Shown: piece by piece, positions 1 to 64,000 of the stretch | Layout of the letters: each line of letters begins with the position of its first letter | Numbering within the stretch: the first letter of the stretch is position 1 | NCBI GenBank assembly: GCA_016219325.1 | Contig: JACRNH010000002.1 | Coordinates: 3,862-67,861, forward strand | Length of the DNA: 64,000 bases | Direction of reading: 5' to 3' | Source: Candidatus Collierbacteria bacterium | Lineage (GTDB): Bacteria; Patescibacteriota; Microgenomatia; UBA1400; JACPES01 | The notes under the pieces: generated by a model | The model's input: the letters and a program-made list of their open reading frames with translations, nothing else | Told to the model about the DNA's origin: nothing | The model's database searches: none | Made by a program: the position numbers and the translations under genes

Positions 1-150
1 CCGGTAATCTGCCATCCGGCGTTTCAAGTTCTAAATAAGGAAGGGGATAGACCCATTGAACGCCGGCCAGACAATATAGCAGCTTTAATTTTTCATGGAT
101 ATAGAATAAATCTGGCAGAGCAATCCGGCGATAGGTTTAAAGTCCTACTT

Positions 151-546
151 ATGGAAGATCCCCAGAAAGAAATAAATAGTCCTGATGCATTAAGCGTTTA
201 TTTGGCAACGGAATTGACTGATGAGAAGCTGGAGATAACAACTACGACAAGAAGGTACGATTTGCTTCCTTCAGTTGGCATAGTTGTTGACACTCACGCT
301 TTTGTCAAATCACTTACAGGAGAAGTTGACGATAGAGTTAATATTTTATCGAGATGGAACGATCATGAGGAACATCCATTGAGAAATTCTATTAACGACG
401 GACGAGGATATCAGCTCCCTTCAGTCACCAGATTGGTGCTGGAAGAAGAGGGGAAAATTGTAATTGATCCGGGATATTGGCGGAATGGAAGATATTATTT
501 TCGCAGCAATGAACCTTCTTTGGTAGCTTTGGCCGGAATAAAATAA
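151..546 (+). CDS. hypothetical protein
   Basis: 131-aa ORF with no recognisable motifs. Confidence 0.25.
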   Translation: MEDPQKEINSPDALSVYLATELTDEKLEITTTTRRYDLLPSVGIVVDTHAFVKSLTGEVDDRVNILSRWNDHEEHPLRNSINDGRGYQLPSVTRLVLEEEGKIVIDPGYWRNGRYYFRSNEPSLVALAGIK

Positions 547-1095
547 AAATATAGTTTTACTTCCTTCGGCTTCAATTGAAAAGGGTATAATAATTTAAAC
601 TCTTAGGGCTGTAGTGAAATGGCATCACAAATCTCTCCAAAAGATTTATTTCAGGTCCGAATCCTGACAGCCCTGCCGTTAACAGATTGCAAAGATCTCC
701 AACCCCGCCACTGCGGGGCGATTCCTTCCACCCCTGCCACTAATTGTCATTTTGTCATTTGGTGTACAATTAATAGGCAGAATGCCAATTACGGCTGAAG
801 ATTCTCTCAAACTGCCTCCGATTGTTAAGGAAATTGCCGGCGTTGACGATAAAAGACTTGGGGCGACTGCTTTGGCATACAATTTTCTTTGGCAGAAATC
901 TTGTGGAGCAGAAGAGGGCTTAAAAGAAGCTATAGATAGCTTGGTGACAAAACATCCTTGGCTGGAAACTCCAATATCAATTGATCAAGCTGGATTAAAT
1001 CCTTTGCAAAAAATCAGACTGTCGATTGAAAAGGAAAAATTAGCTCTTTCGGCCAAAGGCTTCAATCCATGCGCTGACCACAGTCTAAACTGATT

Positions 1096-1148
1096 CCGGT
1101 AATACCATCTTGACAATCAGTATTACCGACTGATAGTATAGTAATACT
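1096..1148 (+). promoter_or_regulatory. putative vapBC promoter/operator
   Basis: TTGACA at 1110-1115 with a TAGTAT-like -10 about 18 nt downstream. It is flanked by inverted repeats GGTAATAC...GTATTACC and AGTATTAC...GTAATACT, immediately upstream of the antitoxin ATG. Confidence 0.35.
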
Positions 1149-1433
1149 ATGTTCGGAACGTCAACAGTTACCACCAAAGGCCAGGCGACTTTTCCTCAAG
1201 ATTTAAGATTGATGCTGGGGATTAAACCCGGAGATAAATTATCTTTTGAGGCGGACTTGCAAACTAAAACCATCAAAGTAAAAAAAGCTTCCGAAAGTAT
1301 TGTTGACGAATTGTATGGTTGCCTGCCGTCAAAGATGGGTTATGTTGACATAAAAACAGTTAGAGAAGTAGCCGGAAGAAAGTTGGGTGAATTTTATGCC
1401 CAAAAACTACAGAAGCAGACCAAGAATATTTGA
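1149..1433 (+). CDS. AbrB/SpoVT-fold antitoxin (VapB/MazE-like)
   Basis: The N-terminus TTKGQATFPQDLRLMLGIKPGDKL is typical of a swapped-hairpin AbrB/SpoVT domain. It overlaps the downstream PIN ORF. Confidence 0.55.
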   Translation: MFGTSTVTTKGQATFPQDLRLMLGIKPGDKLSFEADLQTKTIKVKKASESIVDELYGCLPSKMGYVDIKTVREVAGRKLGEFYAQKLQKQTKNI

Positions 1434-1806
1434 CACCAATATTTTTCTTAGATTTATTACTGGTGATAATCCAAAATTCAGTCCAGAGGCTAAGCAATTG
1501 TTTATCCGGGCCCAAAAAGGCGAATACAAGATTTATCTTGACGAATTGGTTTTTGGAGAAATAGTATGGACATTGCAAAGTTTTTATGATTATACGAGAG
1601 AAGAAATACGGAAAAATTTGGGAAATCTCTTAAACTCTAATTTTGTAGTTAATCCCCGAAAAAGGCTAATGAAAAAAGCTCTGGAAAAATACGTGATGAT
1701 GACTAACTTAAGCTTTTCAGATTGCTGGATTTATGAATTATCCAATGTTGAATCTATGAGATTAGAAACATTTGACAAAGGCCTCTCAAAACAGGTAAAA
1801 AATTAG
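1387..1806 (+). CDS. PIN-domain toxin (VapC-like)
   Basis: The RIFDTNIFL N-terminal acidic motif and overall PIN pattern. The true start is probably the internal Met at about 1396. Confidence 0.55.
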   Translation: MNFMPKNYRSRPRIFDTNIFLRFITGDNPKFSPEAKQLFIRAQKGEYKIYLDELVFGEIVWTLQSFYDYTREEIRKNLGNLLNSNFVVNPRKRLMKKALEKYVMMTNLSFSDCWIYELSNVESMRLETFDKGLSKQVKN

Positions 1807-3095
1807 CCCCACTCCTTAATTTCCTCCTGCGGGAGCTTGAGCTTTTTGGGAGTGGTTAGAAGTAAAAAGACAGAGATTAGCGTAACTCCCAATCCCAATA
1901 TCGCAAAAGTTTTTTGCTCTCCGAAAAATTGGGCCGTCAATCCGGCTAATACCGGGCCGATGATATAGGCGATACTAAAAGTGGAATTGGACAATCCGAT
2001 TAAATGCTGATCCTGTTTCCCCATTCTGGCGATGATGTCCGAATAGACGGCATCAGATAAAGGATAGGCGATGCTTAACATGATGCTTGAAATCAGAATG
2101 ATTAAAAGTATTCCGGCCAAACTATTGGTAAACGCCAGAAAGGTTAGTGTTAAACCAGCGATCAATGTCAGGATTTCGGCAATTTTCTTTTTTCCGGAAA
2201 AAATCTTCTTTTTGGCTAAGAATATTCCTAATGGTATTGATGGAAGGGAATATAAGGGGATAAGCATTCCGCCCCAAAAACTTTGTTGGGCTAATGTTTC
2301 GTTCCAAACGGTGCCAGTCGTCCAAAAAACCGAGTCAATGATCCCCATAGTCAGGCTTAAAACTAAAATTTGCCAAACATGTTTGATTAAAGAAGCCCAC
2401 TTTTTGTATTCCGCCATAAAATTAATATGATGAAGTTCAACTTCCAGTGGTCGGTCATGGTGTCGTCTGACTGCGAGGGCAATAAACAAAGCGATTAGCG
2501 TGAAAGATGAAGCAAAGATTATTAATTTTTGGTCGCCGGCGCTGGTTAGCCAGACCGACAGCATCGGACCTAAGAAATATGCGACGCTTTTGAACATTGT
2601 GATCCATCCCCAAGCCGAGGCATGGCCATACCTTGGGACATAAGTGGCTACCAATTGATGATTGGAAAAAGCGATCAGCTCATAATAAATGCCCCAAGCA
2701 GCCATTGCTCCCAAAAGAATGATTATGAACGGCATTTTGGTAGCTATTAATAATAATCCCGCGAAAGCAAAACTGGTCAAAATAGCTTGCATCAATAATT
2801 TTTTGACTGTCATATTTTTTAATATTTGAGGAAGCAGAAAATCGGCTCCAAGTCCTACCAGCGAAGAAAATCCCATGACCAGGCCCATTAAAAAAGCCGA
2901 GTTCATAGAATTCTGAACAAATGTCGGTACCCAATAGCTCAAAATCGCGTCGGACAGGCTGATAAAGAAAATAACTAAAGTGATGGAAGCGATCTTAAAC
3001 CAGAAGCTATCCGGCTGGGCGTGGATTAGTAATTTCCGCAACATAAGATTTATCTTAACATGAAATTTGAATGAGAATATAATCGGTCTAAACAT
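1803..3095 (-). CDS. MFS-type transporter
   Basis: 430 aa with about 12 predicted hydrophobic helices and a charged loop in the middle. Confidence 0.5.
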   Translation of the reverse strand: MFRPIIFSFKFHVKINLMLRKLLIHAQPDSFWFKIASITLVIFFISLSDAILSYWVPTFVQNSMNSAFLMGLVMGFSSLVGLGADFLLPQILKNMTVKKLLMQAILTSFAFAGLLLIATKMPFIIILLGAMAAWGIYYELIAFSNHQLVATYVPRYGHASAWGWITMFKSVAYFLGPMLSVWLTSAGDQKLIIFASSFTLIALFIALAVRRHHDRPLEVELHHINFMAEYKKWASLIKHVWQILVLSLTMGIIDSVFWTTGTVWNETLAQQSFWGGMLIPLYSLPSIPLGIFLAKKKIFSGKKKIAEILTLIAGLTLTFLAFTNSLAGILLIILISSIMLSIAYPLSDAVYSDIIARMGKQDQHLIGLSNSTFSIAYIIGPVLAGLTAQFFGEQKTFAILGLGVTLISVFLLLTTPKKLKLPQEEIKEWG

Positions 3096-4020
3096 TATGG
3101 ATAAAGTTGGAAATGGGGAAAATGTAATTGAGGCTTTAAGAGCTGAATATAGAGATCAGGTAATAAAAGAAGTTTCGGTTAACGGTCTCCACGAAGCCCA
3201 TATTCATTTGATTGAAGGTGTTTTAGGAATTGACGATCTGATGGCTGTCGCCCAAAAGGCGGGAGTAGAGTTGGATAACCAAACCTGGGAATTTATCGGC
3301 GGAATAATGGGGGAAAAAAATCCGGCCACGGATCTGCCGTCATTTATAGGCAAACTTTGTACTCCGGGACTCAGGATCATTGAAATAGCCAAAATCCGAC
3401 AGGAATTGTTAAGAGCAGAAGATGAAATTAATCCAAAGCAGATTATCCGGGCCCAAAAAGACGTTTTAATAGCGGTTGAGCAGGCAGCATTGAATAAATT
3501 GAATAAAGCCGGAGTCACCAGCGTTGAAGGTTTTGCTTCGCCCCACGCTTTGACCGGCGACGGGGATTTGGCAGACCTTAAATATTTATATAACCAGAAA
3601 ACAGATGAAGGTCTGCCGCCATTTTTGGGAAACCTGAAATTGTTTTGGGACCAGAATAGCGGGAAGTTAAAAGAAGCCGGGGCATTAATGGCTTTGGAAG
3701 ATTATTTCGAGGCTTTGGACGAGGGGCGGGAGGAATTGGGATGGAAAAAATTGGATGAAAAATTTAAGACAGGCGATATTAAGAATAGATACGTTTCGTG
3801 GAAAGCTTGTTTAAGGAGAGAGAAAGGAGAGGGGGCGAAACTTGGAGATAAATTTGGGTTAACAGTGTCGCAGCTAGCAGATGTCTATCGATTAATTCAT
3901 CTGTATGAGAAAGGTTTGCTTGCTGGCGTAGATCTGGCCGGTAATGAAGGAGATGCTACAACAATGGCCGAAGTTTATCGGCCGGTATTCGTCGTGCTAA
4001 AAGGTGCTAAAAGAAAATAA
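3067..4020 (+). CDS. adenosine/AMP deaminase-family protein, N-terminal part (frameshifted)
   Basis: Contains HEAHIHLIEG (an HxH metal motif) and VDLAGNEGD. The ORF stops at 4018-4020 in an A-rich run. Confidence 0.5.
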   Translation: MNENIIGLNIMDKVGNGENVIEALRAEYRDQVIKEVSVNGLHEAHIHLIEGVLGIDDLMAVAQKAGVELDNQTWEFIGGIMGEKNPATDLPSFIGKLCTPGLRIIEIAKIRQELLRAEDEINPKQIIRAQKDVLIAVEQAALNKLNKAGVTSVEGFASPHALTGDGDLADLKYLYNQKTDEGLPPFLGNLKLFWDQNSGKLKEAGALMALEDYFEALDEGREELGWKKLDEKFKTGDIKNRYVSWKACLRREKGEGAKLGDKFGLTVSQLADVYRLIHLYEKGLLAGVDLAGNEGDATTMAEVYRPVFVVLKGAKRK

Positions 4021-4543
4021 TGTCCCCGACAGCAATCACGCCGGAGAAAAAAAGCTGAGTCCGACAATAAACTCGGATTTTGAAATTGGCCTGAACAATA
4101 TCACTACGGCGATTGATTTTGGAGTTGACAGGATCGGCCACGGAACTTTTTTGCTCTATGCTTATCAAAATTATGATAATCCGGAGCTTGGAGAAAATAT
4201 TAAAAAAGATCTACTGGAACTATGCAAAAAGGGTGATAAATTTTTCGCAAATGGTGGGATGTTGGAAATTTGCTTGACCAGTAATCAATTAACGAATGTA
4301 GCTGAAATTAAAAATCATCCGATTTTTGCTGTTTTGAGAAGAAACCCTGATTTTATTAATCATATTTTGATTTGCACCGATGATCCGGCGGTGGCAGGGG
4401 ACAAAGACCCTCTTTTTATTGAAGAATTGGTAAATTTTTGCATGTACGCCGGTTTGCCGGTTCCGGAAACACTGGCTAAGTTAAGGGCAAACGCCGGTAA
4501 AACCGTTTTCAGGCACATCGGGCCAGTTGACAATCCTAATTAA
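4004..4543 (+). CDS. adenosine/AMP deaminase-family protein, C-terminal part (frameshifted)
   Basis: Starts with SNHAGE (the HAGE motif), followed by RIGHG, ICLTSN and CTDDPAV. It continues the upstream ORF in the +1 frame. Confidence 0.5.
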   Translation: MLKENNVPDSNHAGEKKLSPTINSDFEIGLNNITTAIDFGVDRIGHGTFLLYAYQNYDNPELGENIKKDLLELCKKGDKFFANGGMLEICLTSNQLTNVAEIKNHPIFAVLRRNPDFINHILICTDDPAVAGDKDPLFIEELVNFCMYAGLPVPETLAKLRANAGKTVFRHIGPVDNPN

Positions 4544-4567
4544 TCTCTGTAATAATAGGCCAATTCT

Positions 4568-5179
4568 ATGAATTTCAGGAAATTGGGGGTTATTCTTTCT
4601 TCAGCAGTATTTTTGGGTCTGCCATTTCAGGTATTCGCCCAGGATTTAACTGTTACCCCGTCAACCCGCCGGGATAAAGTCGAAGAGAGGATGGAGAACC
4701 GGCAAGAGAAATTGCAGGAGCGGCAGGATAAAATGGAAGAGCGCAAAGTCCAAGTTGAAGCCCGCCGGACCGAAAAGCAAAAGCAAATTGTAGAGAGAAT
4801 GAAAGGGAAATTGGCGGAAGTGGTCGGCAGAATGAATAAAATCTCTCAAAAATTACGGGAACACGTCGGTAAATTGAGAAACCGGACCGCAGAAGCGGCC
4901 AAAAATCGGGGAGCGGACACGTCCAAAGTTGAGGCAGCTTTAGTTGAAGCCGAAAAGCATATTGGCTTGGCGGAAACCGCGATTGCCGAAGTTAAATCCA
5001 AATTATCCGAGCTTGATTCCGCTGATAAGCCTAAAGATACGGCTCAAACATTCAGAACCGGCGTTCAATCAATTCATACTCACTTTAAAGAGACAAGACA
5101 AAATTTAGTTTCGGCAGTAAAAGCTCTTAAAGACGCGGTAAAAGAAACCAGGCCGACGGGAGCGGCAGAGGAACAATAG
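4568..5179 (+). CDS. secreted coiled-coil protein
   Basis: Signal peptide MNFRKLGVILSSAVFLGLPFQVFAQ, then a highly charged E/R/K/Q-rich sequence. Confidence 0.4.
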   Translation: MNFRKLGVILSSAVFLGLPFQVFAQDLTVTPSTRRDKVEERMENRQEKLQERQDKMEERKVQVEARRTEKQKQIVERMKGKLAEVVGRMNKISQKLREHVGKLRNRTAEAAKNRGADTSKVEAALVEAEKHIGLAETAIAEVKSKLSELDSADKPKDTAQTFRTGVQSIHTHFKETRQNLVSAVKALKDAVKETRPTGAAEEQ

Positions 5180-5209
5180 CGTGTCAGTCATTGCGAGGAG
5201 CGAAGCGGC

Positions 5210-5476
5210 GTGGCAATCTATATGAAACAGGTATTAATATTAATCGCAACATCATTGATATTATCCGGCTGTTGGCTGAATAATTCCGGAGCTTGGAAAT
5301 CATCCGGAACTGCCGAACCTGCCAAGATCGAGGAAACTCCGATCGCGGCTCCGACTCAAACTGTGGAAGAATTGGGGGTACAGACAGATACGGTTTTAAG
5401 CGCGGAAATGGATGCCGACTTCAAGTCTATTGAAACCGACCTCAAGCAGCTGGACGAAAACCTAAAAGGATATTAA
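5210..5476 (+). CDS. small lipoprotein
   Basis: Lipobox LILSGC within the N-terminal signal peptide. Confidence 0.4.
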   Translation: MAIYMKQVLILIATSLILSGCWLNNSGAWKSSGTAEPAKIEETPIAAPTQTVEELGVQTDTVLSAEMDADFKSIETDLKQLDENLKGY

Positions 5477-6125
5477 GTATAAATTGAATAACAGGTCCGG
5501 TTAGATAGAAAATCGGCGCGGTCCCTCCCCACGGCAAAACCATCATAATTAATAAAATAGTTCCGAATTGGGCTTGAATCTGTTCCCATTCGCGGGCTAA
5601 AGATAAAGGGAGTATACCTGATAAAATTTTACCTCCATCCAAAGGATGAACCGGAACGAAATTGAAAACAGCGAGGACAATAGAAATAACTATAAAAGGC
5701 TGCAGGATTAAAAGGCCTAAAAGGTTAGAAGGTAAAAAGCGAAGTAGAACTGCCGCTAAAGTCGCAGTCAGTAAATTTGACGCCGGTCCGGCTATTGAAA
5801 TCAGCATCGCGTCCCGCCGCGGATTTCTTAAGTTAAACTGGTCGAACTGAACCGGCTTTCCCCAGCCGAAACGGAAAAGAATCAACATTAAAGTTCCAAT
5901 TGGGTCAAGATGGGCCAGGGGATTAAGGGTTAGCCGTCCCTGGAGCCGGGGAGTGGGGTCGCCGAGGCGGTCCGCGGCCCAAGCGTGGGCGAATTCATGA
6001 ATTGTAATTGCGGCTGCGATCGCCAAAAGCGAAATCAAAAACGACAATGGCGAACTGATTAGAGTGTCTATCATTAATAATTTGATAAATAATATATACC
6101 AATATGTACCAATGATAAATGACAA
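5442..6125 (-). CDS. M50-family (site-2 protease-like) metalloprotease
   Basis: HEFAH zinc motif in a TM helix and NFVPVHPLDGG (the LDG motif); polytopic membrane protein. Confidence 0.6.
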   Translation of the reverse strand: MSFIIGTYWYILFIKLLMIDTLISSPLSFLISLLAIAAAITIHEFAHAWAADRLGDPTPRLQGRLTLNPLAHLDPIGTLMLILFRFGWGKPVQFDQFNLRNPRRDAMLISIAGPASNLLTATLAAVLLRFLPSNLLGLLILQPFIVISIVLAVFNFVPVHPLDGGKILSGILPLSLAREWEQIQAQFGTILLIMMVLPWGGTAPIFYLTGPVIQFILNILLGFRPAA

Positions 6126-6228
6126 ATGTCAGATAAAAAATTCGACGTTCTTTTATTAGTGCAGATTAGTACATATTTGTATATATTTGTCATTTTAATT
6201 CCGTTATATACCAATGATAAATGACAAA

Positions 6229-6633
6229 CTAAAGACTTTTATCTGTGAATTTCTTGTTTTTAGTATTTTTGATTATAGCGCTAAATATTTTTATTAACTG
6301 GTCAGCTTCTTCTATCAAAGAATCTACTTCAATTTCAGGCATAATGCTTCTAAAAATTCTTAGCCAATAATGACTTTCTTTTGCTTCCCGTTTGGTTAAC
6401 TCGTATTTGTAAATAAAATCATTTGTACTTGATGCCCCATCAGTTTCTTGGTCATTTGCTCCCGTTGACGTTACTGCTCTTGTTAGTTGCCCAACGATTA
6501 TTTTATTTCGTGGGCTATAGGGGATTTTATCTAAAAGTCTCAAGACGCTGACAACCCAGCTAAATACGCGATCATGAATGTTCCGTATCTGCTTGCTATT
6601 TGTCATTTGTGCAGATTGGTGCAGATTTATCAT
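6229..6633 (-). CDS. four-helix-bundle protein (23S rRNA IVS-protein family)
   Basis: GQLTRAVTSTGANDQE...STNDFIYKYELTKREAKESHYWLRI pattern. The likely start is the internal Met at 6606 (MTNSKQIRN). Confidence 0.5.
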   Translation of the reverse strand: MINLHQSAQMTNSKQIRNIHDRVFSWVVSVLRLLDKIPYSPRNKIIVGQLTRAVTSTGANDQETDGASSTNDFIYKYELTKREAKESHYWLRIFRSIMPEIEVDSLIEEADQLIKIFSAIIKNTKNKKFTDKSL

Positions 6634-6658
6634 TATTCATTATGCTATCATATCTATT

Positions 6659-6859
6659 ATGTCTTTAACTTGCGATTCCTGCGGAAAGGGTTATCAGCGC
6701 GGCCATAGCGTATCTCACGCTAAAAACCGCCATCTGCGGATCTTTAAACCCAATTTGCACCGTCATCTGGGCCGCTTACTCTGCACCCGCTGCATTAAGA
6801 AATCCAAGAATCAACCTGCCGGAAAGGAGCAAGATAAAAATGAGCGTCAGGGAATGTAA
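6659..6859 (+). CDS. rpmB: 50S ribosomal protein L28
   Basis: CDSCGKGYQRGHSVSHAKNRHLRIFKPNLHRH matches the L28 signature (C..CGK...G..VSHA.N...R.F.PNL). The in-frame ATG at 6659 gives about 66 aa; the tracked ORF start at 6578 is probably an upstream extension. Confidence 0.6.
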   Translation: MSLTCDSCGKGYQRGHSVSHAKNRHLRIFKPNLHRHLGRLLCTRCIKKSKNQPAGKEQDKNERQGM

Positions 6860-7124
6860 AGCTAAAATGTGTTCCGTCACAGAATCCCTGCTGCAAGATT
6901 GGACTGGTTATTTTCATTGTCTGGCTACGGCCGGCCCGGTGGTATTTAATCGATGTCCGGATTGTTTGGCCGGAACTTTACTGGCCGAACTGGGACAGTC
7001 GGTTGAAACGCTGGCGGAACTTCGCGACGGAATTTCGTTATTGAAGAAACCCGCCCACCCGAGTTTCAACGAAGGCCACGACGGAATGATATTGTCGGGA
7101 TAATTTTTCTGGTATTATCTTCCC

Positions 7125-7628
7125 ATGCCCGAATCCGCCGCCGAACCAACTCCAAATTATCCGAGCGAAGTTGATAGGGAAAATTACCTTGATAGTCTTG
7201 AACAAGCAGATCAACATAATGTTGAAGCTGTCTCCGATGCGTTTTTATCTCATCTTACAAAAAACGGTAAAACAGGGATTTTGATCGCAGTCGGAGGAAC
7301 TGTCAAATCCGCGACTTTTGGCATTCCCAGAGAAGACGTGGACTTATTAGCTGTAATTAATGGAGCAAATGATTTTGATGATTGGTTAGAGCAAATTAAA
7401 CAGGTTAGTCAAGAAACAGGAATAGCCGTTAGTAAGGTTCTAAAACCGGTTCCGGATAGAGAGTATGATATTCCTAACTTTAACATACATGACGGATCTG
7501 TGGAATTAGCGCCCGATTTGGGAGTTCCGATTGAAATTGTCAATACCGAGGTATGGAAAAATGTAGAAACAGCGCTGGAGGAGCTTCGGGCAGAAGCGTC
7601 GTCGTTTAGTGTCTTAGCGCAATCTTGA
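7125..7628 (+). CDS. hypothetical protein
   Basis: 167-aa acidic ORF, no motifs recognised. Confidence 0.3.
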   Translation: MPESAAEPTPNYPSEVDRENYLDSLEQADQHNVEAVSDAFLSHLTKNGKTGILIAVGGTVKSATFGIPREDVDLLAVINGANDFDDWLEQIKQVSQETGIAVSKVLKPVPDREYDIPNFNIHDGSVELAPDLGVPIEIVNTEVWKNVETALEELRAEASSFSVLAQS

Positions 7629-7982
7629 CCTCGATTTTTTCGGTCCGTGGACCAGAGAGGGGAGAACTACCAATACTCCGGCAAGCAGTAAAATCGAAAG
7701 CGACAAATAAAACATGGCTAAAACCTCGGTCATAATATTTTTTGAGCTATAGATATGCTGATTATCCAAAACACAATTGTAACAACTAGTCCCCATCCTA
7801 TCAGGAGCGGATTACTTTTGTCAACTAAAGCGGGGATTACCACCGTCCCTAAAGAAATTTGAGCGCTTTCGGCCAATATTGACGAAATTCTCTCCAGCGC
7901 GGCATTGGTTAATCTACGTTTAGCCGGCACAAGCAAAACTAGGGTTTGATACATGAATATAATCTTATCAGATAATTATGTA

Positions 7983-8984
7983 TTAAATAAATTCTATCCC
8001 CGGATGTCCCGCCAGAAACGCCTTCCAACTAATCGGATTTTTGCCGGGCAGTTGGACCTCGTCGATTACTAAATAATTCTGAATTCTGAATTCTGAATTC
8101 TGAATTGGCTCAATATGGGATTTATTAATTATTATTCTGACAGTTTTGAATTTTGAATTTTGAGTTTTGAATTTGGAGTTAGTCCACGCCCCCGGCCACG
8201 GCGTTATTGCTCTTATAAATCTTTCTATCTCAACTGGCGTTTTTTTCCAGTCAATCTGGCCCGAGTCTTTGGTAAGTCTATGGGTGTAAGAAGTGGGAGA
8301 CTTTTCCGGCTGCTTAACTTCATTAATTTGTCCATTTTCTAATTTTTTAAGCGTTTCAACAATCAATTTACCGCCGAGTATTCCGAGGCGGCGAGTTAAT
8401 GTTTCCCGCGTATCTTCGGACGAACCCGATTTTTTTCTCTGGAAAAAATCGCCGGTACGCCCGAACCCCGAAGGATCGCTCTTTACGGGCGTGGACGTAG
8501 ACCACGACGTAAAGGTAGATTCCTTCTGGGGTGGTTGTGAAATTTTCAGCGATCTTTGTCCCAGCACCGGTCCCAAATCAATTTCTTCCGTCATTTTCAT
8601 AATCGAAACCCCGGTTTCTTTGTCTCCATTTGCCATCGCTCCGAAAACAGGCGAAGCTCCGCGCCAGCGCGGCAAGAGCGAGGCGTGGACATTTAAACAA
8701 CCGTATTTTGGCCAGTTCAGAATTTCGTTGGGAAGAAACGGCGGCCCGAAGGCAGCGAGAACAATAGCATCTGGGGTGTCGCTAACCGATAAGCGCGAAC
8801 CGATAAACGTCCCCCGAAGAGAAGCAATAGAGATATCTTCATTCCGGTTAACGATTAGCGATTGACGATTAATGATGTTTTTTTGTTTCGCGACGACGAT
8901 TGGCACCTCATGTCCCGCTTCCAGCAACGCCTCCAGCACCGGCGGCGAAAACCATGGATCGGATCCAAAGAAAATAATCTTCAT
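7983..8984 (-). CDS. fmt: methionyl-tRNA formyltransferase
   Basis: MKIIFFGS N-terminus and the HASLLPRWRGASP signature. It carries an S/T-rich insertion of about 40 aa and a C-terminus encoded by heptamer repeats. Confidence 0.7.
   Translation of the reverse strand: MKIIFFGSDPWFSPPVLEALLEAGHEVPIVVAKQKNIINRQSLIVNRNEDISIASLRGTFIGSRLSVSDTPDAIVLAAFGPPFLPNEILNWPKYGCLNVHASLLPRWRGASPVFGAMANGDKETGVSIMKMTEEIDLGPVLGQRSLKISQPPQKESTFTSWSTSTPVKSDPSGFGRTGDFFQRKKSGSSEDTRETLTRRLGILGGKLIVETLKKLENGQINEVKQPEKSPTSYTHRLTKDSGQIDWKKTPVEIERFIRAITPWPGAWTNSKFKTQNSKFKTVRIIINKSHIEPIQNSEFRIQNYLVIDEVQLPGKNPISWKAFLAGHPGIEFI
8074..8107. repeat. (TGAATTC)n heptamer tandem repeat inside the fmt 3' end
   Basis: aattctgaattctgaattctgaattctgaatt is visible in the sequence. 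A (TGAATTT)n run follows at 8144-8176. Confidence 0.8.
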
Positions 8985-9007
8985 ATCTTTAATTATAGCC
9001 CCGCAAT

Positions 9008-10162
9008 TTACTTTCTCAATAATTTTCTCTTCTCAAGCAACGGTTTCAGCCGTTCGTCATGGCGGATTGTATTGATTAAATCGGCAAAGTCGCTGTCCAA
9101 CCGTGAGGCCTGTCTTGGATCATGAAGATCGATTTTTAGTTCTTCCAAAGGGTTAATTATTTGCGGGGGTTCGGAAAGAATTATATGTTTGATTTCAACG
9201 TGGTCATGCGGTTTGATCACCCTGATATCTCCGACTTTAACTTTAATACTGGTTCCTGCCGGTTTAATTTTATCAGGTAAAGCAAGTCCCATTTGAGCCA
9301 GTAAATGAAGTGAGGCCTTCATCGCAATTTGGCCAGCTTCGGTTATAGGGAAAAATTTCCGGCCGGTTTTGTAATCGGTGATTTTGACAAACCTTTCATT
9401 GTCCGGCATGTTAACTTTAACAAGATTATCAGGAGCGGCGGAAAATGAAGTCCTGTCCCGAAATAAAAGAGTATTAAGTCTCGGTTCGCTAAGACTTCCC
9501 CCGGGACCATAATCTGAAGAAACGATGGTTTGACTTTGACGTTGATCCATTAGTAGGGCTACGGCGTTAAATATCGTTTGATCCATGTTCCGTTTATCCC
9601 ATTCAAGCGCGAAATCATCGTTTTCCTCTCCAATTTCCGTTTCGGGCAAAGGTAAATTAACCGTAAATGGAGAATTTTCTCTTGCGTGATGAACAACTCT
9701 GGCGGCAATATTCATAGCAATTGATTTATGGGCCGGAGCAAAAATGTCTCTGGCGCTGTGTAAATTGGGATGGGCGAGTTGACTGTCGTCTAATAGCGCC
9801 AACGCCAATCTCACAGGTTGTTTTTTTTCAGTCGGAGCCATTCTGGCCGCGAGCTTAACCAGATTATGATGATGGAGTTGAGCAACTTCATGAGTTTGGG
9901 CCGGTTGGACGGATGAATTTATGTCAATTAACTCGACTGCCAGATGCAACAATCTTCCGGCTTCTATGGCAATTTTTCTATCTGTTGAAGGTTGAGAAAA
10001 TTGTTCTATCGGAATTTCCGGATGTTCCATAGCGTGGGTTATAATTTCCAGCCTTGAAGAAGAGAGGGGAATTAGCGGTTCGCCTGGGCGGCAGAGTTTA
10101 ATCCTGACAATGTCAGGCTGATCGGTCAGTTCTGGTAGCGTGTACTGAAACGCTTCAGGCAT
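9008..10162 (-). CDS. hypothetical protein (His-rich, possible metal-dependent hydrolase)
   Basis: 384 aa with several His clusters (HAMEH, LHHHNL, VHHARE). No firm family assignment. Confidence 0.3.
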   Translation of the reverse strand: MPEAFQYTLPELTDQPDIVRIKLCRPGEPLIPLSSSRLEIITHAMEHPEIPIEQFSQPSTDRKIAIEAGRLLHLAVELIDINSSVQPAQTHEVAQLHHHNLVKLAARMAPTEKKQPVRLALALLDDSQLAHPNLHSARDIFAPAHKSIAMNIAARVVHHARENSPFTVNLPLPETEIGEENDDFALEWDKRNMDQTIFNAVALLMDQRQSQTIVSSDYGPGGSLSEPRLNTLLFRDRTSFSAAPDNLVKVNMPDNERFVKITDYKTGRKFFPITEAGQIAMKASLHLLAQMGLALPDKIKPAGTSIKVKVGDIRVIKPHDHVEIKHIILSEPPQIINPLEELKIDLHDPRQASRLDSDFADLINTIRHDERLKPLLEKRKLLRK

Positions 10163-10198
10163 AGGCTCTTTCCTGCTAGTATATAATATCGTAAATTT

Positions 10199-10462
10199 AT
10201 GAAAAAATTTTCAAGTGAAAATCCGGGAACTGTCGAAGTTTTCAAAGATCCGTTTACCGGGTATTGGGAAGTTCGACCGCAAAAAGCAGGGAATGGTTAC
10301 GGCGATTTGGCGGAAATAAACATTGACTGTTTGACGATGATCGGTCATCTTGATATGCAGCCGGATACGACAGACAGGGGTGATTTTTTGTCTTCATTAA
10401 GTGAGCAGGCGCGGCAGAAAGAATTGCTGGAAGATCTAAAAAGAATAATGGGCACAGGCTGA
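10199..10462 (+). CDS. hypothetical protein
   Basis: 87-aa ORF. Confidence 0.25.
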   Translation: MKKFSSENPGTVEVFKDPFTGYWEVRPQKAGNGYGDLAEINIDCLTMIGHLDMQPDTTDRGDFLSSLSEQARQKELLEDLKRIMGTG

Positions 10463-10472
10463 AAATCACCTC

Positions 10473-10500
10473 TTGACAAAGTTCCAAGATTATATAATAA
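10473..10500 (+). promoter_or_regulatory. sigma70-like promoter upstream of AbiEii
   Basis: TTGACA (10473-10478), a 17-nt spacer, then a TATAAT-like element (ATATAATAA), about 10 nt before the ATG at 10511. Confidence 0.35.
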
Positions 10501-10510
10501 TAGTTATATT

Positions 10511-11185
10511 ATGATTGATCATATCGCTGCGGCCAAGATAGCGGTTGATTTGGGAGTCAGCCCGGAAGTGGTATTGATGGAAGCTTACCAAATGTTGATT
10601 TTAGACGGCTTGGCTTCGACTCCATTTTCCAAGAATTTGGTTTTTAAGGGCGGGACTTGCCTGCGATTGGCGCATCAGTCCTTCCGGTTTTCTGAAGATT
10701 TGGATTTTTCCATGTTGAAACCGATAACCTTTTTAAATTTCAAGAGGGGGATTGAAATAATTGTCAATAAATATCCGGAAATAAGGATAGAAGATATATT
10801 TGATATGAAACAAACTCTGTTCGCAAAATTAATAATTTCAGTGATGGGAAAAAAAGTCGGGATTAAAATAGAAATTTCTAAACGGAAAGAGCCGTGGCGC
10901 AGAGAGAACGATTATAAATTGAGATTATTGCAGTCTTCAACCAGCGGCTTGAATCCGTTGATATATTCCGCAACTTTGGAACGGATATATTCGGATAAAT
11001 TAACAGCAGTTAAAAACCGTAAAAAACCGCGGGATTGGTTTGATTTATGGTTTTTGTCGCAAAAATTGAATAAAAAATGGCGGAAAAGAATTCCTTTGTC
11101 CAGAAAATTAATGTTGGACAGAGTCAGATTTTTATTGCCAAAATCGAAACGGCTGATTTTGGAGGAATTTCAATATGAAAATTGA
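10511..11185 (+). CDS. AbiEii/AbiGii-family nucleotidyltransferase toxin (DUF1814)
   Basis: VFKGGTCLRLAHQSFRFSEDLDFS matches the AbiEii nucleotidyltransferase core. Confidence 0.55.
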   Translation: MIDHIAAAKIAVDLGVSPEVVLMEAYQMLILDGLASTPFSKNLVFKGGTCLRLAHQSFRFSEDLDFSMLKPITFLNFKRGIEIIVNKYPEIRIEDIFDMKQTLFAKLIISVMGKKVGIKIEISKRKEPWRRENDYKLRLLQSSTSGLNPLIYSATLERIYSDKLTAVKNRKKPRDWFDLWFLSQKLNKKWRKRIPLSRKLMLDRVRFLLPKSKRLILEEFQYEN

Positions 11186-11741
11186 CGTTTTTTTGAAAAC
11201 CATTAAAGAATTCCCAAAGCCTTTTTATAAACTAGTGGATTTTGAGAAAATTTTTCATCAGAATAAAATCACGATTCAAAAGTCTATTGAGAGATTGATT
11301 AGAGTAGGAGTGGTTGATCGCTTGATAAAAGATGTTTATATTTTAACTGATAAATCAGTAGATTTAACAAGCATAGCTTCGGCTCTTTACCAGCCAAGTT
11401 ACTTAAGTTTTGAGTCGGTCCTTTTTAAGCATGGAATTATAAATCAACCGCCGTTTGGAGCTACTTTCGCTACTGCCAGAAGATCAAAAAAACTGGATTT
11501 AAGCAACGGTGAGTTTTGGTTTTCTCAAATTAAGCCGGCATTGTGGTGGGGATTCGAGTTGCAAGACGGTATATATGCGGCTGTTCCCGAAAAAGCCATA
11601 GTTGACATGTTGTACTTAAGAAGTTTAGGCCAAAGGCTATTTGATACGGATGAATGGTATTTGAAGTCTGTTGATAAAAAATTATTAAAGTCGTATTTGC
11701 AAAAAGCTAGAATTCCATGGGCCAAATTTGATTTAGTTTGA
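11175..11741 (+). CDS. AbiEi-like antitoxin-domain protein
   Basis: YILTDKS...SYLSFESVLFKHGII resembles the AbiEi_4 domain. It overlaps the AbiEii stop, though gene order is the reverse of the usual antitoxin-then-toxin arrangement. Confidence 0.4.
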   Translation: MKIDVFLKTIKEFPKPFYKLVDFEKIFHQNKITIQKSIERLIRVGVVDRLIKDVYILTDKSVDLTSIASALYQPSYLSFESVLFKHGIINQPPFGATFATARRSKKLDLSNGEFWFSQIKPALWWGFELQDGIYAAVPEKAIVDMLYLRSLGQRLFDTDEWYLKSVDKKLLKSYLQKARIPWAKFDLV

Positions 11742-12649
11742 CGTATTATGATAAAATTCGTGCCATGAGTTTCAAAGAATCAGTAGAGGGTTTGGTTGGC
11801 GTTGCCGCAAAAATTGCGAAATTAGGAATAGAAGAAAAAACTCCTCAACCCCGTTTGGTTGAACCAATGTCGTGGCAGGAAGTAGCTCGATTGAATGTTA
11901 ATACAAAATTGGAACGGCAGGATTTTTTACCTGGCGACGATGGGCTTTTATATTTGAAAAATACAGAAAGCAATAGAGAATTAATTGATAGGTTGTATAC
12001 AAGTTATTTATCGAAAACTGGAACGACTCCAATTGTCAGAACTAAAACTTTTAAAAATGGCCAAACTGTGATTGATCTGCCCTTGCTCCACGCTCAAAGG
12101 GAAATTGCTTCCAGTCCGGAGTTTCGAGTCAGAATTCCAGAATTATACGGCGCAGAGCCAGACGAAAAAGGAGAATTGGATTTTTGTAAAATCGGTTTAG
12201 AGAACCAAGAATTAATGGCTAAATTTGCGCTTGCCCAAATACCCTCGATTCATATCCAGGAAAGGCTAGAAAGATCAGCAACTTTTTCAGGAAGAATAAA
12301 AAATGTTGAAGAGGATGCGATCGGCGCAGTAAAAGTTGTTGTTCCGATAGTCGCGAGTTTCACTCTAAAACTTGACAAAGAATTGCATCAAGAACTTAAA
12401 GTTGCTTCAGGGCAGATTGGGGGAGTAGCTAGTGAAAGTGCCAAACAATTGGGTACTAAAACAATAAATGTTTTGGGTGAGGCGAGTAAGCGGGCAATGG
12501 AGATTGGGGATGATAATAAACAAGTTGATTTGATTACCGATGTTATCGCTAGATTGGCAGTAATCGGCCTTAAAGGAAGCAAACAAAATAGAGTTGACTT
12601 TGTGGCGAAGTTTACGAAACTTCACATCATCTTATTTGCCGTTTCGTAA
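11738..12649 (+). CDS. hypothetical protein
   Basis: 303 aa; the C-terminal tail is encoded by a GAAGTTTACGAAACTTC palindromic repeat. Confidence 0.3.
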   Translation: MTYYDKIRAMSFKESVEGLVGVAAKIAKLGIEEKTPQPRLVEPMSWQEVARLNVNTKLERQDFLPGDDGLLYLKNTESNRELIDRLYTSYLSKTGTTPIVRTKTFKNGQTVIDLPLLHAQREIASSPEFRVRIPELYGAEPDEKGELDFCKIGLENQELMAKFALAQIPSIHIQERLERSATFSGRIKNVEEDAIGAVKVVVPIVASFTLKLDKELHQELKVASGQIGGVASESAKQLGTKTINVLGEASKRAMEIGDDNKQVDLITDVIARLAVIGLKGSKQNRVDFVAKFTKLHIILFAVS

Positions 12650-12743
12650 ACTTCTGACCGATTCACGAAGAAATTTGACTTCGGGTTTTTTAGTGGTATA
12701 CTGCTCGTCACATATCTAATGTGTAAGTTTTTGACTAATATAT

Positions 12744-13661
12744 ATGAAAGCAACAAAAGCAGAGCTAGGTTTAGGTCTTAATCCAGCAGTTGATTTAGGA
12801 GTCGATTGCTCTATTGGCATTAGCGATCTCAATGAAGTGGTTTTTGATGCTGTGGGCCAAGCTGCCATTGCCGGAGTTGATTTTGCCGGTAAACATAGAG
12901 GAACAATAAAAGGATTGGTATTAGGATTTGGTTGGGCAGGATTAATAGCTGCTGGCGGGAAATCTCCAGAAAGTACTCCGTCAGCGGGAATTATGGAAAC
13001 AGTTATAAACAACCCTTTTTGGGTTATGGCTGCCTGGGGGGCCGCAGGGGCGATTTATGGAGCGTTGTATTCTTCCGTTAGAGGAGTTGAGGCATATCGT
13101 AGACAGGAAAGATATTTGTCAGGAGCTCCTACAGAAATGATAAGGGCTAACAGTGAAGCATATTTAAGAAATACTCTTGACAAATTAGAAAAGCAGGCAG
13201 AAAAAGAAGCGAAAGCAGAGGCTGCAGAGTCTGGTGAGAATGATCCAATAAAACATTCTCAACGAAAAACCGATATCCTTGCAAGATTGAGATTAACCAA
13301 TAATGCCTTTGCCCCTGTTGATCCATTGGAAAAATCTAGACCAATAACATTAAAAACCATCGGAAGAGAAATTTTTAATACAACTATTGCGGAGGGGTTT
13401 GAGGGATTGGATATTGGAGTTAAGCTAGCGTTGGTTCCAGCTTATTATGCTACCCAGTCCCAGCTAAATACAAGTCTTATTCTTGAGGCTCAAAAAGCTG
13501 GCGCCAACTATCAAAAACTGATGGATATGGTTTTAGCTAATAACGCTCAGACGATTGGAGTTGTAATTTTGGCTTCTGCCGCCCTTATCGCAGATATTAA
13601 AACATCGATTCAACAACGGGCGATGAAATTTCTTTCCCCAATAGGGCAACAAGAAGAATAA
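12744..13661 (+). CDS. hypothetical membrane-associated protein
   Basis: Gly/Ala-rich hydrophobic segments (GLVLGFGWAGLIAAGG, FWVMAAWGAAGAIYG). Confidence 0.3.
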   Translation: MKATKAELGLGLNPAVDLGVDCSIGISDLNEVVFDAVGQAAIAGVDFAGKHRGTIKGLVLGFGWAGLIAAGGKSPESTPSAGIMETVINNPFWVMAAWGAAGAIYGALYSSVRGVEAYRRQERYLSGAPTEMIRANSEAYLRNTLDKLEKQAEKEAKAEAAESGENDPIKHSQRKTDILARLRLTNNAFAPVDPLEKSRPITLKTIGREIFNTTIAEGFEGLDIGVKLALVPAYYATQSQLNTSLILEAQKAGANYQKLMDMVLANNAQTIGVVILASAALIADIKTSIQQRAMKFLSPIGQQEE

Positions 13662-13671
13662 GTCTCTGTTT

Positions 13672-14511
13672 TTAAGTTAAATCGAAGCTTTCTAGTACTC
13701 GTTTATTTACAAAATATTTCGAAGCTTTTATTTCGCCTTCTTTTTCAGCAAGAACAACTGCTTGGACAGAAGCTCTATTTGCGTAAGCTTGCTTTTTAGC
13801 ATAGTCAAGATTTGCCTGCGGCCTTTGATAGAGTTTTTCTACTGCACTTTTAAAGCGATTAGATCCAAAAATATCTTCCAGTTCAGCTAAACGGCTAAAT
13901 TCGGTAAAAAGTTCAACAGAGGCCTCTTCCGTATCGAGTGTTGAAACAAATATTGGGCGTGGTTTGCCAATGGTATCTTCAACTACCTGAACAGTGCCAT
14001 TTTGGAGTTTTTGCTGAAAATCTTGTTTAACCCTTTGCAGCTCATCATATAAAATCTCTACTCGAAGATTAATTTCCGGACAAATACGGTTACCAATGTC
14101 TAACTGGCGGTATCTAACATGGAAGCTGGCTTCGCTAAGTTGGCTTAGTTTTCTTTGGGTTTCCGATTCTCTTCTGCTTGGAGGAATAATCACATTAGCG
14201 AAACCCTCTGATAGCGAAACCGCAACTGCCAAAAATGGTTGAGTTACTAAAAGGTTTGTTGTAAATTCCAAATCTCTTCCGGGAGCAGATGCTATTTCGC
14301 TTAATCTTAGATTTGTTTCGGCTTCTTTGTTTCTTAATAATCTTGATATTTTTTGGGCAGCGGTTTCAATCCTAGGGGATTTTACCGGGGCGGTAGTTTC
14401 TGTTGGCGATAGGAAAGAAGGGGGAGTTGTCACTTTCCCCAAGCCTTTAATGACCATAGATCTCGGTTCACACAGAGTTAGTTCGGTTTCTCTTTCTATT
14501 AGAGGTTTCAT
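13672..14511 (-). CDS. hypothetical protein
   Basis: 279-aa ORF. Confidence 0.3.
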   Translation of the reverse strand: MKPLIERETELTLCEPRSMVIKGLGKVTTPPSFLSPTETTAPVKSPRIETAAQKISRLLRNKEAETNLRLSEIASAPGRDLEFTTNLLVTQPFLAVAVSLSEGFANVIIPPSRRESETQRKLSQLSEASFHVRYRQLDIGNRICPEINLRVEILYDELQRVKQDFQQKLQNGTVQVVEDTIGKPRPIFVSTLDTEEASVELFTEFSRLAELEDIFGSNRFKSAVEKLYQRPQANLDYAKKQAYANRASVQAVVLAEKEGEIKASKYFVNKRVLESFDLT

Positions 14512-14633
14512 GCTTTTGGCTATTATTCCTAATCATGGGTATAATAGATAGATACAGTTTATATTATACCACTTTTCCCTCATCCAGCCGTGATTTGAGC
14601 CTTTATCACCTTTTCAACCTGGCTTTTTACGTT

Positions 14634-14972
14634 TCATCCATTGGATCCAGGAAGCGAGAAGTCAAGCATCCCCGGAAGAATTATCACGCCCGGTGATCCG
14701 CCGTCGCCGAGTGAGGCATCAAGATTTAGCCCATGAAATCCAAAGGATAATCTGTTAAGCGATTCGTCTGTCGCGACAACTACTCCTTCTTTAAACTTAA
14801 ATTTAGCATTGAAGCAATTCAATTTTGTTTTAAAAACTTCATCACCTTCAACGGAAAATCCACTGGGAAACGGAACAATCAGCACTTCCCCATTTTTTTT
14901 GCTATCCACATAGCGCGTGGCTTTTTTAAGATATACCGTTTTACCGTTTTTATATTCGATTAAAGCCCCCAT
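14634..14972 (-). CDS. hypothetical protein
   Basis: 112-aa ORF. Confidence 0.25.
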   Translation of the reverse strand: MGALIEYKNGKTVYLKKATRYVDSKKNGEVLIVPFPSGFSVEGDEVFKTKLNCFNAKFKFKEGVVVATDESLNRLSFGFHGLNLDASLGDGGSPGVIILPGMLDFSLPGSNG

Positions 14973-15174
14973 AGTTAATCTATTCTATTGATTCAAAATT
15001 ACCCTGCAACAATAGCATGCAAGCGTTTATTTCACAATAACTAAGTTGTGCCATTATTTAGTCTATATTCTAAACTTATATTCTAAATTTTCTATTCTAC
15101 ATTCTATATCTTAAATTCTGTAGTTTAGATTTTAGGCTATAGTTAGTTTCAGTTTTAAATTTAAATTGAGATAA

Positions 15175-15262
15175 GTTATCAATACTTTCGTCCTTCAGCA
15201 GAAAAGTATAGAGAATATTGTCAATACTTCAATCCTCCAGTAGAGAAGTATTGACAATTATT
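15175..15262. promoter_or_regulatory. pair of hairpins upstream of the PaaX-like gene
   Basis: Perfect 13-bp inverted repeat TTGTCAATACTTC / GAAGTATTGACAA with loop AATCCTCCAGTAGAG. A second hairpin (ATACTTT / AAAGTAT) has the related loop CGTCCTTCAGCAG. Confidence 0.5.
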
Positions 15263-15288
15263 ATATTAACTGAAACAATGGTCTAGAA

Positions 15289-16125
15289 ATGGGAAGAGGT
15301 CTAAAAACATCTAATTTAATATCCAGAATTACCGGAGAATTGACCACAACCGCAATGGATTTAGTGGTTTTAAGCGCAGCGTTTGGCGGTGGATTAATTT
15401 TATTTGGCCCAAGCGGTAAAGATCTTTATACTGATAAGAAATTAAATGACGCTTTACGAGTTAGTTCTTTAATGTATAAAAAATGGAATAAATCATCATT
15501 CCGGAGGGCGGTCGGGCGGTCCATAGGCAACGGGCTATTAAAAAAAGTCGAATATGGATTTGGACTGACTGTGGATGGGGAAAAACGGTTGCGTACAATT
15601 TTGCCTGAATATAAACGGTCAAGACAATGGGACGGAAAATTATGGTTGATCGCTTATGATATTCCGGATAAAAAGAGAAGGATCAGAGATAAATTAAGAA
15701 AATGGTTGCTAGAAATTGGTTGCCGGGCGTTGCAGGAATCAATCTGGTTATCGATTAAAGATCCGACGTCTTGGATTAAAGATTTTGTCGCCGGAAATAA
15801 AAAAGGGAGCATTATCGTTTCTTGTTTAGGAAAAGATGGAAGCGTTGGCGGAGAGACTTTGCCTGAATTATTGGACAGAGTATTCGGACTATCTAAATTA
15901 AACAAGGAATATATAAAATGGATTGAATCATCGGAAAAAAATCTAGACAATGAAGAAGGAAAAATTGGGTTGGCGTTTAGATATTTATTTTTATTGCGTC
16001 GTGATCCAATGTTTCCGAAAGAGCTATTGCCAAAAGATTGGGTTGGCGATAAAGCCATGGATATTTTTGACAAAGAATATCGTTCAGAATTGGATATTAG
16101 TCAATATCTGAATATTCGAGAATAA
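15289..16125 (+). CDS. PaaX-family-like transcriptional regulator
   Basis: QWDGKLWLIAYDIPDKKRRIRDKLRKWLLEIGCRALQESIWLS matches the PaaX core (WdG.W...........R..LR..L...GFg.L..g.W). Confidence 0.45.
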   Translation: MGRGLKTSNLISRITGELTTTAMDLVVLSAAFGGGLILFGPSGKDLYTDKKLNDALRVSSLMYKKWNKSSFRRAVGRSIGNGLLKKVEYGFGLTVDGEKRLRTILPEYKRSRQWDGKLWLIAYDIPDKKRRIRDKLRKWLLEIGCRALQESIWLSIKDPTSWIKDFVAGNKKGSIIVSCLGKDGSVGGETLPELLDRVFGLSKLNKEYIKWIESSEKNLDNEEGKIGLAFRYLFLLRRDPMFPKELLPKDWVGDKAMDIFDKEYRSELDISQYLNIRE

Positions 16126-16139
16126 GTTTATTGAGAAAA

Positions 16140-16185
16140 TTGTCAATACTTTAATCCTCCAGTAACGGTCTATTGACAGTTTTGA
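16140..16185. promoter_or_regulatory. third copy of the conserved-loop hairpin downstream of the PaaX-like gene
   Basis: TGTCAATA...TATTGACA with loop AATCCTCCAGTAACGGTC. It could act as a terminator, an operator, or both. Confidence 0.4.
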
Positions 16186-16296
16186 GTTAATTTAACGGAA
16201 GGATAGATCTTTTGTTTTTTTGGGATAACGCTAATGTGGGGGGAATGGTCGAAGTGGTAAAATGCAAGACAGATTTGTTTGTAGGAGATAAAGAAA

Positions 16297-16641
16297 ATGT
16301 CTAAGAGTCCAGATTTTGATAGTCCTGAATTTTTAAGGTTAAGCGCCGCGAATTTATTTGTTCCGGGAGATGAGGGGCAAAAGAGATTGGCAATAGAATT
16401 GTTGGCTAAGGCGGGATTTCATCCGGAAAGACATAACGTTGGGGCTACTAGAATTGAAAGAATAGATGGCCAAGATGTTGTTCTGAGGGGGGAATTTATC
16501 GCCATTGCCGGTTTGGGATTGGAAGCAAACGTTGAAAAAAGAGCTCAAAAATGTATGGAGGCTTTGGGAATTGCCGGAGCAAATACTCAATTGCTTTGGG
16601 CGACTTCAAGTTTAGAAATTTTTGATATTAGAAGAACCTAG
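16297..16641 (+). CDS. hypothetical protein
   Basis: 114-aa ORF. Confidence 0.3.
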   Translation: MSKSPDFDSPEFLRLSAANLFVPGDEGQKRLAIELLAKAGFHPERHNVGATRIERIDGQDVVLRGEFIAIAGLGLEANVEKRAQKCMEALGIAGANTQLLWATSSLEIFDIRRT

Positions 16642-17237
16642 CCTCTTTTTTCCCGCATCCTCTGAAAGCGTTGCAGTTCATACGGCGAACGGAATCCTCC
16701 CGTTCCATTGGTTAATACGCTTAACCGGAAATTGGAAGGGGTTTGATGCAACTGCTGCAATCTGATAGCATGCGCAGTTCTTGAATCAACAATTTTGTGT
16801 GTGGCCGTAAGCGGTCGCATTCCGTGAAGAGGAACTGTAGTTTTTTGCTTTTTAGCGGATAGGAGAGTTCGTCTGGTTTCAGATATTACCCCAGCCGCTT
16901 CCTCGATTAAACTACCGAGATCTAAAATTATTGACGCTTCAGTATCATTTGGATGATGAGGCCGGAATTCTGCGCCTCGGAATATTCCGCCTTGGGCCAT
17001 TAAAATTCTGGATTGTCTGGAATATGGCGATAAATCAATTTGATGTTTTAGAGGGGTAACCGTTAGCCTTCCCAATATTTTTCTTCTGTCCGGAGCAACA
17101 ATTAAAGCTTGAACTAAAATGCCATCGCCCAATTCATCCCCGAATAAAGTTTTTCCGGTTATAGGGTCAATCAATCTTTGGTCTTCAGGATCAAAGTCGG
17201 GGATTTGCTCGTGGATTAATTCTCTGGTTCTGGCCAC
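16638..17237 (-). CDS. hypothetical protein
   Basis: 199-aa ORF. Confidence 0.3.
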   Translation of the reverse strand: MARTRELIHEQIPDFDPEDQRLIDPITGKTLFGDELGDGILVQALIVAPDRRKILGRLTVTPLKHQIDLSPYSRQSRILMAQGGIFRGAEFRPHHPNDTEASIILDLGSLIEEAAGVISETRRTLLSAKKQKTTVPLHGMRPLTATHKIVDSRTAHAIRLQQLHQTPSNFRLSVLTNGTGGFRSPYELQRFQRMREKRG

Positions 17238-17258
17238 GAATTTATTGTATCAGGTTAT

Positions 17259-18797
17259 TTAACCTTTTTTCGTTTGAAGAAAATCAATAAGAGACCTTAG
17301 ATCAGTCGGCTTAAATTTATTAGAAATTCCTCCATGCATTTTCATAGCATCTAGAATGCCGGGGAGTTTCTCGATTGGAATTTGCCCAAAAGGCTTCAAT
17401 TTACCCTTTTGTGTTTCAGGAATTTCAACTGTTCGTGATTCTAATAACTCCTGGATAGTCGAAACTCCCAATTTTCTAGCTATATTGGCAACTTCAAGCA
17501 CAGTGTTAGAAAAATCGTCTTGAACATCATCGAACACACCCCTTCTTTTTTTGGCTTTGTTACCCGGCGCTCCCATCTCTTTTGATAGTCTTTGGCCAGT
17601 TGCTTGCTCAGCAAAAGAAACGATATCTCTAGTTTTCCAGACGCCATTTCTGTCAAAAGTTAATGCATCTGTTAAAACTGCCAAATCTAGTGTTTGTGTT
17701 TCTTTTTTTAACGGTTTCAGATCAAACGGCCGGGCATCGCGGCCGGCCATTTTCGTAACCGGAGCAACTTCTTCGGGTTTTGCTACTTGAAATATCGGTT
17801 CTTCTGCAATCGTAATTTCGACAGGAGCAGGGACAGTGGCTTTGAGAGCGTTAACTAAGATTATCAAGCTTTCCCGATCTTTTAAGTCTTCTCCCGTAAC
17901 GGCGCCTTGCGCCATTAAATCTAAGGCATGATCTACGGTCTCTTCGTTTAATTCGAGGCGCAACTCGGTAGCTAAAAACCTTGGCATTGTTCTTATAACA
18001 TGAGCTTTCAACATTGGTTTTCCGGAAGTCTTTTCTAGCGTCGATAGGTCTATTCCTCTTTTTACTAAAAGGGCGTTTAAATCAACGTCTTCAGGCATAG
18101 TCAGAGTTTGATATTTACGGCGTTCTTGCAATCTGGCAACAATTTGATTATTTATCGGTTCATCCGGTCTGGTAAAAAGAGAGGCCATCTTTGTGGTGGC
18201 GTCATCAACAATTTGATCTAGATTATTCGCCTGAAGGGCGTTTGATTTAATGGTTGTAGGAGATTCGGCAATAACCGGCATGGTCGATGAAAACATCGCG
18301 GCCAAAAATGTCGGGGGGATTGGCCGATCTCCGTACCTTTCTATTACAGAAGTGAATCCCGCCTCCAATTTGCCGGAGTGTGTTTTGGCATTTTTTAACT
18401 GTTGAGCTTGAAAATCAAGATCTTCCAACGCTTCGGAAATTTTAAGTCTTTGGGTTTCAAGTTGAGTGAGTGAATTTCTATAAGAAGCGGTCTCGGCCAA
18501 TATTGTTTCTGGTGCAATGTTCGGTTTTGTAATTTTGTCTCTAAAATCAGCATCGGTATTTGTGATTTGCCCGGCTATATTTTCAGCGTCCGCGGATAAT
18601 AAATTTATTTTTCCGGTTGTATCAGTTTGAGCCAGCTTAAGTAAAGCTAGGTCTTCTCCAAGCATCAGTCCGAGAAGTTGGCCAACGGTCGGCATTTCTG
18701 TATTTAATAATCCGGTTAGTTTCTCCTGAACCACAGGTTTTCTAGCTGGAAGATACTGTTCAAGGTTTAATTCTGCTGGATTTGGTGATTTAGCCAT
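17259..18797 (-). CDS. hypothetical protein (large)
   Basis: 512-aa ORF, no motifs recognised. Confidence 0.4.
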   Translation of the reverse strand: MAKSPNPAELNLEQYLPARKPVVQEKLTGLLNTEMPTVGQLLGLMLGEDLALLKLAQTDTTGKINLLSADAENIAGQITNTDADFRDKITKPNIAPETILAETASYRNSLTQLETQRLKISEALEDLDFQAQQLKNAKTHSGKLEAGFTSVIERYGDRPIPPTFLAAMFSSTMPVIAESPTTIKSNALQANNLDQIVDDATTKMASLFTRPDEPINNQIVARLQERRKYQTLTMPEDVDLNALLVKRGIDLSTLEKTSGKPMLKAHVIRTMPRFLATELRLELNEETVDHALDLMAQGAVTGEDLKDRESLIILVNALKATVPAPVEITIAEEPIFQVAKPEEVAPVTKMAGRDARPFDLKPLKKETQTLDLAVLTDALTFDRNGVWKTRDIVSFAEQATGQRLSKEMGAPGNKAKKRRGVFDDVQDDFSNTVLEVANIARKLGVSTIQELLESRTVEIPETQKGKLKPFGQIPIEKLPGILDAMKMHGGISNKFKPTDLRSLIDFLQTKKG

Positions 18798-18876
18798 ATT
18801 TTTTGTATGTTGATATAAACGATAAATTTTGCTATTGTATCGGGTATTATAATAGTTTTAATAAAGCTGTCAACCT

Positions 18877-20349
18877 ATGCCATTTGTTCCGACTGAAAAA
18901 ATAGTTTTAGGAAGCGCCCGCGAAGAAGTTAGCTGGCGATTAAAGAATCGGATTGCTCCGGTGAAAAGCGTCCCAGAAAGGCAAGCTGTTCTCGATGTCA
19001 GGAAAAAAATAATTGAAGGAAGAGGATTTCCTGCTCAAAGTGATGCTTTAGCAACCCATTTTACAGGATTGGTCGATGTTCTCGCCGGTCCATTTCCGGC
19101 TCTGGCCAGAGTTGAGGCTGCTAGAGCTATCGGTGAGATAATAGCTAAAGATAATTCTATGTTAAATCATAGGGATTTTCTAAGAAGCCTTGAAGCAATG
19201 CAGACTGGTCCGGACTTGCGTGAAGGACCCATAGCCCACGGAGCGTGGCTTGAAGCAATAGGTAAGACGCCTGATTTTTTACAGAAAAAATTTATTACTG
19301 CCGTTGGAGAAGATAATCCTAATGACGCTAAAAGATTGGCTTTGTCAATGGCAGCGATGGAAGTATTTACCGAATTAAAAGGCGCGTTTCTGGACATGGA
19401 GATGCCGGAATGGACAAGAATGAATGCCAATTTATCCATTAGTGGATATGATCTGGAAGAAGGTGAAAAGCGTCCGAAATGCGTTATAAAAATGGGTAGC
19501 CGGGAAGTGACGCAAGTTGACGATAGGGGCATTATTGAATACGGAACCCGTTTGCCGACACGAAAATCGATGGCAATCGTGGCGCATCTTGGAGTTCCGA
19601 TTCATGGGAGGTTTAATATTGGTGGTGAATCAGACCAAAGAAATTTATCGATTCTTTTGGCTGAACCGAAACTGGCTACTCGTAAAGCAGAGACCGATGA
19701 TATGCAGTTGGAAAAATGGCGTGGTATAAGGTTACCCGCGTTTGATATTCCGTCGGAAGATTCTCTCGGAGCAATGGAGGAGATATTGGAAGGAACAGGT
19801 AATTGTTTATTACCACAGGTACTAAAATTAGTGTCGTCAGGTACACTGCCATGGAATATTGCAATTCGAGTTTCCCGAGAGCTTCATACTAATTTTGATA
19901 CTTCAATTGGAAGACGCCAAGCATTATCAAAAGTACTCTCACGGCATCTTACTAAGCTTCAGCAACCGGTTGTGCTGGAGAAATGGAAAGATGGTAAACA
20001 GGTTGGGAGCGAGAGCACAACAATATTGGCGTCTCATTTGGAAGAATTCAACAATCGTGTGTGTGGTTTGTTAAAAAGCAAAGAAATTACGGAGAAGAAA
20101 GCCTTAGAAATATTAGAAACCACCGTTACCGCTGTTTTATGTACCAAAGAACCGGATGGAGATCTTGATATTGTCAGAAGCGAGCCGGAGCTTGTCAGAG
20201 TTTTAGAGATGCTGATGAAACAACGGATGTTGCCGGAAGACAAAAAAAGATATCCAACTTTAATTGGCGGAGCGGGCGAAATGAAAGCTGAAACAATTAG
20301 AAGTGAATCAACCCCGCTTAAAGTATTGCCGGAAATGATTAAAGACTAA
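18877..20349 (+). CDS. hypothetical protein (large)
   Basis: 490-aa ORF, no motifs recognised. Confidence 0.4.
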   Translation: MPFVPTEKIVLGSAREEVSWRLKNRIAPVKSVPERQAVLDVRKKIIEGRGFPAQSDALATHFTGLVDVLAGPFPALARVEAARAIGEIIAKDNSMLNHRDFLRSLEAMQTGPDLREGPIAHGAWLEAIGKTPDFLQKKFITAVGEDNPNDAKRLALSMAAMEVFTELKGAFLDMEMPEWTRMNANLSISGYDLEEGEKRPKCVIKMGSREVTQVDDRGIIEYGTRLPTRKSMAIVAHLGVPIHGRFNIGGESDQRNLSILLAEPKLATRKAETDDMQLEKWRGIRLPAFDIPSEDSLGAMEEILEGTGNCLLPQVLKLVSSGTLPWNIAIRVSRELHTNFDTSIGRRQALSKVLSRHLTKLQQPVVLEKWKDGKQVGSESTTILASHLEEFNNRVCGLLKSKEITEKKALEILETTVTAVLCTKEPDGDLDIVRSEPELVRVLEMLMKQRMLPEDKKRYPTLIGGAGEMKAETIRSESTPLKVLPEMIKD

Positions 20350-20986
20350 TTTCCTCTAGCCTTTCTTTTTTTTCCCTATACATAATTCCATTTTGGGCCA
20401 TGGTGTGGTCGGTAAACAGGATGCCGTTGAGGTGGTCAAGTTCGTGCTGAAAGACTCGGGCGGCTAGGGCATCGAGAGTAAATACTGAATACTGAATACT
20501 GAATACTGAATTGGATGAGAGCGATTGTTCTGTCAAGATCATTGTCTTTGTTTTGATCCACGGCCAGCGGAGGACGGTTCCGTAGATTTTTGGGATTGAC
20601 AGACAACCCTCAAGAAAGGGATGAGCGTTGCCCGTTGAGCGTTGTGCGTTGCTTTCGACTAAATCTTCTCCCAGAGTCATTTCTTTTGGATGGTTGACGA
20701 TTTCAGGGTTTATATAATAAATTAACTCCGGTCCGTCCTTCTTCCCTTTTCCTTCTTCCTTCTTCCTTCCCGCCTCCAGCAACGTTGCAAACACTCTTAC
20801 TGGTCTCCCAACCTGCACCGCCGATAAGCCAATTCCCTGGGGGTTAGATTGCCTTTTCAGGGTTTTGCCTAAATCAGCCATAAATTTTACCAACTCATCA
20901 TCAATTTTGTTAATTCCTTGGCTTTTGGAGCGCAATATTTTTGTGTCGTTTGGCACTGTTAAAATTCTCATGGTAGAATTATACAT
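20339..20986 (-). CDS. def: peptide deformylase
   Basis: GIGLSAVQVG, EGCLSIP and HELDHLNG motifs. The start is probably the Met at 20971 (MRILTV). It carries an in-frame (TGAATAC)4 repeat insertion. Confidence 0.7.
   Translation of the reverse strand: MYNSTMRILTVPNDTKILRSKSQGINKIDDELVKFMADLGKTLKRQSNPQGIGLSAVQVGRPVRVFATLLEAGRKKEEGKGKKDGPELIYYINPEIVNHPKEMTLGEDLVESNAQRSTGNAHPFLEGCLSIPKIYGTVLRWPWIKTKTMILTEQSLSSNSVFSIQYSVFTLDALAARVFQHELDHLNGILFTDHTMAQNGIMYREKKERLEEISL
20479..20512. repeat. (TGAATAC)4 heptamer repeat inside def
   Basis: aatactgaatactgaatactgaatactgaatt; encodes SVFSIQYSVF on the minus strand. Confidence 0.8.
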
Positions 20987-21274
20987 ATGTCAGAAATTGA
21001 TAAAGAGAGTGAGCCGGTTTATCCAACAAACTTAGACGTGGTTGATTTCAATGGCAATGAGCATCAGGTTATTGGGACAGTTAGAACAAAAGATCCATTA
21101 AAGGATAAATTTATTTTGAAAGATCTTCAAACAGGTGAAATATTTAGAGTGACTAACGGAGCCACTTTTTCTTTCGGCAAGATGAGAGATCCTGGTCAGG
21201 GGAATGTTTATAGAAGAGATGAAGATGTTAAAGTTACCGGAAAAATAATAAGTGGTGAAATTGAAAAAGATTAG
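20987..21274 (+). CDS. hypothetical protein
   Basis: 95-aa ORF. Confidence 0.3.
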   Translation: MSEIDKESEPVYPTNLDVVDFNGNEHQVIGTVRTKDPLKDKFILKDLQTGEIFRVTNGATFSFGKMRDPGQGNVYRRDEDVKVTGKIISGEIEKD

Positions 21275-21277
21275 AAA

Positions 21278-21300
21278 CTGTAAAGTATCTGATACTTTAC
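21278..21300. repeat. GTAAAGTATCTGATACTTTAC palindrome (second copy at 45152-45192)
   Basis: Perfect hairpin between convergent genes. The same 21-mer plus a partner repeat lies inside the femAB-like gene. Confidence 0.7.
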
Positions 21301-21326
21301 ATGCTTCGATTGGCGTCGTTAGAATG

Positions 21327-23426
<2,100 letters not shown>

Positions 23427-23717
23427 CTACTCAATTTTAGCAGTCGGAGCAAGGAGTAATAGAAGCTACCAAACTGTTGATATCAATTCTTTTTGAAGCG
23501 GCATCTCTTTCTTTTGCTGATTCAGCTTGAGCCATGGCCCCCAGATCGTCAACTGCTTTTATTTGATAATGATAAGGAGCGCCGGCTGCCTTCTCTTTAG
23601 CAAGAGTAGGCTCAATTAAGAGTTCATACCATTTTGTTTGGGGTGCTTGGCGTGCTTCAAGAATTCCATTCATAGCGAAATCATGATTTTACCACATTTA
23701 AAAAGGCCCGGCCTTTT

Positions 23718-24287
23718 GTGGCTAAAATTATTAAAGTTCTTGATGGTATAATCGGTGACAATATGGGAAAATCATTGTTTGAGATTGCCAGCGAGTTAAG
23801 GCAAGTCCTTGAAAAACATCCTGCCAGACAAAATAATTTGCCTCAAGTTAGAATTGCGCCATCGGGAGAAGACAAAATGGCAGCCATGAGACATTTTGGA
23901 TTTGTCGCTACCGATAAAACAGGTGTGTTTCATATTGAAGAGTCAGGCCATCCGGGCAACGGAAATTTTTTTGAAAAACGGTTGCCCAATGTATTGTTGC
24001 CAAATCCGTTAGCGGAAGTAAGAATTTCTGAAGATTCTGCGGTTGGTCTCCCGATTTTAGCTTACGGCTATATAATAGACGGGTCTTTTGTTTTGCCTGC
24101 AGCCGATTTTGATTTTATGGAAAAAATGACAAGGGATCAGGCTAGAGGTTGGGATCAATGGAGAGATCTGACTCCTACTGATTTGCAGATTTTGGAAAAT
24201 GGGCTAGTCTCTCTGTTAAACTCTCTTAAAGACCAGAAAGATGAAATTTTCATCACAATCCCTCTCCCGTCTCCGGTCAGAAAATAG
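23718..24287 (+). CDS. hypothetical protein
   Basis: 189-aa ORF. Confidence 0.3.
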   Translation: MAKIIKVLDGIIGDNMGKSLFEIASELRQVLEKHPARQNNLPQVRIAPSGEDKMAAMRHFGFVATDKTGVFHIEESGHPGNGNFFEKRLPNVLLPNPLAEVRISEDSAVGLPILAYGYIIDGSFVLPAADFDFMEKMTRDQARGWDQWRDLTPTDLQILENGLVSLLNSLKDQKDEIFITIPLPSPVRK

Positions 24288-24310
24288 AATTAATTTGGGC
24301 TAACGGATAA

Positions 24311-24523
24311 TCAAGAAAACCGTTTGACGGCGCCAACGGAAAAAACCAAGTCAAAGTCGGAACCAAATGTGGCAAAGTGTTTTATTTTGTTTGACTGCAT
24401 CGCTAACAAATGATATGCGTCGCGGGGTTTTAATTTGAATTTTTCCATATATTCAAATATTTTAAGTTGTTTTTTATTTTCCAACGGGGGATTTATAAGT
24501 TGTAAAAAGTGGAGGGACAGCAA
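24311..24523 (-). pseudogene. possible PIN-domain C-terminal remnant
   Basis: PRDAYHLLAMQSNKIKHFATFGSDFD resembles the C-terminal DxxhlA...T.D.DF of PIN domains. There is no room for the N-terminal half before mreB. Confidence 0.25.
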
Positions 24524-24595
24524 TTTCTTTATTAGAGCAAGATCTCTGGCAAGGTTAAAACGGTGCTGGTTTCCAAGATAAAAGTTGTCAACTGC

Positions 24596-25651
24596 CTATC
24601 TCAACCCCCCAACTACCTTGACGCGGTTTAAGAGTCCGGGATTTTCGAGGACGATGGCGCAGCCGCGGACCACGGTCTCTAGCGGATTCTCCGCCAACCA
24701 TACCGGCATTTTTATCTGATCTTCCACTAGTTTGGTTAAGCCTTTTAATTGCGATCCGCCTCCCGTCATAATAAGACCGTGTTTGATTAGATCACTGATT
24801 AGTTCCGGCGGAGTTTCTTCAATAGTCTCTGAAACGGCGTAAACAATTTGGTTGACAACTTGCGATAGAGCCTCACGGACTTCATTGGAGGAGAATTTGA
24901 CTGATTTTGGCAAGCCTGTTTCCTGGTCGCGGCCGCGGGCTACGAAAACCAAATTCTTGTCTTCTTTTTCTGACGGAGCCGCAGAGCCGATCTTAATTTT
25001 CATGTCTTCAGCGGTATTTTCTCCGATAATGAGGCCATATTTTGATCTGGAAAAACCGACTAAAGATTCTGTCATTTCTTCGCCGGCTATCCGTAATGAT
25101 TTATTTACTACAATCCCTCCTAAAGATATAACCGCGATTTCAGTTGTTCCGCCGCCGATATCAACAATAATATGTCCGGAAGCTTCGGTAACCGGAATTT
25201 TAGACCCTATTGCTGATGCCATAGGCTCTTCAACAAGATAAGCTTCTCTGGCCCCGGCTGATAACGCGGCCTGTTGAACGGCCCGCCGTTCAACTTCGGT
25301 TACTCCTGAAGGAATTCCGACCGCGACTCTGGGGCGGGGGATTTTAGGAAACCACGAAGATCCTGTATGGATGACTTTAATCCAATGTTTTAACATGGCG
25401 GCGGTGGCGTCAAAGTCGGCGATAACTCCACCCCGTAAAGGTTTTATGGCTTCAATAGTTGAAGGGGTTTTGCCGAGCATTTTTCTGGCTTCCTCTCCAA
25501 CTGCCAATATGGCTTTACCTTTTTTAGCCCGGGCAACGACAGATGGTTGGCGGATAACGATACCTTTTCCACGGACATGGATTAAAGTATTGGCAGTGCC
25601 AAGATCAATACCGACATCGTGAGTAATAAAACTTAAGAAACGATTAAACAT
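24596..25651 (-). CDS. mreB: rod shape-determining protein MreB
   Basis: GIDLGTANTLIHVRGKGIVIRQPSVVA and the actin-like ATPase motifs throughout. Confidence 0.85.
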   Translation of the reverse strand: MFNRFLSFITHDVGIDLGTANTLIHVRGKGIVIRQPSVVARAKKGKAILAVGEEARKMLGKTPSTIEAIKPLRGGVIADFDATAAMLKHWIKVIHTGSSWFPKIPRPRVAVGIPSGVTEVERRAVQQAALSAGAREAYLVEEPMASAIGSKIPVTEASGHIIVDIGGGTTEIAVISLGGIVVNKSLRIAGEEMTESLVGFSRSKYGLIIGENTAEDMKIKIGSAAPSEKEDKNLVFVARGRDQETGLPKSVKFSSNEVREALSQVVNQIVYAVSETIEETPPELISDLIKHGLIMTGGGSQLKGLTKLVEDQIKMPVWLAENPLETVVRGCAIVLENPGLLNRVKVVGGLR

Positions 25652-25654
25652 AAC

Positions 25655-25810
25655 CTGTTATCCGATTTCTGTTTTCAGTTATCGGATTCAGGTTTATCGG
25701 TTTTCAGTCTGTCGGTCTCGAAACCGGAAAACCGAAAACTGGCAAACTTGCAACCGAAAACCGATAACCGAGAACTGATAACTAATTCTATCAGTTTATC
25801 GCTAATCTGC
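25655..25810. repeat. about 130-bp TTATCGGTTTTCGG palindromic element, intergenic copy
   Basis: cagttatcggattcaggtttatcggttttcag ... aaccgaaaaccgataaccgagaactgataact; sits between divergent mreB and the mreCD-mrdA side. Confidence 0.8.
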
Positions 25811-25860
25811 CACTGGCAATTTTGTTCTAGTTATGTAATATTGTGAGGGGGTAGAAAACA

Positions 25861-26502
25861 ATGAGCAGAAAACAGAAAACAATGCTTGCAGTATTCATTT
25901 CCCGCCTTTTTGATCCGGCCTGGATGATTCCCGGGATGTTGGCGGCGGCTGCCGGGTGGAGCTTGCTTAACGGTTTGAGATGGCGTTTTATAGTCATATT
26001 GCTTTTGATTGATGGATTAATTCCTTTCCTGTATTTTGTTCATCTTTTATCTACTAAAGAGATATCCGATTGGGATACCACTAAACGCGAACAAAGAATA
26101 AAGCTCTACGCATTTACTTTGGTATGTCATTCAACAGGAGTGATTATGGCTTGGTTGTTGGGGAAAATAATGCTGGCAAAAATTCTTCTTATATTTCTAG
26201 TGTTGGCTGCGGTTTTTACTCTGATAACTTTAATCTGGAAAATATCAATTCATACAGGGGTAGTATCGGCTGCAGTGATTTTCTTAAGTTTTTTGTTTGG
26301 ACGGAATTGGCTGTGGTTATTTTTAATAGTAGCGTTGGTAGCTTGGGCCAGAATAACCATGAAAAAACATACTTTATTACAAGCAGTAGCCGGCGCCGCG
26401 GTGGGAGCCGGAATAATTTTCATAGGATTTCGTCTGTTAGGGATTAATTCTGAAGCAGCTATTTATTCCAGCCGGATTTGCACATTGGGAAAATGGTGCT
26501 GA
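25861..26502 (+). CDS. polytopic membrane protein (weak PAP2-like resemblance)
   Basis: 213 aa, about 6 TM helices; KISIHTG and ARITMKKH loosely resemble PAP2 motifs. Its 5' end is built from an AACAATGAGCAGAAAACAGAAAACAATG repeat. Confidence 0.3.
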   Translation: MSRKQKTMLAVFISRLFDPAWMIPGMLAAAAGWSLLNGLRWRFIVILLLIDGLIPFLYFVHLLSTKEISDWDTTKREQRIKLYAFTLVCHSTGVIMAWLLGKIMLAKILLIFLVLAAVFTLITLIWKISIHTGVVSAAVIFLSFLFGRNWLWLFLIVALVAWARITMKKHTLLQAVAGAAVGAGIIFIGFRLLGINSEAAIYSSRICTLGKWC

Positions 26503-26506
26503 ATTT

Positions 26507-27295
26507 ATGCAGTTATCTAAAATATTATTTATTTTAACCGTCGGTATATTCGTGAGTTTGGGGATAATGCTTTTTGACTCTTTCGGAAAATTGCTTTGGT
26601 TAAGGGGAGGAATTGAGACATTGTCCGGTCCGGAATTAAAAGCAGGACTGTCGATTTCCGGAAAATTTGATTATTTAAAAAAAACAGCCTGGAAAGTTTT
26701 GATGAAAAATCAGGAAACTAATATAATTTTGGACAGATTGGCAAATCTGGAAAAAGACACTCTTGAAATAGAAAGATTAAGACAGGAAAATGAAAATTTG
26801 CGTAAAGTGCTTGGGGCCGAAAAAATCGCTGATATTAAATTAGAACCAGCGAAAATATTATCTTTTAATAACCAGTCTTTAATTGTTAATAAGAGCCGGG
26901 CGGCGCCGGGACTGGCAGCGGTAAATTCCGAATATGTTCTTCTGGGCATCTTGGGAAATTCAGGAAAATGGAATTCGCTTGTCAAGCTTTTAGCTGATCC
27001 ATCAGTAAAGATTCCAGTGAAAATTGTATTGCCTGACCAAACTACTGCGTCCGGGGAAGCTGTGGGGGAATTCGGAGGCAGGATTTCTTTGGAAAAAATA
27101 TTGACATCGGTTGATATAAAAAGCGGCCAACCGGTTTTTACCAGCGGGACTGACGGGTTGCCGTCTGATCTTTTAATTGGCTGGGTTGGAGACGGGATTC
27201 AAAAAACTGAATCCGCGGTTTTTCAAAAGGCTTATATCCGGCCGGCTGCGGATCCTGCCGGTATCAGCACTATTTTCTTTATATTAAATGAGTAA
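26507..27295 (+). CDS. mreC: rod shape-determining protein MreC
   Basis: N-terminal TM, a coiled-coil (LEIERLRQENENLRK), and C-terminal GQPVFTSGTDGLPSDLLIGWV. Confidence 0.6.
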   Translation: MQLSKILFILTVGIFVSLGIMLFDSFGKLLWLRGGIETLSGPELKAGLSISGKFDYLKKTAWKVLMKNQETNIILDRLANLEKDTLEIERLRQENENLRKVLGAEKIADIKLEPAKILSFNNQSLIVNKSRAAPGLAAVNSEYVLLGILGNSGKWNSLVKLLADPSVKIPVKIVLPDQTTASGEAVGEFGGRISLEKILTSVDIKSGQPVFTSGTDGLPSDLLIGWVGDGIQKTESAVFQKAYIRPAADPAGISTIFFILNE

Positions 27296-27719
27296 TATTT
27301 TATTACTGATATTAACATTGATAATCTCCGGAACGGAACCATTTTGGAATTCTTTTAGTTTAGCGGTTATTTGGGCTGCTGTTTTAGGGGTGAAAAAACA
27401 CAATGCTTCCGGAGCGTTCCAGGTATTTTTTTTAGGGTTGGTTAGAGACGTATTGCTGGTAAATAAGTTAGGCCAATCTTCTGCTGTCTTATTGATTGTT
27501 TGGGCCGCAGCAGCAGCGATAACTTCTAAACTATCCCGGAATTTGTTTGCGGTTACGGTTCCGGCTTTAGCGGGATACTTGGCTGTTAGTTTATTGGAAA
27601 CAGGAAAAATTAATTTTTGGGGAATGGTAATTACTGCGATATTTTCAGCGATAGTTATTGCAATCTGGACTTGGAAAAATTCCCGGGAGACGGGGATCAG
27701 AGTCCGTTTATCTTCATGA
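27288..27719 (+). CDS. mreD: rod shape-determining protein MreD
   Basis: Small polytopic membrane ORF between mreC and mrdA. Its TGA overlaps the mrdA ATG. Confidence 0.45.
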   Translation: MSNILLLILTLIISGTEPFWNSFSLAVIWAAVLGVKKHNASGAFQVFFLGLVRDVLLVNKLGQSSAVLLIVWAAAAAITSKLSRNLFAVTVPALAGYLAVSLLETGKINFWGMVITAIFSAIVIAIWTWKNSRETGIRVRLSS

Positions 27720-29452
27720 AATTCGGGCCATTAGGATCGTCAACTAATATTCAGAAGCATAATTTTTTACCATTGGGAATAATAGTAATAATTATGATGT
27801 CTGTATTGGGGATAATTTTAGCCAGGTTGACGACTCTGACTGTTTTTCGCGGTCAAGAATTGAGGCGCAGGGCAGATGAAAATAGAATTCTGATTAGGAA
27901 AATTCCCGCTCCGCGAAGAATTATTTTTGACCGTAACGGCAAGGCTTTAACCAGGAATGCTCCTGAAGGAAGGATATATCCATTTGAAAAAAATTTTACT
28001 CATGTGATTGGTTATGTAGGTGAAGTTTCAGAAGATGAAATGCAAAACGATTCATCTTTAAATATCGGAGATGCCATTGGCAAATCAGGCTTGGAAAAAC
28101 AATATGATAGAACATTGAGGGGGGTAGACGGGGCAGAATTGATCGAGGTGGACGCTATGGGGAATTTGCTTGGCGTTTTAGAAGATTTGCCGCCTCAATC
28201 AGGCAAAGATCTACACACAAATTTAGATGCTAATTTGCAAATTGCGATGACAGAGAGTTTAGGAGATAGAAAAGGAGCGGCTGTGGCAATTGATCCGGTT
28301 GACGGAACCGTATTGGGATTGGCGTCAAGTCCGGCGTATGATCCGAATGTGTTTGGGAAAATAATGAGCAATGAGCAGAAAATAGAAAGTAATGAAAAAG
28401 AAATTCAAAACTTGCTAACAGATACGATAAATCTTCCTTTGTTCAATCGCGCCATTTCAGGAGAATATCCGCCGGGATCAATTTTTAAGTTGGTAACTGC
28501 AGCTGCGGGATTGGCGGAAAATAAAATTAACAGCCGGACTTTGATTATGGATACAGGGGAAATTAAAATCGGGGCATTCCGGTTCGGGAATTGGTATTTT
28601 GATCAGTATGGAAAAACAGAAGGTGAAATCGGAATCATCCGAGCCCTGGCCAGAAGCAATGATATTTTTTTCTATAAGGTCGGGGAATTGCTTGGTCCGG
28701 ATTTACTATCCGGTTGGGCTAGGAAATTTGGCTTGGGGGAAAAAACAGAAATTGATCTTATCGGTGAAGTTGACGGATTGGTCCCGGATTCTAAATGGAA
28801 AGAAAAAACAACAGGCGAAAGATGGTTTTTAGGAAATACTTATCATATGGCTATTGGTCAGGGGGACGTTCAGTTAACCCCTTTGCAGGCGGCAATGATG
28901 GCGGGGGCGGTGGCGACGGGGAAAAAATGTCAGCCGCGCATTGCCAATTCAGTATTCAGAATTCAGAATTCAGAATTAAATTGTCAGGATATTGGGATAT
29001 CTGACCAAGACCGAAATTTAATTTTAGAAGGTATGGTTGGAGCTTGTTCAACCGGCGGTACCGCCTTTCCATTTTTCCCCTGGAATCAATCAATTGAAGG
29101 TCTAACCTTCAATAAAGCCATACATCAATCAAATGGTATAAGCAATTATCCGGCTGTGGCCTGTAAAACCGGAACTTCCCAGCATGGTGGAAAACAAATC
29201 AAACCGCACGCCTGGATAGTAGTGGTAGGCCCGATAGCGCAGCGGAATTCAGAATTCAGAATTCCCTGCCCGCCATCGGCTATCGCCGAAGGCGATTGCA
29301 GGCGGGAGAATTCAGAATTATATAAGTTGGATTTGGAATCAAAAAAACGAATTGTTTTGGTGGTGATGTTGGAGGATGCAGGAGAGGGCTCTTACGAAGC
29401 CGGTCCGGTTGCCAAAAAGATTTTGGAAAAGTGGTTTAAAAATGACGATTGA
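27716..29452 (+). CDS. mrdA: penicillin-binding protein 2 (transpeptidase)
   Basis: N-terminal TM; SIFK (SxxK) and KTGT motifs. Start at the ATG overlapping the mreD stop (the tracked ORF begins at 27617). Three in-frame repeat insertions. Confidence 0.75.
   Translation: MKFGPLGSSTNIQKHNFLPLGIIVIIMMSVLGIILARLTTLTVFRGQELRRRADENRILIRKIPAPRRIIFDRNGKALTRNAPEGRIYPFEKNFTHVIGYVGEVSEDEMQNDSSLNIGDAIGKSGLEKQYDRTLRGVDGAELIEVDAMGNLLGVLEDLPPQSGKDLHTNLDANLQIAMTESLGDRKGAAVAIDPVDGTVLGLASSPAYDPNVFGKIMSNEQKIESNEKEIQNLLTDTINLPLFNRAISGEYPPGSIFKLVTAAAGLAENKINSRTLIMDTGEIKIGAFRFGNWYFDQYGKTEGEIGIIRALARSNDIFFYKVGELLGPDLLSGWARKFGLGEKTEIDLIGEVDGLVPDSKWKEKTTGERWFLGNTYHMAIGQGDVQLTPLQAAMMAGAVATGKKCQPRIANSVFRIQNSELNCQDIGISDQDRNLILEGMVGACSTGGTAFPFFPWNQSIEGLTFNKAIHQSNGISNYPAVACKTGTSQHGGKQIKPHAWIVVVGPIAQRNSEFRIPCPPSAIAEGDCRRENSELYKLDLESKKRIVLVVMLEDAGEGSYEAGPVAKKILEKWFKNDD
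28358..28397. repeat. AATGAGCAATGAGCAGAAAATAGAAAGTAATG element inside mrdA
   Basis: Encodes IMSNEQKIESNEK. Confidence 0.75.
28947..28978. repeat. (TTCAGAA)n heptamer repeat inside mrdA
   Basis: attcagtattcagaattcagaattcagaatt; further copies at 29246-29266 and 29310-29325. Confidence 0.8.
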
Positions 29453-30641
29453 GGATTTAAAGAAAAAAATCAAGAAGTTGGGGCTGACAATTGACGGCGA
29501 AAACGGCCGGGTGCTGGTGGAGTGGAAGAAGGTCCCGTTTGCCGAAACCGATAGGCCATATTGGGCTGGTTTGTCTTCAATAGACGGAGTCGGTCCGAAT
29601 GCTTTACCGCTTTTGGTATCGTGTTTTGGGTCAGCCAAAAACGTTCTGTTTGCGGATAAAGAATTGTTAACGCAAGCGGGAATACCGGTAAATGTGGCAG
29701 CGAGGATTATTGGATTTTCCGGTAAAAATGATATTAACAAATGGTTTGATAAGGCTCTTAATCCTGAGCCTAATATTAATTTATCTTTCCTGACTCCAAA
29801 AGATAAAGATTTTCCGGAGAGATTATTGAGCATGTCAGGAGCTCCAAGCCACTTGTGGGTTTGGGGGGATAAGACAATATTGAACCAAAAACGAATTGTA
29901 GCAATAGTCGGAACCAGAAAAATTACCCCTTACGGCCGGTCTGTAACAGAAATTCTAGCTGAAGGCTTGGCAATCAGAGGACTGATCGTCATTTCAGGAT
30001 TGATGTATGGTGTTGACGAGGTCGCGCAAAGAGCGGCATTGAAAAACAAAGGGATAGTCATAGGGGTTTGGGCCGGAGGGATAACCCGGAAATCTTTTGG
30101 CAGCCGAGCCCGGTTAGCCTACGAAATAGTTTCAAATAATGGGGCAGTTGTTTCGGAATTCTCATTTGAGAAATTTCCTTTTAAAGGCACATTTCCGGCC
30201 CGCAATCGAATCGTTTCCGGATTATCTGCCGGAGTAGTAATTACTGAAGCGGCGGCAAAGTCCGGCAGTCTTATCACCGCGGATTGCGCTCTTGATCAGG
30301 GTAAGCCGGTAGGCGCCGTCCCTGGTCCGATAACCAGTCCGTTGTCTGAAGGCCCTAATGAGTTATTAAAAAATGGAGCCACTCCAACTACCAATGTTAT
30401 GGATATCTTGAATATGTGCGGATTAACCGGAAAGAATCTTGATAAAACTTTTCAATATATTCCTAAAAATGATAACGAAAAATTAATTCTTAAGCTTTTG
30501 GCAGATCAAAATTTGACGGTTGACGATTTAGTCAGGGTGTCATCTTTTCCCATATCTGAAATTTCGGAAACTTTAACATCTTTGGAATTATCAGGAGTAG
30601 TCGAACAAGTGGGGGAAGAGTGGAGGAAGCTAGCAAATTAA
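29442..30641 (+). CDS. dprA: DNA processing protein DprA (Smf)
   Basis: IVGTRKITPYGRSVTEILAEGLAIRGLIVISGLMYGVDEVAQRAAL is the Rossmann-like DprA core. The start overlaps the mrdA stop. Confidence 0.7.
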   Translation: MTIEDLKKKIKKLGLTIDGENGRVLVEWKKVPFAETDRPYWAGLSSIDGVGPNALPLLVSCFGSAKNVLFADKELLTQAGIPVNVAARIIGFSGKNDINKWFDKALNPEPNINLSFLTPKDKDFPERLLSMSGAPSHLWVWGDKTILNQKRIVAIVGTRKITPYGRSVTEILAEGLAIRGLIVISGLMYGVDEVAQRAALKNKGIVIGVWAGGITRKSFGSRARLAYEIVSNNGAVVSEFSFEKFPFKGTFPARNRIVSGLSAGVVITEAAAKSGSLITADCALDQGKPVGAVPGPITSPLSEGPNELLKNGATPTTNVMDILNMCGLTGKNLDKTFQYIPKNDNEKLILKLLADQNLTVDDLVRVSSFPISEISETLTSLELSGVVEQVGEEWRKLAN

Positions 30642-30652
30642 ATAATAAAAAA

Positions 30653-30786
30653 ACCGTTATCAGTTTTCGGTTATCAGTTATCAGTTTCAGGTTGGTCGGT
30701 TTTCGGTTAATCAGTTTCCGAAACCGGCAAACCGAAGACCGATGGACTATAAACCGAAAACAGAAAACTGAGAACTGATAACCGGC
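30653..30786. repeat. about 130-bp TTATCGGTTTTCGG palindromic element, intergenic dprA-topA
   Basis: ccgttatcagttttcggttatcagttatcag ... aaccgaaaacagaaaactgagaactgataaccgg. Confidence 0.8.
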
Positions 30787-30806
30787 ACTATGATATTCTT
30801 CACATT

Positions 30807-32948
30807 ATGAAACTTGTTCTTGTTGAGTCTCCGACCAAAGCCCGGACACTGACAAAATTTTTGGGCGGGGATTACAGAGTTGAAGCCACGATGGGGCATT
30901 TGCGGGATCTGCCCAAGAACAGGATGGGATTTTCGGTTAAGTCGGAAAACGGTAAAACTAAATTTTTGCCGGACTACGAAGTGGCGGCGGAAAAAAAATC
31001 CAAAGTTGCCGATTTGGTGGCGGCATCCCGCGGAATGGATAGAATTATTCTGGCGACAGATCCTGATCGGGAAGGAGAGGCGATTGCCTGGCATGTAGCC
31101 GCGCTTTTGCGCGGAACTCAAAATTCAAAATTCAAAATTCAAAATTTTCAAAGGGTTGTTTTTCATCAAATCACCAAAGACGCGATTCTAGACGCGATGA
31201 AGCATCCGCGGGAATTGGATATGAATTTGGTTGACGCTCAACAGGCCAGAAGGATTTTGGACAGGATGGTTGGATATCAGCTATCGCCGTTATTGTGGAG
31301 AAAAATCCGCCGCGGATTATCGGCCGGCCGTGTCCAAAGCGTTGCCGTCAGGATGATTGTTGAACGGGAGCGGGAAATTGAATCTTTTATGCCGGTTGAG
31401 TATTGGGAGGTATTCGTAAAAGTACAAGAAAGTACAAAAATGTACAAAAATGTACAAGAAGGTGAATTTGATGTCAAGCTGATTGAAATTGATGGGAATA
31501 AAGCTGATTTATCGAAGAAAAATCAGGTAGATCCGGTCGTTGAGGATTTGAAAAAAGCGCGATATTCAGTTGAGAAAGTTGATAGAACAGAAGTCAGGAA
31601 GCGGCCATTCCCGCCGTTTACTACCAGTACTTTGCAGCAGGCGGCATCCAGAACTTTCCGCTGGAGCGGTAAAAAAACTATGAATATCGCCCAAAGGTTA
31701 TATGAACATGGTTTTATTACTTATCACCGAACCGATTCAACTAATTTAGCCAAAGAAGCGGTGGAAAATGTCCGCCAATTAATTTTATCTAAATATGGGA
31801 AGGATTATTTGCCGTCTGAAGCAAGATTTTTTAAAACCAAAAACGCGCTGGCGCAGGAGGCTCATGAAGCAATTAGGCCAACCAATCCTATAGATTTTTA
31901 TAATCCGGGAAAACTGGAACAGGAAGTCGGATTAATCGCCAAAGACGCTTTCCGGCTTTATCAATTAATTTGGAAAAAATTTGTCTCCTGTCAGATGGCA
32001 GACCAGATTTATGACCAAACTACGATTAAGGTTTTGGCTCAGGGTATTAAAAAATACGGATTAAAAGTTGTCGGGATGGTGGAAAAGTTTGAGGGATGGA
32101 AAATACTTTATCAGTCGTCAGTTCTCGGTTCTCGGTTGTCAGATAAAAGTCAATCAGTTATCGGTTTATCAGTTTCAGGAGTCGAAAAACTGAAAACCGG
32201 TAAACCAGAAACTGAAAACGGAGAACAGAAAACTGATCAACCGTTACCCGAAGTTCAAGTTGGCGATCAGCTTCAATGCATCAAAGTGGATCCTCAGCAG
32301 AATTTTACCCAACCCCCCGGAAGATTCACTGAGGCGATGTTGATTAAGTTGTTGGAGGAAAAGGGGATTGGCCGGCCGTCAACTTACGCTCCGATTGTAA
32401 GTACGATCCAGGATAGGGGATACGTGGAAAAAATGGAAGGCAGATTTCATCCAATGCCGGTGGGGATAGTGGTAAATGATTTTTTGGTGGAATATTTTTC
32501 TTCAATTGTGGATTATGATTTTACTAAGAATTTGGAAGAGGATTTTGACAAAATAGCGGAAAATAAAAAAGGCTGGAATGATGTGTTAGGGGAATTTTAT
32601 TCTCCGTTTGTTGAAAGGCTGAAGAAAGTTGAAATTGGGGCGGAGAGGAAAAGAATTCCGGCTGAAGAAACAGGGGAAAGCTGTCCCAAATGCGGGGAAG
32701 GCCGGCAAGTTATTCGATCGGGGAAATTCGGTAAATTCCTATCCTGTTCGCTGTTTCCTAAATGCGATTGGAAAAATAAATATGTGGAAAAATCAGGCGT
32801 TAAATGCCCGTTATGCCGTGACGGCGACGTGGTAGTTAAGAAAACAAAAAAGGGTCGTCACTTTTTCGGTTGTTCAAATTATCCGAATTGTAAATTCGCC
32901 AGCTGGAGAAAGCCGGGGGGGGAACTAGCAAAAAAACAGGAAATATGA
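30807..32948 (+). CDS. topA: DNA topoisomerase I
   Basis: MKLVLVESPTKARTL, a TOPRIM domain, the catalytic region, and C-terminal Cys4 zinc ribbons (CPKCGEG, CPLCRDG). Two in-frame repeat insertions. Confidence 0.85.
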   Translation: MKLVLVESPTKARTLTKFLGGDYRVEATMGHLRDLPKNRMGFSVKSENGKTKFLPDYEVAAEKKSKVADLVAASRGMDRIILATDPDREGEAIAWHVAALLRGTQNSKFKIQNFQRVVFHQITKDAILDAMKHPRELDMNLVDAQQARRILDRMVGYQLSPLLWRKIRRGLSAGRVQSVAVRMIVEREREIESFMPVEYWEVFVKVQESTKMYKNVQEGEFDVKLIEIDGNKADLSKKNQVDPVVEDLKKARYSVEKVDRTEVRKRPFPPFTTSTLQQAASRTFRWSGKKTMNIAQRLYEHGFITYHRTDSTNLAKEAVENVRQLILSKYGKDYLPSEARFFKTKNALAQEAHEAIRPTNPIDFYNPGKLEQEVGLIAKDAFRLYQLIWKKFVSCQMADQIYDQTTIKVLAQGIKKYGLKVVGMVEKFEGWKILYQSSVLGSRLSDKSQSVIGLSVSGVEKLKTGKPETENGEQKTDQPLPEVQVGDQLQCIKVDPQQNFTQPPGRFTEAMLIKLLEEKGIGRPSTYAPIVSTIQDRGYVEKMEGRFHPMPVGIVVNDFLVEYFSSIVDYDFTKNLEEDFDKIAENKKGWNDVLGEFYSPFVERLKKVEIGAERKRIPAEETGESCPKCGEGRQVIRSGKFGKFLSCSLFPKCDWKNKYVEKSGVKCPLCRDGDVVVKKTKKGRHFFGCSNYPNCKFASWRKPGGELAKKQEI
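31128..31150. repeat. (AAATTCA)n heptamer repeat inside topA
   Basis: aaaattcaaaattcaaaattcaaaatt, encoding NSKFKIQNF; preceded by the hairpin ccgcgcttttgcgcgg. Confidence 0.8.
32110..32243. repeat. about 130-bp TTATCGGTTTTCGG palindromic element inserted in frame in topA
   Basis: Encodes SSVLGSRLSDKSQSVIGLSVSGVEKLKTGKPETENGEQKTDQ without interrupting the ORF. Confidence 0.8.
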
Positions 32949-32966
32949 AACAAGGAATAAGAAATA

Positions 32967-33677
32967 ATGGCAGATAAAATTGTCCGACTATTTGGAGGGC
33001 ATAGAAATAAAGTATATAAGACTAACGGATTTGTAAAAGTGGTTTGGAAAGATGGTTTTAAGCGGCGGAAACAAATTCGCGAGGGAGTTTTGCTGGAGAA
33101 TTTTGTCGCCAGTCATACCGATATTAAAGCCCGGATTCTGGTTGATAAATCTAAACCAACTGAAGAAGAAAATGGAGAATTGGTGACATATTTTCATTAT
33201 GTTGACGGCGAAATCCGTTACCCGTGGAATTTGGAAGAAATTGCCTCAGTTGCAAGACTATTGGGAAAATTCCATCAAGCCATCAATTCTTCCTTACTTT
33301 TTACTCCTTACTCCATACTCCACTTAGATTTTGCCCGCGGTAACGTCCTTTTTCAATCAGGCTCTTCCAGCGCCATTGGCGTTATTGACTTTGAAACTAC
33401 TGCCAAAGGACCGGTGGAGCAAGAATTAGGAAGGAGCTTGAGTTTCATCCTCGTAGATACCCCCTGTGAAGTTTACGAAACTTCACAAGAGAAGTTTCGT
33501 AAACTGGAGCAACGGACAATGTCCTTCTTGACAAATTACGGTCTTCCCTATAGAAAAGAGAATGTCATAAAATGGACGAAGAAGTTATTAGCTGGAGACG
33601 ATTTCGGCAGTTTGAATAGTTTTCGTGATTCTGCGATACAATTTGCGATACAATTTATTAACTCATTAACCTATTAA
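32967..33677 (+). CDS. kinase-like phosphotransferase (APH/choline-kinase fold)
   Basis: HLDFARGNVLF and IDFETT resemble the catalytic-loop and DFG-like motifs. Contains a GAAGTTTACGAAACTTC palindrome and a 12-mer direct repeat in frame. Confidence 0.35.
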   Translation: MADKIVRLFGGHRNKVYKTNGFVKVVWKDGFKRRKQIREGVLLENFVASHTDIKARILVDKSKPTEEENGELVTYFHYVDGEIRYPWNLEEIASVARLLGKFHQAINSSLLFTPYSILHLDFARGNVLFQSGSSSAIGVIDFETTAKGPVEQELGRSLSFILVDTPCEVYETSQEKFRKLEQRTMSFLTNYGLPYRKENVIKWTKKLLAGDDFGSLNSFRDSAIQFAIQFINSLTY

Positions 33678-33692
33678 CCTATAATTCCGTTT

Positions 33693-34259
33693 ATGTCAAA
33701 TCACATCAAAGAAAAAATTCAGAATAAGATTGTTAGATTCGTAGATTTACCGAAATTACGGCGTAAATTTAACGATAAAAAAATAGTTTTTACCGCCGGA
33801 GGATTTGATCTTATTCATGTTGGCCATACCCGTTATTTGTCGGAGGCTAAAGTTTGCGGGGATATTTTAATTGTCGGAGTATCATCTAATGCCGAGATTA
33901 AAATGCTAAAAGGAGTTGACCGGCCGATCGTGGATGAGTCGGCCCGGGCGGAAATGATTGCTTCCCTAATGGTGGTCGATTATATTTTTATTATGCCGCC
34001 GATTAACGCGGTTGTATCGTCAATTGAAACTTTAAAACCCAATATTCTAATTGTTCCGGATGATGACTGGAATACCGGTTATAAAGACAGTCCGGAGGCT
34101 AAATCAATGTCCAAATTTGGCGGAGAAGTAGCTTTAGTAAAACGTCAGGGACCCTATATCAGCTCTTCCGGGATGATTGAGAAAGCCGCGGCGGTAATGA
34201 TAAGAACCAATTTTCAAAGATTTTTTACGCCGGAAATGATGAGGGAGTTAAAGGGATGA
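33693..34259 (+). CDS. cytidylyl/adenylyltransferase (HldE domain II / TagD-like)
   Basis: TAGGFDLIHVGHTRYLSEA is the (H/T)xGH nucleotidyltransferase motif. Confidence 0.55.
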   Translation: MSNHIKEKIQNKIVRFVDLPKLRRKFNDKKIVFTAGGFDLIHVGHTRYLSEAKVCGDILIVGVSSNAEIKMLKGVDRPIVDESARAEMIASLMVVDYIFIMPPINAVVSSIETLKPNILIVPDDDWNTGYKDSPEAKSMSKFGGEVALVKRQGPYISSSGMIEKAAAVMIRTNFQRFFTPEMMRELKG

Positions 34260-34825
34260 TGCCCCAGCAGTACGCTCGCCACTCCCGTGGCCTACGTCCA
34301 CGCGTCGTGGTGTCGCGACTGCGGGGTTCGGGCGTGCCAGCTGATTTTTCTGACGAAAAATCAGGGCCCGTCCGAAAAAGGCATGACCCCCGTACCGCCA
34401 GAACTTCCGCCGATTACTGGTATGATGAAGCATGGAAAAATGCCGGTAAGTGCGTCTTTTGTGACTTGCGGAAAAAATATATTATCGCCGAAAAAGACAA
34501 CGTGGTTTTAACCGTAAATCTTTATCAATATATTGACGGGCATCTGATGGTGATTCCCCGCCGTCACTTTGAGAGCTTGGACGAGACCAATCCAGCGGAA
34601 TGGAAAGCGATATTTTATTTGCTTAATCTTGGGGTAAAAAAACTTCAGGATAAATTAAAGATTAATGATATTTACATTTTAGACAGGCCATTGTCAGGGT
34701 TTAAAACCGGTAAGACTGTAGCCCATAGCCATTTCCATATCATTCCCTACAAACAGGAACTGGTTAGTTGGCATTATCAAGAGGTGTCTATTCATCCTGA
34801 GGATTTGGCGAAGAAACTTAGATAG
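34256..34825 (+). CDS. HIT-family hydrolase/transferase
   Basis: HSHFHIIP histidine triad plus CVFCDL. The N-terminal 60 aa is encoded by an unusually GC-rich segment. Confidence 0.5.
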   Translation: MMPQQYARHSRGLRPRVVVSRLRGSGVPADFSDEKSGPVRKRHDPRTARTSADYWYDEAWKNAGKCVFCDLRKKYIIAEKDNVVLTVNLYQYIDGHLMVIPRRHFESLDETNPAEWKAIFYLLNLGVKKLQDKLKINDIYILDRPLSGFKTGKTVAHSHFHIIPYKQELVSWHYQEVSIHPEDLAKKLR

Positions 34826-34905
34826 AAAATAATGAGCAGAAAATAATGAGTAATGTTATTTGATTTGATTCATTACTCTTTACTTCTTACTCATTACTCA
34901 TTATG
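34826..34905. repeat. AATGAGCAGAAAATAATGAGTAATG inverted-repeat element; its 3' arm supplies the dCMP deaminase start
   Basis: aaaataatgagcagaaaataatgagtaatg ... cattactctttacttcttactcattactcattATG. Confidence 0.75.
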
Positions 34906-35418
34906 AACGCTGATATTGAATTAATGCGCCGGGCAGCCAAAATTGCCGGCAACACCAAATGCTGGATTGGGATTGGATGCGTGATTGCCAAGGGCGGGAA
35001 AATTCTGGTCGAGACGTGGAATGAAACTTTGGAGGGGGAGGAGTATTGCCAGAAGTTCCGCAATCATAGAATCAATAAAGGCCCGGCCTTGCAGCACAAA
35101 GCCGGGCCTTATCATAACAACGAAGGGTGTATTCGACATGAGCTTAAACTATCCGGTGGCAAAGACGCGGAAAAAGTTTGCAGTATTCACGCCGAAGTCA
35201 ACGCCATCGCCAAGGCCGCTCGGCAGGGGATTGTAGTTTCCGGCGCCACCATTTACGTCACCAGCTTTCCGTGTTTAATATGCATGAGGGCCATAGTGGC
35301 CGCCGGAATTAAGAAAGTTGTGTATATGAATGATTTTTATAAACCGCACAACATAGAATTATTTGATAAGAACGGAGTTGAATTTAAACAAATTCCTGAA
35401 AATATAGTTTGGAAATAG
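34903..35418 (+). CDS. dCMP deaminase (CMP/dCMP deaminase zinc-binding family)
   Basis: CSIHAEVNAI and PCLICMRAI (the HAE and PCxxC motifs). A GGCC palindrome is inserted in frame. Confidence 0.65.
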   Translation: MNADIELMRRAAKIAGNTKCWIGIGCVIAKGGKILVETWNETLEGEEYCQKFRNHRINKGPALQHKAGPYHNNEGCIRHELKLSGGKDAEKVCSIHAEVNAIAKAARQGIVVSGATIYVTSFPCLICMRAIVAAGIKKVVYMNDFYKPHNIELFDKNGVEFKQIPENIVWK

Positions 35419-35497
35419 ATTTTGTTATCTTGTTATCTTGTTATCTTGTTACTAATCAAGATAACAATCTAGCAAGATAGCAAGCTAGCAATTATTC
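35419..35497. repeat. (TTGTTATC)3 tandem plus inverted partner (AAGATAACAA / AAGATAGCAAG)
   Basis: ttgttatcttgttatcttgttatcttgttactaatcaagataacaatctagcaagatagcaagctagcaa. Confidence 0.7.
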
Positions 35498-37045
35498 TTG
35501 AACTGGCCTAAATACTTTAAAGACCGTTTAATTCTTGGTAATCCTGATTCTGATTCCGCAATTGCAACGTTGTGGACGCCGATGAACGTGGTGGCAAAAA
35601 TGACGGATGTTTATAAGGTTTCTATCATTGGTCAACTCTATACAAAAAGGGGAATTAATTATTTGTTGAGAAATGTTTTATCTAACCCAAAGATAAAAAG
35701 AATTTTATTGGTTGGAGCAGATTTAATGGGATCTGGGGAAGAGCTTGCGCAATTAGCAGAGGACCGTCTTCTTCAGACTGATTGGTTGGATGAGAATATC
35801 TCAGTAGGCGGAATTAAAAAATTCTTTAAAAACGTTGAAATCGTCAATAAAATCGGTCCGGTTTCTCCGGAAAAAATTACTGATTTTATAAGTAAAAGTA
35901 AAAACTGTAAGCAATGGTCTAAGCCTCTGGAATTTCCGGAACAGGAAGCAGGTAGCAGCGGGGGATTGCCAAGCGAAGAGTCGGGATTTACCGTAAGGGG
36001 AGAGAAGGTCTGGCAGTCTTGGATTAGGTTGTTGCGTGAAATAATGAGATTTGGGCGTCCCAGCCCGATGATTCATCATTACGGAGCCGAGAGAACTACG
36101 GAAATATTTAATTTGACGGCAGTCATTTATGGTGAAAACCCTGAAAGCCCGGAGTTGCCAAAATGGCTTCCGTATTCCAAAGATGATATCAAAAAATATG
36201 CAGCCGGATTTTTATCTGCCTCACGCGGCGATGAGGCCTACACTTATGGCGAGCGAATTAAGGCGTATCCGTTAGAACTTTATAAAAAGGAATGGTTCAA
36301 TGATTCGAATCATTTAACTGACTCTGACAGCAAAAAGTTTGTCCGATCGCTAAAAAAAACGATAACGGATAATGGGCTAAATCAACAGGAATTGCTTGCT
36401 AAAAAACTCAAAAGTTTTCCGGAGAATAAGGGGGCTGTTGCAATTTTATGGGAACCGATTATTGACAATTTTGGGTTGAGGGAAATTTGGCGGACGCCGT
36501 GTTTGGTTTTAGTCCAAGCCGTAATCCGCGATAAGAAGTTATTTTTAACCGCTTATTTCAGAAGCAATGATATGTACGGAGGATGGTTTTTAAATGCTTT
36601 CGGATTATTGGCTTTTCAAAAAGAGTTGGCTGGAATGATAGGAAAGAATATTAAATTGGGGCCATTGACAACTATCTCCCACTCTGCCCATATTTACGAG
36701 TCGAGTTGGCAGTTAGCGGAAAAACTTGTTCATGACCATTGGATAGATGTTTCCTGCGAATGGGATCCGCGGGGCAATCTGCATTTTGAAACTGATGGAA
36801 AATTTATCGTGGTTAAACATTTGTCTCCGGACGGAATTTTCCTGGACGAATATCGCCAAAATGGTATGGAAGAAAAGGCGGCTAAAAGATTATGTTTTGC
36901 CTTGGAGTCAGCCGGATTATTTTCAACTGTCGGAAACGCCATGTATGCTGCCCGCCAAATTGAACGCGCCGAAACCGCGATAAAATTAGAATTACCTTTT
37001 ATTTCCGACGAACCTTTGAATTTCAAAAATAAGTATGCCAAATAA
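35498..37045 (+). CDS. thymidylate synthase (ThyA)-like protein with about 170-aa N-terminal extension
   Basis: TPCLVLVQAVIRDKKLFLTAYFRSNDMYGGWFLNAFGLLAFQKELAGMIGKNIKLGPLTTISHSAHIYESS parallels ThyA PCH...YQRSxD...HIYxNH. Confidence 0.45.
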   Translation: MNWPKYFKDRLILGNPDSDSAIATLWTPMNVVAKMTDVYKVSIIGQLYTKRGINYLLRNVLSNPKIKRILLVGADLMGSGEELAQLAEDRLLQTDWLDENISVGGIKKFFKNVEIVNKIGPVSPEKITDFISKSKNCKQWSKPLEFPEQEAGSSGGLPSEESGFTVRGEKVWQSWIRLLREIMRFGRPSPMIHHYGAERTTEIFNLTAVIYGENPESPELPKWLPYSKDDIKKYAAGFLSASRGDEAYTYGERIKAYPLELYKKEWFNDSNHLTDSDSKKFVRSLKKTITDNGLNQQELLAKKLKSFPENKGAVAILWEPIIDNFGLREIWRTPCLVLVQAVIRDKKLFLTAYFRSNDMYGGWFLNAFGLLAFQKELAGMIGKNIKLGPLTTISHSAHIYESSWQLAEKLVHDHWIDVSCEWDPRGNLHFETDGKFIVVKHLSPDGIFLDEYRQNGMEEKAAKRLCFALESAGLFSTVGNAMYAARQIERAETAIKLELPFISDEPLNFKNKYAK

Positions 37046-37685
37046 ATTAAGCTGGATTAATCAAATCAAATTTTTGTGTTTCGATCTCGATGGGACTTTG
37101 TTCAGAAATGTTGAGGCGGCCTGGAATGCTATTCAGCAGCAAATTTATAAGACCGTAATGAGGCAGAGGCATTTATCTCTGGAAGAGGCAGAAAATTATG
37201 TCCGTCAAAGATATTCGGTCTTGGGTAGTTCTACTAAAGTATTAAATGAATTGGGAATCGATGGCGAAGAGTTTTTTGTTAAGGCTTTCAAAAAGATAGA
37301 ATTAGATAAATTTATCTCTAAAGATGATGAAATTATTCAGCTGATATCAAATCTTAAGAAAAAATATAAAGTCGGGATGATTAGCAACACTCATCGGTCA
37401 ATCGCTAGAAAAAAATTAGAAGCGATTGGTTTATCGCTGAAAGAATTTAATCCGCTAATTACAACTTACGAACTAGATGTTTATAAGCCCGACCCGGCGC
37501 CATTCTTGAAGGCTTTGGAAATAGCCAGTTGCTCACCGGAAGAATCAGTGTATATTGGGGATAGCGTCGAAACTGATATCATGGGGGCAAAAGCCGTGGG
37601 GATGAAAACGATTTTGGTATGGGGTAAAAGCCCGGAAGCCGATCTATCAATCCCGACAATTTACGATCTGGCTAAATACTTTTGA
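37035..37685 (+). CDS. HAD-superfamily hydrolase
   Basis: FDLDGTL motif I; SNTHR; K...GDSVETD motifs III/IV. Confidence 0.55.
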   Translation: MPNKLSWINQIKFLCFDLDGTLFRNVEAAWNAIQQQIYKTVMRQRHLSLEEAENYVRQRYSVLGSSTKVLNELGIDGEEFFVKAFKKIELDKFISKDDEIIQLISNLKKKYKVGMISNTHRSIARKKLEAIGLSLKEFNPLITTYELDVYKPDPAPFLKALEIASCSPEESVYIGDSVETDIMGAKAVGMKTILVWGKSPEADLSIPTIYDLAKYF

Positions 37686-37706
37686 AAATGATATAAGAAA
37701 ACGAAT

Positions 37707-38267
37707 ATGGTTATCGGAACAAAGCAATTACTTCAATTGGTAAAAACTAAAAAATTAGTAGAAGGACTGGATAATCGAGAATTGACTAATCCCGAGGGGG
37801 CAGGTTTCGATCTTCGGATTGAAAAGTTATTGGCTATTCAGGGAGAATCCTTTTTAGGGATTACAGACAGGTCGACTGCAGACATGAAAGAAGTAGCTTC
37901 ATATAAAAAGACATCTGGGAAACAGAAGATATTTTCGATTAAGCCAAATGAATTCTATTTAGCGAAGACTATTGAGAATATAAATATGCCGGATAATTTA
38001 TTGGCAATCATAAAGCCCAGAACCACACTGTTTAGGTCGGGTATTTCGATGAGAACAGGATTTTGTCCTCCGGGTTATCACGGAGAATTATTTTTCGGAA
38101 TTTATAATGTTGGCAAATACTCTTTCAAAATTGAAATGGGAGCAAGATTTGCCCATATCGTTTTTTTTGAAATTGCAGGTGATTTGATTAGGGGATATGA
38201 AGGGCAATGGCAGGGTGGGCGATCTACGACAAAACAAGACACTCAAGGATTAGAAAAGCAAATTTAA
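37707..38267 (+). CDS. dCTP deaminase/dUTPase-family protein
   Basis: GFDLRIEK, PRTTLFRSGISM and PGYHGELFFGIYNVG parallel Dcd motifs. Confidence 0.5.
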   Translation: MVIGTKQLLQLVKTKKLVEGLDNRELTNPEGAGFDLRIEKLLAIQGESFLGITDRSTADMKEVASYKKTSGKQKIFSIKPNEFYLAKTIENINMPDNLLAIIKPRTTLFRSGISMRTGFCPPGYHGELFFGIYNVGKYSFKIEMGARFAHIVFFEIAGDLIRGYEGQWQGGRSTTKQDTQGLEKQI

Positions 38268-38653
38268 GATTACTTACTGGAAGATTTCTTAAAGAAAGCG
38301 ATATAAGTTAATAGCGCTACAGTCATGGCCAGGCCAAAAGCAATTGCAGCCCTGATATTTATGTCAACTAAATCTATCATAATTTTTTAGTCTTATTATT
38401 CCAATTCTTAGTTTGAAAGATACAATTATACATACAGTACCAAAAACAATATCAGCAGTCAAGGCGCTTAAATCAATCACAGTTGGTTTTAGAGAAGAAA
38501 TTGGAATAATAATGGCAGCTCCATACCAACCGGCCGCCAAATTTATCAATAACTCTGATAGAATCTGTCTCAAGATCAACTTTGAAGATTTGCGCATAAA
38601 TTTCGATTCGTCATTGTGGCAATCTCGTTTCATAGTTTATAATTTTATAAAGT

Positions 38654-39352
38654 ATGCTGTCAAGCAAAAGTCAAAACGGAATTTTCATCGTCATCGAGGG
38701 CATCGACGGCTGCGGCAAAGCCACCCAGACGGAACTATTGAAAAATCGGCTGGAAAAATCCGGCCGCAAAATCCTGGTCGGCGACTTTCCCCGCTATTAT
38801 TCTTCGGAGTGGGGCAAACTGGTCGGCCGGTTTTTGACCGGTGAGTTCGGCAAATTGGACGAAGTTAATCCTCATCTGGCGGTTTTGACTTACATGATTG
38901 ACCAATATGTCTGGAGTCGGGACGCCGCTAGGCTATGGATTAAAAAAGGTGGAATTATTTTGTCCAATCGCTATTTCACTTCTAATGTTCATCAAATTGC
39001 CAAACTTAAAGGCCGTGCCCGCAAGAAATACCGTGACTGGCTGTGGCGGATGGGATACGAAGAATTAGGAATCTTGCGGCCTGATTTGGTTTTATTTCTT
39101 GACGTCCCGCCGAATATTTCCGCCAAACTCAATCGCCAAAAACTAGACAGAAAATATTTGAAAGGCAAAAAACAAGATATCGCCGAACGCCATAAACATC
39201 ATCAGCTCGCCGCCTATAAATCTTATCTTGACGAAGTCCGCCGCAACGACTGGTGGGCCAAAGTCAAATGCGTTTCCAAAACCAAACTTGACTCGCCGCA
39301 ACTGATTCATCAAAGGATATGGAAAAAAGTTTTGTATTATCTACTTGACTAA
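38654..39352 (+). CDS. tmk: thymidylate kinase-like
   Basis: IVIEGIDGCGKATQ P-loop and the dNMP-kinase layout. Confidence 0.55.
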   Translation: MLSSKSQNGIFIVIEGIDGCGKATQTELLKNRLEKSGRKILVGDFPRYYSSEWGKLVGRFLTGEFGKLDEVNPHLAVLTYMIDQYVWSRDAARLWIKKGGIILSNRYFTSNVHQIAKLKGRARKKYRDWLWRMGYEELGILRPDLVLFLDVPPNISAKLNRQKLDRKYLKGKKQDIAERHKHHQLAAYKSYLDEVRRNDWWAKVKCVSKTKLDSPQLIHQRIWKKVLYYLLD

Positions 39353-39435
39353 TTACGTATCTTCTATGTAAGATATATCGCAACCATGAAGAAATTCAGC
39401 GGTTGTGTGTTTATTATTTTTGAGAATTGATTAGA

Positions 39436-39462
39436 ATTTAACCGGCATTTTTGCCGGTTTTT
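39436..39462 (+). terminator. rho-independent terminator
   Basis: aaccggcatttttgccgg stem-loop followed by ttttttt. Confidence 0.6.
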
Positions 39463-39464
39463 TT

Positions 39465-39965
39465 ATGAAGAATATAGTTGACAGGTTGGTGAATATTGGG
39501 AACATTAATTGCGATGAGTTGGCAGATATTTTGCCATTAGTAGTAAGAGTGATTCCTGAAATAAGCAGTGGATCCACAGAATTGGAATGTCAACCTCATA
39601 GCGGAGAACATTCCAGGTACGGTGTTTTTTTTCATGCCATAACGAACGAAAGTGATCTTGATAGATTTTCTGGAGATCGGCAGAAAATAGTTTTATCAAC
39701 TTCTGATTTGTTTGCTAATACAGGCATATCCGGAGAGCTAAAAAGTGCTGGGGTTTTAGTTTTCCCCAGTAATAAATATCAAAATGAACTATCTAGGGCT
39801 GGTGGAACAGGAGAAAGTCATTGTTTGGGGGAGCAGATTGGAGTAGATAGAAATATTCAAGAAGAGCATATTACAATTGATCTTGCCGGGGTGGCTTACG
39901 GCAGTTTTCCTATTTTAAGTATTCCTCAAAGGATTTTGATCCCGGTTGGTTTAATGAAAAGATAG
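39465..39965 (+). CDS. hypothetical protein
   Basis: 166-aa ORF. Confidence 0.3.
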   Translation: MKNIVDRLVNIGNINCDELADILPLVVRVIPEISSGSTELECQPHSGEHSRYGVFFHAITNESDLDRFSGDRQKIVLSTSDLFANTGISGELKSAGVLVFPSNKYQNELSRAGGTGESHCLGEQIGVDRNIQEEHITIDLAGVAYGSFPILSIPQRILIPVGLMKR

Positions 39966-40014
39966 GGTTGATTTTCTGATAAACGGCCTTATTCTATATA
40001 ATATCCGTCTTAAG

Positions 40015-40320
40015 ATGGATAAAGAGTCAATAAGATTGATTTTGGCTAATATTCCTCAACTTGCTGATATTGTCCAACTAAACGATGGGGAAATAGAAAA
40101 AGCAATTGCGATGTTAGACGGAATGGTTGTTGAGGAAAAGGGTCCCGGATTTTCAATAGAAGCTCCGGCATATCCTTTATCCGAGTTACCATATTATTTA
40201 GAAAAATCCGGAGCTGTAAGTGTTAAGTTCTCTTCAGAAATGCAGCTAACGGATTTTACCAGATTTGCCAGACCTGTGACGGAGGCAGAACTGACAAGGG
40301 CATTCGGAAAAACTTATTAA
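40015..40320 (+). CDS. hypothetical protein
   Basis: 101-aa ORF. Confidence 0.3.
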   Translation: MDKESIRLILANIPQLADIVQLNDGEIEKAIAMLDGMVVEEKGPGFSIEAPAYPLSELPYYLEKSGAVSVKFSSEMQLTDFTRFARPVTEAELTRAFGKTY

Positions 40321-40382
40321 TTTGAGGATGACCCCGGGATACTTCTAGTCTCAATTTCCGATTTGTATATAATAGATGAATT

Positions 40383-41618
40383 GTGAAAATAAGTGATCTA
40401 ATTGCAAAAGAGCGTCGGCGCCAGCAGGAAACTTTAATGATGATTCCGTCGGAGAATTACACTTATCCCGAAGTTCGCCGCGCCGTCGGCTCGGTGCTGA
40501 TGCATAAATATTCCGAAGGATACGCCCACCGCAGATATTATCAGGGTAACGAAATTATCGATAAAATCGAAGATTTGGCAGTTGAGAACGCTAAAAAATT
40601 ATTTGGCGTTCCTTATGCCAACGTTCAGCCGTATTCCGGATCGCCGGCCAACGCCACGGTTTACTTCGCCCTGCTTCAGCCGGGAGATAAAATCATGGGT
40701 CTAAAATTATCCGGCGGCGGCCATCTGACTCACGGCCATCCCAACATCACTTTTTCAGGAAAATATTTTCAATCAACTCAATATGACGTCGAACCGGATG
40801 GCCGGATTGATTACGAAAAATTAGAAAAGTTAGCCAGGACTGAAAATCCGAAATTAATAGTGGCCGGAACTACCGCTTATCCGCGGATTTTAGACTGGAA
40901 AAAATTTGCCAAAATAGCCGATAGCGTCGGGGCGATTTTGATGGCGGATATTGCGCATATAGCCGGTTTGGTGGCGGGCGGTTCTCATCCTTCTCCGGTT
41001 TCATATGTTCATATTGTGACAACGACTACCCATAAAACTTTAAGAGGTCCGCGGGGAGCGATGATCATGATAACTGAAAAAGGTTTAAAACTGGACGAAA
41101 AAATGGGGGAGAAAATTGATAAGGCGATTTTCCCCGGATTGCAAGGTGGGCCGCATAATAATACCACTGCCGGAATTGCGATAACATTGGAAAAATCCAT
41201 GGGTAAAACTTTCGCATCGTATGCCAAGGCAATAGTTTCTAATGCCAAAGAGTTGGCTGATGAATTATTAAAATATGGATTTAATTTGGCGACAGGCGGA
41301 ACGGACAATCATTTAATGGTGGTTGATGTCCGGCCGTTTGGAATTGACGGCAAAACATTCGCGATTGCTTTAGAAAAAGCCGGAATTATAGTTAATTTTA
41401 ACACTATTCCTCATGATCCCAATCCTCCGTTTCGCCCCAGCGGTATCCGCTTGGGGACTCCGGCGGTAACTGCCAGAGGAATGGGAAAACCACAGATGAA
41501 GCAAATAGGAAAGTGGATTTTAGAAGTGGCCAAAAATTATTCTAATGAAAAAAAACTCAAGTCGATAAAGCTCCAAGTAAAGTCTTTGTGCAAAAAATTT
41601 CCGGTGGATTTGGCATAG
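40383..41618 (+). CDS. glyA: serine hydroxymethyltransferase
   Basis: GTG start; SHMT signature throughout, including the PLP-lysine region VTTTTHKTLRGPRG. Confidence 0.85.
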   Translation: MKISDLIAKERRRQQETLMMIPSENYTYPEVRRAVGSVLMHKYSEGYAHRRYYQGNEIIDKIEDLAVENAKKLFGVPYANVQPYSGSPANATVYFALLQPGDKIMGLKLSGGGHLTHGHPNITFSGKYFQSTQYDVEPDGRIDYEKLEKLARTENPKLIVAGTTAYPRILDWKKFAKIADSVGAILMADIAHIAGLVAGGSHPSPVSYVHIVTTTTHKTLRGPRGAMIMITEKGLKLDEKMGEKIDKAIFPGLQGGPHNNTTAGIAITLEKSMGKTFASYAKAIVSNAKELADELLKYGFNLATGGTDNHLMVVDVRPFGIDGKTFAIALEKAGIIVNFNTIPHDPNPPFRPSGIRLGTPAVTARGMGKPQMKQIGKWILEVAKNYSNEKKLKSIKLQVKSLCKKFPVDLA

Positions 41619-41619
41619 C

Positions 41620-42483
41620 ATGTTTATTATCGATGGTAAAAAATTAGCAGCGGAAAGAGAACAGCTTCTAAAAATTGAAGTCCAAAAATTAACCAAAAAG
41701 ATTGGCAGAAGACCAAGATTAGTGGCAGTCGAATTGTCCGATGACGAGGGAGGTAGGTTATATTTGAAATTAAAAAAGGCGGCAGCGGAGAGGGTGGGGA
41801 TAGAATTTGATGTTGTAAAAAGGCCTGGCCTTGCATGGCAAGGCCAGGCCTTATCAGACACTGACGGTATCTTCATTCAGCATCCTCGGGGTTACAATAA
41901 GCAAAAATGGCAGGAGCTGGTTGATCAAATTCCACCGGAAAAAGATGTTGATTGTTTGACCAGTGAAAATCTCCGATTGATAAAAGAAGGAAATCCAAGG
42001 TTTTTGCCGGCGACAGTGAAAGCCGTTTTATATTCTCTGGAACACGTTTTTCGTCTGGAAAGGCCTGGCCTTGCTTGGCAAGGCCAGGCCTTATCTGATG
42101 CTCTACGCGGGAAGAAAATCGTTATTCTGGGGCGAAGCCCCATTCTTGGATTACCGCTATTTTGGTGGTTGAAAAGCCTTGGCGTTAATGTGACGCTCTT
42201 TCATTCTCAATCGACGATTAGCGATTTACGATTAGCGGTTAGCGAGGCTGATATTTTAATTTCTTCCGTCGGTAAGCCCGGATTAGTCACCGGCAATATG
42301 GTTAAGAAAGGGGCAATTGTAATTGATTGCGGTTCGCCTTTGGGAGACGTAGTTTTCAGTGAAGTAGCTCCCAAAACCTCAGCTATAACCCCTGTTCCCG
42401 GCGGCGTTGGGCCGCTGACAGTGGTCAGTCTAATGGAAAATGTGGTACAATCCATAAATAACGCAGGCCGGGAAAGCTCCTGA
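41620..42483 (+). CDS. folD: bifunctional methylene-THF dehydrogenase/cyclohydrolase
   Basis: FolD layout with a GxGxxVG-like Rossmann motif. Two identical in-frame GGCC palindrome insertions (PGLAWQGQALSD, twice). Confidence 0.8.
   Translation: MFIIDGKKLAAEREQLLKIEVQKLTKKIGRRPRLVAVELSDDEGGRLYLKLKKAAAERVGIEFDVVKRPGLAWQGQALSDTDGIFIQHPRGYNKQKWQELVDQIPPEKDVDCLTSENLRLIKEGNPRFLPATVKAVLYSLEHVFRLERPGLAWQGQALSDALRGKKIVILGRSPILGLPLFWWLKSLGVNVTLFHSQSTISDLRLAVSEADILISSVGKPGLVTGNMVKKGAIVIDCGSPLGDVVFSEVAPKTSAITPVPGGVGPLTVVSLMENVVQSINNAGRESS
41821..41853. repeat. GGCC palindrome AGGCCTGGCCTTGCATGGCAAGGCCAGGCCTTA (copy 1 in folD)
   Basis: Perfect hairpin-forming sequence inside the coding frame. Confidence 0.85.
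42061..42093. repeat. GGCC palindrome (copy 2 in folD)
   Basis: aggcctggccttgcttggcaaggccaggcctta. Confidence 0.85.
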
Positions 42484-42524
42484 TTTATTGAGTTCCCGAC
42501 TGTCCCGCGAAGCGGGATCCTGCT

Positions 42525-43301
42525 TTGCAGGAAGGATTAAGGAGCTATATGCCAAAAAAAGACGATAAGATTTCGATTGATGTTTCTTTGGAAGAATTAA
42601 TGGAGGCAGGGTGTCATTTTGGGCATCAGGCCCGCCGTTGGCATCCAAAAATGGCTCCATATATCTGGGGTCAAAAGGATGGCGTTCACATTTTTGATTT
42701 GGATAAAACCCGCCAGGCTATTTTAGAAGCCGTAGAGATGGTCAGGAAGCTTGCGTCGGAGGGAAAATCAATTATTTTCGTCGGGACCAAGAAACAGGCT
42801 TATCAGATTATTACTGAAGAAGCGGTTAGAGCCGGAATGCCGTTTGTGGCCAAACGCTGGTTGGGGGGAACTTTAACTAATTGGAAACAATTGAAATTAA
42901 GCATCAATAAATTGATTGATCTGAAGATGAAACGTGATGCTAAAGAGTTGGATAAATATACTAAGAAAGAAAGAATTTTAATTGATAAAGAAATTGATAA
43001 ATTGGAGAAATTTGTCGGCGGGCTGCAAAAATTAACAGGTTTGCCGGATGCCATTTTCGTTGTTGACATAAAAAGGGAAGAGTCGGCCGTCAGGGAAGCT
43101 TTCATATTAAATATTCCGGTGATTGCCATAGTCGATTCCAATTGCAATCCGGAAAAAATAACTAAAATAATTCCGGGTAATGACGATGCCATCAGAACTA
43201 TCAGATTAATTACTTCTAAAATTGCCGATGCAGTGCTGGAGGGAAAAATAAAAAACAATGAACAGAAAGCAAAGAGCAATGAAACAAAACTACAGTCATA
43301 A
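42525..43301 (+). CDS. rpsB: 30S ribosomal protein S2
   Basis: GCHFGHQARRWHPKMAPYIWG is the S2 signature. The C-terminal tail NNEQKAKSNETKLQS is encoded by a repeat. Confidence 0.85.
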   Translation: MQEGLRSYMPKKDDKISIDVSLEELMEAGCHFGHQARRWHPKMAPYIWGQKDGVHIFDLDKTRQAILEAVEMVRKLASEGKSIIFVGTKKQAYQIITEEAVRAGMPFVAKRWLGGTLTNWKQLKLSINKLIDLKMKRDAKELDKYTKKERILIDKEIDKLEKFVGGLQKLTGLPDAIFVVDIKREESAVREAFILNIPVIAIVDSNCNPEKITKIIPGNDDAIRTIRLITSKIADAVLEGKIKNNEQKAKSNETKLQS

Positions 43302-43335
43302 CATTGTTTTCTGTTTTCTGCTCATTGTTAATTAA
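43250..43335. repeat. AACAATGAACAGAAAGCAAAGAGCAATG inverted-repeat element spanning the rpsB stop
   Basis: The 5' arm is in frame at the rpsB 3' end; the 3' arm cattgttttctgttttctgctcattgtt lies downstream. Confidence 0.75.
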
Positions 43336-43344
43336 TTTAATTAT

Positions 43345-43794
43345 ATGTTTTTATTAACTGATATTAAGAGGCTTCGTGAAGAGACAGGCGTTGGAGTGAT
43401 GGATGCCAGAAAAGCATTGGAAGAAAGTAAAGGTGATATCAGAAAAGCCGGAGAATGGCTCAAAAAGAATGCCGTAGCCAAGGCTTTAAAAAAGGCGGAC
43501 AGAACTACCGGAGACGGGGCGATTTTTTCTTACGTTCATCAGACGGGCAAGATTTCGGCAATGGTGAAATTGGGATGCGAAACAGATTTTGTGGCCAGAA
43601 CCGATGATTTTCAAAAGTTAGGAAAAGAATTGACAATGCAGATCGCCTCAATGAAGCCTAAAAATGTTGACGAACTTTACGATCAGGATTGGATCAGGGA
43701 TAACAAGAAAAAAATCAAACAGATAATTGATGAAGTAATTGCAAAAGTAGGGGAGAATATTAAAATACTAGAGATGGTGAGGATGAGTTTTTAG
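43345..43794 (+). CDS. tsf: elongation factor Ts (short form)
   Basis: LREETGVGVMDARKALEESKGDIRKA (the UBA-like N-terminus) and the dimerisation core; only 149 aa. Confidence 0.75.
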   Translation: MFLLTDIKRLREETGVGVMDARKALEESKGDIRKAGEWLKKNAVAKALKKADRTTGDGAIFSYVHQTGKISAMVKLGCETDFVARTDDFQKLGKELTMQIASMKPKNVDELYDQDWIRDNKKKIKQIIDEVIAKVGENIKILEMVRMSF

Positions 43795-43837
43795 CAAGCT
43801 CAAATCGCAAATCTCAAAGTGCAAAATCAAGCTAAAA

Positions 43838-43885
43838 GTTAAAAACTTTGAATTTTGAACTTGGAGTTGATATTTGAGTTTTGAG
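43838..43885. repeat. (TTTTGAA)n-type repeat, intergenic tsf-frr
   Basis: aaactttgaattttgaacttggagttgatatttgagttttgag; related to 8144-8176. Confidence 0.7.
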
Positions 43886-43889
43886 TTAA

Positions 43890-44456
43890 TTGATGCTACA
43901 ACACATACTTCAACAAGTTGATCAAATATTCCAAGGCGTCTTGGAGGTTGTCAGAGATGATCTCTCTACCGTCAAGACCGGCCGGGCCAAACCTGACTTG
44001 GTTGCCAATCTTCAGATTGCGGTTCAAAGCTATGGATCAACCCTTAAGTTATTGGAACTTGCCAACATATCAGCTCCGGATTCACAAACACTATCAATTT
44101 CTCCTTGGGATAAAAACGTAATTGAGGATATCTCCCGCGGAATTTCCAAAAGCGATCTAAATTTAAACCCGGTGGTTGATGGCCAGACCATCAGGATTTC
44201 GATTCCGGTTTTAACCCAAGAAAGGCGGATTGAGCTGACTAAAATGGTGGATAAAAAAGTTGAAGGCGGAAAAGTTTTACTGCGGGAGGAAAGGCAGAGA
44301 ATAAAAAAAGAAATTGATGCCGGAAAAGGCAAGGCCGGAGTTTCGGAGGATGATATTTTTAAATCAATTGAAGAATTAGATAAAAAGACTAAAGAATGGG
44401 AAGTAAAAATTGACGAGTTGGGGAGCGCTAAAAAATCCGAATTGATGGCGGTATAA
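43890..44456 (+). CDS. frr: ribosome recycling factor
   Basis: RTGRAKPDLVANLQI...DGQTIRISIP...LTQERR matches the RRF signature. Confidence 0.8.
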   Translation: MMLQHILQQVDQIFQGVLEVVRDDLSTVKTGRAKPDLVANLQIAVQSYGSTLKLLELANISAPDSQTLSISPWDKNVIEDISRGISKSDLNLNPVVDGQTIRISIPVLTQERRIELTKMVDKKVEGGKVLLREERQRIKKEIDAGKGKAGVSEDDIFKSIEELDKKTKEWEVKIDELGSAKKSELMAV

Positions 44457-44459
44457 ACT

Positions 44460-45491
44460 TCAAAGAGATCTGGTTATTTTCCTTAAATTCTCAATTCCCC
44501 AATTTATCCAATATTTCCAGTTTAACGGCATATCATGTGCGGGAAGATAAGCAAATTGCTTTCCGCCGAAACCGCGTTTGAACAATGACGGACCTGCAAA
44601 ACGATGTGTCAGGAGCTTTTCGTCGGTCACGTCCCCCCACAAATTGTAAGTCTTGCAGCCTCTCTTTTTTGCCTCCTGAATAATTTCCCATTGAATAGCG
44701 TACGCGGCTGGAATTTTTCTGGCTTCATCAGTTGAGGCAGCGTAGTGGTAGATAGCCTCGCCACGATAAAAAATAACAAAGGCGATGGAAGCTGGCTTAG
44801 AAAGGCCCAGCCTTGCTATTGCAGCAGGGCCGGGCCTTAATTGACTCACGAAAAATAGTTCGACAGAATCAGTCATATTAAATTCTCTAAACTGTTCCAG
44901 TAAATATTTCTTTGAAAATGGCACAAACCCTTCCCGTTTCGCAGTTTCCGCCTGTAGTTTAATAAAATCATCAATCAACTTTTCGTCCTGTGATTTCTCA
45001 ACTTTTATTCCCATCTTCAAAGATTTCTTAATTTCATATCTGGTGCTTTTTCTCATTTCAGATAACAACTGTTCGTCCGTTTTTGTCAAATCAATAACTC
45101 TGGTTAATTGGGCGTGGAGATGCATTGGAGCCGGCCGAAAATCCATCATCTGTAAAGTATCTGATACTTTACAAGTATCAGATACTTGGGGGCGGATTCT
45201 TATAAAAACGCATCTTTCTTTTACCGCGATTTCTTTCATTAGAGTTACTGCCTGTTTCCATTGTGGAACAGAAAAATAGTTTTTTAATAATGGTCCGCCG
45301 GGAACTGTTAAATGCCGGCCGCGTTTAGCCGGTTCGACAATAGCTTGAAACATTCCGTTGTTAAATTTAACCCTATAAACGGGCAGTCCTAATTTTTGAT
45401 GAAATTCTCCCCATGCCCAGGATTGCAGGAAGTTGCCATCGGGGTGATTACCTAATGATTTTCCCCATTTCGATTTAGTTATATCTGTCAT
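44460..45491 (-). CDS. FemAB-family peptidyltransferase (peptidoglycan interpeptide bridge formation)
   Basis: N-terminal FLQSWAWGEFHQ and the FemAB/GNAT-like layout. Contains a GGCC palindrome and a GTAAAGTATCTGATACTTTAC palindrome in frame. Confidence 0.55.
   Translation of the reverse strand: MTDITKSKWGKSLGNHPDGNFLQSWAWGEFHQKLGLPVYRVKFNNGMFQAIVEPAKRGRHLTVPGGPLLKNYFSVPQWKQAVTLMKEIAVKERCVFIRIRPQVSDTCKVSDTLQMMDFRPAPMHLHAQLTRVIDLTKTDEQLLSEMRKSTRYEIKKSLKMGIKVEKSQDEKLIDDFIKLQAETAKREGFVPFSKKYLLEQFREFNMTDSVELFFVSQLRPGPAAIARLGLSKPASIAFVIFYRGEAIYHYAASTDEARKIPAAYAIQWEIIQEAKKRGCKTYNLWGDVTDEKLLTHRFAGPSLFKRGFGGKQFAYLPAHDMPLNWKYWINWGIENLRKITRSL
44802..44840. repeat. GGCC palindrome inside the femAB-like gene
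   Basis: aaaggcccagccttgctattgcagcagggccgggcctta. Confidence 0.8.
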
Positions 45492-45503
45492 TTTATATTA
45501 AAT

Positions 45504-45542
45504 AAGGCCCGGCCTTGCTGCAGCCGCAAGGCCGGGCCTTTA
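45504..45542. repeat. GGCC palindrome, intergenic
   Basis: aaggcccggccttgctgcagccgcaaggccgggccttta. Confidence 0.85.
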
Positions 45543-46862
45543 TTGATTAATCAGCTTTGCCAAGCATTCTGCTTTTTCATTTGAAATACTAATATGCGTC
45601 GGTAGATTGAAAATATGTTCCGAGAGATTTTCGGTGTTAGGGCAAGAGCCTGGTTGATATTTAACCTGAGAGTCGCTTACCCGCTCAGGGGAAACAGGTG
45701 CGTCGTACCAATGATCCATCAGATAAAAACCATGGCGGGTCAATTTTTTTTCTAACTCGTCCCTGTTTCCCACCCAAATCGGGTAGCGTAAATTAGAGCC
45801 GTTTTTTATGTCATCAATTATCACCAATTTAAACTTCCGGTTAAGAATCCGGCCGTAAGTTAAGGCAATATTCCGGCGGTGAACTATTATTTTGTCTAAT
45901 CTTACTAATTGATTGAATGTCAAAGCAGCCAGAGCGTTAGGCAGCGCGGTAGGCGTCGTCGGAGCGTCAACAGGAGAGTTCATTAGCCCAAAGAATTTTG
46001 CCAGCCAATGAATTACTTTTCCCACTCTAAACTTGCCAATCCCAATTTGATAAGTTGATCTTATTAACCAAGTACAGATAGGATAGAGGAGATGTTTTCC
46101 GATTTCTATTAAAATTAAATGATTCGAATCATTTAATTTTTCGGGCAATGGCAAAATTTTGCTGGCGATCAATGCTCCGCCGGAAACTCCATCAATCACT
46201 TTATCTTGGGAGAAAGAAAGAATGATAGCGTTAGCAGAAGCTATTAGTTGTTGGTTATTAGTTGTTGGTTTTGGCGTTGGGATAAAGAAATGAGCTAAGT
46301 CCTGAATTATAAAAATCTTGTGGTTCCGGCACCACTTAACTATTTCGTCATTCTCCCGGTTAATATATCCAAGAGTGTGTTGTAGAATTATGGCCTTAGT
46401 TTTAGAAGTGGCGGATTTTTTAATTTGCTCAAATGACGGATTGAGATTTTTGGTGTCAACATCAACATAAATAGGTGTTGCCCCCAAATCTAAAATCGGT
46501 TGCACCACTGCCACACAGGTAAAAGCTTGAACTATAACTTCGTCATCCTGTCCGATTCCGAGCTTCCGTAAGGCCTCATAAATTGCGTGCCGGCCTTTTA
46601 AAAATAGTTCCACTGTCATTCCGGGCTTGACCCGGAATCTATTTAAATAGATTCCCACCTTCGCGGGAATGACACTTTTCAGTGTCTCAAGCTCCTTCCC
46701 CTGTTTCCATTTCCACGGTTGAAATAACAATTTCAGAGCTAAAATTCTGTCTCCGGAAGTATAGTTTGATCCTAAGGAATTGGTGATGATCATATTGATA
46801 TCATAGCTAATTGATACAATTGGCGCTATGAAGAAGCTGAAAATGAACTTGGAGTTATCCAA
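45540..46862 (-). CDS. DegT/DnrJ/EryC1/StrS-family PLP aminotransferase
   Basis: VQAFTCVAVVQPILDLGATPIYVDVD and the lysine region SFSQDKVIDGVSGGAL. Has an in-frame direct-repeat insertion (TTATTAGTTGTTGG twice). Confidence 0.55.
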   Translation of the reverse strand: MDNSKFIFSFFIAPIVSISYDINMIITNSLGSNYTSGDRILALKLLFQPWKWKQGKELETLKSVIPAKVGIYLNRFRVKPGMTVELFLKGRHAIYEALRKLGIGQDDEVIVQAFTCVAVVQPILDLGATPIYVDVDTKNLNPSFEQIKKSATSKTKAIILQHTLGYINRENDEIVKWCRNHKIFIIQDLAHFFIPTPKPTTNNQQLIASANAIILSFSQDKVIDGVSGGALIASKILPLPEKLNDSNHLILIEIGKHLLYPICTWLIRSTYQIGIGKFRVGKVIHWLAKFFGLMNSPVDAPTTPTALPNALAALTFNQLVRLDKIIVHRRNIALTYGRILNRKFKLVIIDDIKNGSNLRYPIWVGNRDELEKKLTRHGFYLMDHWYDAPVSPERVSDSQVKYQPGSCPNTENLSEHIFNLPTHISISNEKAECLAKLINQ

Positions 46863-47646
46863 TCTGGGTGAAAAAACACATATTTGGTTTCCATTGCCTC
46901 AATTAGTATGCGGAGAGCCTAAAGAGTGGTTAAATCCAATAGATTTTAAAATTGTAGCTGATAAAAAATTTGGAAACCAATCGGCATATTTTATTACAAA
47001 TGAACCCGGAATTAGAATTTCCGCCGCTTTCCTATTATCAGATAATAGGGAAAGCGGAAATAAAAACCCAAAAATATTTTTACAATCAAATCCCATGGTC
47101 CAGTCAGATTCCCCGGCAATCAAAAATATAGCCAAATATTTGTTTTCTGGAGTATCGGGCGATAATGGAAAAGCCAAAAAGTGTTTTGATTGGGTGATTG
47201 GATATTTGGAATACGCCAATCCCATAAGAGGGCTTTACTCGTCAATTCAGGCTTTGACAGATAGAAAAGTGGATTGCGGTGGGTTTTCCACACTGTTGGT
47301 GGCGTTATTGCGGGCGGCAAAAATTCCGGCAAGGTGCGTTTTCGGCTGGGCGGTTGAATCAAAATACGGCTATCACGCTTGGGCGGAATTTTTTGATAAA
47401 AAGAAACATTCCTGGATTCCGTGCGATCCGTCTGTGGCTCATTTAGGAAATAGGACAAAACTAGACGCTGGTTTTGGATTTATAAATGATAAAAGGGTTA
47501 TATTTTCAGTTGGTGAAGATTTGGAATTAACAGGGGATAATATTAAATGGAATATTCCGCTTCTACAGTCGCCGGTGGTGGTGCCACTTGACGATAACGG
47601 AATTCCAACAAAATTTTTTGAAAGGCTGATCTGGTCTGTGGTTTAA
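46828..47646 (+). CDS. transglutaminase-like cysteine protease superfamily protein
   Basis: CGGFSTLLVALLRAAKIPARCV ... YHAWAEFF ... IPCDP gives a Cys-His-Asp arrangement. Confidence 0.45.
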   Translation: MKKLKMNLELSNLGEKTHIWFPLPQLVCGEPKEWLNPIDFKIVADKKFGNQSAYFITNEPGIRISAAFLLSDNRESGNKNPKIFLQSNPMVQSDSPAIKNIAKYLFSGVSGDNGKAKKCFDWVIGYLEYANPIRGLYSSIQALTDRKVDCGGFSTLLVALLRAAKIPARCVFGWAVESKYGYHAWAEFFDKKKHSWIPCDPSVAHLGNRTKLDAGFGFINDKRVIFSVGEDLELTGDNIKWNIPLLQSPVVVPLDDNGIPTKFFERLIWSVV

Positions 47647-47667
47647 AAAGGCCGGGCCTTATCAGAC
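47646..47667. repeat. GGCC half-palindrome with conserved CTTATCAGAC tail
   Basis: aaaaaggccgggccttatcagac between convergent genes; a possible bidirectional terminator. Confidence 0.6.
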
Positions 47668-49025
47668 TAAATAAATGGTTTTCGTTTTTTATCCCAGAAT
47701 TTTCCGCGGCGGCAAAGATTTTCAACATCAGATTTGTTTTTCAATAGAGCTTCAACCATAATTTCTAGAAAGATAGTATTTTGCGAACCCTTAACTAAAA
47801 TGATTTCATTCCCTGAAAGATTTTTTGTTAAATAATTTGCCGCCTCTCCGGCGGCAGAAAACCATTCGACCGGCAGTTTTGATTGTTGAATTGCCGGCAG
47901 AAAGTATTGTTTCATCAATGGACCGACAAGGATAATTTTGTCAGCTGATTTTATCGCAGTTTCCGCCACTTTTTTATGTTCGATTTCAGCCTGTGATCCG
48001 AGCTCTCTCATGTCCCCTAAAACAGCAATTTTAATTTTGCCCCCCCCAATATTTTTTAGCATCTCAAGACTTCCATTCATAGTTTTTCCCGAGGCGTTAT
48101 ATGAAGAATCAATAATTGTGGTGTTTTTAATTCCTTGAAAAATCCGGCCTCGGCCGGGGGGAAGATTAAAATTAGCGGTTAAAGCCTCTGAAATTTTTTT
48201 GACCGGCAAATCTAAAATCATTCCGACTGTTGCTGCCACTGCCATGGTTTCACTGTAATAATTGGGAAGAGCAAGATTTAGCAGATTTATGAAGTATGAT
48301 TTATGATTTATGAATAAAGAAATAGATGTTCCATCTAGGCTTGGAAGTATAGATTTAATAACAACGTCAGCGTTCTTCTTTCTTCCGAATGTCACAATGC
48401 GGGCTTCATCTACCGGTTTTAATGAAATAATTTCCGGTTGATCGGCATTCAAAATGGCGTATTGAAGATCCGGGTTTTGTGTCACCAGTTTTCCTTTCTC
48501 TTTGGCTATCGTTGCAACAGAGCCAAATTGTTGCGTATGAACAGGTAGGGCATTTAGAATTACCCCGATATCCGGATGTAGAATTGTCAATAAGTATTCC
48601 ATATTTTTTGGCAGGGTCGGTTCATCGATTCCCATTTCAACCAGATAGCAGTCAAATGCTGAATGCTGAATACTGAATACTGAATGCAATGCTTTAAGCG
48701 GAGCCAGAAGACAAATTTTTAGCCAGTCAAAAAATGAATAGTCGATAAAGTGCAAGCCGAGAATATCAGCCGGAATTCCGGATTCGGAATTGGCCTTTTC
48801 GGCGACTTTAAGATTTTTGAATTTTAGTCTTAACACCGGAGCGATAGCGTCTACGGCACTGGACTTTCCGGCAGAGCCGGTGACTCCGACTATGAATGGG
48901 CGGTTAATTTTTAATACTTGCCGCGCCCAAAACCTTAACCACCATAAAACCGGCCAGCGGAGAATGTTTTTCATCGAATTTATTATAGCTTGTTTAAAGG
49001 CTTGGTTTGGCGTAACCACTTCCAA
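47667..49025 (-). CDS. murF: Mur ligase (MurF-like UDP-MurNAc-pentapeptide synthetase)
   Basis: GVTGSAGKSS P-loop and NSESGIPADILGL. Heptamer repeat insertion LKALHSVFSIQHSAFD. Confidence 0.55.
   Translation of the reverse strand: MEVVTPNQAFKQAIINSMKNILRWPVLWWLRFWARQVLKINRPFIVGVTGSAGKSSAVDAIAPVLRLKFKNLKVAEKANSESGIPADILGLHFIDYSFFDWLKICLLAPLKALHSVFSIQHSAFDCYLVEMGIDEPTLPKNMEYLLTILHPDIGVILNALPVHTQQFGSVATIAKEKGKLVTQNPDLQYAILNADQPEIISLKPVDEARIVTFGRKKNADVVIKSILPSLDGTSISLFINHKSYFINLLNLALPNYYSETMAVAATVGMILDLPVKKISEALTANFNLPPGRGRIFQGIKNTTIIDSSYNASGKTMNGSLEMLKNIGGGKIKIAVLGDMRELGSQAEIEHKKVAETAIKSADKIILVGPLMKQYFLPAIQQSKLPVEWFSAAGEAANYLTKNLSGNEIILVKGSQNTIFLEIMVEALLKNKSDVENLCRRGKFWDKKRKPFI
48655..48688. 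repeat. (TGAATRC)n heptamer repeat inside murF
   Basis: aaatgctgaatgctgaatactgaatactgaatgc. Confidence 0.8.
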
Positions 49026-49435
49026 AATTGCTTTGGCGAGAAAATTTTGATCGGTCTTAATGTCCTTTTTACTTTTGAAACTAGGATATGTTTTTTATCC
49101 AGCGATATCAGAATTGTCGCTCTTGAATGAACTACTCCGGCAAGCACGTGGGCGTCGCCAGGATCGTTAATCATAGGTATAAACTTCATGATCTTTTCTT
49201 CGCTTGGAGTATTAATGACTTGAATTGTTCTTGAAGACAGTAAGTTCTCGAAAGCTTGAGTTTGAATATTTACTTTACTTAAATTACTAGCTGCCTCACG
49301 GACAATTTTTTCGGTTGCGATTAACTTAATCTTCTTTTTGGCCCCGGCAGTCAGAAGTTTTCCTGATCCGCCGGTTGAAGAAATCAATCCGGATAGAATT
49401 ACGGAAGTGTCAAGGAAGACGGTTAATGATTTCAT
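48983..49435 (-). CDS. PIN-domain toxin (VapC-like)
   Basis: VFLDTSVILSGL and DPGDAHVLAG motifs. Confidence 0.5.
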   Translation of the reverse strand: MKSLTVFLDTSVILSGLISSTGGSGKLLTAGAKKKIKLIATEKIVREAASNLSKVNIQTQAFENLLSSRTIQVINTPSEEKIMKFIPMINDPGDAHVLAGVVHSRATILISLDKKHILVSKVKRTLRPIKIFSPKQFWKWLRQTKPLNKL

Positions 49436-49670
49436 CTATTCGCGCTTGTTGTTTCGCGGTCAATTTATCATCATTAATCCATTGCTGTATCCGCTTGAGA
49501 TTAAAAGAACGAGGTTTTATTTCATTTATAGTTTTTTGACGAACCGGTTTTATTTCTGCCAGCGGACGGGAGCGATACAGAAGCAAAAGAGGCTGTCCAT
49601 TCTCCATAGCGTCTTTTACTTGAGAAAAATCTTCCCGCATTTGTTTGGTGGATATAGTTTGAATATTCAT
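49410..49670 (-). CDS. Phd/YefM-like antitoxin
   Basis: Small ORF directly upstream of, and overlapping, the PIN gene; N-terminus MNIQTISTKQMREDFSQVKDAMENGQPLLL. Confidence 0.4.
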   Translation of the reverse strand: MNIQTISTKQMREDFSQVKDAMENGQPLLLLYRSRPLAEIKPVRQKTINEIKPRSFNLKRIQQWINDDKLTAKQQARIDEIINRLP

Positions 49671-49746
49671 AGTAATTTATAGATTATCTTAAGATTATCT
49701 GAATGTCAATAGCGATTATTCTTGAATAGATGTTACAATCAACCGG

Positions 49747-50856
49747 ATGCTAACTGTTTTGATATTTTTTATTCTCCTCTCGGTTCTGGTTCTGGTTCAT
49801 GAACTAGGGCATTTTATCGCAGCCAAAAAATTGGGTGTGGTGGCGGAAGAGTTCGGATTGGGATTACCGCCGAAAATAAGGAGGTTATTTACCTGGCAGG
49901 GGACTGAATTTACTCTTAATTGGTTGCCGTTGGGAGGGTTTGTGAAGATGAGGGGGGAGAATCGCGAAACAGAAAACAATGAGCAAAAAACAATGAGCAA
50001 TGAGGGTGACGGTTACTTTTATGCGCAGAAGCCGTGGAAGCGGGCGGTGATTTTGGTGGCCGGAGTGTTTATGAATTTGGTTTTGGGAGTGGCTGCATTT
50101 ACCGTGGTTTATACGGTTATGGGAATTCCGGAAGAAAGAGATGTAGTAGTAATTGACGGTGTGGCGCCGGGAAGTCCGGCGGAACGAGCACGATTAGAGC
50201 CGAATGATATCGTGCTCGAACTCAAATCTCAAAACTCAAATCTCAAAACTATTAAGACAGAACAATTTATTGAGTTGATCAATCAGAATAGGGGAGAAGA
50301 AGTTAAACTCGTTGTCAAGCGCGGAAGCGAGGATAAGGAGATTTCTATAACTCCCAGGGTTGAGTCAGAGACTCCGGCAGGGGAAGGGGCTTTGGGGGTG
50401 GCAATATCCAATATTCAGTTTATTCATTATCCTTGGTGGCAGATGCCGTTCCGGGCGTCCGTAACCGGGTTTAAGGAAGCTTTGGCGTGGGGAGGAAACA
50501 TCGTCGGAGGATTGGGGAAAATGCTGGTTGATTTAATAGCTCACGGCAAAGTCCCAAATGACGTTGCCGGTCCAGTTGGAATTGCTAGAATTACCGGAGA
50601 AGTTGCCAAAAGAGGCTGGATTCCGTTATTCCAGCTAGCCGGAATTTTATCAATCAATTTGGCGGTGGTGAATATTCTGCCGATTCCGGCTTTAGACGGC
50701 GGCCGGCTGTTATTTTTAGGCATAGAAAAACTGCGGGGCAAGCCGATGGATCCCAAAAAAGAGCGCTTAATCCACTTAGCCGGTTACGCGGTGCTGCTGG
50801 GCTTGATTGTGTTGATAACTTTTCGCGATATATCAATGGCGGTCTCCGGGAAATAA
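49747..50856 (+). CDS. rseP: RseP-like site-2 protease (M50 with PDZ)
   Basis: HELGHFIAAKKLGV (HExxH), a PDZ-like middle domain, and C-terminal ALDGGRLLF. Two in-frame repeat insertions. Confidence 0.75.
   Translation: MLTVLIFFILLSVLVLVHELGHFIAAKKLGVVAEEFGLGLPPKIRRLFTWQGTEFTLNWLPLGGFVKMRGENRETENNEQKTMSNEGDGYFYAQKPWKRAVILVAGVFMNLVLGVAAFTVVYTVMGIPEERDVVVIDGVAPGSPAERARLEPNDIVLELKSQNSNLKTIKTEQFIELINQNRGEEVKLVVKRGSEDKEISITPRVESETPAGEGALGVAISNIQFIHYPWWQMPFRASVTGFKEALAWGGNIVGGLGKMLVDLIAHGKVPNDVAGPVGIARITGEVAKRGWIPLFQLAGILSINLAVVNILPIPALDGGRLLFLGIEKLRGKPMDPKKERLIHLAGYAVLLGLIVLITFRDISMAVSGK
49966..50003. repeat. AACAATGAGCAAAAAACAATGAGCAATGAG element inside rseP
   Basis: Encodes ENNEQKTMSNEG. Confidence 0.75.
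50221..50250. repeat. (CTCAAAW)n heptamer repeat inside rseP
   Basis: ctcaaatctcaaaactcaaatctcaaaact. Confidence 0.8.
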
Positions 50857-51635
50857 TGAATTCATTGGTGTTGAAAATTGCCGGTTTAAATTTGGAATTG
50901 AGATTCAATCGTAAAGACTGGTTTGCTTTTTGCCGCGGAAAATACATGAAGTTTTGGTCCTCTGATAATGGCAAAATTGACATGTCAATTTTGGTCGAAA
51001 CGGGATCTTTAAAAAATAAAAAAGTTGCGGCCAGAATAAAATATTTTTCGAAAAGTTCTGCCGAGCTGTTATTCAACCGGGATTTAGAAAATGATTTTCT
51101 GATATTTAATTTCCTGATTAAAAAAGTTTTTGCCGGAACGCTTTTGCTAAATGACGGATTAATGATTCATGCTTCCTCCGCAGCGATTAACGGCCAGGCG
51201 GTTTTATTCGCAGGTGAATCGGGAAAAGGAAAATCGACGATTGTTAACAAACTAAACTGCCGGATTTTGGCAAACGACAGAAGTATTTTAAGATTTGAAA
51301 ACGGTGTTTCGTTGGTTTTTTGTTCCCCGTTTTATGAACAGGATGACTTTCCAAAAGTCAATATCAGTTGCCCACTGTCGGCGATTTTTTTATTGGAAAA
51401 GAAAAATACTGCTAAAATAAATTTTGCAAAACTTGATAAGGGTGAGGCAATATTCAGGCTTATGCCGCAAGCTGTTGTTAGGGAGGATAGCCCGGGATTG
51501 TCAATAAATCGTCAAGCAGATCTAGCTTTCGGACTGGCTGAAAAATTGGCAAAGAAAATCGGCGTGTATACTTTGTCTTATCCTCTTAATCAGTTTTCCT
51601 TTTTGAAAAAAATGTTAAATGAAAATCAATTTTAA
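50856..51635 (+). CDS. HPr-kinase-C-terminal-like P-loop protein (HprK-related kinase)
   Basis: LMIHASSAAINGQAVLFAGESGKGKSTIV parallels the HprK C-terminal domain. Its start overlaps the rseP stop (TAATG). Confidence 0.5.
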   Translation: MNSLVLKIAGLNLELRFNRKDWFAFCRGKYMKFWSSDNGKIDMSILVETGSLKNKKVAARIKYFSKSSAELLFNRDLENDFLIFNFLIKKVFAGTLLLNDGLMIHASSAAINGQAVLFAGESGKGKSTIVNKLNCRILANDRSILRFENGVSLVFCSPFYEQDDFPKVNISCPLSAIFLLEKKNTAKINFAKLDKGEAIFRLMPQAVVREDSPGLSINRQADLAFGLAEKLAKKIGVYTLSYPLNQFSFLKKMLNENQF

Positions 51636-51927
51636 GACGGTCATCAGGCAAAACAGTAACGTTGTCTCTCATAAATTCAGGAACAAGGTTTATTTACTGG
51701 ACCCGAAATCTAACGAAGTCAGAATTTTAAATGAAAGCGCCGGGCTGATTTGGGAAGCTTTTGAAAAACCTAAAAAAGTATCGCAAGCGGTTAAGGCTTT
51801 GGCCGAGTTCTATAATTTACCCGGAAAGAATGTTAAAAATGACGCATTTGAATTTATCCGGGAGTATTTTAAATTGAAGTTGTTGAATGTTGTAAAACAA
51901 AGCCTAACTCCACCAAGCCAATTTTGA
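51619..51927 (+). CDS. PqqD-family protein (RiPP-recognition-element-like)
   Basis: KVYLLDPKSNEVRILNESAGLIWEAF...VKALAEFYNL...KNDAFEFIREYFKLKLL follows the PqqD pattern (sparse ligand, L-N, then a 'chaperone' helix). Overlaps the upstream gene's stop. Confidence 0.5.
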   Translation: MKINFKTVIRQNSNVVSHKFRNKVYLLDPKSNEVRILNESAGLIWEAFEKPKKVSQAVKALAEFYNLPGKNVKNDAFEFIREYFKLKLLNVVKQSLTPPSQF

Positions 51928-52103
51928 GCCGTTATAAGAGTACGTAAAATCTCCGGGATTGGCGGATATATATCCGGCGTTGCCCGCCAAGGTTAATTTT
52001 TCCACCCTGTCTTTCGGAGGTGAATACAATCTTTTTTTATTTGTTTTTCTGGATTTAATTTTCATAGTTTATGATAACAATAATAATATACTTTTGACAT
52101 ATA

Positions 52104-52547
52104 GTGTCAACTTTAAATTTAATGATACCAAAACAGACGGAAAATTATTTCAGGTTAAAAATATTCAACAAATCATCGGGCGGAATTTTCAAGATGGTTA
52201 TCAGGGGAAACAGTATGTGGCCGTTTTTAAGGCACGGACAGGAGATTACGGTTAGAAAGTTGAAGGAAAACGAGTCGTGCCGGATTGGAGATATCGTGGT
52301 TATAAAAATTAGGAATTTCTTTTTGATCCATAGAGTTCTGTTAAGAAAGAAAACAAAAGATGGTGGGGGCTATGAATATTTTACGAAAGGTGATAGGAGG
52401 TTGGTTGGCGATGGGTGGATAAAGAATAAGAATATTGTCGGTCGAATACCGACAGGGAAAACACAAAGAGTATTTGGTTATTTAACAGCTTGTTACTCTT
52501 TTGCCCTGCTTCTCATTGGGGAAATAATTAACAGAAGAAACGCCTGA
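52104..52547 (+). CDS. S24/S26-type serine peptidase (LexA/signal-peptidase fold)
   Basis: VIRGNSMWPFLRHGQEITV resembles the GDSMeP Ser nucleophile motif, and GRIPTGK is a possible Lys. An alternative start is the ATG at 52194, downstream of a TTGACA-N17-ATTTAA candidate promoter. Confidence 0.4.
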   Translation: MSTLNLMIPKQTENYFRLKIFNKSSGGIFKMVIRGNSMWPFLRHGQEITVRKLKENESCRIGDIVVIKIRNFFLIHRVLLRKKTKDGGGYEYFTKGDRRLVGDGWIKNKNIVGRIPTGKTQRVFGYLTACYSFALLLIGEIINRRNA

Positions 52548-53365
52548 ATCTTTTGCAGAATAGATTGATTGGCAATCAAAAGCCTAAGGAAAATATTGTA
52601 GCGGAATCTAAGATGCATATTGCGGATTGGCGATTTTACGGTGTGGGAATTGATAAACAACGGAACCAATGAGCTAAGGATATTTTTGGGTTTTAATTTT
52701 AATAAGACGGAATTAGGCACATTTGCTTTTGCGGTTTGCTTAGATAGAAGCAGAGGATAATAAGCGAATTCTTTTAAATTCCATGAAGCAAGTCTTGAAA
52801 TAACGATTTCCCAATTAATATCTAGATTTCTTGTAATTAATGAAATATCAAAAGACTGATGCTGATTTCGGCAACTATGATGGAAGAAAAAGTTAAGGCA
52901 TTGATGAAGGAGCATGTCCTCATTTTCCAAAATCAGAAATTTATTTCTTTGAAAGATAATTGATTGCGCCCGCCTGATAAATTCAGAAGTGATTCGTTTT
53001 ACTAACTTTGGAGGCAGAACATTAAAAATATACTTTGTGGGAAAAAATATCTGATTATGAATATCGCAAACAATCGTTGCTCTTGGCAATTTCTTTACAA
53101 AGTTTATTTGTGGCCTTAATGATGGTTGTTGATAGAAACGGTGTTTTGAATAGCCTAAGGATTTAAGAATAAGATTGACTTTAGAAAACGAGCTATTAGG
53201 AATTAGGATATCGATATCAACAGGATGTATTTTGGGCCATCGGCCGGTTAAGAAATAATATTGGGTAATTCCTTTTAGATATACCGCCTGAACCCCTTTG
53301 CGGTTTAGGGCGCGCTGGAGTTTAAGCAATTCATCGACGTAGATAAGTAATTTTTCCTCAATCAT
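52493..53365 (-). CDS. PF14907-like uncharacterised nucleotidyltransferase
   Basis: AVYLKGITQYYFLTGRWPKIHPVDIDILIP matches LKG...Y...R...DIDlLv. Confidence 0.4.
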   Translation of the reverse strand: MIEEKLLIYVDELLKLQRALNRKGVQAVYLKGITQYYFLTGRWPKIHPVDIDILIPNSSFSKVNLILKSLGYSKHRFYQQPSLRPQINFVKKLPRATIVCDIHNQIFFPTKYIFNVLPPKLVKRITSEFIRRAQSIIFQRNKFLILENEDMLLHQCLNFFFHHSCRNQHQSFDISLITRNLDINWEIVISRLASWNLKEFAYYPLLLSKQTAKANVPNSVLLKLKPKNILSSLVPLFINSHTVKSPIRNMHLRFRYNIFLRLLIANQSILQKIQAFLLLIISPMRSRAKE

Positions 53366-53404
53366 TTTGTCGGGAGAAAATGATTAATGTGAAAGTCAAA
53401 TAAT

Positions 53405-53641
53405 TTAACGAACAAAGCCCTGCCGTATTTCTTGTTTAATATTACCTTTTGATAAACAATTTAGAATCAATTCCCAATCTCCGCAAAATTTATATTTAGG
53501 ATTAAATCGTAATCCTTGGACCGCAGATTTTCGGAAAACCATATGTGAAAGTTGTCCAAGAAACGGAGCGGAGCGGGGAAGACGCTTTTGGTTAAATAAG
53601 CAGGAAGCAATTTTAAGTAAATCTTTAAATATATTGACCAA
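53405..53641 (-). pseudogene. family 2 glycosyltransferase, C-terminal fragment
   Basis: FRKSAVQGLRFNP is a GT2 C-terminal motif. It is separated from the N-terminal fragment by a frameshifting 73-bp tandem duplication. Confidence 0.5.
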
Positions 53642-53642
53642 T

Positions 53643-53788
53643 TTAAGTCGGAATATTCTTTGTGGCGGCCAATCTTTCGGATAAATCTTTTGGGACAGGC
53701 AAACGGTCGCTATCTTTAAGTCGGAATATTCTTTGTGGCGGCCAATCTTTCGGATAAATCTTTTGGGACAGGCAAACGGTCGCTATCG
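53643..53788. repeat. perfect 73-bp tandem duplication
   Basis: ttaagtcggaatattctttgtggcggccaatctttcggataaatcttttgggacaggcaaacggtcgctatc occurs twice, back to back. Confidence 0.9.
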
Positions 53789-54116
53789 TGGATTGATCGT
53801 TTTGCAAATATCGCAGAGAAACTTTAAGAAAATCTTTATTCCAAATGTCATCCGAGTCAAGAAATGCAATATAATCGCCTTTGGCATATTGGAACCCTGA
53901 ATTTCTGGCAGCCATAGAACCTTTTGATTTATTGATTCTAACAATTTTGACATGACCGCTAAAAGTTTTTAGTTGAGAAGAAAGCGGGGGTTGCGATCCG
54001 TCATCAACAATGATTATTTCCGTGGGAATATTTTGAGATAATACCGATCCGATCGTTTTCCGTAATAAGGCAACTCTGTTTTTAGCCGGAATAATGACTG
54101 AAGTTGCAAGAGACAT
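53643..54116 (-). pseudogene. family 2 glycosyltransferase, N-terminal fragment
   Basis: VIIPAKNRVALLRKTIGSVLSQN...IIIVDDGS...DSDD is the GT-A DxD layout. It terminates inside the duplicated segment. Confidence 0.5.
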
Positions 54117-54220
54117 GATATAGTGATCAGCTTAATTTGACTATATTATATGATTGTCTCTCAGGGCATAGAATTTTTGCTGATTATGACTAAAAGAAAT
54201 AAGTATAACTGCTTAGAACA

Positions 54221-55201
54221 ATGAGCTATTATCCTACAATTGCAATTGTTGGATGTGGGGCTATTGTTGAAACATTTTATTTGCCATCGTTTCATAAATT
54301 GGGATATGCAAAGAATAAAATTATTCTTGTGGATACAAATAACGACAGGTTACATAAATTGGGGGATAAGTTTGAGTTAAAGAAGATGACCATTGACTAT
54401 AGAAAAATATTGAATAAAGTTGACGGTGTCATTATTACCACACCAAGCTACTTACATTTTGAGCAAACAATTCAATTTCTAAAGAACGGTGTTTATGTTT
54501 TAAGCGAAAAACCGCTTGTTACAAGTTTTTCTCAATATAAAAAGATCTTAAATTTAGAAGAGAAAAGTGGATATAAAATATTGATTAATCATACAAAGAG
54601 ATTATTTCCAGTTTCTATTGAAATAAAAAATAAAATAAATTCTGGAGTAATTGGGAAACCATTGGGCTTTGACTACTCCGAAGGAGGACAGTTTACTTGG
54701 CCGACAGCGTCAGGATTTTATTTTCAATGGGATAAGGGTGTGTTAATTGATCGGGGATCTCACGCAGTTGATTTGGTTTGTTGGTGGTTGGGAAAACCAA
54801 AATCAATTAGTTATATAGATGATTCTTTTGGCGGAAGCGAAGCCGTAGCATTGTTGAATTTTAAGATTAATTCATGTAAAGGTAGAATAAAGTTTAATTT
54901 GTTCAATAAGCTATCTAATAAATATTATATTAAAGGCGCCAAGGGCGAAATTAGCGGTGATATTTACGATTTTACATCGTTTCTATTGACCAACTATTCT
55001 GATAAATCTACTGTTAAGATTACGCTTCCAACAAAGCAAAAGACCTACTTCGATTTTGCGGATATATTGATCAGAAATTTTATAGATATGATTTCTAATC
55101 ATGCTGATCCATTAATATCAGTTAGCGATATTAAAGATTCCGTTGAGACTATTGACTATTGTTATAGACACAGACAAAGATTTAACATGCCATGGTTTTA
55201 A
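54221..55201 (+). CDS. Gfo/Idh/MocA-family oxidoreductase
   Basis: IAIVGCGAIVETFYLPSF Rossmann N-terminus and EKP motif. Confidence 0.55.
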   Translation: MSYYPTIAIVGCGAIVETFYLPSFHKLGYAKNKIILVDTNNDRLHKLGDKFELKKMTIDYRKILNKVDGVIITTPSYLHFEQTIQFLKNGVYVLSEKPLVTSFSQYKKILNLEEKSGYKILINHTKRLFPVSIEIKNKINSGVIGKPLGFDYSEGGQFTWPTASGFYFQWDKGVLIDRGSHAVDLVCWWLGKPKSISYIDDSFGGSEAVALLNFKINSCKGRIKFNLFNKLSNKYYIKGAKGEISGDIYDFTSFLLTNYSDKSTVKITLPTKQKTYFDFADILIRNFIDMISNHADPLISVSDIKDSVETIDYCYRHRQRFNMPWF

Positions 55202-56259
55202 AAATGGAGAAGAGGGTCATTTTTGTTACAGGCGCTACCGGTTTTATTGGGGGAAGAGTTATAGAAAAACTTTCTAATGATAATAAGAATACGGTTATAG
55301 CAGGAGTCCATAATTGGAGTAACGCCGCCCGAATTGGACGGTTTCCGATAATAATGAGGCATTGCGACGTTTTAAATTTGCCCAGTCTAAAAAAAACTTT
55401 GAACGGTGTTACTCATATAATTCATTGTGCCGCAGGCTCAGACGAAATTATTATTAAAGGTACAAGTAATATCCTTAATGCCGCAATGGGGCTAAAGGTT
55501 AAAAGATTAATAAACCTTAGCAGTGCTGCTGTATATGGAAAAATTTCAGGATTAATTGATGAATCTGTTGTGCCTAACCCGATTGATCAATACGGTAAGG
55601 CAAAGCTTTGTGGCGAAAAAGAATGTTTTAAATATATGCTTCAGAGAGTGCCAATCGTAATATTGCGGCCATCAATAGTATACGGTCCGTTTAGCCAAAA
55701 ATGGACAATTGGAATTGGCAGGCAAATACTTCGAAAAAAAATCGGTTTGTCGTCAGGGTTTGAGGGGAAATGTAATTTATTATACGTCGATGATTTAATT
55801 GATGCAATCTTCTTATCTTTACATAAAGAAGAGGCGGTAAGTGAAACATTCAATGTTAATGGTCCGGAAATTGTGAGCTGGAATGATTATTTTAGAATTT
55901 TTAATAGATTGTTATCATCCGAAGCGCTCATCAGCATAAAACACACAGAATACCTTAGATTAATGGTTGCGGCTAATTTTTTAGGTCCAGTTAAAATAGC
56001 GGCTAAATTAGCTCTAGCCAAGCAGGAATCGTTAATCAGATTTATTTATAGAAGATTTCAATTAATGAGAAAAATTATGGATGGGGTTGAAAACGAAATT
56101 AAATTAAACATTAATTCGTCTGACCTTAGATTATTCCAGCTTCGCGCAATTTATGAAACCAAAAAGATAAATCGCGTTTTAAAATTTAAACCGAGAACCA
56201 GTATTGAAACTGGATTAAAAAAGACGATTGCGTGGATGAAACATGTTGAAATCATCTAG
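55192..56259 (+). CDS. NAD-dependent sugar epimerase/dehydratase (SDR)
   Basis: VIFVTGATGFIGGRVIEKL and YGKAK (YxxxK). Confidence 0.65.
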   Translation: MVLKMEKRVIFVTGATGFIGGRVIEKLSNDNKNTVIAGVHNWSNAARIGRFPIIMRHCDVLNLPSLKKTLNGVTHIIHCAAGSDEIIIKGTSNILNAAMGLKVKRLINLSSAAVYGKISGLIDESVVPNPIDQYGKAKLCGEKECFKYMLQRVPIVILRPSIVYGPFSQKWTIGIGRQILRKKIGLSSGFEGKCNLLYVDDLIDAIFLSLHKEEAVSETFNVNGPEIVSWNDYFRIFNRLLSSEALISIKHTEYLRLMVAANFLGPVKIAAKLALAKQESLIRFIYRRFQLMRKIMDGVENEIKLNINSSDLRLFQLRAIYETKKINRVLKFKPRTSIETGLKKTIAWMKHVEII

Positions 56260-57523
56260 ATTTTTCTTGGGTCACATGACCACCAATATCAAGCCGACCA
56301 TAATCTTCATTACTCAGCTTTATCCATTTCCTCCGGATACAGGTGGAAAATTTAAAACATTTGGGACGATAAAAGCTTTGCGAGATTTAGGCTGCAAGAT
56401 TAAATTATTTTCCTTCTGGGATAGTAGAAGTCCGTTTTACATGAAAATGAGTAAGCCACTGAAGGGGATTGAATCTAATATTATTTATAGCTCAATAATT
56501 GATGATTTACACCCTTTATATAAATATTGGAAGGTATTTTTATCAATTTTTTCGTTTTTCCCCTATAGGGTAAGAAAGTTCTATTCCAAAGGAATCATTA
56601 AGACAATTAAAAAAGACGTACCAAATTTGGAGAATCCCTCTATTATTTATTTAGATCACTTATCTTCATGTATTTATTTATTTAAAAATACCCCTGCCTA
56701 TTATCAGAAAATTTATGATGCTCATGATTTTGAGTCAGAAATAATCTATCATAGGATCAGGAATTCAAAAAGCTTCATTAGAAAAATTTTCCTTTATCTA
56801 GAATATCTCAAGCTTAAGAAATTTGAAAAAAAAGCTTTGATGGCGGCAGATAAGGTCTTTGCAATAAATGAGCCGTTAAAATTGAGATTGGAGACCCTTT
56901 CATCTCGCACCGTATTAACATCATCGGTCGCTGTTTTTGGGAGTAAATCCCTTAGGCTAAATAAAAATAAACCCGAAGGTAAAAGAATAGTTACTTTTAT
57001 TGGCACCTTATCATGGGAGGAAAATTTAGAAGGGATTGATTGGTTTATTTCTAAGGTCTGGGGGATGGTAAAAAGAATTGTTAAAGAGGCAGAATTTAAT
57101 ATTGTTGGGAGTTATGGGAATGAAAAGTTGCGAAAAAAATTCTCAAAATACGAGGGAGTAAATTATTTAGGTTATAAAAAGGATTTAAGGGAGATCTATC
57201 AACAAACTTCCGTTGGGATAGTTCCTATTTTTTCTGACTCCGGAGTAAAAATTAAATTTTTAAATTTTATTTTTAATTCAATACCGGTGGTGTCAACATC
57301 TATGAGTGCTGCCGGAATACTGGGGGTTAAGGATTCAGTTAATTGTTTTATTGCAGATAGGCCTGAGGAATTTGCTGAAAGAATAATAACTCTACTTCAG
57401 GATAAAAAGTTACGGACTAGTATGGTCACAAAGGGTAAAAAACTTACTTCACGTTATTATTCGGAAAAAAGCTTAAGAGAATTTTTTAAAAAAACATTGG
57501 CTCTATCTCGTCGAAGCGATTGA
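56243..57523 (+). CDS. GT4-family glycosyltransferase
   Basis: GT-B layout with a C-terminal EGIDWF...VSTSMSAAGI nucleotide-sugar-binding region. Confidence 0.55.
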   Translation: MLKSSRFFLGHMTTNIKPTIIFITQLYPFPPDTGGKFKTFGTIKALRDLGCKIKLFSFWDSRSPFYMKMSKPLKGIESNIIYSSIIDDLHPLYKYWKVFLSIFSFFPYRVRKFYSKGIIKTIKKDVPNLENPSIIYLDHLSSCIYLFKNTPAYYQKIYDAHDFESEIIYHRIRNSKSFIRKIFLYLEYLKLKKFEKKALMAADKVFAINEPLKLRLETLSSRTVLTSSVAVFGSKSLRLNKNKPEGKRIVTFIGTLSWEENLEGIDWFISKVWGMVKRIVKEAEFNIVGSYGNEKLRKKFSKYEGVNYLGYKKDLREIYQQTSVGIVPIFSDSGVKIKFLNFIFNSIPVVSTSMSAAGILGVKDSVNCFIADRPEEFAERIITLLQDKKLRTSMVTKGKKLTSRYYSEKSLREFFKKTLALSRRSD

Positions 57524-58717
57524 TCCTCTGTAGATTTTTTCCAGTTTTTCGATTTTATCTTCCCATCTGAAGTGTTTCTCAATATATGATCTTGCAGTGA
57601 ACCCGATTGCTTGACAGAGATCGGGGTTACGCAGGAGGTTAACTACTGATTCTGCAAAATCAATTTCTTTGTCGGCAATTATTAATTCTTTTCCAGACTT
57701 AAAATTAAAATTCTTGCAAGATAGACTGGTCGCAACTACTGGTTTGGCTAACGCCATGGCCTCCATTAATTTATTATGAATGCCGGCTCCCATGATTAAC
57801 GGACATACAACTACGTGGACATCATTAAATGAATTTGCTAGATTTTCAACATAGCCGGTAATCTCTATGCGATTGTCTTTTGCTAAGTTAAGAATGGTTT
57901 TTGGCGGGGATGCTCCAATAATTTTAAACTTGATATTGGGAAATTGCTCGGCTATAAAAGGAAAAATTTTTTTATAGAAATATATAACTGCGGTTGAATT
58001 AGCAATATAACTAATTTTTCCAGAGAAGGCGATAGTTGGCTCTCTTTTGCAATTAAAGTTTTTAAAGCTTGGAGAAGGCGGAAATAATGTTAGGTCTACG
58101 CCATTTTCTATACTTGCGATTCTTTTAATTCCGCTGATTTTTTTTAGTAGTAATGCCTCATGATTAGTGCTAGTTATGACGTACCGAAATTTATTTAGGC
58201 GCTGTTTTTCAAATGCGAGTACACGTTTAGATTCCATAGCATAAATTTTTTTCCAAATTGAGCTTTCAACAGTACCTGCAAACTGTTTATAGAGATCACT
58301 GAAACAATCGACGGCATCAATAATAATAGGAATCAAATTATTCAGTCCCAAATCTCCCGAAACAGAGTTCGCCACCTTGAAGGTTTCAACATGTATGCAG
58401 TCGTATCTGTGGTTTTTTAGCAACTGTAAAATTAATATTTTTAGGCTCTTGGAGACAAAATAATGTTGCTGAAAAGGTTTTCCATCAAAGACCGACAAAG
58501 TCGTTCGCAGTTGGCGTAAAACACTGAAGTCTTTAACCAAATATTGCCTTATCCTATTGTTTTTTTGTAAGTCTTCCATTCCTATAATTTCTGCTGATGA
58601 AGAATATGGAGCTATAATATCTACGAAATGACCTCTATCGGCCAACCCAATTGCGAAATTCCGTAATCGAGTACGAATTGGATTTGGAGGATAAGGAGCA
58701 ATAAATAATATCTTCAT
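57503..58717 (-). CDS. GT4-family glycosyltransferase
   Basis: MKILFIAPYPPNP...ADRGHFVDII and the GT-B C-terminal domain. Confidence 0.55.
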   Translation of the reverse strand: MKILFIAPYPPNPIRTRLRNFAIGLADRGHFVDIIAPYSSSAEIIGMEDLQKNNRIRQYLVKDFSVLRQLRTTLSVFDGKPFQQHYFVSKSLKILILQLLKNHRYDCIHVETFKVANSVSGDLGLNNLIPIIIDAVDCFSDLYKQFAGTVESSIWKKIYAMESKRVLAFEKQRLNKFRYVITSTNHEALLLKKISGIKRIASIENGVDLTLFPPSPSFKNFNCKREPTIAFSGKISYIANSTAVIYFYKKIFPFIAEQFPNIKFKIIGASPPKTILNLAKDNRIEITGYVENLANSFNDVHVVVCPLIMGAGIHNKLMEAMALAKPVVATSLSCKNFNFKSGKELIIADKEIDFAESVVNLLRNPDLCQAIGFTARSYIEKHFRWEDKIEKLEKIYRGSIASTR

Positions 58718-60024
58718 TTATTACTATAATTAGCTTTAATTCCTCGTAATATCATAAATGCATAAAGTGACGATTTTGAGTATGAGTCGATTAAGCTATT
58801 AATTAAAAAAAGCCAACTTGAAATAATCATCGCAATTAGATATGGCGTTGGTGAACTTTTCATCATGTGGACATCTGCTTTAAATATTTTCCAGGCTATC
58901 GTGAATAGTAGTATGGTTCCTATTAGTCCAAGTTCCATCAATGATTCAACAACAATGTTGTGTGATTCGGGAATAATATAATTGACTGTGGGTAATTTTC
59001 CGATAAACTTACCTGTCGTATTTAATAATACGAGTTCTGACGATTGAGAATATTGCGTAAAATTTCCGGTCCCAATTCCGATAATAGGATTATTCACAAA
59101 TAGAAGCATGCCTTCTTTGAGGAGGCTTATGTGTTCATAGGTAGTACTTAAGTCAAAGTCATTTTTCATTAATAATCGATCTAAAAGGTTGATTTTTAAT
59201 AGTTGCTTAGAGCTAAATAAAGAAAATGTAGTTACCGATATAAAAAGTAAAACAGCATACAAACGATTCGATAATGAAAATGTTTGATTTTTTTTCTGAG
59301 AGCAACCCAGAAAGAACAAAAAAGCGAATATCCCAATACTTGACGTGATTAAATGGCTGCGATAATTCCAGAATACAACCATTAATAGAATCATTGCAAA
59401 AGATGTTGCTCCAAAAATTTTCCAAAACCGATTTTTAGAAGCAAAAAATAGCGCCAGTGGAAAAAGGATGCTCATTTCTAGAGGGCTGACTTGAGACAGT
59501 CTTCCTTTTGATTTTTCAGCTAACTGGTAATACAATCCGAAATCTTTTAGTAAATAACTCCATATTTGAGACCATAGGTTTTCATTGATGAAGGCTGTTA
59601 TCGTTATCATAAATAGTATAATTCCTATGGCAATCATGATTGAGATAAATAACTTAAGTATCCATTTCTTAATTCCTTGAAAAGAAAAAATATATACCAA
59701 GCTAAAAGCTGTAATTAATCTCAATATTCGCTTGAGATTTATGATTGAGCAACAATTAAACATGCCATTGATAACAGTATATTGAAGGAAAATTAAAACC
59801 AGCAGATAAGTTTCCCCATTTAATTTTTTATGAATATTATTGGGTCGGATTTGTCGATAGATTGTAGTAGAAGCTATAATGAAAATTAAGAGATTTAAAA
59901 TAATATCTAGTTGTGTTGTCAATGAATGAAAAAATGATAGAAAAATAACGGTTGCAAAAGACATTTTTTCCAAATAACGAAAAATTATTTTACCTTTACC
60001 AACATTATCGTGTTCATGGTGCAT
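58714..60024 (-). CDS. Wzy-like O-antigen polymerase/ligase membrane protein
   Basis: 436 aa, at least 10 TM helices, and a large periplasmic loop typical of Wzy/O-antigen ligase. Confidence 0.4.
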   Translation of the reverse strand: MHHEHDNVGKGKIIFRYLEKMSFATVIFLSFFHSLTTQLDIILNLLIFIIASTTIYRQIRPNNIHKKLNGETYLLVLIFLQYTVINGMFNCCSIINLKRILRLITAFSLVYIFSFQGIKKWILKLFISIMIAIGIILFMITITAFINENLWSQIWSYLLKDFGLYYQLAEKSKGRLSQVSPLEMSILFPLALFFASKNRFWKIFGATSFAMILLMVVFWNYRSHLITSSIGIFAFLFFLGCSQKKNQTFSLSNRLYAVLLFISVTTFSLFSSKQLLKINLLDRLLMKNDFDLSTTYEHISLLKEGMLLFVNNPIIGIGTGNFTQYSQSSELVLLNTTGKFIGKLPTVNYIIPESHNIVVESLMELGLIGTILLFTIAWKIFKADVHMMKSSPTPYLIAMIISSWLFLINSLIDSYSKSSLYAFMILRGIKANYSNK

Positions 60025-60055
60025 AAAGTAAATTTTAACCTATTGACTTTTTATT

Positions 60056-61177
60056 ATGAAATCGTTTGATTTTATAAATCTTTTTTTATACGGTTTCCGT
60101 AATCTATTAGATAAGTGGATCTATCTTTATACCGGTTTATTTATCCCAAAGCCAATCAATTTTTATATTGTCCCGACCTTAAGATGCAATGCTAGATGCA
60201 AGATGTGTTTTATTTGGGCGCAAAAAGATCCAGAGTTAACGTATAGTTATTGGAGGATGGCTATTAACCAAATTGTTGGTTGGTGCGGCCCTGCGGCCAA
60301 AATTAACATTGCCGGAGGTGAGATTTTATATTCTTCAATGGCATTTAAACTGTTGCAATATTCTGCCAGGAAATCATTTATGACAGGTTTAACGTCTAAC
60401 GGATACTTGATAGATAAAAAAATGTCAGTAAAATTGATCGGTCTGAATCTTGCGAACATCAATATATCCTTAGATGGGATAAACGATAAAACTGTTAATT
60501 TTCTAAGAGGGAGGAGCGATTTTTTTGAGAAGACAATTAATGCAATTAAATTTTTGGTTGAAGAGAGAAATAAAAAAATGAGCAGAACTAAAATCATTAT
60601 CAAAACTACAATTATGGGTCCTAACATAAAAGAGATTTATGGATTGGTTGAAATGGCGCTTAAACTAGGTGTCGATAATGTATATTTTCAGCCAGTTCTC
60701 CCGCCATTTGAAGGAAATTGGACGGAGAATCAATTGAGATCCAGCGTTCTTTGGCCATCTCTGTCTGAGAGTGAAGTTAAAAATGAATTTAACAGGGTAA
60801 TCGGTCTTAAAAAAAAGATTAAAGGATTCATATTAAATTCAGAAGTTAGTTTGATAAGCATGATGAATTATCTCCTGGGAATTCCGCTAAAAATCGATCA
60901 TCCTCATTGCGAAATAGACTTAACAACTTTATTCTTTGAGCCCAGAGGCGCAATTAGATTTTGCAGTTATTATCAACCAATTGGACATATTAAAGACTTG
61001 CAAAAGATCAAAATTGAAGAAATGGTGAAAAAATCTCCCGCGCTAAAATTAAGGAAAACTATGCGTAAATGCGGCAAAAACTGTCTTGTGACGTGTATGT
61101 CTGACAAATCTATTTCGGATTATTTTAATATATTTTCAGCTTTAGTTGGATGGTCGTATAAACATAAGTCTGTTTAG
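60056..61177 (+). CDS. radical SAM enzyme with C-terminal Cys-rich SPASM/twitch-like region
   Basis: CNARCKMC (CxxxCxxC) and C-terminal FCSYY...KCGKNCLVTC. Confidence 0.55.
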   Translation: MKSFDFINLFLYGFRNLLDKWIYLYTGLFIPKPINFYIVPTLRCNARCKMCFIWAQKDPELTYSYWRMAINQIVGWCGPAAKINIAGGEILYSSMAFKLLQYSARKSFMTGLTSNGYLIDKKMSVKLIGLNLANINISLDGINDKTVNFLRGRSDFFEKTINAIKFLVEERNKKMSRTKIIIKTTIMGPNIKEIYGLVEMALKLGVDNVYFQPVLPPFEGNWTENQLRSSVLWPSLSESEVKNEFNRVIGLKKKIKGFILNSEVSLISMMNYLLGIPLKIDHPHCEIDLTTLFFEPRGAIRFCSYYQPIGHIKDLQKIKIEEMVKKSPALKLRKTMRKCGKNCLVTCMSDKSISDYFNIFSALVGWSYKHKSV

Positions 61178-61207
61178 AACAAAGGTTATCCGAGATGGTG
61201 AATTTTT

Positions 61208-62164
61208 TTGATTGCGATTAATAAACTCATGACAATTAGTGTTTTAATTACAACCAGAAATCGGGCGGAAATCTTAAAACGATGCTTAAAATCATTGGAG
61301 AGACAATCGACAAGGCCAAATGAAGTAATCGTAGTTGACAATGATTCTTCTGATAATACAAAAACAGTTATAAACAGTTTTAGATCGCTACGTATCCGAT
61401 ATTTGTTTGAGAAGAAAATCGGAATTGCATTTGGAAGAAATCGTGGATTAGCAGAGGCAAAAGGAAATATTTTGGCTTTTATTGATGACGATTGTATCGC
61501 GTCGCGAAATTGGATTAAAGAAATAGAAAAATCATTTAAAAAAAATGTTGATATTGTCGGGATTGTTGGCCGCAGTAAAAATATGTTTACGCAAAATCCT
61601 TATGCTTGCGCGGAACAATGTTGGTTTTTATATTGGTATTTAAAACATATTTCTATTTCAAATAAGGAAGAAATATTAAATGATGGGGAATTAATAAATT
61701 TTAAAAACATGGCTTTGCGGAAATCATTTATAAGGCAAACTCGATTTAATACTAAGTTGACAACTGGAAAATTTAGCGAAGAAGATACCGAAATCAGAAA
61801 GCGACTATTTAAAAAATTGAGATTGAAAGAAAAAATAACCTATCAGCCTAAAGTGATTGTCTATCATAAAAACAGATCCTCATTTTTGCAGTTATTATTG
61901 CGAAGATTTTATAAAGGAGTTGCGTTAGCCGAACTGTGCCAGAAAAAAAAGATAATAACGGTAAACTGTTTTAAGCGCCAATATTTGTTTTTGAAGTGGA
62001 TGAAAAGTATTGTTCCGGAAATGGAACGGTTGGATCATCTCCATGATCAAGTTTTATGTTTTTTTTGCATCCCGTTGCTGCCGATTTTTTCGAAAATAGG
62101 CTTTATTTTTTATTATGTTAGGCGCGCGCTTGGATTTCCGCTTTCAACTCAAAGCGATGGCTAA
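61208..62164 (+). CDS. GT2-family glycosyltransferase
   Basis: ISVLITTRNRAEILKRCLKSL...VIVVDNDSSDNT...FIDDDC. Confidence 0.6.
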   Translation: MIAINKLMTISVLITTRNRAEILKRCLKSLERQSTRPNEVIVVDNDSSDNTKTVINSFRSLRIRYLFEKKIGIAFGRNRGLAEAKGNILAFIDDDCIASRNWIKEIEKSFKKNVDIVGIVGRSKNMFTQNPYACAEQCWFLYWYLKHISISNKEEILNDGELINFKNMALRKSFIRQTRFNTKLTTGKFSEEDTEIRKRLFKKLRLKEKITYQPKVIVYHKNRSSFLQLLLRRFYKGVALAELCQKKKIITVNCFKRQYLFLKWMKSIVPEMERLDHLHDQVLCFFCIPLLPIFSKIGFIFYYVRRALGFPLSTQSDG

Positions 62165-62167
62165 TTT

Positions 62168-62962
62168 TTAGAGGTTTATTTTTATAATACTGGCTTCGCT
62201 GATTTCGAAAGTATCAAAATCGATCCACAGTTTTCTGCCGATTTTTACCGGTTGAACTCGATTGAAATAAATTAATCCGTTTTTCTCCACTACTTGAACT
62301 TCTAAATCAAGAGTAAGATCTACCCTAAGCGGATCGCGACGGGAAAGAATTTTTCCATCCGCGGTATAAGCAGAGGCTTCTGCCTGTTCGATTTTCTTGT
62401 TAATGATTTTAGCAGCCATATTCCCATTCTCGTCTTTTCTTGCTGATCCGATGCTAACGGCTTCTGCCTGCCATGATTTTATTCCGTACTGTTTGACGGT
62501 TATATTTACCATCTTATATTTAGTTTCTGGTTTTCCATCGATGCTGACTAAATTTCCGGATAAGCTAACGTGATCAGGTTTAACGGTTATGATCGAGCCG
62601 ATCGTTAATGGCTGCTGCTGGAACCGCCAACCGCCGTTTGATTTGTCTTCGGTAACTAAAAGCCTGATTTTGGCCCAAAGAATTTTGCTATAGTCTTCAC
62701 TATATCTGATTACCTCCAAAACCTCTGCTAATTTTTTTCCGCCAACTGAATATTCAATAGCTCCCGGAACAACCGCGTCTGCCAGCCAATAGGGGACTTT
62801 GGGTTGGGTTTGCCACCAATTATCGCCGGAAGCCATAATCTCCACTTCAATAAATTTATCCTCAGATAACCAAACCCTGATACTTAAAATAGATAAACTG
62901 ATTGCTATCCCTATAATCAGTAGAATTGAAATATTTTTTGAGTTGAATAATTTTGTTGACAT
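62168..62962 (-). CDS. hypothetical membrane-anchored protein
   Basis: Single N-terminal TM, then a probably extracytoplasmic domain. Confidence 0.3.
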   Translation of the reverse strand: MSTKLFNSKNISILLIIGIAISLSILSIRVWLSEDKFIEVEIMASGDNWWQTQPKVPYWLADAVVPGAIEYSVGGKKLAEVLEVIRYSEDYSKILWAKIRLLVTEDKSNGGWRFQQQPLTIGSIITVKPDHVSLSGNLVSIDGKPETKYKMVNITVKQYGIKSWQAEAVSIGSARKDENGNMAAKIINKKIEQAEASAYTADGKILSRRDPLRVDLTLDLEVQVVEKNGLIYFNRVQPVKIGRKLWIDFDTFEISEASIIKINL

Positions 62963-62990
62963 AATTTATTTTCCAGTATAACATCTGATT

Positions 62991-64000
62991 GTGCTGAAGG
63001 GTTTGACAGTTTTAATTTTATTGACTGCGGGAATATTGGGATTGACGTATTTTGCAGCCCCGAAGAAAAATCAACAAAGCTTACAGCCTAAAGTTTACTG
63101 GTTCATTCCTGACGGGATGCGGGCGGAACCGGGACTTTTCAATATCTATAAATGGGCGGAAGAAGGGAAACTCCCGAACATTAAAAAGATGATTGACGGT
63201 GGTTCTTACGGATATGCTAGGCCAAATTTTCCTTCTCACACCCCGACAAATTTTGCCACCCTTCTAACCGGAACTTATCCCGATGTTCATGGAGTAAACG
63301 ATGGGCCAATGCGGGCAATAGGAAAGCCTTTGGATAAAGTCGCCATAGGCGGATTCAGTTCTGTGGCTAAAAAAGTTCCGCCGATTTGGACCACGCTGGA
63401 GCAAGCCGGAATGACTGTGGCGTTATTGTCAATTCCCGGATCTACTCCGCCTGAACTGCAAAAAGGGTTTACTTTCCGCGGCCGCTGGGGCGGATGGGGA
63501 GCTGATTTTCATGCCCTTAATTTTGAAACTAAAGGGAATTTGAACCAAAGAATTTTGCAGGGCAGGGGAGCCAGGCTGTTTTATTTTGGACCGGAGTTAA
63601 CCCAGTATCCGGAAACTAAACCTGCCGATGGCTGGGCTTCATCGTTGGCAGAAGGAAGTTTTAGTCCGCCGTTGGAAATGGCTATGACCGGTTGGGGGAA
63701 AACGGTTTATGGCCTGATTATTGATTCAACCGATGATTCGGCTACGAATTACGACCAGATTATTTTTTCGTTTGATAAAAAAGAAAAGATAGCTCAAATG
63801 AAACAAGGCGGCCAAAGCGATTGGTTGCCGATACAACTGCAATGGAAAGTTAAAGACAGCTCTTTAAACGTTGATACCCGGTTTAATATAACTGTTATTA
63901 AGCTGGACAAAGATGGTTTTTTCCGTGTCAGATTTTTTTATAACAATTTAAATAAATACGTTGCCTCACCGGCCGAAGCCGCGGATAAATTGTTAGAAAA
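62991..64000 (+). CDS. alkaline phosphatase / nucleotide pyrophosphatase-family protein (partial, runs off the window)
   Basis: N-terminal TM, then WFIPDGMRAE, SHTPTNFATLLTGTYPDVHGV and the AlkP-core metal-ligand motifs. Probable GTG start; no stop within the window. Confidence 0.45.
   Translation, partial: MLKGLTVLILLTAGILGLTYFAAPKKNQQSLQPKVYWFIPDGMRAEPGLFNIYKWAEEGKLPNIKKMIDGGSYGYARPNFPSHTPTNFATLLTGTYPDVHGVNDGPMRAIGKPLDKVAIGGFSSVAKKVPPIWTTLEQAGMTVALLSIPGSTPPELQKGFTFRGRWGGWGADFHALNFETKGNLNQRILQGRGARLFYFGPELTQYPETKPADGWASSLAEGSFSPPLEMAMTGWGKTVYGLIIDSTDDSATNYDQIIFSFDKKEKIAQMKQGGQSDWLPIQLQWKVKDSSLNVDTRFNITVIKLDKDGFFRVRFFYNNLNKYVASPAEAADKLLE

Follow-up and report, generated by a model that had tools for sequence, protein, structure and literature searches.

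The rpsB-tsf junction

The DNA considered here comes from a Candidatus Collierbacteria member of the CPR/Patescibacteria, a groundwater bacterium with a tiny genome, and was analysed over one continuous stretch of 64 kb, referred to below as the window. The copy under study, a member of a repeat designated family A, lies between the genes of ribosomal protein S2 and of elongation factor EF-Ts, where the following features are found:

42549-43301, plus strand: rpsB, ribosomal protein S2 (Pfam Ribosomal_S2, 2.8e-85)
43247-43281, plus strand: 5' arm of the rpsB hairpin, an A-rich heptamer array (AAAAAAC AATGAAC AGAAAGC AAAGAGC AATG)
43282-43301, plus strand: hairpin loop, encoding TKLQS and the stop TAA (43299-43301)
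43302-43333, minus strand: 3' arm of the hairpin, between rpsB and tsf, the consensus block on the minus strand (AACAATGAGCAGAAAACAGAAAACAATG)
43345-43794, plus strand: tsf, a short EF-Ts of 149 aa (Pfam EF_TS)

The ATG at 42549 is the likely start of rpsB; the mechanical open reading frame begins at TTG 42525. The 250-aa product of the ATG start is matched identically in a Logan assembly, and an exact look-up of the product from the TTG start gave no match. The Pfam S2 domain ends at ...AVLEGK, and beyond it the final 15 residues and the stop codon come from the array and loop, as the earlier note on this DNA had read them. The array itself is translated as the S2 tail ...KNNEQKAKSNE, and the 5' arm is necessarily translated because the stop of the reading frame sits within the hairpin loop (...EGKIKNNEQKAKSNETKLQS*). 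In the minimum free energy fold this arm pairs with 43302-43329 at -27.8 kcal/mol (z -5.35), a segment that is complementary at 28 of 28 positions to a remote copy at 25857-25884; the 3' arm is thereby a better match to the remote copy than to its own 5' partner.

The same note had called the rpsB hairpin terminator-like, a description that did not survive inspection. An AT-rich stem and a loop of 20 nt are followed by TAATTAATTTAATTAT, not by a T-run, and the hairpin therefore lacks the G+C-rich stem, short loop and T-run of an intrinsic terminator. No hairpin of family A was called in a terminator scan, the same scan that does call the GC-rich AAGGCCCGGCCTT hairpins of this genome, and the terminator reading was dropped on that account. 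Rfam 15 at gathering thresholds matched only a tRNA-Trp in the whole window. Hairpin-driven translational coupling of rpsB and tsf was demoted to a minor rival, because the fold prediction leaves the 15 nt ahead of the tsf ATG unpaired and because a plain ATGA overlap is what the closest relatives have.

In those relatives (loci L020, L021, L022 and L002) the 3' arm is absent and the rpsB stop overlaps the tsf ATG, and comparison of orthologues shows the array standing in place of such an overlapped junction. Past ...AVLEGK the tails of the S2 orthologues are all different and are repeat-derived in their DNA too; therefore the finding that would have told against remodelling of the gene end, the same terminal peptide in orthologues that lack repeats, did not emerge. 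The other side of the junction has changed as well. The first 9 tsf codons (MFLLTDIKR) form part of a conserved junction module, and the EF-Ts N-terminus is MTIDDIR in the closest relatives as opposed to MVLLTDIK in L029, which shares the module. The module is 87% identical to that of L029 (110/126) against 59-65% for the flanking genes (p = 6e-10); the two loops agree at 18 of 20 positions, and the non-repetitive loop and spacer are also common to the distant lineage. It is phylogenetically discordant: the S2 of L029 is only 55% identical, yet the module is shared, whereas relatives whose S2 is 80-91% identical lack it. A discordant module of this kind could alternatively be ancestral, strongly constrained and repeatedly lost. 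The same 6,753 bp, rpsB hairpin included, are found with 100% identity in an independent Logan assembly (L001, SRR12113407), and the sequence is not an assembly artefact.

Anatomy of the repeat family

All eight loci that had been proposed as copies of the repeat do bear the motif. Five are inverted pairs and three are solo arrays, as follows:

21869-21976: inverted pair within the Wzy_C/TPR (Wzy-like) gene (21327-23426, minus strand), encoding ESNEQKVMSNEK...LLSTFYFLLIIF
22079-22156: inverted pair within the Wzy-like gene, (AATGAGC)x4 on the plus strand, encoding MSRKQKTMTTDNPLLIAHCSLLIALLS
22682-22750: inverted pair within the Wzy-like gene, encoding IMSNEQKVMSSGITFYFLLIIF
25853-25884, plus strand: solo array AGAAAACAATGAGCAGAAAACAGAAAACAATG, holding both candidate starts of a PAP2-like gene (25861-26502; MSRKQKTM...)
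28358-28394, plus strand: solo array in frame in mrdA/PBP2 (KIMSNEQKIESNEK)
34824-34905: inverted pair at the junction of a HIT-family gene and the dCMP deaminase gene, arms 34824-34855 and 34871-34905
43247-43333: inverted pair at the rpsB-tsf junction
49966-50003, plus strand: solo array in frame in rseP (ENNEQKTMSNEG), in the linker after GGFVKMRGE

The core AATGAGCAGAAAA occurs in the window with 5 exact matches, and with 9 at no more than one mismatch where 0.30 ± 0.61 are expected from 100 dinucleotide shuffles, none of which reached 9; at up to two mismatches there are 13 against 5.1 expected. At about one per 7 kb the core is sparse. The main structural point, missed in the earlier note, is that each copy is made up of a few degenerate 7-nt units in tandem (AATGAGC, AGAAAAC and AGAAAGT, with AATGAGT too), the array standing either alone or as an inverted pair able to fold. 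The consensus block is AATGAGC-AGAAAAC-AGAAAAC-AATG, with C-type and T-type subfamilies, and the heptamer array in oligonucleotide form is AATGAGCAGAAAAC. Most copies consist of 3-5 mixed units in conserved order and are not long near-perfect runs; runs of a single unit are limited to (AATGAGC)x4 at 22079-22112 and (AGAAAGT)x3 at 21883-21903. Self-similarity at period 7 yields 15 strict arrays in the window, or 36 under permissive settings, compared to 0-1 at periods 5, 6 and 8-12 (0 in shuffles). The heptamer arrays are dispersed across 6-50 kb of the window, and its 12-kb low-GC glycan island is almost devoid of them.

The arms of the inverted pairs are 28-39 nt long and form hairpins of 25-35 bp. 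Folding of the paired arms, a check that had been suggested beforehand, gave stable structures for all five pairs, at -18 to -36 kcal/mol with z of -2.4 to -5.6 relative to shuffles. Single arms have no self-complementarity, and the solo arrays are not palindromic. These non-palindromic solo arrays, together with differences in array length between orthologues (rseP in the window and in L002; the S2 tails), are exactly what slippage alone predicts.

Most copies in the window are intragenic, the reading frames stay open across every array, and the arrays are translated; the Wzy-like, PBP2, RseP, TopA, Fmt, Def, Mur-ligase and FolD frames all run through in-frame repeats. The Wzy-like frame is 100% identical to an NCBI Collierbacteria protein (P0121). 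In every solo array of the window the A-rich strand is the sense strand, which reads as hydrophilic N-E-Q-K in one frame and M-S-R-K-Q-K in a second and has a TGA in the third; the T-rich strand translates to an F/L/I-rich helix. Within the unit AATGAGC lies ATGA, in which a start and a stop overlap.

Copies at other gene ends

At the HIT-family/dCMP deaminase junction the HIT stop TAG lies at 34823-34825, the deaminase ATG at 34903, and the hairpin between them folds at -18 kcal/mol (z -2.5). L017 has at the same junction an ATGA stop/start overlap, and L002 an unrelated spacer. By this comparison the hairpin has split an ATGA overlap of the two genes, and it abuts the downstream ATG. The suggestion that the repeat supplies the deaminase start codon is not established, since orthologues that lack the repeat start at the equivalent position, with M-x-D-[IL]-E-L in L002 and L017 for MNADIEL here; the ATG may be either old or rebuilt.

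That the family remodels protein termini was otherwise borne out, and the EF-Ts N-terminus and the PAP2-like gene are further cases. Both candidate ATGs of the latter lie within the array, and the PAP2-like orthologue of L019 has a different, longer N-terminus that is likewise repeat-derived. A single array can encode the C-terminus of an upstream protein and the N-terminus of a downstream one in overlapping frames, as seen in L002, L016 and L034.

Copies within genes

In-frame arrays in mrdA, rseP and the Wzy-like gene had been described as insertions, and they do lie at sites that vary among orthologues; the notion of insertion is not borne out for two of the three Wzy-like hairpins, which add no net length and whose T-rich arms coincide with transmembrane helices of distant orthologues. 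The PBP2 array adds 9 aa relative to the solved MrdA 7kis. It is common to L033, with 30 of 32 nt identical against roughly 78% in flanks judged by eye, and L019 carries a different, longer repeat insert at the site. The array of rseP is matched in L002 by a longer one at the corresponding site (KDNEQKTMSKEQKAKNKEQ).

Within the Wzy-like gene the hairpin at 21869-21976 folds at -35.9 kcal/mol (z -5.5) and is shared with L019, the arms being 92%, the flanks 76% and the loop 48% identical (arms versus flanks p = 0.001). In an AF2 model its A-rich arm has low pLDDT and its T-rich arm forms a confident helix, and the same contrast holds for A-rich and T-rich arms in the Wzy-like protein generally. 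The site of 22079-22156 has no insert in distant orthologues and other repeat families in close ones. The hairpin at 22682-22750 (-33.1 kcal/mol, z -5.6) is replaced in L019 by a different repeat (CCAATAA / GGGTTATT).

Family A, presented earlier as a single special family, turns out to be one of several heptamer families that behave alike. At least three heptamer families and a family of GC-rich palindromes occur in frame in housekeeping genes of the window. A second heptamer family (GTTATCG / AACCGAW / AACTGAT) forms hairpins that fold at -42 to -57 kcal/mol, with these copies:

22924-23054: hairpin inside the Wzy-like gene
25655-25786: sister copy, intergenic
30656-30784: sister copy, intergenic
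32110-32246: sister copy inside topA

The Wzy-like copy is missing from the protein P0122 and from distant orthologues and has pLDDT below 50 in the AF2 model. The topA copy maps between E. coli TopA residues 437 and 448, and TopA gains ~30 aa relative to the solved homologue. Taken with the S2 tail that lies beyond its domain, the inserts in loops and linkers of PBP2, TopA and the Wzy-like protein suggest, on sequence comparison and models, that the repeat sites are permissive ones.

Distribution and possible mobility

An exact 25-mer of the repeat was found on 13 metagenome contigs in at least nine differing gene contexts, often inside an identical 32-nt block. The unit order AATGAGC AATGAGC AGAAAAC AGAAAAC AATG is repeated without change, over 25-32 nt, in nine or more unrelated contexts and in several species. 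Heptamer arrays are present in Collierbacteria-like loci and in only 1 of 13 outgroup loci. Sister species have other repeat families at identical positions; this holds for the Wzy-like, PBP2 and PAP2-like genes and for the end of rpsB. In shared copies, such as those of the Wzy-like gene and mrdA, conservation is higher in the arms than in the coding DNA on either side; arms that evolve slowly relative to flanking synonymous sites could alternatively reflect selection on the nucleotide sequence, i.e. a function.

Comparison of relatives that are 55-91% identical in S2 caught no insertion event between near-identical genomes. A Pfam scan covering 60 of the 78 ORFs of the 64-kb window, many of its ORFs being free of any Pfam match, showed no transposase, RAYT or reverse-transcriptase domain as mobilising enzyme, and the only accessory genes found were toxin-antitoxin (PIN/MazE, AbiEii) and glycan genes. 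No consistent target-site duplication was seen on aligning filled with empty or alternative sites; a possible AT duplication at the HIT/dcd junction is a single case and fits a split ATGA too. A scan of viral contigs for the 25-mer gave no matches, and the viral contigs scanned thus give no sign of spread by phage. As in MITEs, a short element bounded by terminal inverted repeats is seen at five of the eight loci, the other three having solo arms.

Origin of the repeats

On balance, family A is probably a dispersed, copied, slippage-prone repeat, selfish or near-neutral, that survives only at permissive sites. Copies would reach other loci through transposition, or through recombination that follows DNA uptake, arrays would grow or shrink by slippage, and they would persist only where they do no harm, i.e. 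at tightly packed gene junctions, at protein termini and in surface loops or linkers. An array at a junction could readily give the upstream gene a new stop and the downstream gene a new start because AATGAGC contains ATGA. At the ancestral rpsB-tsf junction the S2 tail was probably encoded by a solo array, its stop overlapping the tsf ATG; the present lineage carries a ~125-nt module consisting of the 5' arm, the loop with its TAA, the 3' arm, an AT-rich spacer and the first 9 tsf codons, giving S2 its new 15-residue tail and EF-Ts its new N-terminus. We infer the copying between loci, the selfishness and the lack of a dedicated function.

There is a small but appreciable chance of something more: an undescribed, sequence-directed copy-paste of heptamer elements in Collierbacteria and neighbouring Microgenomates, including exchangeable junction cassettes of ~125 nt that might be swapped by natural transformation, a process that would rewrite termini and loops of S2, EF-Ts, PBP2, TopA and RseP. 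Such a cassette would comprise a protein tail with its stop codon, the hairpin, a spacer, and a new start followed by N-terminal codons. Alternatively the arrays may be purely local simple-sequence repeats, in which 7-nt slippage occurs in place (with a polymerase-footprint bias), inverted partners arise by local template switching, nothing moves, and similarity between loci is mutational or codon bias. The strict 7-nt periodicity and the varying length of orthologous arrays are in keeping with this, heptamer repeats occur in excess in many bacteria, which has been put down to slippage (Mrazek 2007, as cited in PMC4692102 and PMC4679880), and, owing to the complementarity of hydrophobic and hydrophilic codons, those of T-rich helices look like K/E/N/Q codons in reverse complement. 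It seems unlikely nonetheless: the similarity among copies (28 of 28 positions between 25857-25884 and 43302-43329, and the repeated 25-mer) is far above what slippage alone would give, a fixed order of differing units recurs in unrelated contexts, the rpsB 3' arm agrees fully with a remote copy and only imperfectly with its own partner, and the loop and spacer shared with a distant lineage are not repetitive.

The junction copies might instead be cis-acting mRNA elements, active in protection from 3' exonucleases, in attenuation of read-through or in translational coupling, the 5' arm being melted by a ribosome on its way to the rpsB stop, with the intragenic copies as by-products. Hairpins do stand exactly between co-directional, otherwise overlapping genes (rpsB/tsf, HIT/dcd and L032), their 3' arms end 0-15 nt from the downstream ATG, the folds are stable, arms are conserved above flanks as loops vary freely, and the rpsB-tsf module is strongly conserved despite the diverged S2 background. 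This proposal, too, is unlikely to be correct, as a plain ATGA overlap suffices in the closest relatives, the T-run, the terminator call and the Rfam match are all wanting, the 15 nt before the tsf ATG fall outside the stem, the differences between the 5' arms of the window and L029 are unmatched by compensatory changes in the 3' arm, and most copies are intragenic or solo. A very slim chance attaches to recognition words kept frequent by a sequence-biased process (DNA uptake and recombination, as for DUS/USS) or bound by a heptamer-specific protein. The window encodes DprA, the arms are better conserved between species than their flanks are, the junction module has apparently been exchanged between lineages, and MacGregor proposed protein binding for TAACTGA heptamer repeats (PMC4679880); against this, there are several heptamer families and GC palindromes instead of one motif, the core is infrequent, the solo arrays are all A-rich in the sense strand and the glycan island is nearly free of copies. 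An assembly or sequencing artefact of low-complexity DNA is scarcely credible. The source is a metagenome-assembled genome, and a perfect 73-bp tandem duplication at 53642-53787 looks suspicious, but the independent assembly is identical across the hairpin, the frames remain open and matching arrays are seen at orthologous sites in other assemblies.

Implications

The genomes of CPR/Patescibacteria are seen as minimal and densely packed, yet within these 64 kb translated repeat DNA occurs in at least a dozen housekeeping genes, including those for S2, EF-Ts, PBP2, TopA, RseP, Fmt, Def, FolD, Mur ligase, dCMP deaminase and the Wzy-like protein. In marker proteins, S2 among them, starts, C-termini and indels derive from repeats and change quickly, and can mislead alignments and gene calls in annotation and phylogenomics. 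For protein evolution the hairpins are a ready-made hydrophilic loop and hydrophobic helix, and AATGAGC provides ATGA stop/start modules, a simple route to new termini and to the uncoupling and recoupling of neighbouring genes. If the copy-paste process is real, it would continually rewrite the ends and loops of essential proteins in genomes otherwise thought streamlined. How heptanucleotide repeats arise and spread has long been a puzzle in cyanobacteria, Xanthomonas and Beggiatoaceae, and the mechanism can be put to the test, by comparison of genomes and of reads, in a clade that offers numerous small genomes and a wealth of metagenomic population data.

Relation to known repeats

The repeat is a variant within known kinds, the heptanucleotide STRR/LSSR repeats and RPE-like in-frame palindromes; a literature search found no description of heptamer or palindromic repeats in Patescibacteria or Collierbacteria. 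The cyanobacterial STRR of Calothrix and Nostoc and the "long SSR" class of Mrazek et al. 2007 are, according to PMC4692102, dispersed, sometimes inverted, and variable in length and sequence among related species. Family A shares with these the tandem 7-nt units, the excess over other periods, the many loci and the variability among relatives, and differs in unit sequences, in its CPR host and in its short degenerate arrays of 3-5 mixed units in fixed order. STRR and GGGAATC-type repeats are mainly intergenic, whereas most arrays here lie inside essential coding genes and are translated. TAACTGA direct repeats are known from marine Beggiatoaceae, Cyanobacteria and Bacteroidetes (MacGregor 2015, PMC4679880). 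Their arrays likewise hug start codons, overlap the upstream stop and are tolerated in proteins only at the periphery, horizontal spread is suspected in both cases, and the second family of the window contains AACTGAT units. Family A, however, has other units, forms inverted pairs at five of eight loci where a single case is known there, and has arrays also in internal loops of essential enzymes.

Neisseria DUS pairs and Correia elements and Haemophilus USS are short words that form inverted pairs at gene ends and occur in frame in poorly constrained protein segments, a single motif being present in DUS/USS genomes at roughly 1 per kb. The words described here likewise form inverted pairs at gene ends and occur within permissive segments, but belong to several families of lower density (core 9 in 64 kb), and no one word dominates.

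In REPIN/REP sequences doublets appear to be the replicating unit and singlets remnants (PMC3116915). A unit of ~30 nt that is single or forms a hairpin as an inverted doublet with a short spacer is common to both. REPs are extragenic, have each their own short palindrome and stand alongside a RAYT gene, in contrast to the non-palindromic, mostly intragenic heptamer arrays of the window, among whose scanned ORFs no RAYT-like gene was found. PARCEL palindromic coding repeats (PMC2996958) were rejected, being 25-residue amphipathic tandem domains of surface proteins with a different architecture.

Rickettsia palindromic elements (RPE) are palindromic repeats found in frame in unrelated housekeeping genes (PMC10969869). 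A reduced genome, in-frame palindromic repeats and a family-specific peptide at fold-compatible positions are features in common. RPEs are ~100-150 bp long, not heptamer-built and of no apparent sequence kinship with the repeats of the window, whereas the elements here are 30-130 bp (30-110 nt in family A) and include half-elements. The host lies outside the Rickettsiales, and the relation is one of analogy, not of membership.

Structure and abundance of the repeat

The repeats at the end of rpsB belong to a family (family A) whose copies are short arrays, each built from 7-nt units of imperfect sequence (AATGAGC, AATGAGT, AGAAAAC, AGAAAGT and AAAGAGC), with a consensus block of AATGAGC-AGAAAAC-AGAAAAC-AATG and "C-type" and "T-type" subfamilies. 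Each array terminates in AATG adjoining the loop, and both arms of any hairpin are always of one subfamily. The motif was found at every locus where the earlier note had placed it, as five inverted pairs and three solo arrays; the five pairs fold at -18 to -36 kcal/mol (z -2.4 to -5.6). AATGAGCAGAAAA occurs nine times at ≤1 mismatch versus 0.30 expected, a count reached in 0/100 shuffles. Period-7 self-similarity yields 15 strict arrays, whereas periods 5, 6 and 8-12 give 0-1 and shuffled sequence gives none; at a looser threshold the count is 36 versus 2.3 in shuffles. Heptamer arrays are present in Collierbacteria-like loci and in only 1/13 outgroup loci. The host is a metagenome-assembled genome of Candidatus Collierbacteria (Microgenomates, CPR/Patescibacteria), for whose ribosomal protein S2 the closest GTDB representative is the Collierbacteria MAG L002 (82% identity).

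The rpsB-tsf junction

43247-43281, 5' arm, end of rpsB
43282-43301, loop with the TAA stop
43302-43333, 3' arm
43345-43794, tsf (EF-Ts)

The repeat does form the rpsB C-terminus: the last 15 residues and stop, beyond the Pfam S2 domain (...AVLEGK), are 5' arm and loop. S2 tails after ...AVLEGK are all different among 60 homologues, and many look repeat-derived. In DNA comparisons, the closest relatives have a solo A-rich heptamer array at the rpsB end (L020 and L002, S2 identity to the window 83-91% by local MAFFT; L021 and L022, 83-88% by BLASTP). Relatives that have the peptide in common have the repeat too, so the refuting case named in the earlier note, orthologues with the terminal peptide but no repeat, was not encountered. 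The rpsB stop and tsf ATG overlap as ATGA in L020, L021 and L022, and in L002 the tsf ATG is inside the array and precedes the rpsB stop by 13 nt. In the more distant L016 (S2 58%) a single family A array, NNEQKAENNESKAKSN, is read in two frames, one giving the S2 tail and the other the N-terminus of EF-Ts.

The 5' arm, TAA loop, 3' arm, spacer and first nine tsf codons constitute a module that is 87% identical between the window and the relative L029, versus 59-65% for the adjoining genes (p = 6e-10). L029 S2 is just 55% identical, yet the module is shared, and four closer relatives are without it. The discordance favours acquisition of the module through copying or recombination rather than its vertical inheritance; otherwise it would have to have been lost several times while its nucleotides were very strongly constrained.

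At the same junction L017 (10720-10830; S2 80% identical), and also L018, has a different palindrome, GTCATTGCGAGCGAGC...CTCGCAATGAC, from which come a candidate start for tsf and an S2 tail, PSVIASEPV*; the recurrence of this peptide in other S2 tails, e.g. protein P0012, suggests a widespread CPR element. EF-Ts itself is just 149 aa (146-158 aa in relatives), about half the usual bacterial length, and its match to Pfam EF_TS is confined to the N-terminal portion of the model.

Copies at other gene ends and inside genes

The junction of the HIT and dCMP deaminase genes is an ATGA overlap in L017 and an unrelated spacer in L002, and the deaminase N-terminus M-x-D-[IL]-E-L is kept among orthologues, with one residue more in the window. 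The hairpin therefore split this junction and abuts the ATG, but the proposal that it created the start codon is unsupported. The array at the PAP2-like gene contains both candidate ATGs, and the L019 orthologue has another N-terminus, likewise repeat-derived.

In mrdA (PBP2) the in-frame insertion claimed earlier is borne out, giving ~9 extra residues relative to solved MrdA; the array is common to L033, and L019 has a longer insert of another family instead. In the rseP linker the L002 array at the same site is longer than the window's. The Wzy-like gene, whose product is 100% identical to NCBI Collierbacteria protein P0121, has four variable sites with different families in different relatives. 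Insertion there holds for two sites, where distant orthologues lack the inserts; at the other two the protein is no longer on balance, as the T-rich arm falls on a transmembrane helix. In its AlphaFold model (pLDDT 77.6) A-rich arms and loops are of low confidence and T-rich arms are confident helices.

Origin and persistence of the copies

The repeats probably represent a dispersed selfish or near-neutral family, which would be copied from locus to locus, lengthen and shorten by slippage, and be filtered by selection so that copies persist only at permissive sites. The rpsB 3' arm matches a remote copy (25857-25884) at 28/28 positions, better than its own 5' partner, and the exact 25-mer is present on 13 metagenome contigs, where its surroundings amount to at least nine distinct gene contexts, from junctions between genes and N-termini to internal loops and two hairpins. 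Slippage alone, to which the period-7 structure also speaks, is set beside these distant matches an unlikely explanation. Tolerance would follow from the coding properties of the strands: the A-rich strand reads N-E-Q-K, M-S-R-K-Q-K or a third frame with TGA, and the T-rich strand an F/L/I-rich helix. With ATGA inside the AATGAGC unit, junction arrays thus provide both stops and starts, and in L002, L016 and L034 one array codes both the end of the upstream protein and the beginning of the downstream one, in frames that overlap.

In copies common to two species, conservation is highest in the arms, lower in the coding DNA on either side and lower still in the loop (Wzy-like copy: arms 92%, flanks 76%, p = 0.001, loop 48%; mrdA array: 30/32 identical versus roughly 78% in flanks, the latter judged by eye). 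Such conservation could be expected of a functional intercistronic RNA hairpin, a reading we regard as unlikely: no repeat hairpin matched Rfam, and no compensatory substitutions were seen in the rpsB-tsf arms between window and L029. The hairpin at rpsB, described as terminator-like in the earlier note, fails the terminator consensus test, and that reading was dropped. An uptake or binding word is quite improbable. An artefact is practically dismissed, the independent Logan assembly being identical over 6.7 kb, rpsB hairpin included. As to the means by which a dispersed family would spread, no transposase was found among the 60 of 78 window ORFs scanned, no 25-mer match in viral contigs (0), and no consistent target-site duplication at the compared sites.

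Relation to known repeats

As heptanucleotide tandem repeats these elements fall in the class that includes cyanobacterial STRR and the heptamers reported to be in excess across bacteria (PMC4692102). They resemble the Beggiatoaceae TAACTGA repeats in how they behave around start and stop codons and at protein peripheries (PMC4679880), Rickettsia palindromic elements in placing in-frame palindromes in housekeeping genes of a reduced genome (PMC10969869), and REPINs, whose singlet/doublet architecture recalls the solo and paired arrays (PMC3116915). By the tests applied they do not fall in the RPE or REP families nor, more tentatively, among MITEs. The literature searched yielded no description of such repeats in Patescibacteria, for which they would thus be a new form of known kinds of repeat.

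Other repeats and neighbouring features

Family A is joined by at least two other heptamer families with like behaviour.

Second heptamer family (GTTATCG/AACCGAW/AACTGAT), hairpins
22924-23054, Wzy-like gene
25655-25786, intergenic
30656-30784, intergenic
32110-32246, topA

Third heptamer family (GAATTCA / TGAATAC / AAATTCA / AAATCTC)
8072-8180, fmt
20475-20514, def
28943-28981, mrdA
29241-29267, mrdA
31112-31151, topA
43796-43888, intergenic
48651-48689, Mur ligase gene
50218-50251, rseP

GC-rich palindromes (AAAGGCCNGGCCTT)
23697
35077-35116, dcd, in frame
41819-41858, folD, in frame
42053-42098, folD, in frame
44801-44842, FemAB gene, in frame
45500-45541
47642

Second-family hairpins span 125-140 nt (-42 to -57 kcal/mol), and their units overlap the TAACTGA heptamer known from Beggiatoaceae and cyanobacteria; the 137-nt topA copy, which is translated as ...SVLGSRLSDKSQSVIGLSVSGVEKLKTGKPETENGEQKTD, maps to the interval from residue 437 to residue 448 of E. 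coli TopA. Inside several essential enzymes the third family reads NSKFKTQNSKFKT, QNSEFRIQN or SVFSIQYSVF. The GC-rich palindromes (AAAGGCCNGGCCTTGC...GCAAGGCCNGGCCTT) form terminator-like hairpins between genes and also lie in frame within coding genes; both FolD copies read RPGLAWQGQALS, and the deaminase copy reads KGPALQHKAGPY.

Accessory genes and glycan island
1149-1806, MazE/PrlF-like antitoxin and PIN toxin
6229-6633, 23S rRNA intervening-sequence protein homologue
10511-11185, AbiEii nucleotidyltransferase toxin
24314-24523, PIN fragment
~51600-62000, glycan synthesis: GT2, GT4/GT1, epimerase, GFO/IDH/MocA oxidoreductase, second Wzy_C protein, radical SAM

The glycan-synthesis island is of low GC (32-36%), almost without heptamer arrays compared with the rest of the window, and may be recently acquired. 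A perfect 73-bp tandem duplication (53642-53787) introduces a stop into a family-2 glycosyltransferase gene, leaving two ORFs, 53646-54116 and 53408-53641; either the duplication is genuine and shifts the frame, or it arose in assembly. A PaaX-like regulator gene (15289-16125) is flanked by copies of a ~53-nt direct repeat (15165-15259 and 16129-16181) that includes inverted TTGTCAATACTT / AAGTATTGACAA motifs and may represent operator sites. A 24-nt perfect palindrome, CTGTAAAGTATCTGATACTTTACA, has identical copies at two distant sites, 21278-21301 and 45150-45173.

Follow-up and report, generated by a model that had tools for sequence, protein, structure and literature searches.

The closest described relatives of the locus presented here are the gene clusters for Linear Polyphosphorylated Peptides (LPPs), such as lppA-K-B-S-D-N of Paenibacillus alginolyticus (Popov et al., Nat Commun 2026; PMC13381572), which were first described in 2026 and called restricted to Bacillota. 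Their core set comprises SpI, an RRE, an HprK kinase, an NTP transferase and a transporter, together with a YxxP leader that in LppA takes the form YxxPxVLxHQxIxFETxxS; LppK polyphosphorylates a serine, while cleavage by LppS, whose catalytic residues are S29, H68 and D93, requires LppB (PMC13381572). The Bacillota clusters sit within capsular polysaccharide loci, and LppN may depend on a partner whose gene lies outside the core (PMC13381572). Comparable chemistry is known from the lasso peptide pseudomycoidin, in which PsmK places a phosphate on the C-terminal Ser and PsmN attaches a hexose to that phosphate, a step that requires PsmN residues D134 and D136 (PMC6993621).

We have analysed a stretch of 64,000 nt, called here the window, from a Candidatus Collierbacteria bacterium (GCA_016219325.1, contig JACRNH010000002.1, positions 3,862-67,861 of the forward strand), in which the following features adjoin one another:

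49747-50856, plus strand: rseP, M50 site-2 protease (TIGR00054, 233 bits vs cut-off 147.55); context, outside the module
50856-51635, plus strand: LppK/PadeK-like HprK-fold P-loop kinase of the Pfam ScmC family, from its fold, Walker A and LPP-type homology
51619-51927, plus strand: discrete PqqD-type RiPP recognition element (RRE), LppB/B1-like (PF05402, 39.2 bits vs cut-off 23.4)
51904-52065, minus strand: predicted precursor peptide gene, 53 aa, from ORF conservation, codon changes and a leader HMM match
52083-52110, minus strand: predicted promoter of the precursor, TTGACA-16 nt-TATTAT, the best match (11/12) in 49.6-53.6 kb
52122-52547, plus strand: LppS-like S26B (Sec11/SipW-type) serine peptidase, predicted leader peptidase (TIGR02228, archaeal-type signal peptidase I, 55 bits vs cut-off 51.85)
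52493-53365, minus strand: LppN/PsmN-like nucleotidyltransferase (PF14907, 84.6 bits vs cut-off 31.2)
53405-54116, minus strand: GT2 glycosyltransferase directly upstream of the nucleotidyltransferase, frameshifted into 157-aa and 78-aa pieces

This gene set matches LppA/K/B/S/N, and we consider it likely that the region is a RiPP cassette of the LPP kind, a linear relative of phosphorylated lasso peptides. Most likely, one of its genes encodes a short ribosomal peptide, and four others encode enzymes that would bind, phosphorylate, decorate and trim that peptide. The original prediction had described the four enzyme ORFs as a module, all of which were recovered at its coordinates and with matches to its families, and had offered a RiPP-like peptide modification pathway as the first of two alternatives; the evidence favours that alternative, a convergent precursor gene having been found. 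It had also made the module depend on co-occurrence, and the genes are indeed kept together in every relative found (L001-L006, L070-L073, L076 and L079), always in the order kinase, RRE, convergent peptide, divergent S26 peptidase and then nucleotidyltransferase, with kinase identity dropping to 39-42%. The stop of rseP overlaps the kinase start in the window, as it does in L001, L004 and L006, which probably makes rseP the opening gene of an rseP-kinase-RRE operon.

Related cassettes of kinase and RRE occur in many phyla. Across 73 loci the kinase is accompanied by an RRE in 59, by a nucleotidyltransferase in 42 and by an S26 peptidase in 30, and in one of them (L009) peptidase and kinase are fused in a single ORF. 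In most non-lasso loci, our leader HMM picks out a small ORF next to the kinase; 23 of the 32 distinct peptides matching it end in Ser, vs a background of 9.8%, a difference for which the p-value is only indicative since the sequences are related and some of them seeded the HMM.

Where, then, is the peptide on which the enzymes of the window would act? No precursor had been evident in the original prediction, which named the gap at 51928-52193 as the place to look. The gap is not empty and does hold the candidate, but on the opposite strand, its 3' end overlapping the last 24 nt of the convergent RRE gene. The 53-aa product (MKIKSRKTNKKRLYSPPKDRVEKLTLAGNAGYISANPGDFTYSYNGSKLAWWS) is annotated by NCBI as hypothetical protein MBI5356099.1. 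Its N-terminus is basic, its leader contains a YxxP motif (Y14, P17), and it has a conserved block with GYISAN at its end; the tail is aromatic and free of Cys, and the last residue is Ser. The gene is coding and under clear purifying selection: The ORF is retained in every related locus, and between the window and L071 there are 18 synonymous and 5 non-synonymous codon changes, the nucleotide differences being distributed 3/5/19 over the three codon positions, with the third dominant. The leader HMM matches the peptide as well, and we take this minus-strand gene to be the missing precursor of the module. In window-type peptides YxxP is invariant and the rest of the leader reads xD(R/K)VEKLxLxGxxGYI. 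The peptide family as a whole lacks an invariant Ser: Clade B has D or N at the position of Ser34 and ends in ...NSRW or ...NYSL. As to the promoter-like TTGACA noticed in the gap, the best promoter match of the region lies on the minus strand and would serve the precursor, not the peptidase; its second hexamer ends 17 nt ahead of the precursor ATG, before which no Shine-Dalgarno sequence was seen. In every related locus TTGACA recurs ahead of the peptide ATG, with a TATATTAT-type -10 after it.

An unrelated family for the P-loop protein would have spoken against the module; the protein has the HprK/PEPCK fold instead. Its Walker A is G120-ESGKGKST-128, and N140-D141 occupies the position of the metal-binding pair D158/D159 of PsmK, with the second Asp conserved. 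The clade of the window reads ANDRS, with Asn for the first Asp of the pair, vs ADDRS in other Collierbacteria-like relatives. Over 146 aa the protein is 30% identical to the kinase of an LPP-type cassette in Bacillus rhizoplanae (L031), and it qualifies as the HprK-like kinase of LPP clusters. The connection that had been drawn with the HprK-related and PqqD-related families of TIGRFAMs did not hold, the window proteins lying far under the cut-offs of TIGR04352, TIGR04355 and TIGR04249. For the kinase, the scores are 24.4 vs 200 (TIGR04352, HprK_rel_A), 24.4 vs 200 (TIGR04355, HprK_rel_B) and 27.6 vs 125 (TIGR04249, ScmC, its best NCBIfam match); since it stays far under the curated cut-off of every named NCBIfam kinase family, it falls outside these equivalogs.

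Some likeness to the SynChlorMet (ScmC/ScmD/ScmE/ScmF) and HprK-related kinase A/B systems, for which searchable sources assign no function, is nevertheless present: They too pair a P-loop HprK-fold protein with a PqqD-family protein, and the Pfam family of the kinase is called ScmC. The scores of 24-28 bits vs cut-offs of 125-200 set the window apart from them, as does the lack of an adjacent radical-SAM gene in the window. One could still imagine a SynChlorMet-like radical-SAM RiPP, in which the enzyme encoded at 60056-61177 would crosslink an aromatic core under the guidance of the PqqD-type protein, the ScmC-family protein being an accessory and not a Ser kinase. We regard this as very improbable. 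The ScmC match of the P-loop protein in both NCBIfam and Pfam speaks for it, as do 21 loci from other phyla in which radical-SAM/SPASM genes adjoin the kinase and RRE genes (e.g., in the order S26-K-RRE-rSAM-NT in L009 and L014) and a 54%-identical radical-SAM gene about 8-9 kb from the module in L076. However, no radical-SAM gene accompanies the module and the 10-kb glycan locus of L079, while a 41%-identical homologue lies in the glycan locus L074 with no module within 10 kb; the enzyme is not a conserved partner, and its gene is probably outside the module. Moreover, the window enzyme is encoded about 8 kb off, past genes on both strands, has only superfamily-level likeness (about 38-46 bits) to kinase-adjacent radical-SAM proteins, and would face a core devoid of Cys, unlike the peptides of radical-SAM-containing cassettes. 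Its description as a radical-SAM/SPASM enzyme stands in part: It passes only PF04055, and a CX13GX4C ... CX3CX3C pattern is readable in its C-terminus, but it has no Pfam match to SPASM.

The remaining enzymes bear out their proposed families. The RRE gene, which overlaps the kinase stop and ends 194 nt upstream of the peptidase start, passes the PqqD model as anticipated; its product has the lasso PqqD chaperone NF033536 (Bacillus-type) as best NCBIfam match and, over 79 aa, shares 22% identity with the L025 RRE. The small Ser-peptidase-like ORF of S24/S26 type is an S26 enzyme, likely starting at ATG 52122 (141 aa), in agreement with the NCBI annotation. It matches human SEC11C (E 2.5e-6), aligns to SEC11A/C, shares 29% identity with the L025 peptidase, and has intact catalytic motifs (GNS31MWP, IH70RV and KGD91) and a C-terminus in which a hydrophobic segment is followed by RR. 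The convergent PF14907 nucleotidyltransferase, also as expected, has 290 aa and a conserved DxD motif, D50-I-D52, with an N-terminus about 80 aa shorter than in the Bacillota proteins. Sec11/SipW-type peptidases that remove the N-terminal propeptide of a specific substrate, as predicted here, are represented by SipW and the NiSOD maturation protease (TIGR02754); the window peptidase differs in having a C-terminal hydrophobic segment and no N-terminal membrane anchor, and in its predicted dependence on the RRE, as for LppS.

With respect to LPP clusters, the SpI-like peptidase, the discrete RRE and the PF14907 NTP transferase are all present in the window. [quoted passage not shown] Compared with the Paenibacillus and Bacillus loci L025 and L031, which together with L059 are LPP-type loci of Bacillota with precursors carrying the full YxxPxVLxHQxIxFETxxS motif, the window proteins show 22-30% identity (pairwise E 1e-14 to 1e-7) and are remote homologues of their enzymes. 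The differences are nonetheless substantial. The host belongs to the Candidate Phyla Radiation (CPR), whereas LPPs have been called Bacillota-restricted; the leader continues as PxD(R/K)VEKLxLxGxxGYI in place of PxVLxHQxIxFETxxS, and the core, short at about 25 aa, is aromatic, Cys-free and usually Ser-terminated; the precursor gene converges on that of the RRE and is preceded by a promoter of its own; the nucleotidyltransferase is some 80 aa shorter and the kinase has N-D vs D-D. An MsbA-like ABC exporter, a core gene of published LPP clusters, was found neither in the 64-kb window nor in L076 or L079 with an HMM built from the L048 lasso exporter and iterated over all loci. The remote identity, the kinase scores, the N-D pair, a leader unlike the LPP consensus beyond YxxP, the lack of an invariant Ser and of a transporter, and the frameshifted GT2 all weigh against the LPP reading.

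In relation to the lasso peptides paeninodin and pseudomycoidin, kinase and nucleotidyltransferase fall in the PadeK/PsmK and PsmN families, the RRE resembles the lasso chaperone, and the precursor shares the [Y/W]xxP leader motif and ends in Ser, the residue that PadeK and PsmK phosphorylate. An S26 serine peptidase, however, replaces B2, and no N-terminal Gly/Ala with an Asp/Glu at positions 7-9 is conserved in the core over the peptide family. Neither an Asn-synthase-like lasso cyclase (C) nor a transglutaminase-type B2 peptidase has a homologue in the six-frame translation of the entire window; with no cyclase present, the product would stay linear. The transglutaminase-like gene at 46828-47646 was considered as B2 and rejected: It matches PF01841, is under the PF13471 cut-off and has no counterpart at that place in L001 or L002. 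L075 and L076 have Asn-synthase genes, which were likewise discarded as lasso cyclases and are true amidotransferases, since they start with MCGIAGF, the L048 cyclase starting with MSTIVG.

Could the module be a decaying or inactive remnant, its genes adjacent by descent and its product no longer made in this genome? The Asn in the kinase metal-binding pair, the broken GT2, the missing exporter and the shortened nucleotidyltransferase would be in line with decay. Yet the peptide gene is under strong purifying selection, all four enzymes have intact ORFs and retain their catalytic motifs, and the promoter is conserved; the Asn variant and the short nucleotidyltransferase are common to the whole clade, not private lesions, and the GT2 frameshift may stem from misassembly, the genome being metagenome-assembled. 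A remnant is, of all the alternatives weighed here, the one to which we give the least credence.

Under the LPP reading, the proposed course of events would be as follows. The 53-aa peptide would be transcribed from its own strong promoter and its YxxP-containing leader bound by the RRE, after which the HprK-fold kinase would put one or more phosphates on a serine. The best candidate acceptor is the C-terminal Ser53, as with PadeK/PsmK; Ser34 in GYIS may be an alternative, by analogy with Ser3 of LppA. The nucleotidyltransferase, possibly with the adjacent GT2, would then decorate the phosphate in the manner of PsmN, which attaches hexose in pseudomycoidin, and the Sec11/SipW-type peptidase would cut the leader off the RRE-presented precursor, around residues 27-31.

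The surroundings of the module add a further consideration. The downstream glycosyltransferases, epimerase, oxidoreductase and Wzy-like protein of the original prediction are confirmed as GT2, two GT4, epimerase, Gfo/Idh/MocA and Wzy-like proteins, and a Wzy-type glycan locus adjoins the module in three diverged Collierbacteria-like lineages (window, L079 and L076) in which the glycan gene content differs. In L071, L072 and L079 the GT2 is intact and translationally coupled to the nucleotidyltransferase, its stop overlapping the start of the latter (ATGA); it is a possible partner of that enzyme. Might the peptide, in line with the second alternative of the original prediction, prime or anchor a glycoconjugate, nucleotidyltransferase and GT2 starting a phospho-linked sugar chain on the serine which the glycosyltransferases of the adjacent locus extend? 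Such a role would extend the LPP reading and not replace it. Besides the recurrent position next to differing glycan genes and the GT2 overlap, it can draw on the PsmN-dependent hexose on phospho-Ser in pseudomycoidin (PMC6993621) and on the placement of Bacillota clusters in capsule loci by the LPP authors, with LppN possibly needing an outside partner (PMC13381572). We nevertheless judge it unlikely. The loci have Wzy, and L076 and L079 also a Bac_transf initiating transferase, which amounts to a full lipid-carrier pathway with no need for a peptide primer; of 23 non-lasso kinase cassettes from other phyla that span at least 15 kb, only 1 had glycan genes nearby, as searched with single-sequence phmmer seeds; the GT2 is broken in the window genome; and the synteny could reflect common descent of the CPR loci, as rseP too is always adjacent.

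In biological terms, the cassette of these ultra-small CPR bacteria might make a peptide-anchored, phospho-linked surface glycoconjugate and not a free bioactive peptide, a proposal that we hold to be doubtful. If true, it would also explain why LPP and paeninodin clusters lie inside the capsule loci of Bacillota, as well as the silence of LppN when expressed without partners.

The analysis concerns the following features of a Candidatus Collierbacteria genome, given in window coordinates:

50856-51635, plus strand: P-loop ORF (HprK-fold kinase), starting on the rseP stop codon
51619-51927, plus strand: PqqD-type ORF, the RiPP recognition element (RRE)
52065..51904, minus strand: precursor peptide ORF, 53 aa
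52122-52547, plus strand: S26 peptidase, 141 aa, with the start called by NCBI
53365..52493, minus strand: convergent ORF, nucleotidyltransferase of PF14907
53405-54116, minus strand: GT2, frameshifted into frames of 157 aa and 78 aa, with the last ~65 residues missing
60056-61177, plus strand: radical-SAM protein, whose Cys pattern resembles SPASM but stays below the Pfam threshold

The module genes recognized in the original prediction were confirmed by profile searches: The PqqD-type ORF passes the Pfam PqqD model (39.2 bits), the nucleotidyltransferase passes PF14907 (84.6 bits), and the peptidase reaches 55 bits, against a cut-off of 51.85, with TIGR02228 for archaeal-type signal peptidase I. 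The P-loop protein matches TIGR04249 ScmC, TIGR04352, and TIGR04355 only weakly (24-28 bits, cut-offs 125-200); it is 100% identical to NCBI HZB78_00595 and carries a precomputed Pfam assignment to PF27840 "ScmC." Catalytic motifs are retained in the kinase (Walker A, GESGKGKST), the peptidase (S31/H70/D91), and the nucleotidyltransferase (D50xD52). In an alignment of the peptidase with human SEC11A/C, its Ser, His, and Asp motifs are all present. The position of the D158/D159 pair of PsmK is N-D in the kinase of the window clade, and ~80 N-terminal residues are missing from the nucleotidyltransferase. Sequence searches of the PDB returned just P-loop noise and weak HprK matches for the kinase, and no relative for the nucleotidyltransferase. 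At 50854-50858 the kinase start and the stop of rseP, which encodes an M50 site-2 protease, overlap, as they do in the related loci L001, L004, and L006; the presence of this overlap in every Collierbacteria-like locus suggests an rseP-kinase-RRE operon, and in other phyla rseP does not adjoin the kinase.

The 266-bp interval 51928-52193 between the PqqD and peptidase genes, previously considered a gap in which no precursor was evident, contains most of a minus-strand gene for a 53-aa peptide; this is the precursor that had been missing, and the RiPP interpretation is supported. The ORF is a real gene, because substitutions are concentrated at third positions (3/5/19 differences by codon position between the window and its relative L071, with 18 synonymous and 5 nonsynonymous codon changes), the antisense ORF on the plus strand is not kept open in L004, and a TTGACA-16/17-TATTAT promoter lies conserved immediately upstream, its window copy being the top match in a 4-kb scan. 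That plus-strand ORF (51959-52255, 98 aa, TTG start) was itself considered as the precursor and rejected, since it reads antisense to the actual gene. In every locus the peptide gene lies between the convergent PqqD gene and the divergent peptidase gene; in the window the PqqD gene has 9 extra codons (102 aa vs. 93 aa in relatives), so that it overlaps by 24 nt (51904-51927) the 3' end of the peptide gene. A palindrome, TTGACA-tatag-TGTCAA, is found at 52093-52110, where the -35 box of the peptide promoter faces the plus-strand TTGACA noted in the original prediction; its interpretation as an operator was discarded, as it is absent as a conserved feature in relatives.

Twelve distinct peptide homologues were recovered, nine from the loci that we read (window, L001/L002, L004, L005/L006, L070, L071, L072, L073, and L079) and three, P0030-P0032, from a search of representative proteins. 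The family is rare, for its profile, run against 1.84 billion representative proteins, returned five clusters, and a metagenome scan with the peptide returned one locus; no NCBIfam model matches the precursors. The invariant residues among the first seven homologues are M1, K2, K4, Y14, P17, D19, K23, L24, L26, G31, Y32, I33, N36, T41, Y42, L49, A50, and W51, and a C-terminal Ser is present in 8 of the 12 peptides. The predicted core is free of Cys, with abundant Tyr and Trp. The block GYISAN is conserved even in P0032, which has a diverged tail, and consequently the boundary between leader and core is uncertain; cleavage may occur somewhere in residues 27-31.

To which kind of RiPP does this module belong? 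Its PqqD protein has as top NCBIfam match the Bacillus-type lasso PqqD chaperone, and a transglutaminase-core protein (PF01841) is encoded at 46828-47646 on the plus strand, 2.1 kb upstream of rseP. The lasso alternative was rejected, since a lasso cyclase and a B2 leader protease are found nowhere in the 64 kb and the core does not have a ring-forming pattern; an ABC exporter is likewise absent from the 64 kb. The PF01841 protein was also rejected as a B2 substitute, for its Pfam family is a different one and neither L001 nor L002 has it next to the module. A closer model is provided by the Linear Polyphosphorylated Peptides (LPPs), which were defined in May 2026 and reported as restricted to Bacillota (PMC13381572). 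Their core set includes the precursor LppA, the HprK-like kinase LppK, the discrete RRE LppB, the SipW-like peptidase LppS (catalytic residues S29/H68/D93), the exporter LppD, and the NTP transferase LppN, and their clusters are set in capsular polysaccharide loci; LppK places several phosphates on core Ser3, LppS removes the leader only with LppB presenting it, and LppN was silent in the heterologous host (PMC13381572). In the case of pseudomycoidin, PsmK phosphorylates the C-terminal Ser and PsmN is required for adding one or two hexoses to the phosphate (PMC6993621; reviewed in PMC8498205).

Our genome scan found loci fitting the LPP description, with the LppA motif, in Paenibacillus radicis (L025, gene order peptide-kinase-RRE-S26-ABC-nucleotidyltransferase), Bacillus rhizoplanae (L031), and P. 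rigui (L059). The window proteins show 30% (kinase), 29% (peptidase), 28% (nucleotidyltransferase), and 22% (RRE) identity to those of L025/L031. Given this homology and the retained catalytic motifs, the window module is best read as an LPP-like cassette, each of its presumed chemical steps being assigned by homology; it is novel as a variant outside Bacillota and without exporter. Its leader shares with the LppA motif, YxxPxVLxHQxIxFETxxS (PMC13381572), the YxxP element alone and continues instead as xD(R/K)VEKLxLxGxxGYI. The rule of small residues at -1/-3 for S26 peptidases is inapplicable to siting the cleavage, since LppS cuts after F-E-T. The most likely phosphate acceptor would be Ser53, because a C-terminal Ser fits the known specificity of PadeK/PsmK, with Ser34 ranking second by analogy to Ser3 of LppA. 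A literature search on PF14907, SynChlorMet, and "HprK-related kinase" found nothing relevant.

Downstream of the module lie genes for the GT2, a Gfo/Idh/MocA oxidoreductase, an epimerase, two GT4s, a Wzy-like protein, the radical-SAM protein, a second GT2, and a DUF4330 protein. Three lineages have enough flanking sequence to show what adjoins the module, and in each it is a Wzy-type glycan locus, although the gene content of this locus differs among them. In L071, L072, and L079 the GT2 stop overlaps the nucleotidyltransferase start, and the protein is intact at 268-270 aa in L071 and L079; the window copy is either a pseudogene or was broken by an error in assembly. In other phyla, only 1 of 23 non-lasso cassettes with at least 15 kb of sequence had glycan genes nearby, although our seeds were weak, and hence a functional connection of the peptide with the glycan stays a minority reading. 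GC content drops to 0.30-0.36 at ~51500-62500, vs. 0.40-0.46 in both flanks; this interval takes in both the module and the adjacent glycan locus, and has the look of an island that is variable or was acquired. A likely toxin-antitoxin pair is encoded on the minus strand at 48983-49670, with a Mur-ligase-like gene on one side and rseP on the other: a PIN-domain protein (150 aa) and, overlapping it, a partner of 86 aa.

The radical-SAM protein had been considered part of the peptide pathway, and L076 does contain a homologue of 54% identity, ~8 kb away from its module. However, L079 has the module together with 10 kb of glycan genes yet lacks a radical-SAM gene, a 41%-identical homologue resides in a glycan locus and has no module closer than 10 kb, and the likeness of the window protein to the kinase-adjacent radical-SAM proteins of other phyla is only at the superfamily level. 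We conclude that this gene belongs to the glycan locus, a functional link to the module being disfavored. Members of its family (window, L074-L078) are found repeatedly beside GT4 genes within CPR glycan loci, whether or not the peptide module is present; in L075-L077 they also adjoin an AsnB-type amidotransferase. A role as anaerobic sulfatase maturase was rejected: A sulfatase is near in L076, none is in the window, and no anSME model appears in the top 25 NCBIfam matches.

Iterated HMMs over 73 loci, scoring the genes beside the HprK-fold gene, found an RRE in 59, a PF14907 nucleotidyltransferase in 42, an S26 peptidase in 30, a radical-SAM gene in 21, and a lasso cyclase in 20; the curated cut-offs set for the named NCBIfam kinase families were not attained in any of these loci. 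The Acidobacteriota L009 and L014 have contiguous genes for S26 peptidase, kinase, RRE, radical SAM, and nucleotidyltransferase, and in L009 peptidase and kinase form a single 456-aa ORF (9077-10447, plus strand), a gene fusion linking both activities. In most non-lasso loci a leader HMM picks out a small kinase-adjacent ORF, with the common pattern KK.Y..PK....KL. The C-terminal residue is Ser in 23 of 32 distinct leader-matching peptides versus a background of 9.8%, a figure that is indicative only, since the sequences are related and some seeded the HMM. Among loci L007-L069, large numbers of small ORFs with this leader, 2-3 Cys, and a C-terminal Ser (e.g., L019 9070-9240, L024 774-950, and L014 9307-9471) adjoin the HprK-fold kinase and RRE, in some cases with nucleotidyltransferase, radical SAM, or S26 peptidase; their hosts include Desulfobacterales, Acidobacteriota, Chloroflexia, Myxococcota, Nitrospira, and others, and neither an NCBIfam model nor a paper was found for this set.

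The same enzyme logic as that of LPPs is thus encountered in a bacterium of the Candidate Phyla Radiation with a reduced genome. Because related cassettes of kinase and RRE, variously with peptidase, nucleotidyltransferase, and radical SAM, occur across phyla with precursors having a YxxP leader and usually a C-terminal Ser, the family is much wider than published and the C-terminal Ser is likely its general acceptor. The GT2 adjoining the nucleotidyltransferase in relatives constitutes a concrete candidate for the partner of this enzyme, and the recurrence of the module beside glycan loci in distant lineages renders testable a link between the peptide and cell-surface polysaccharide.
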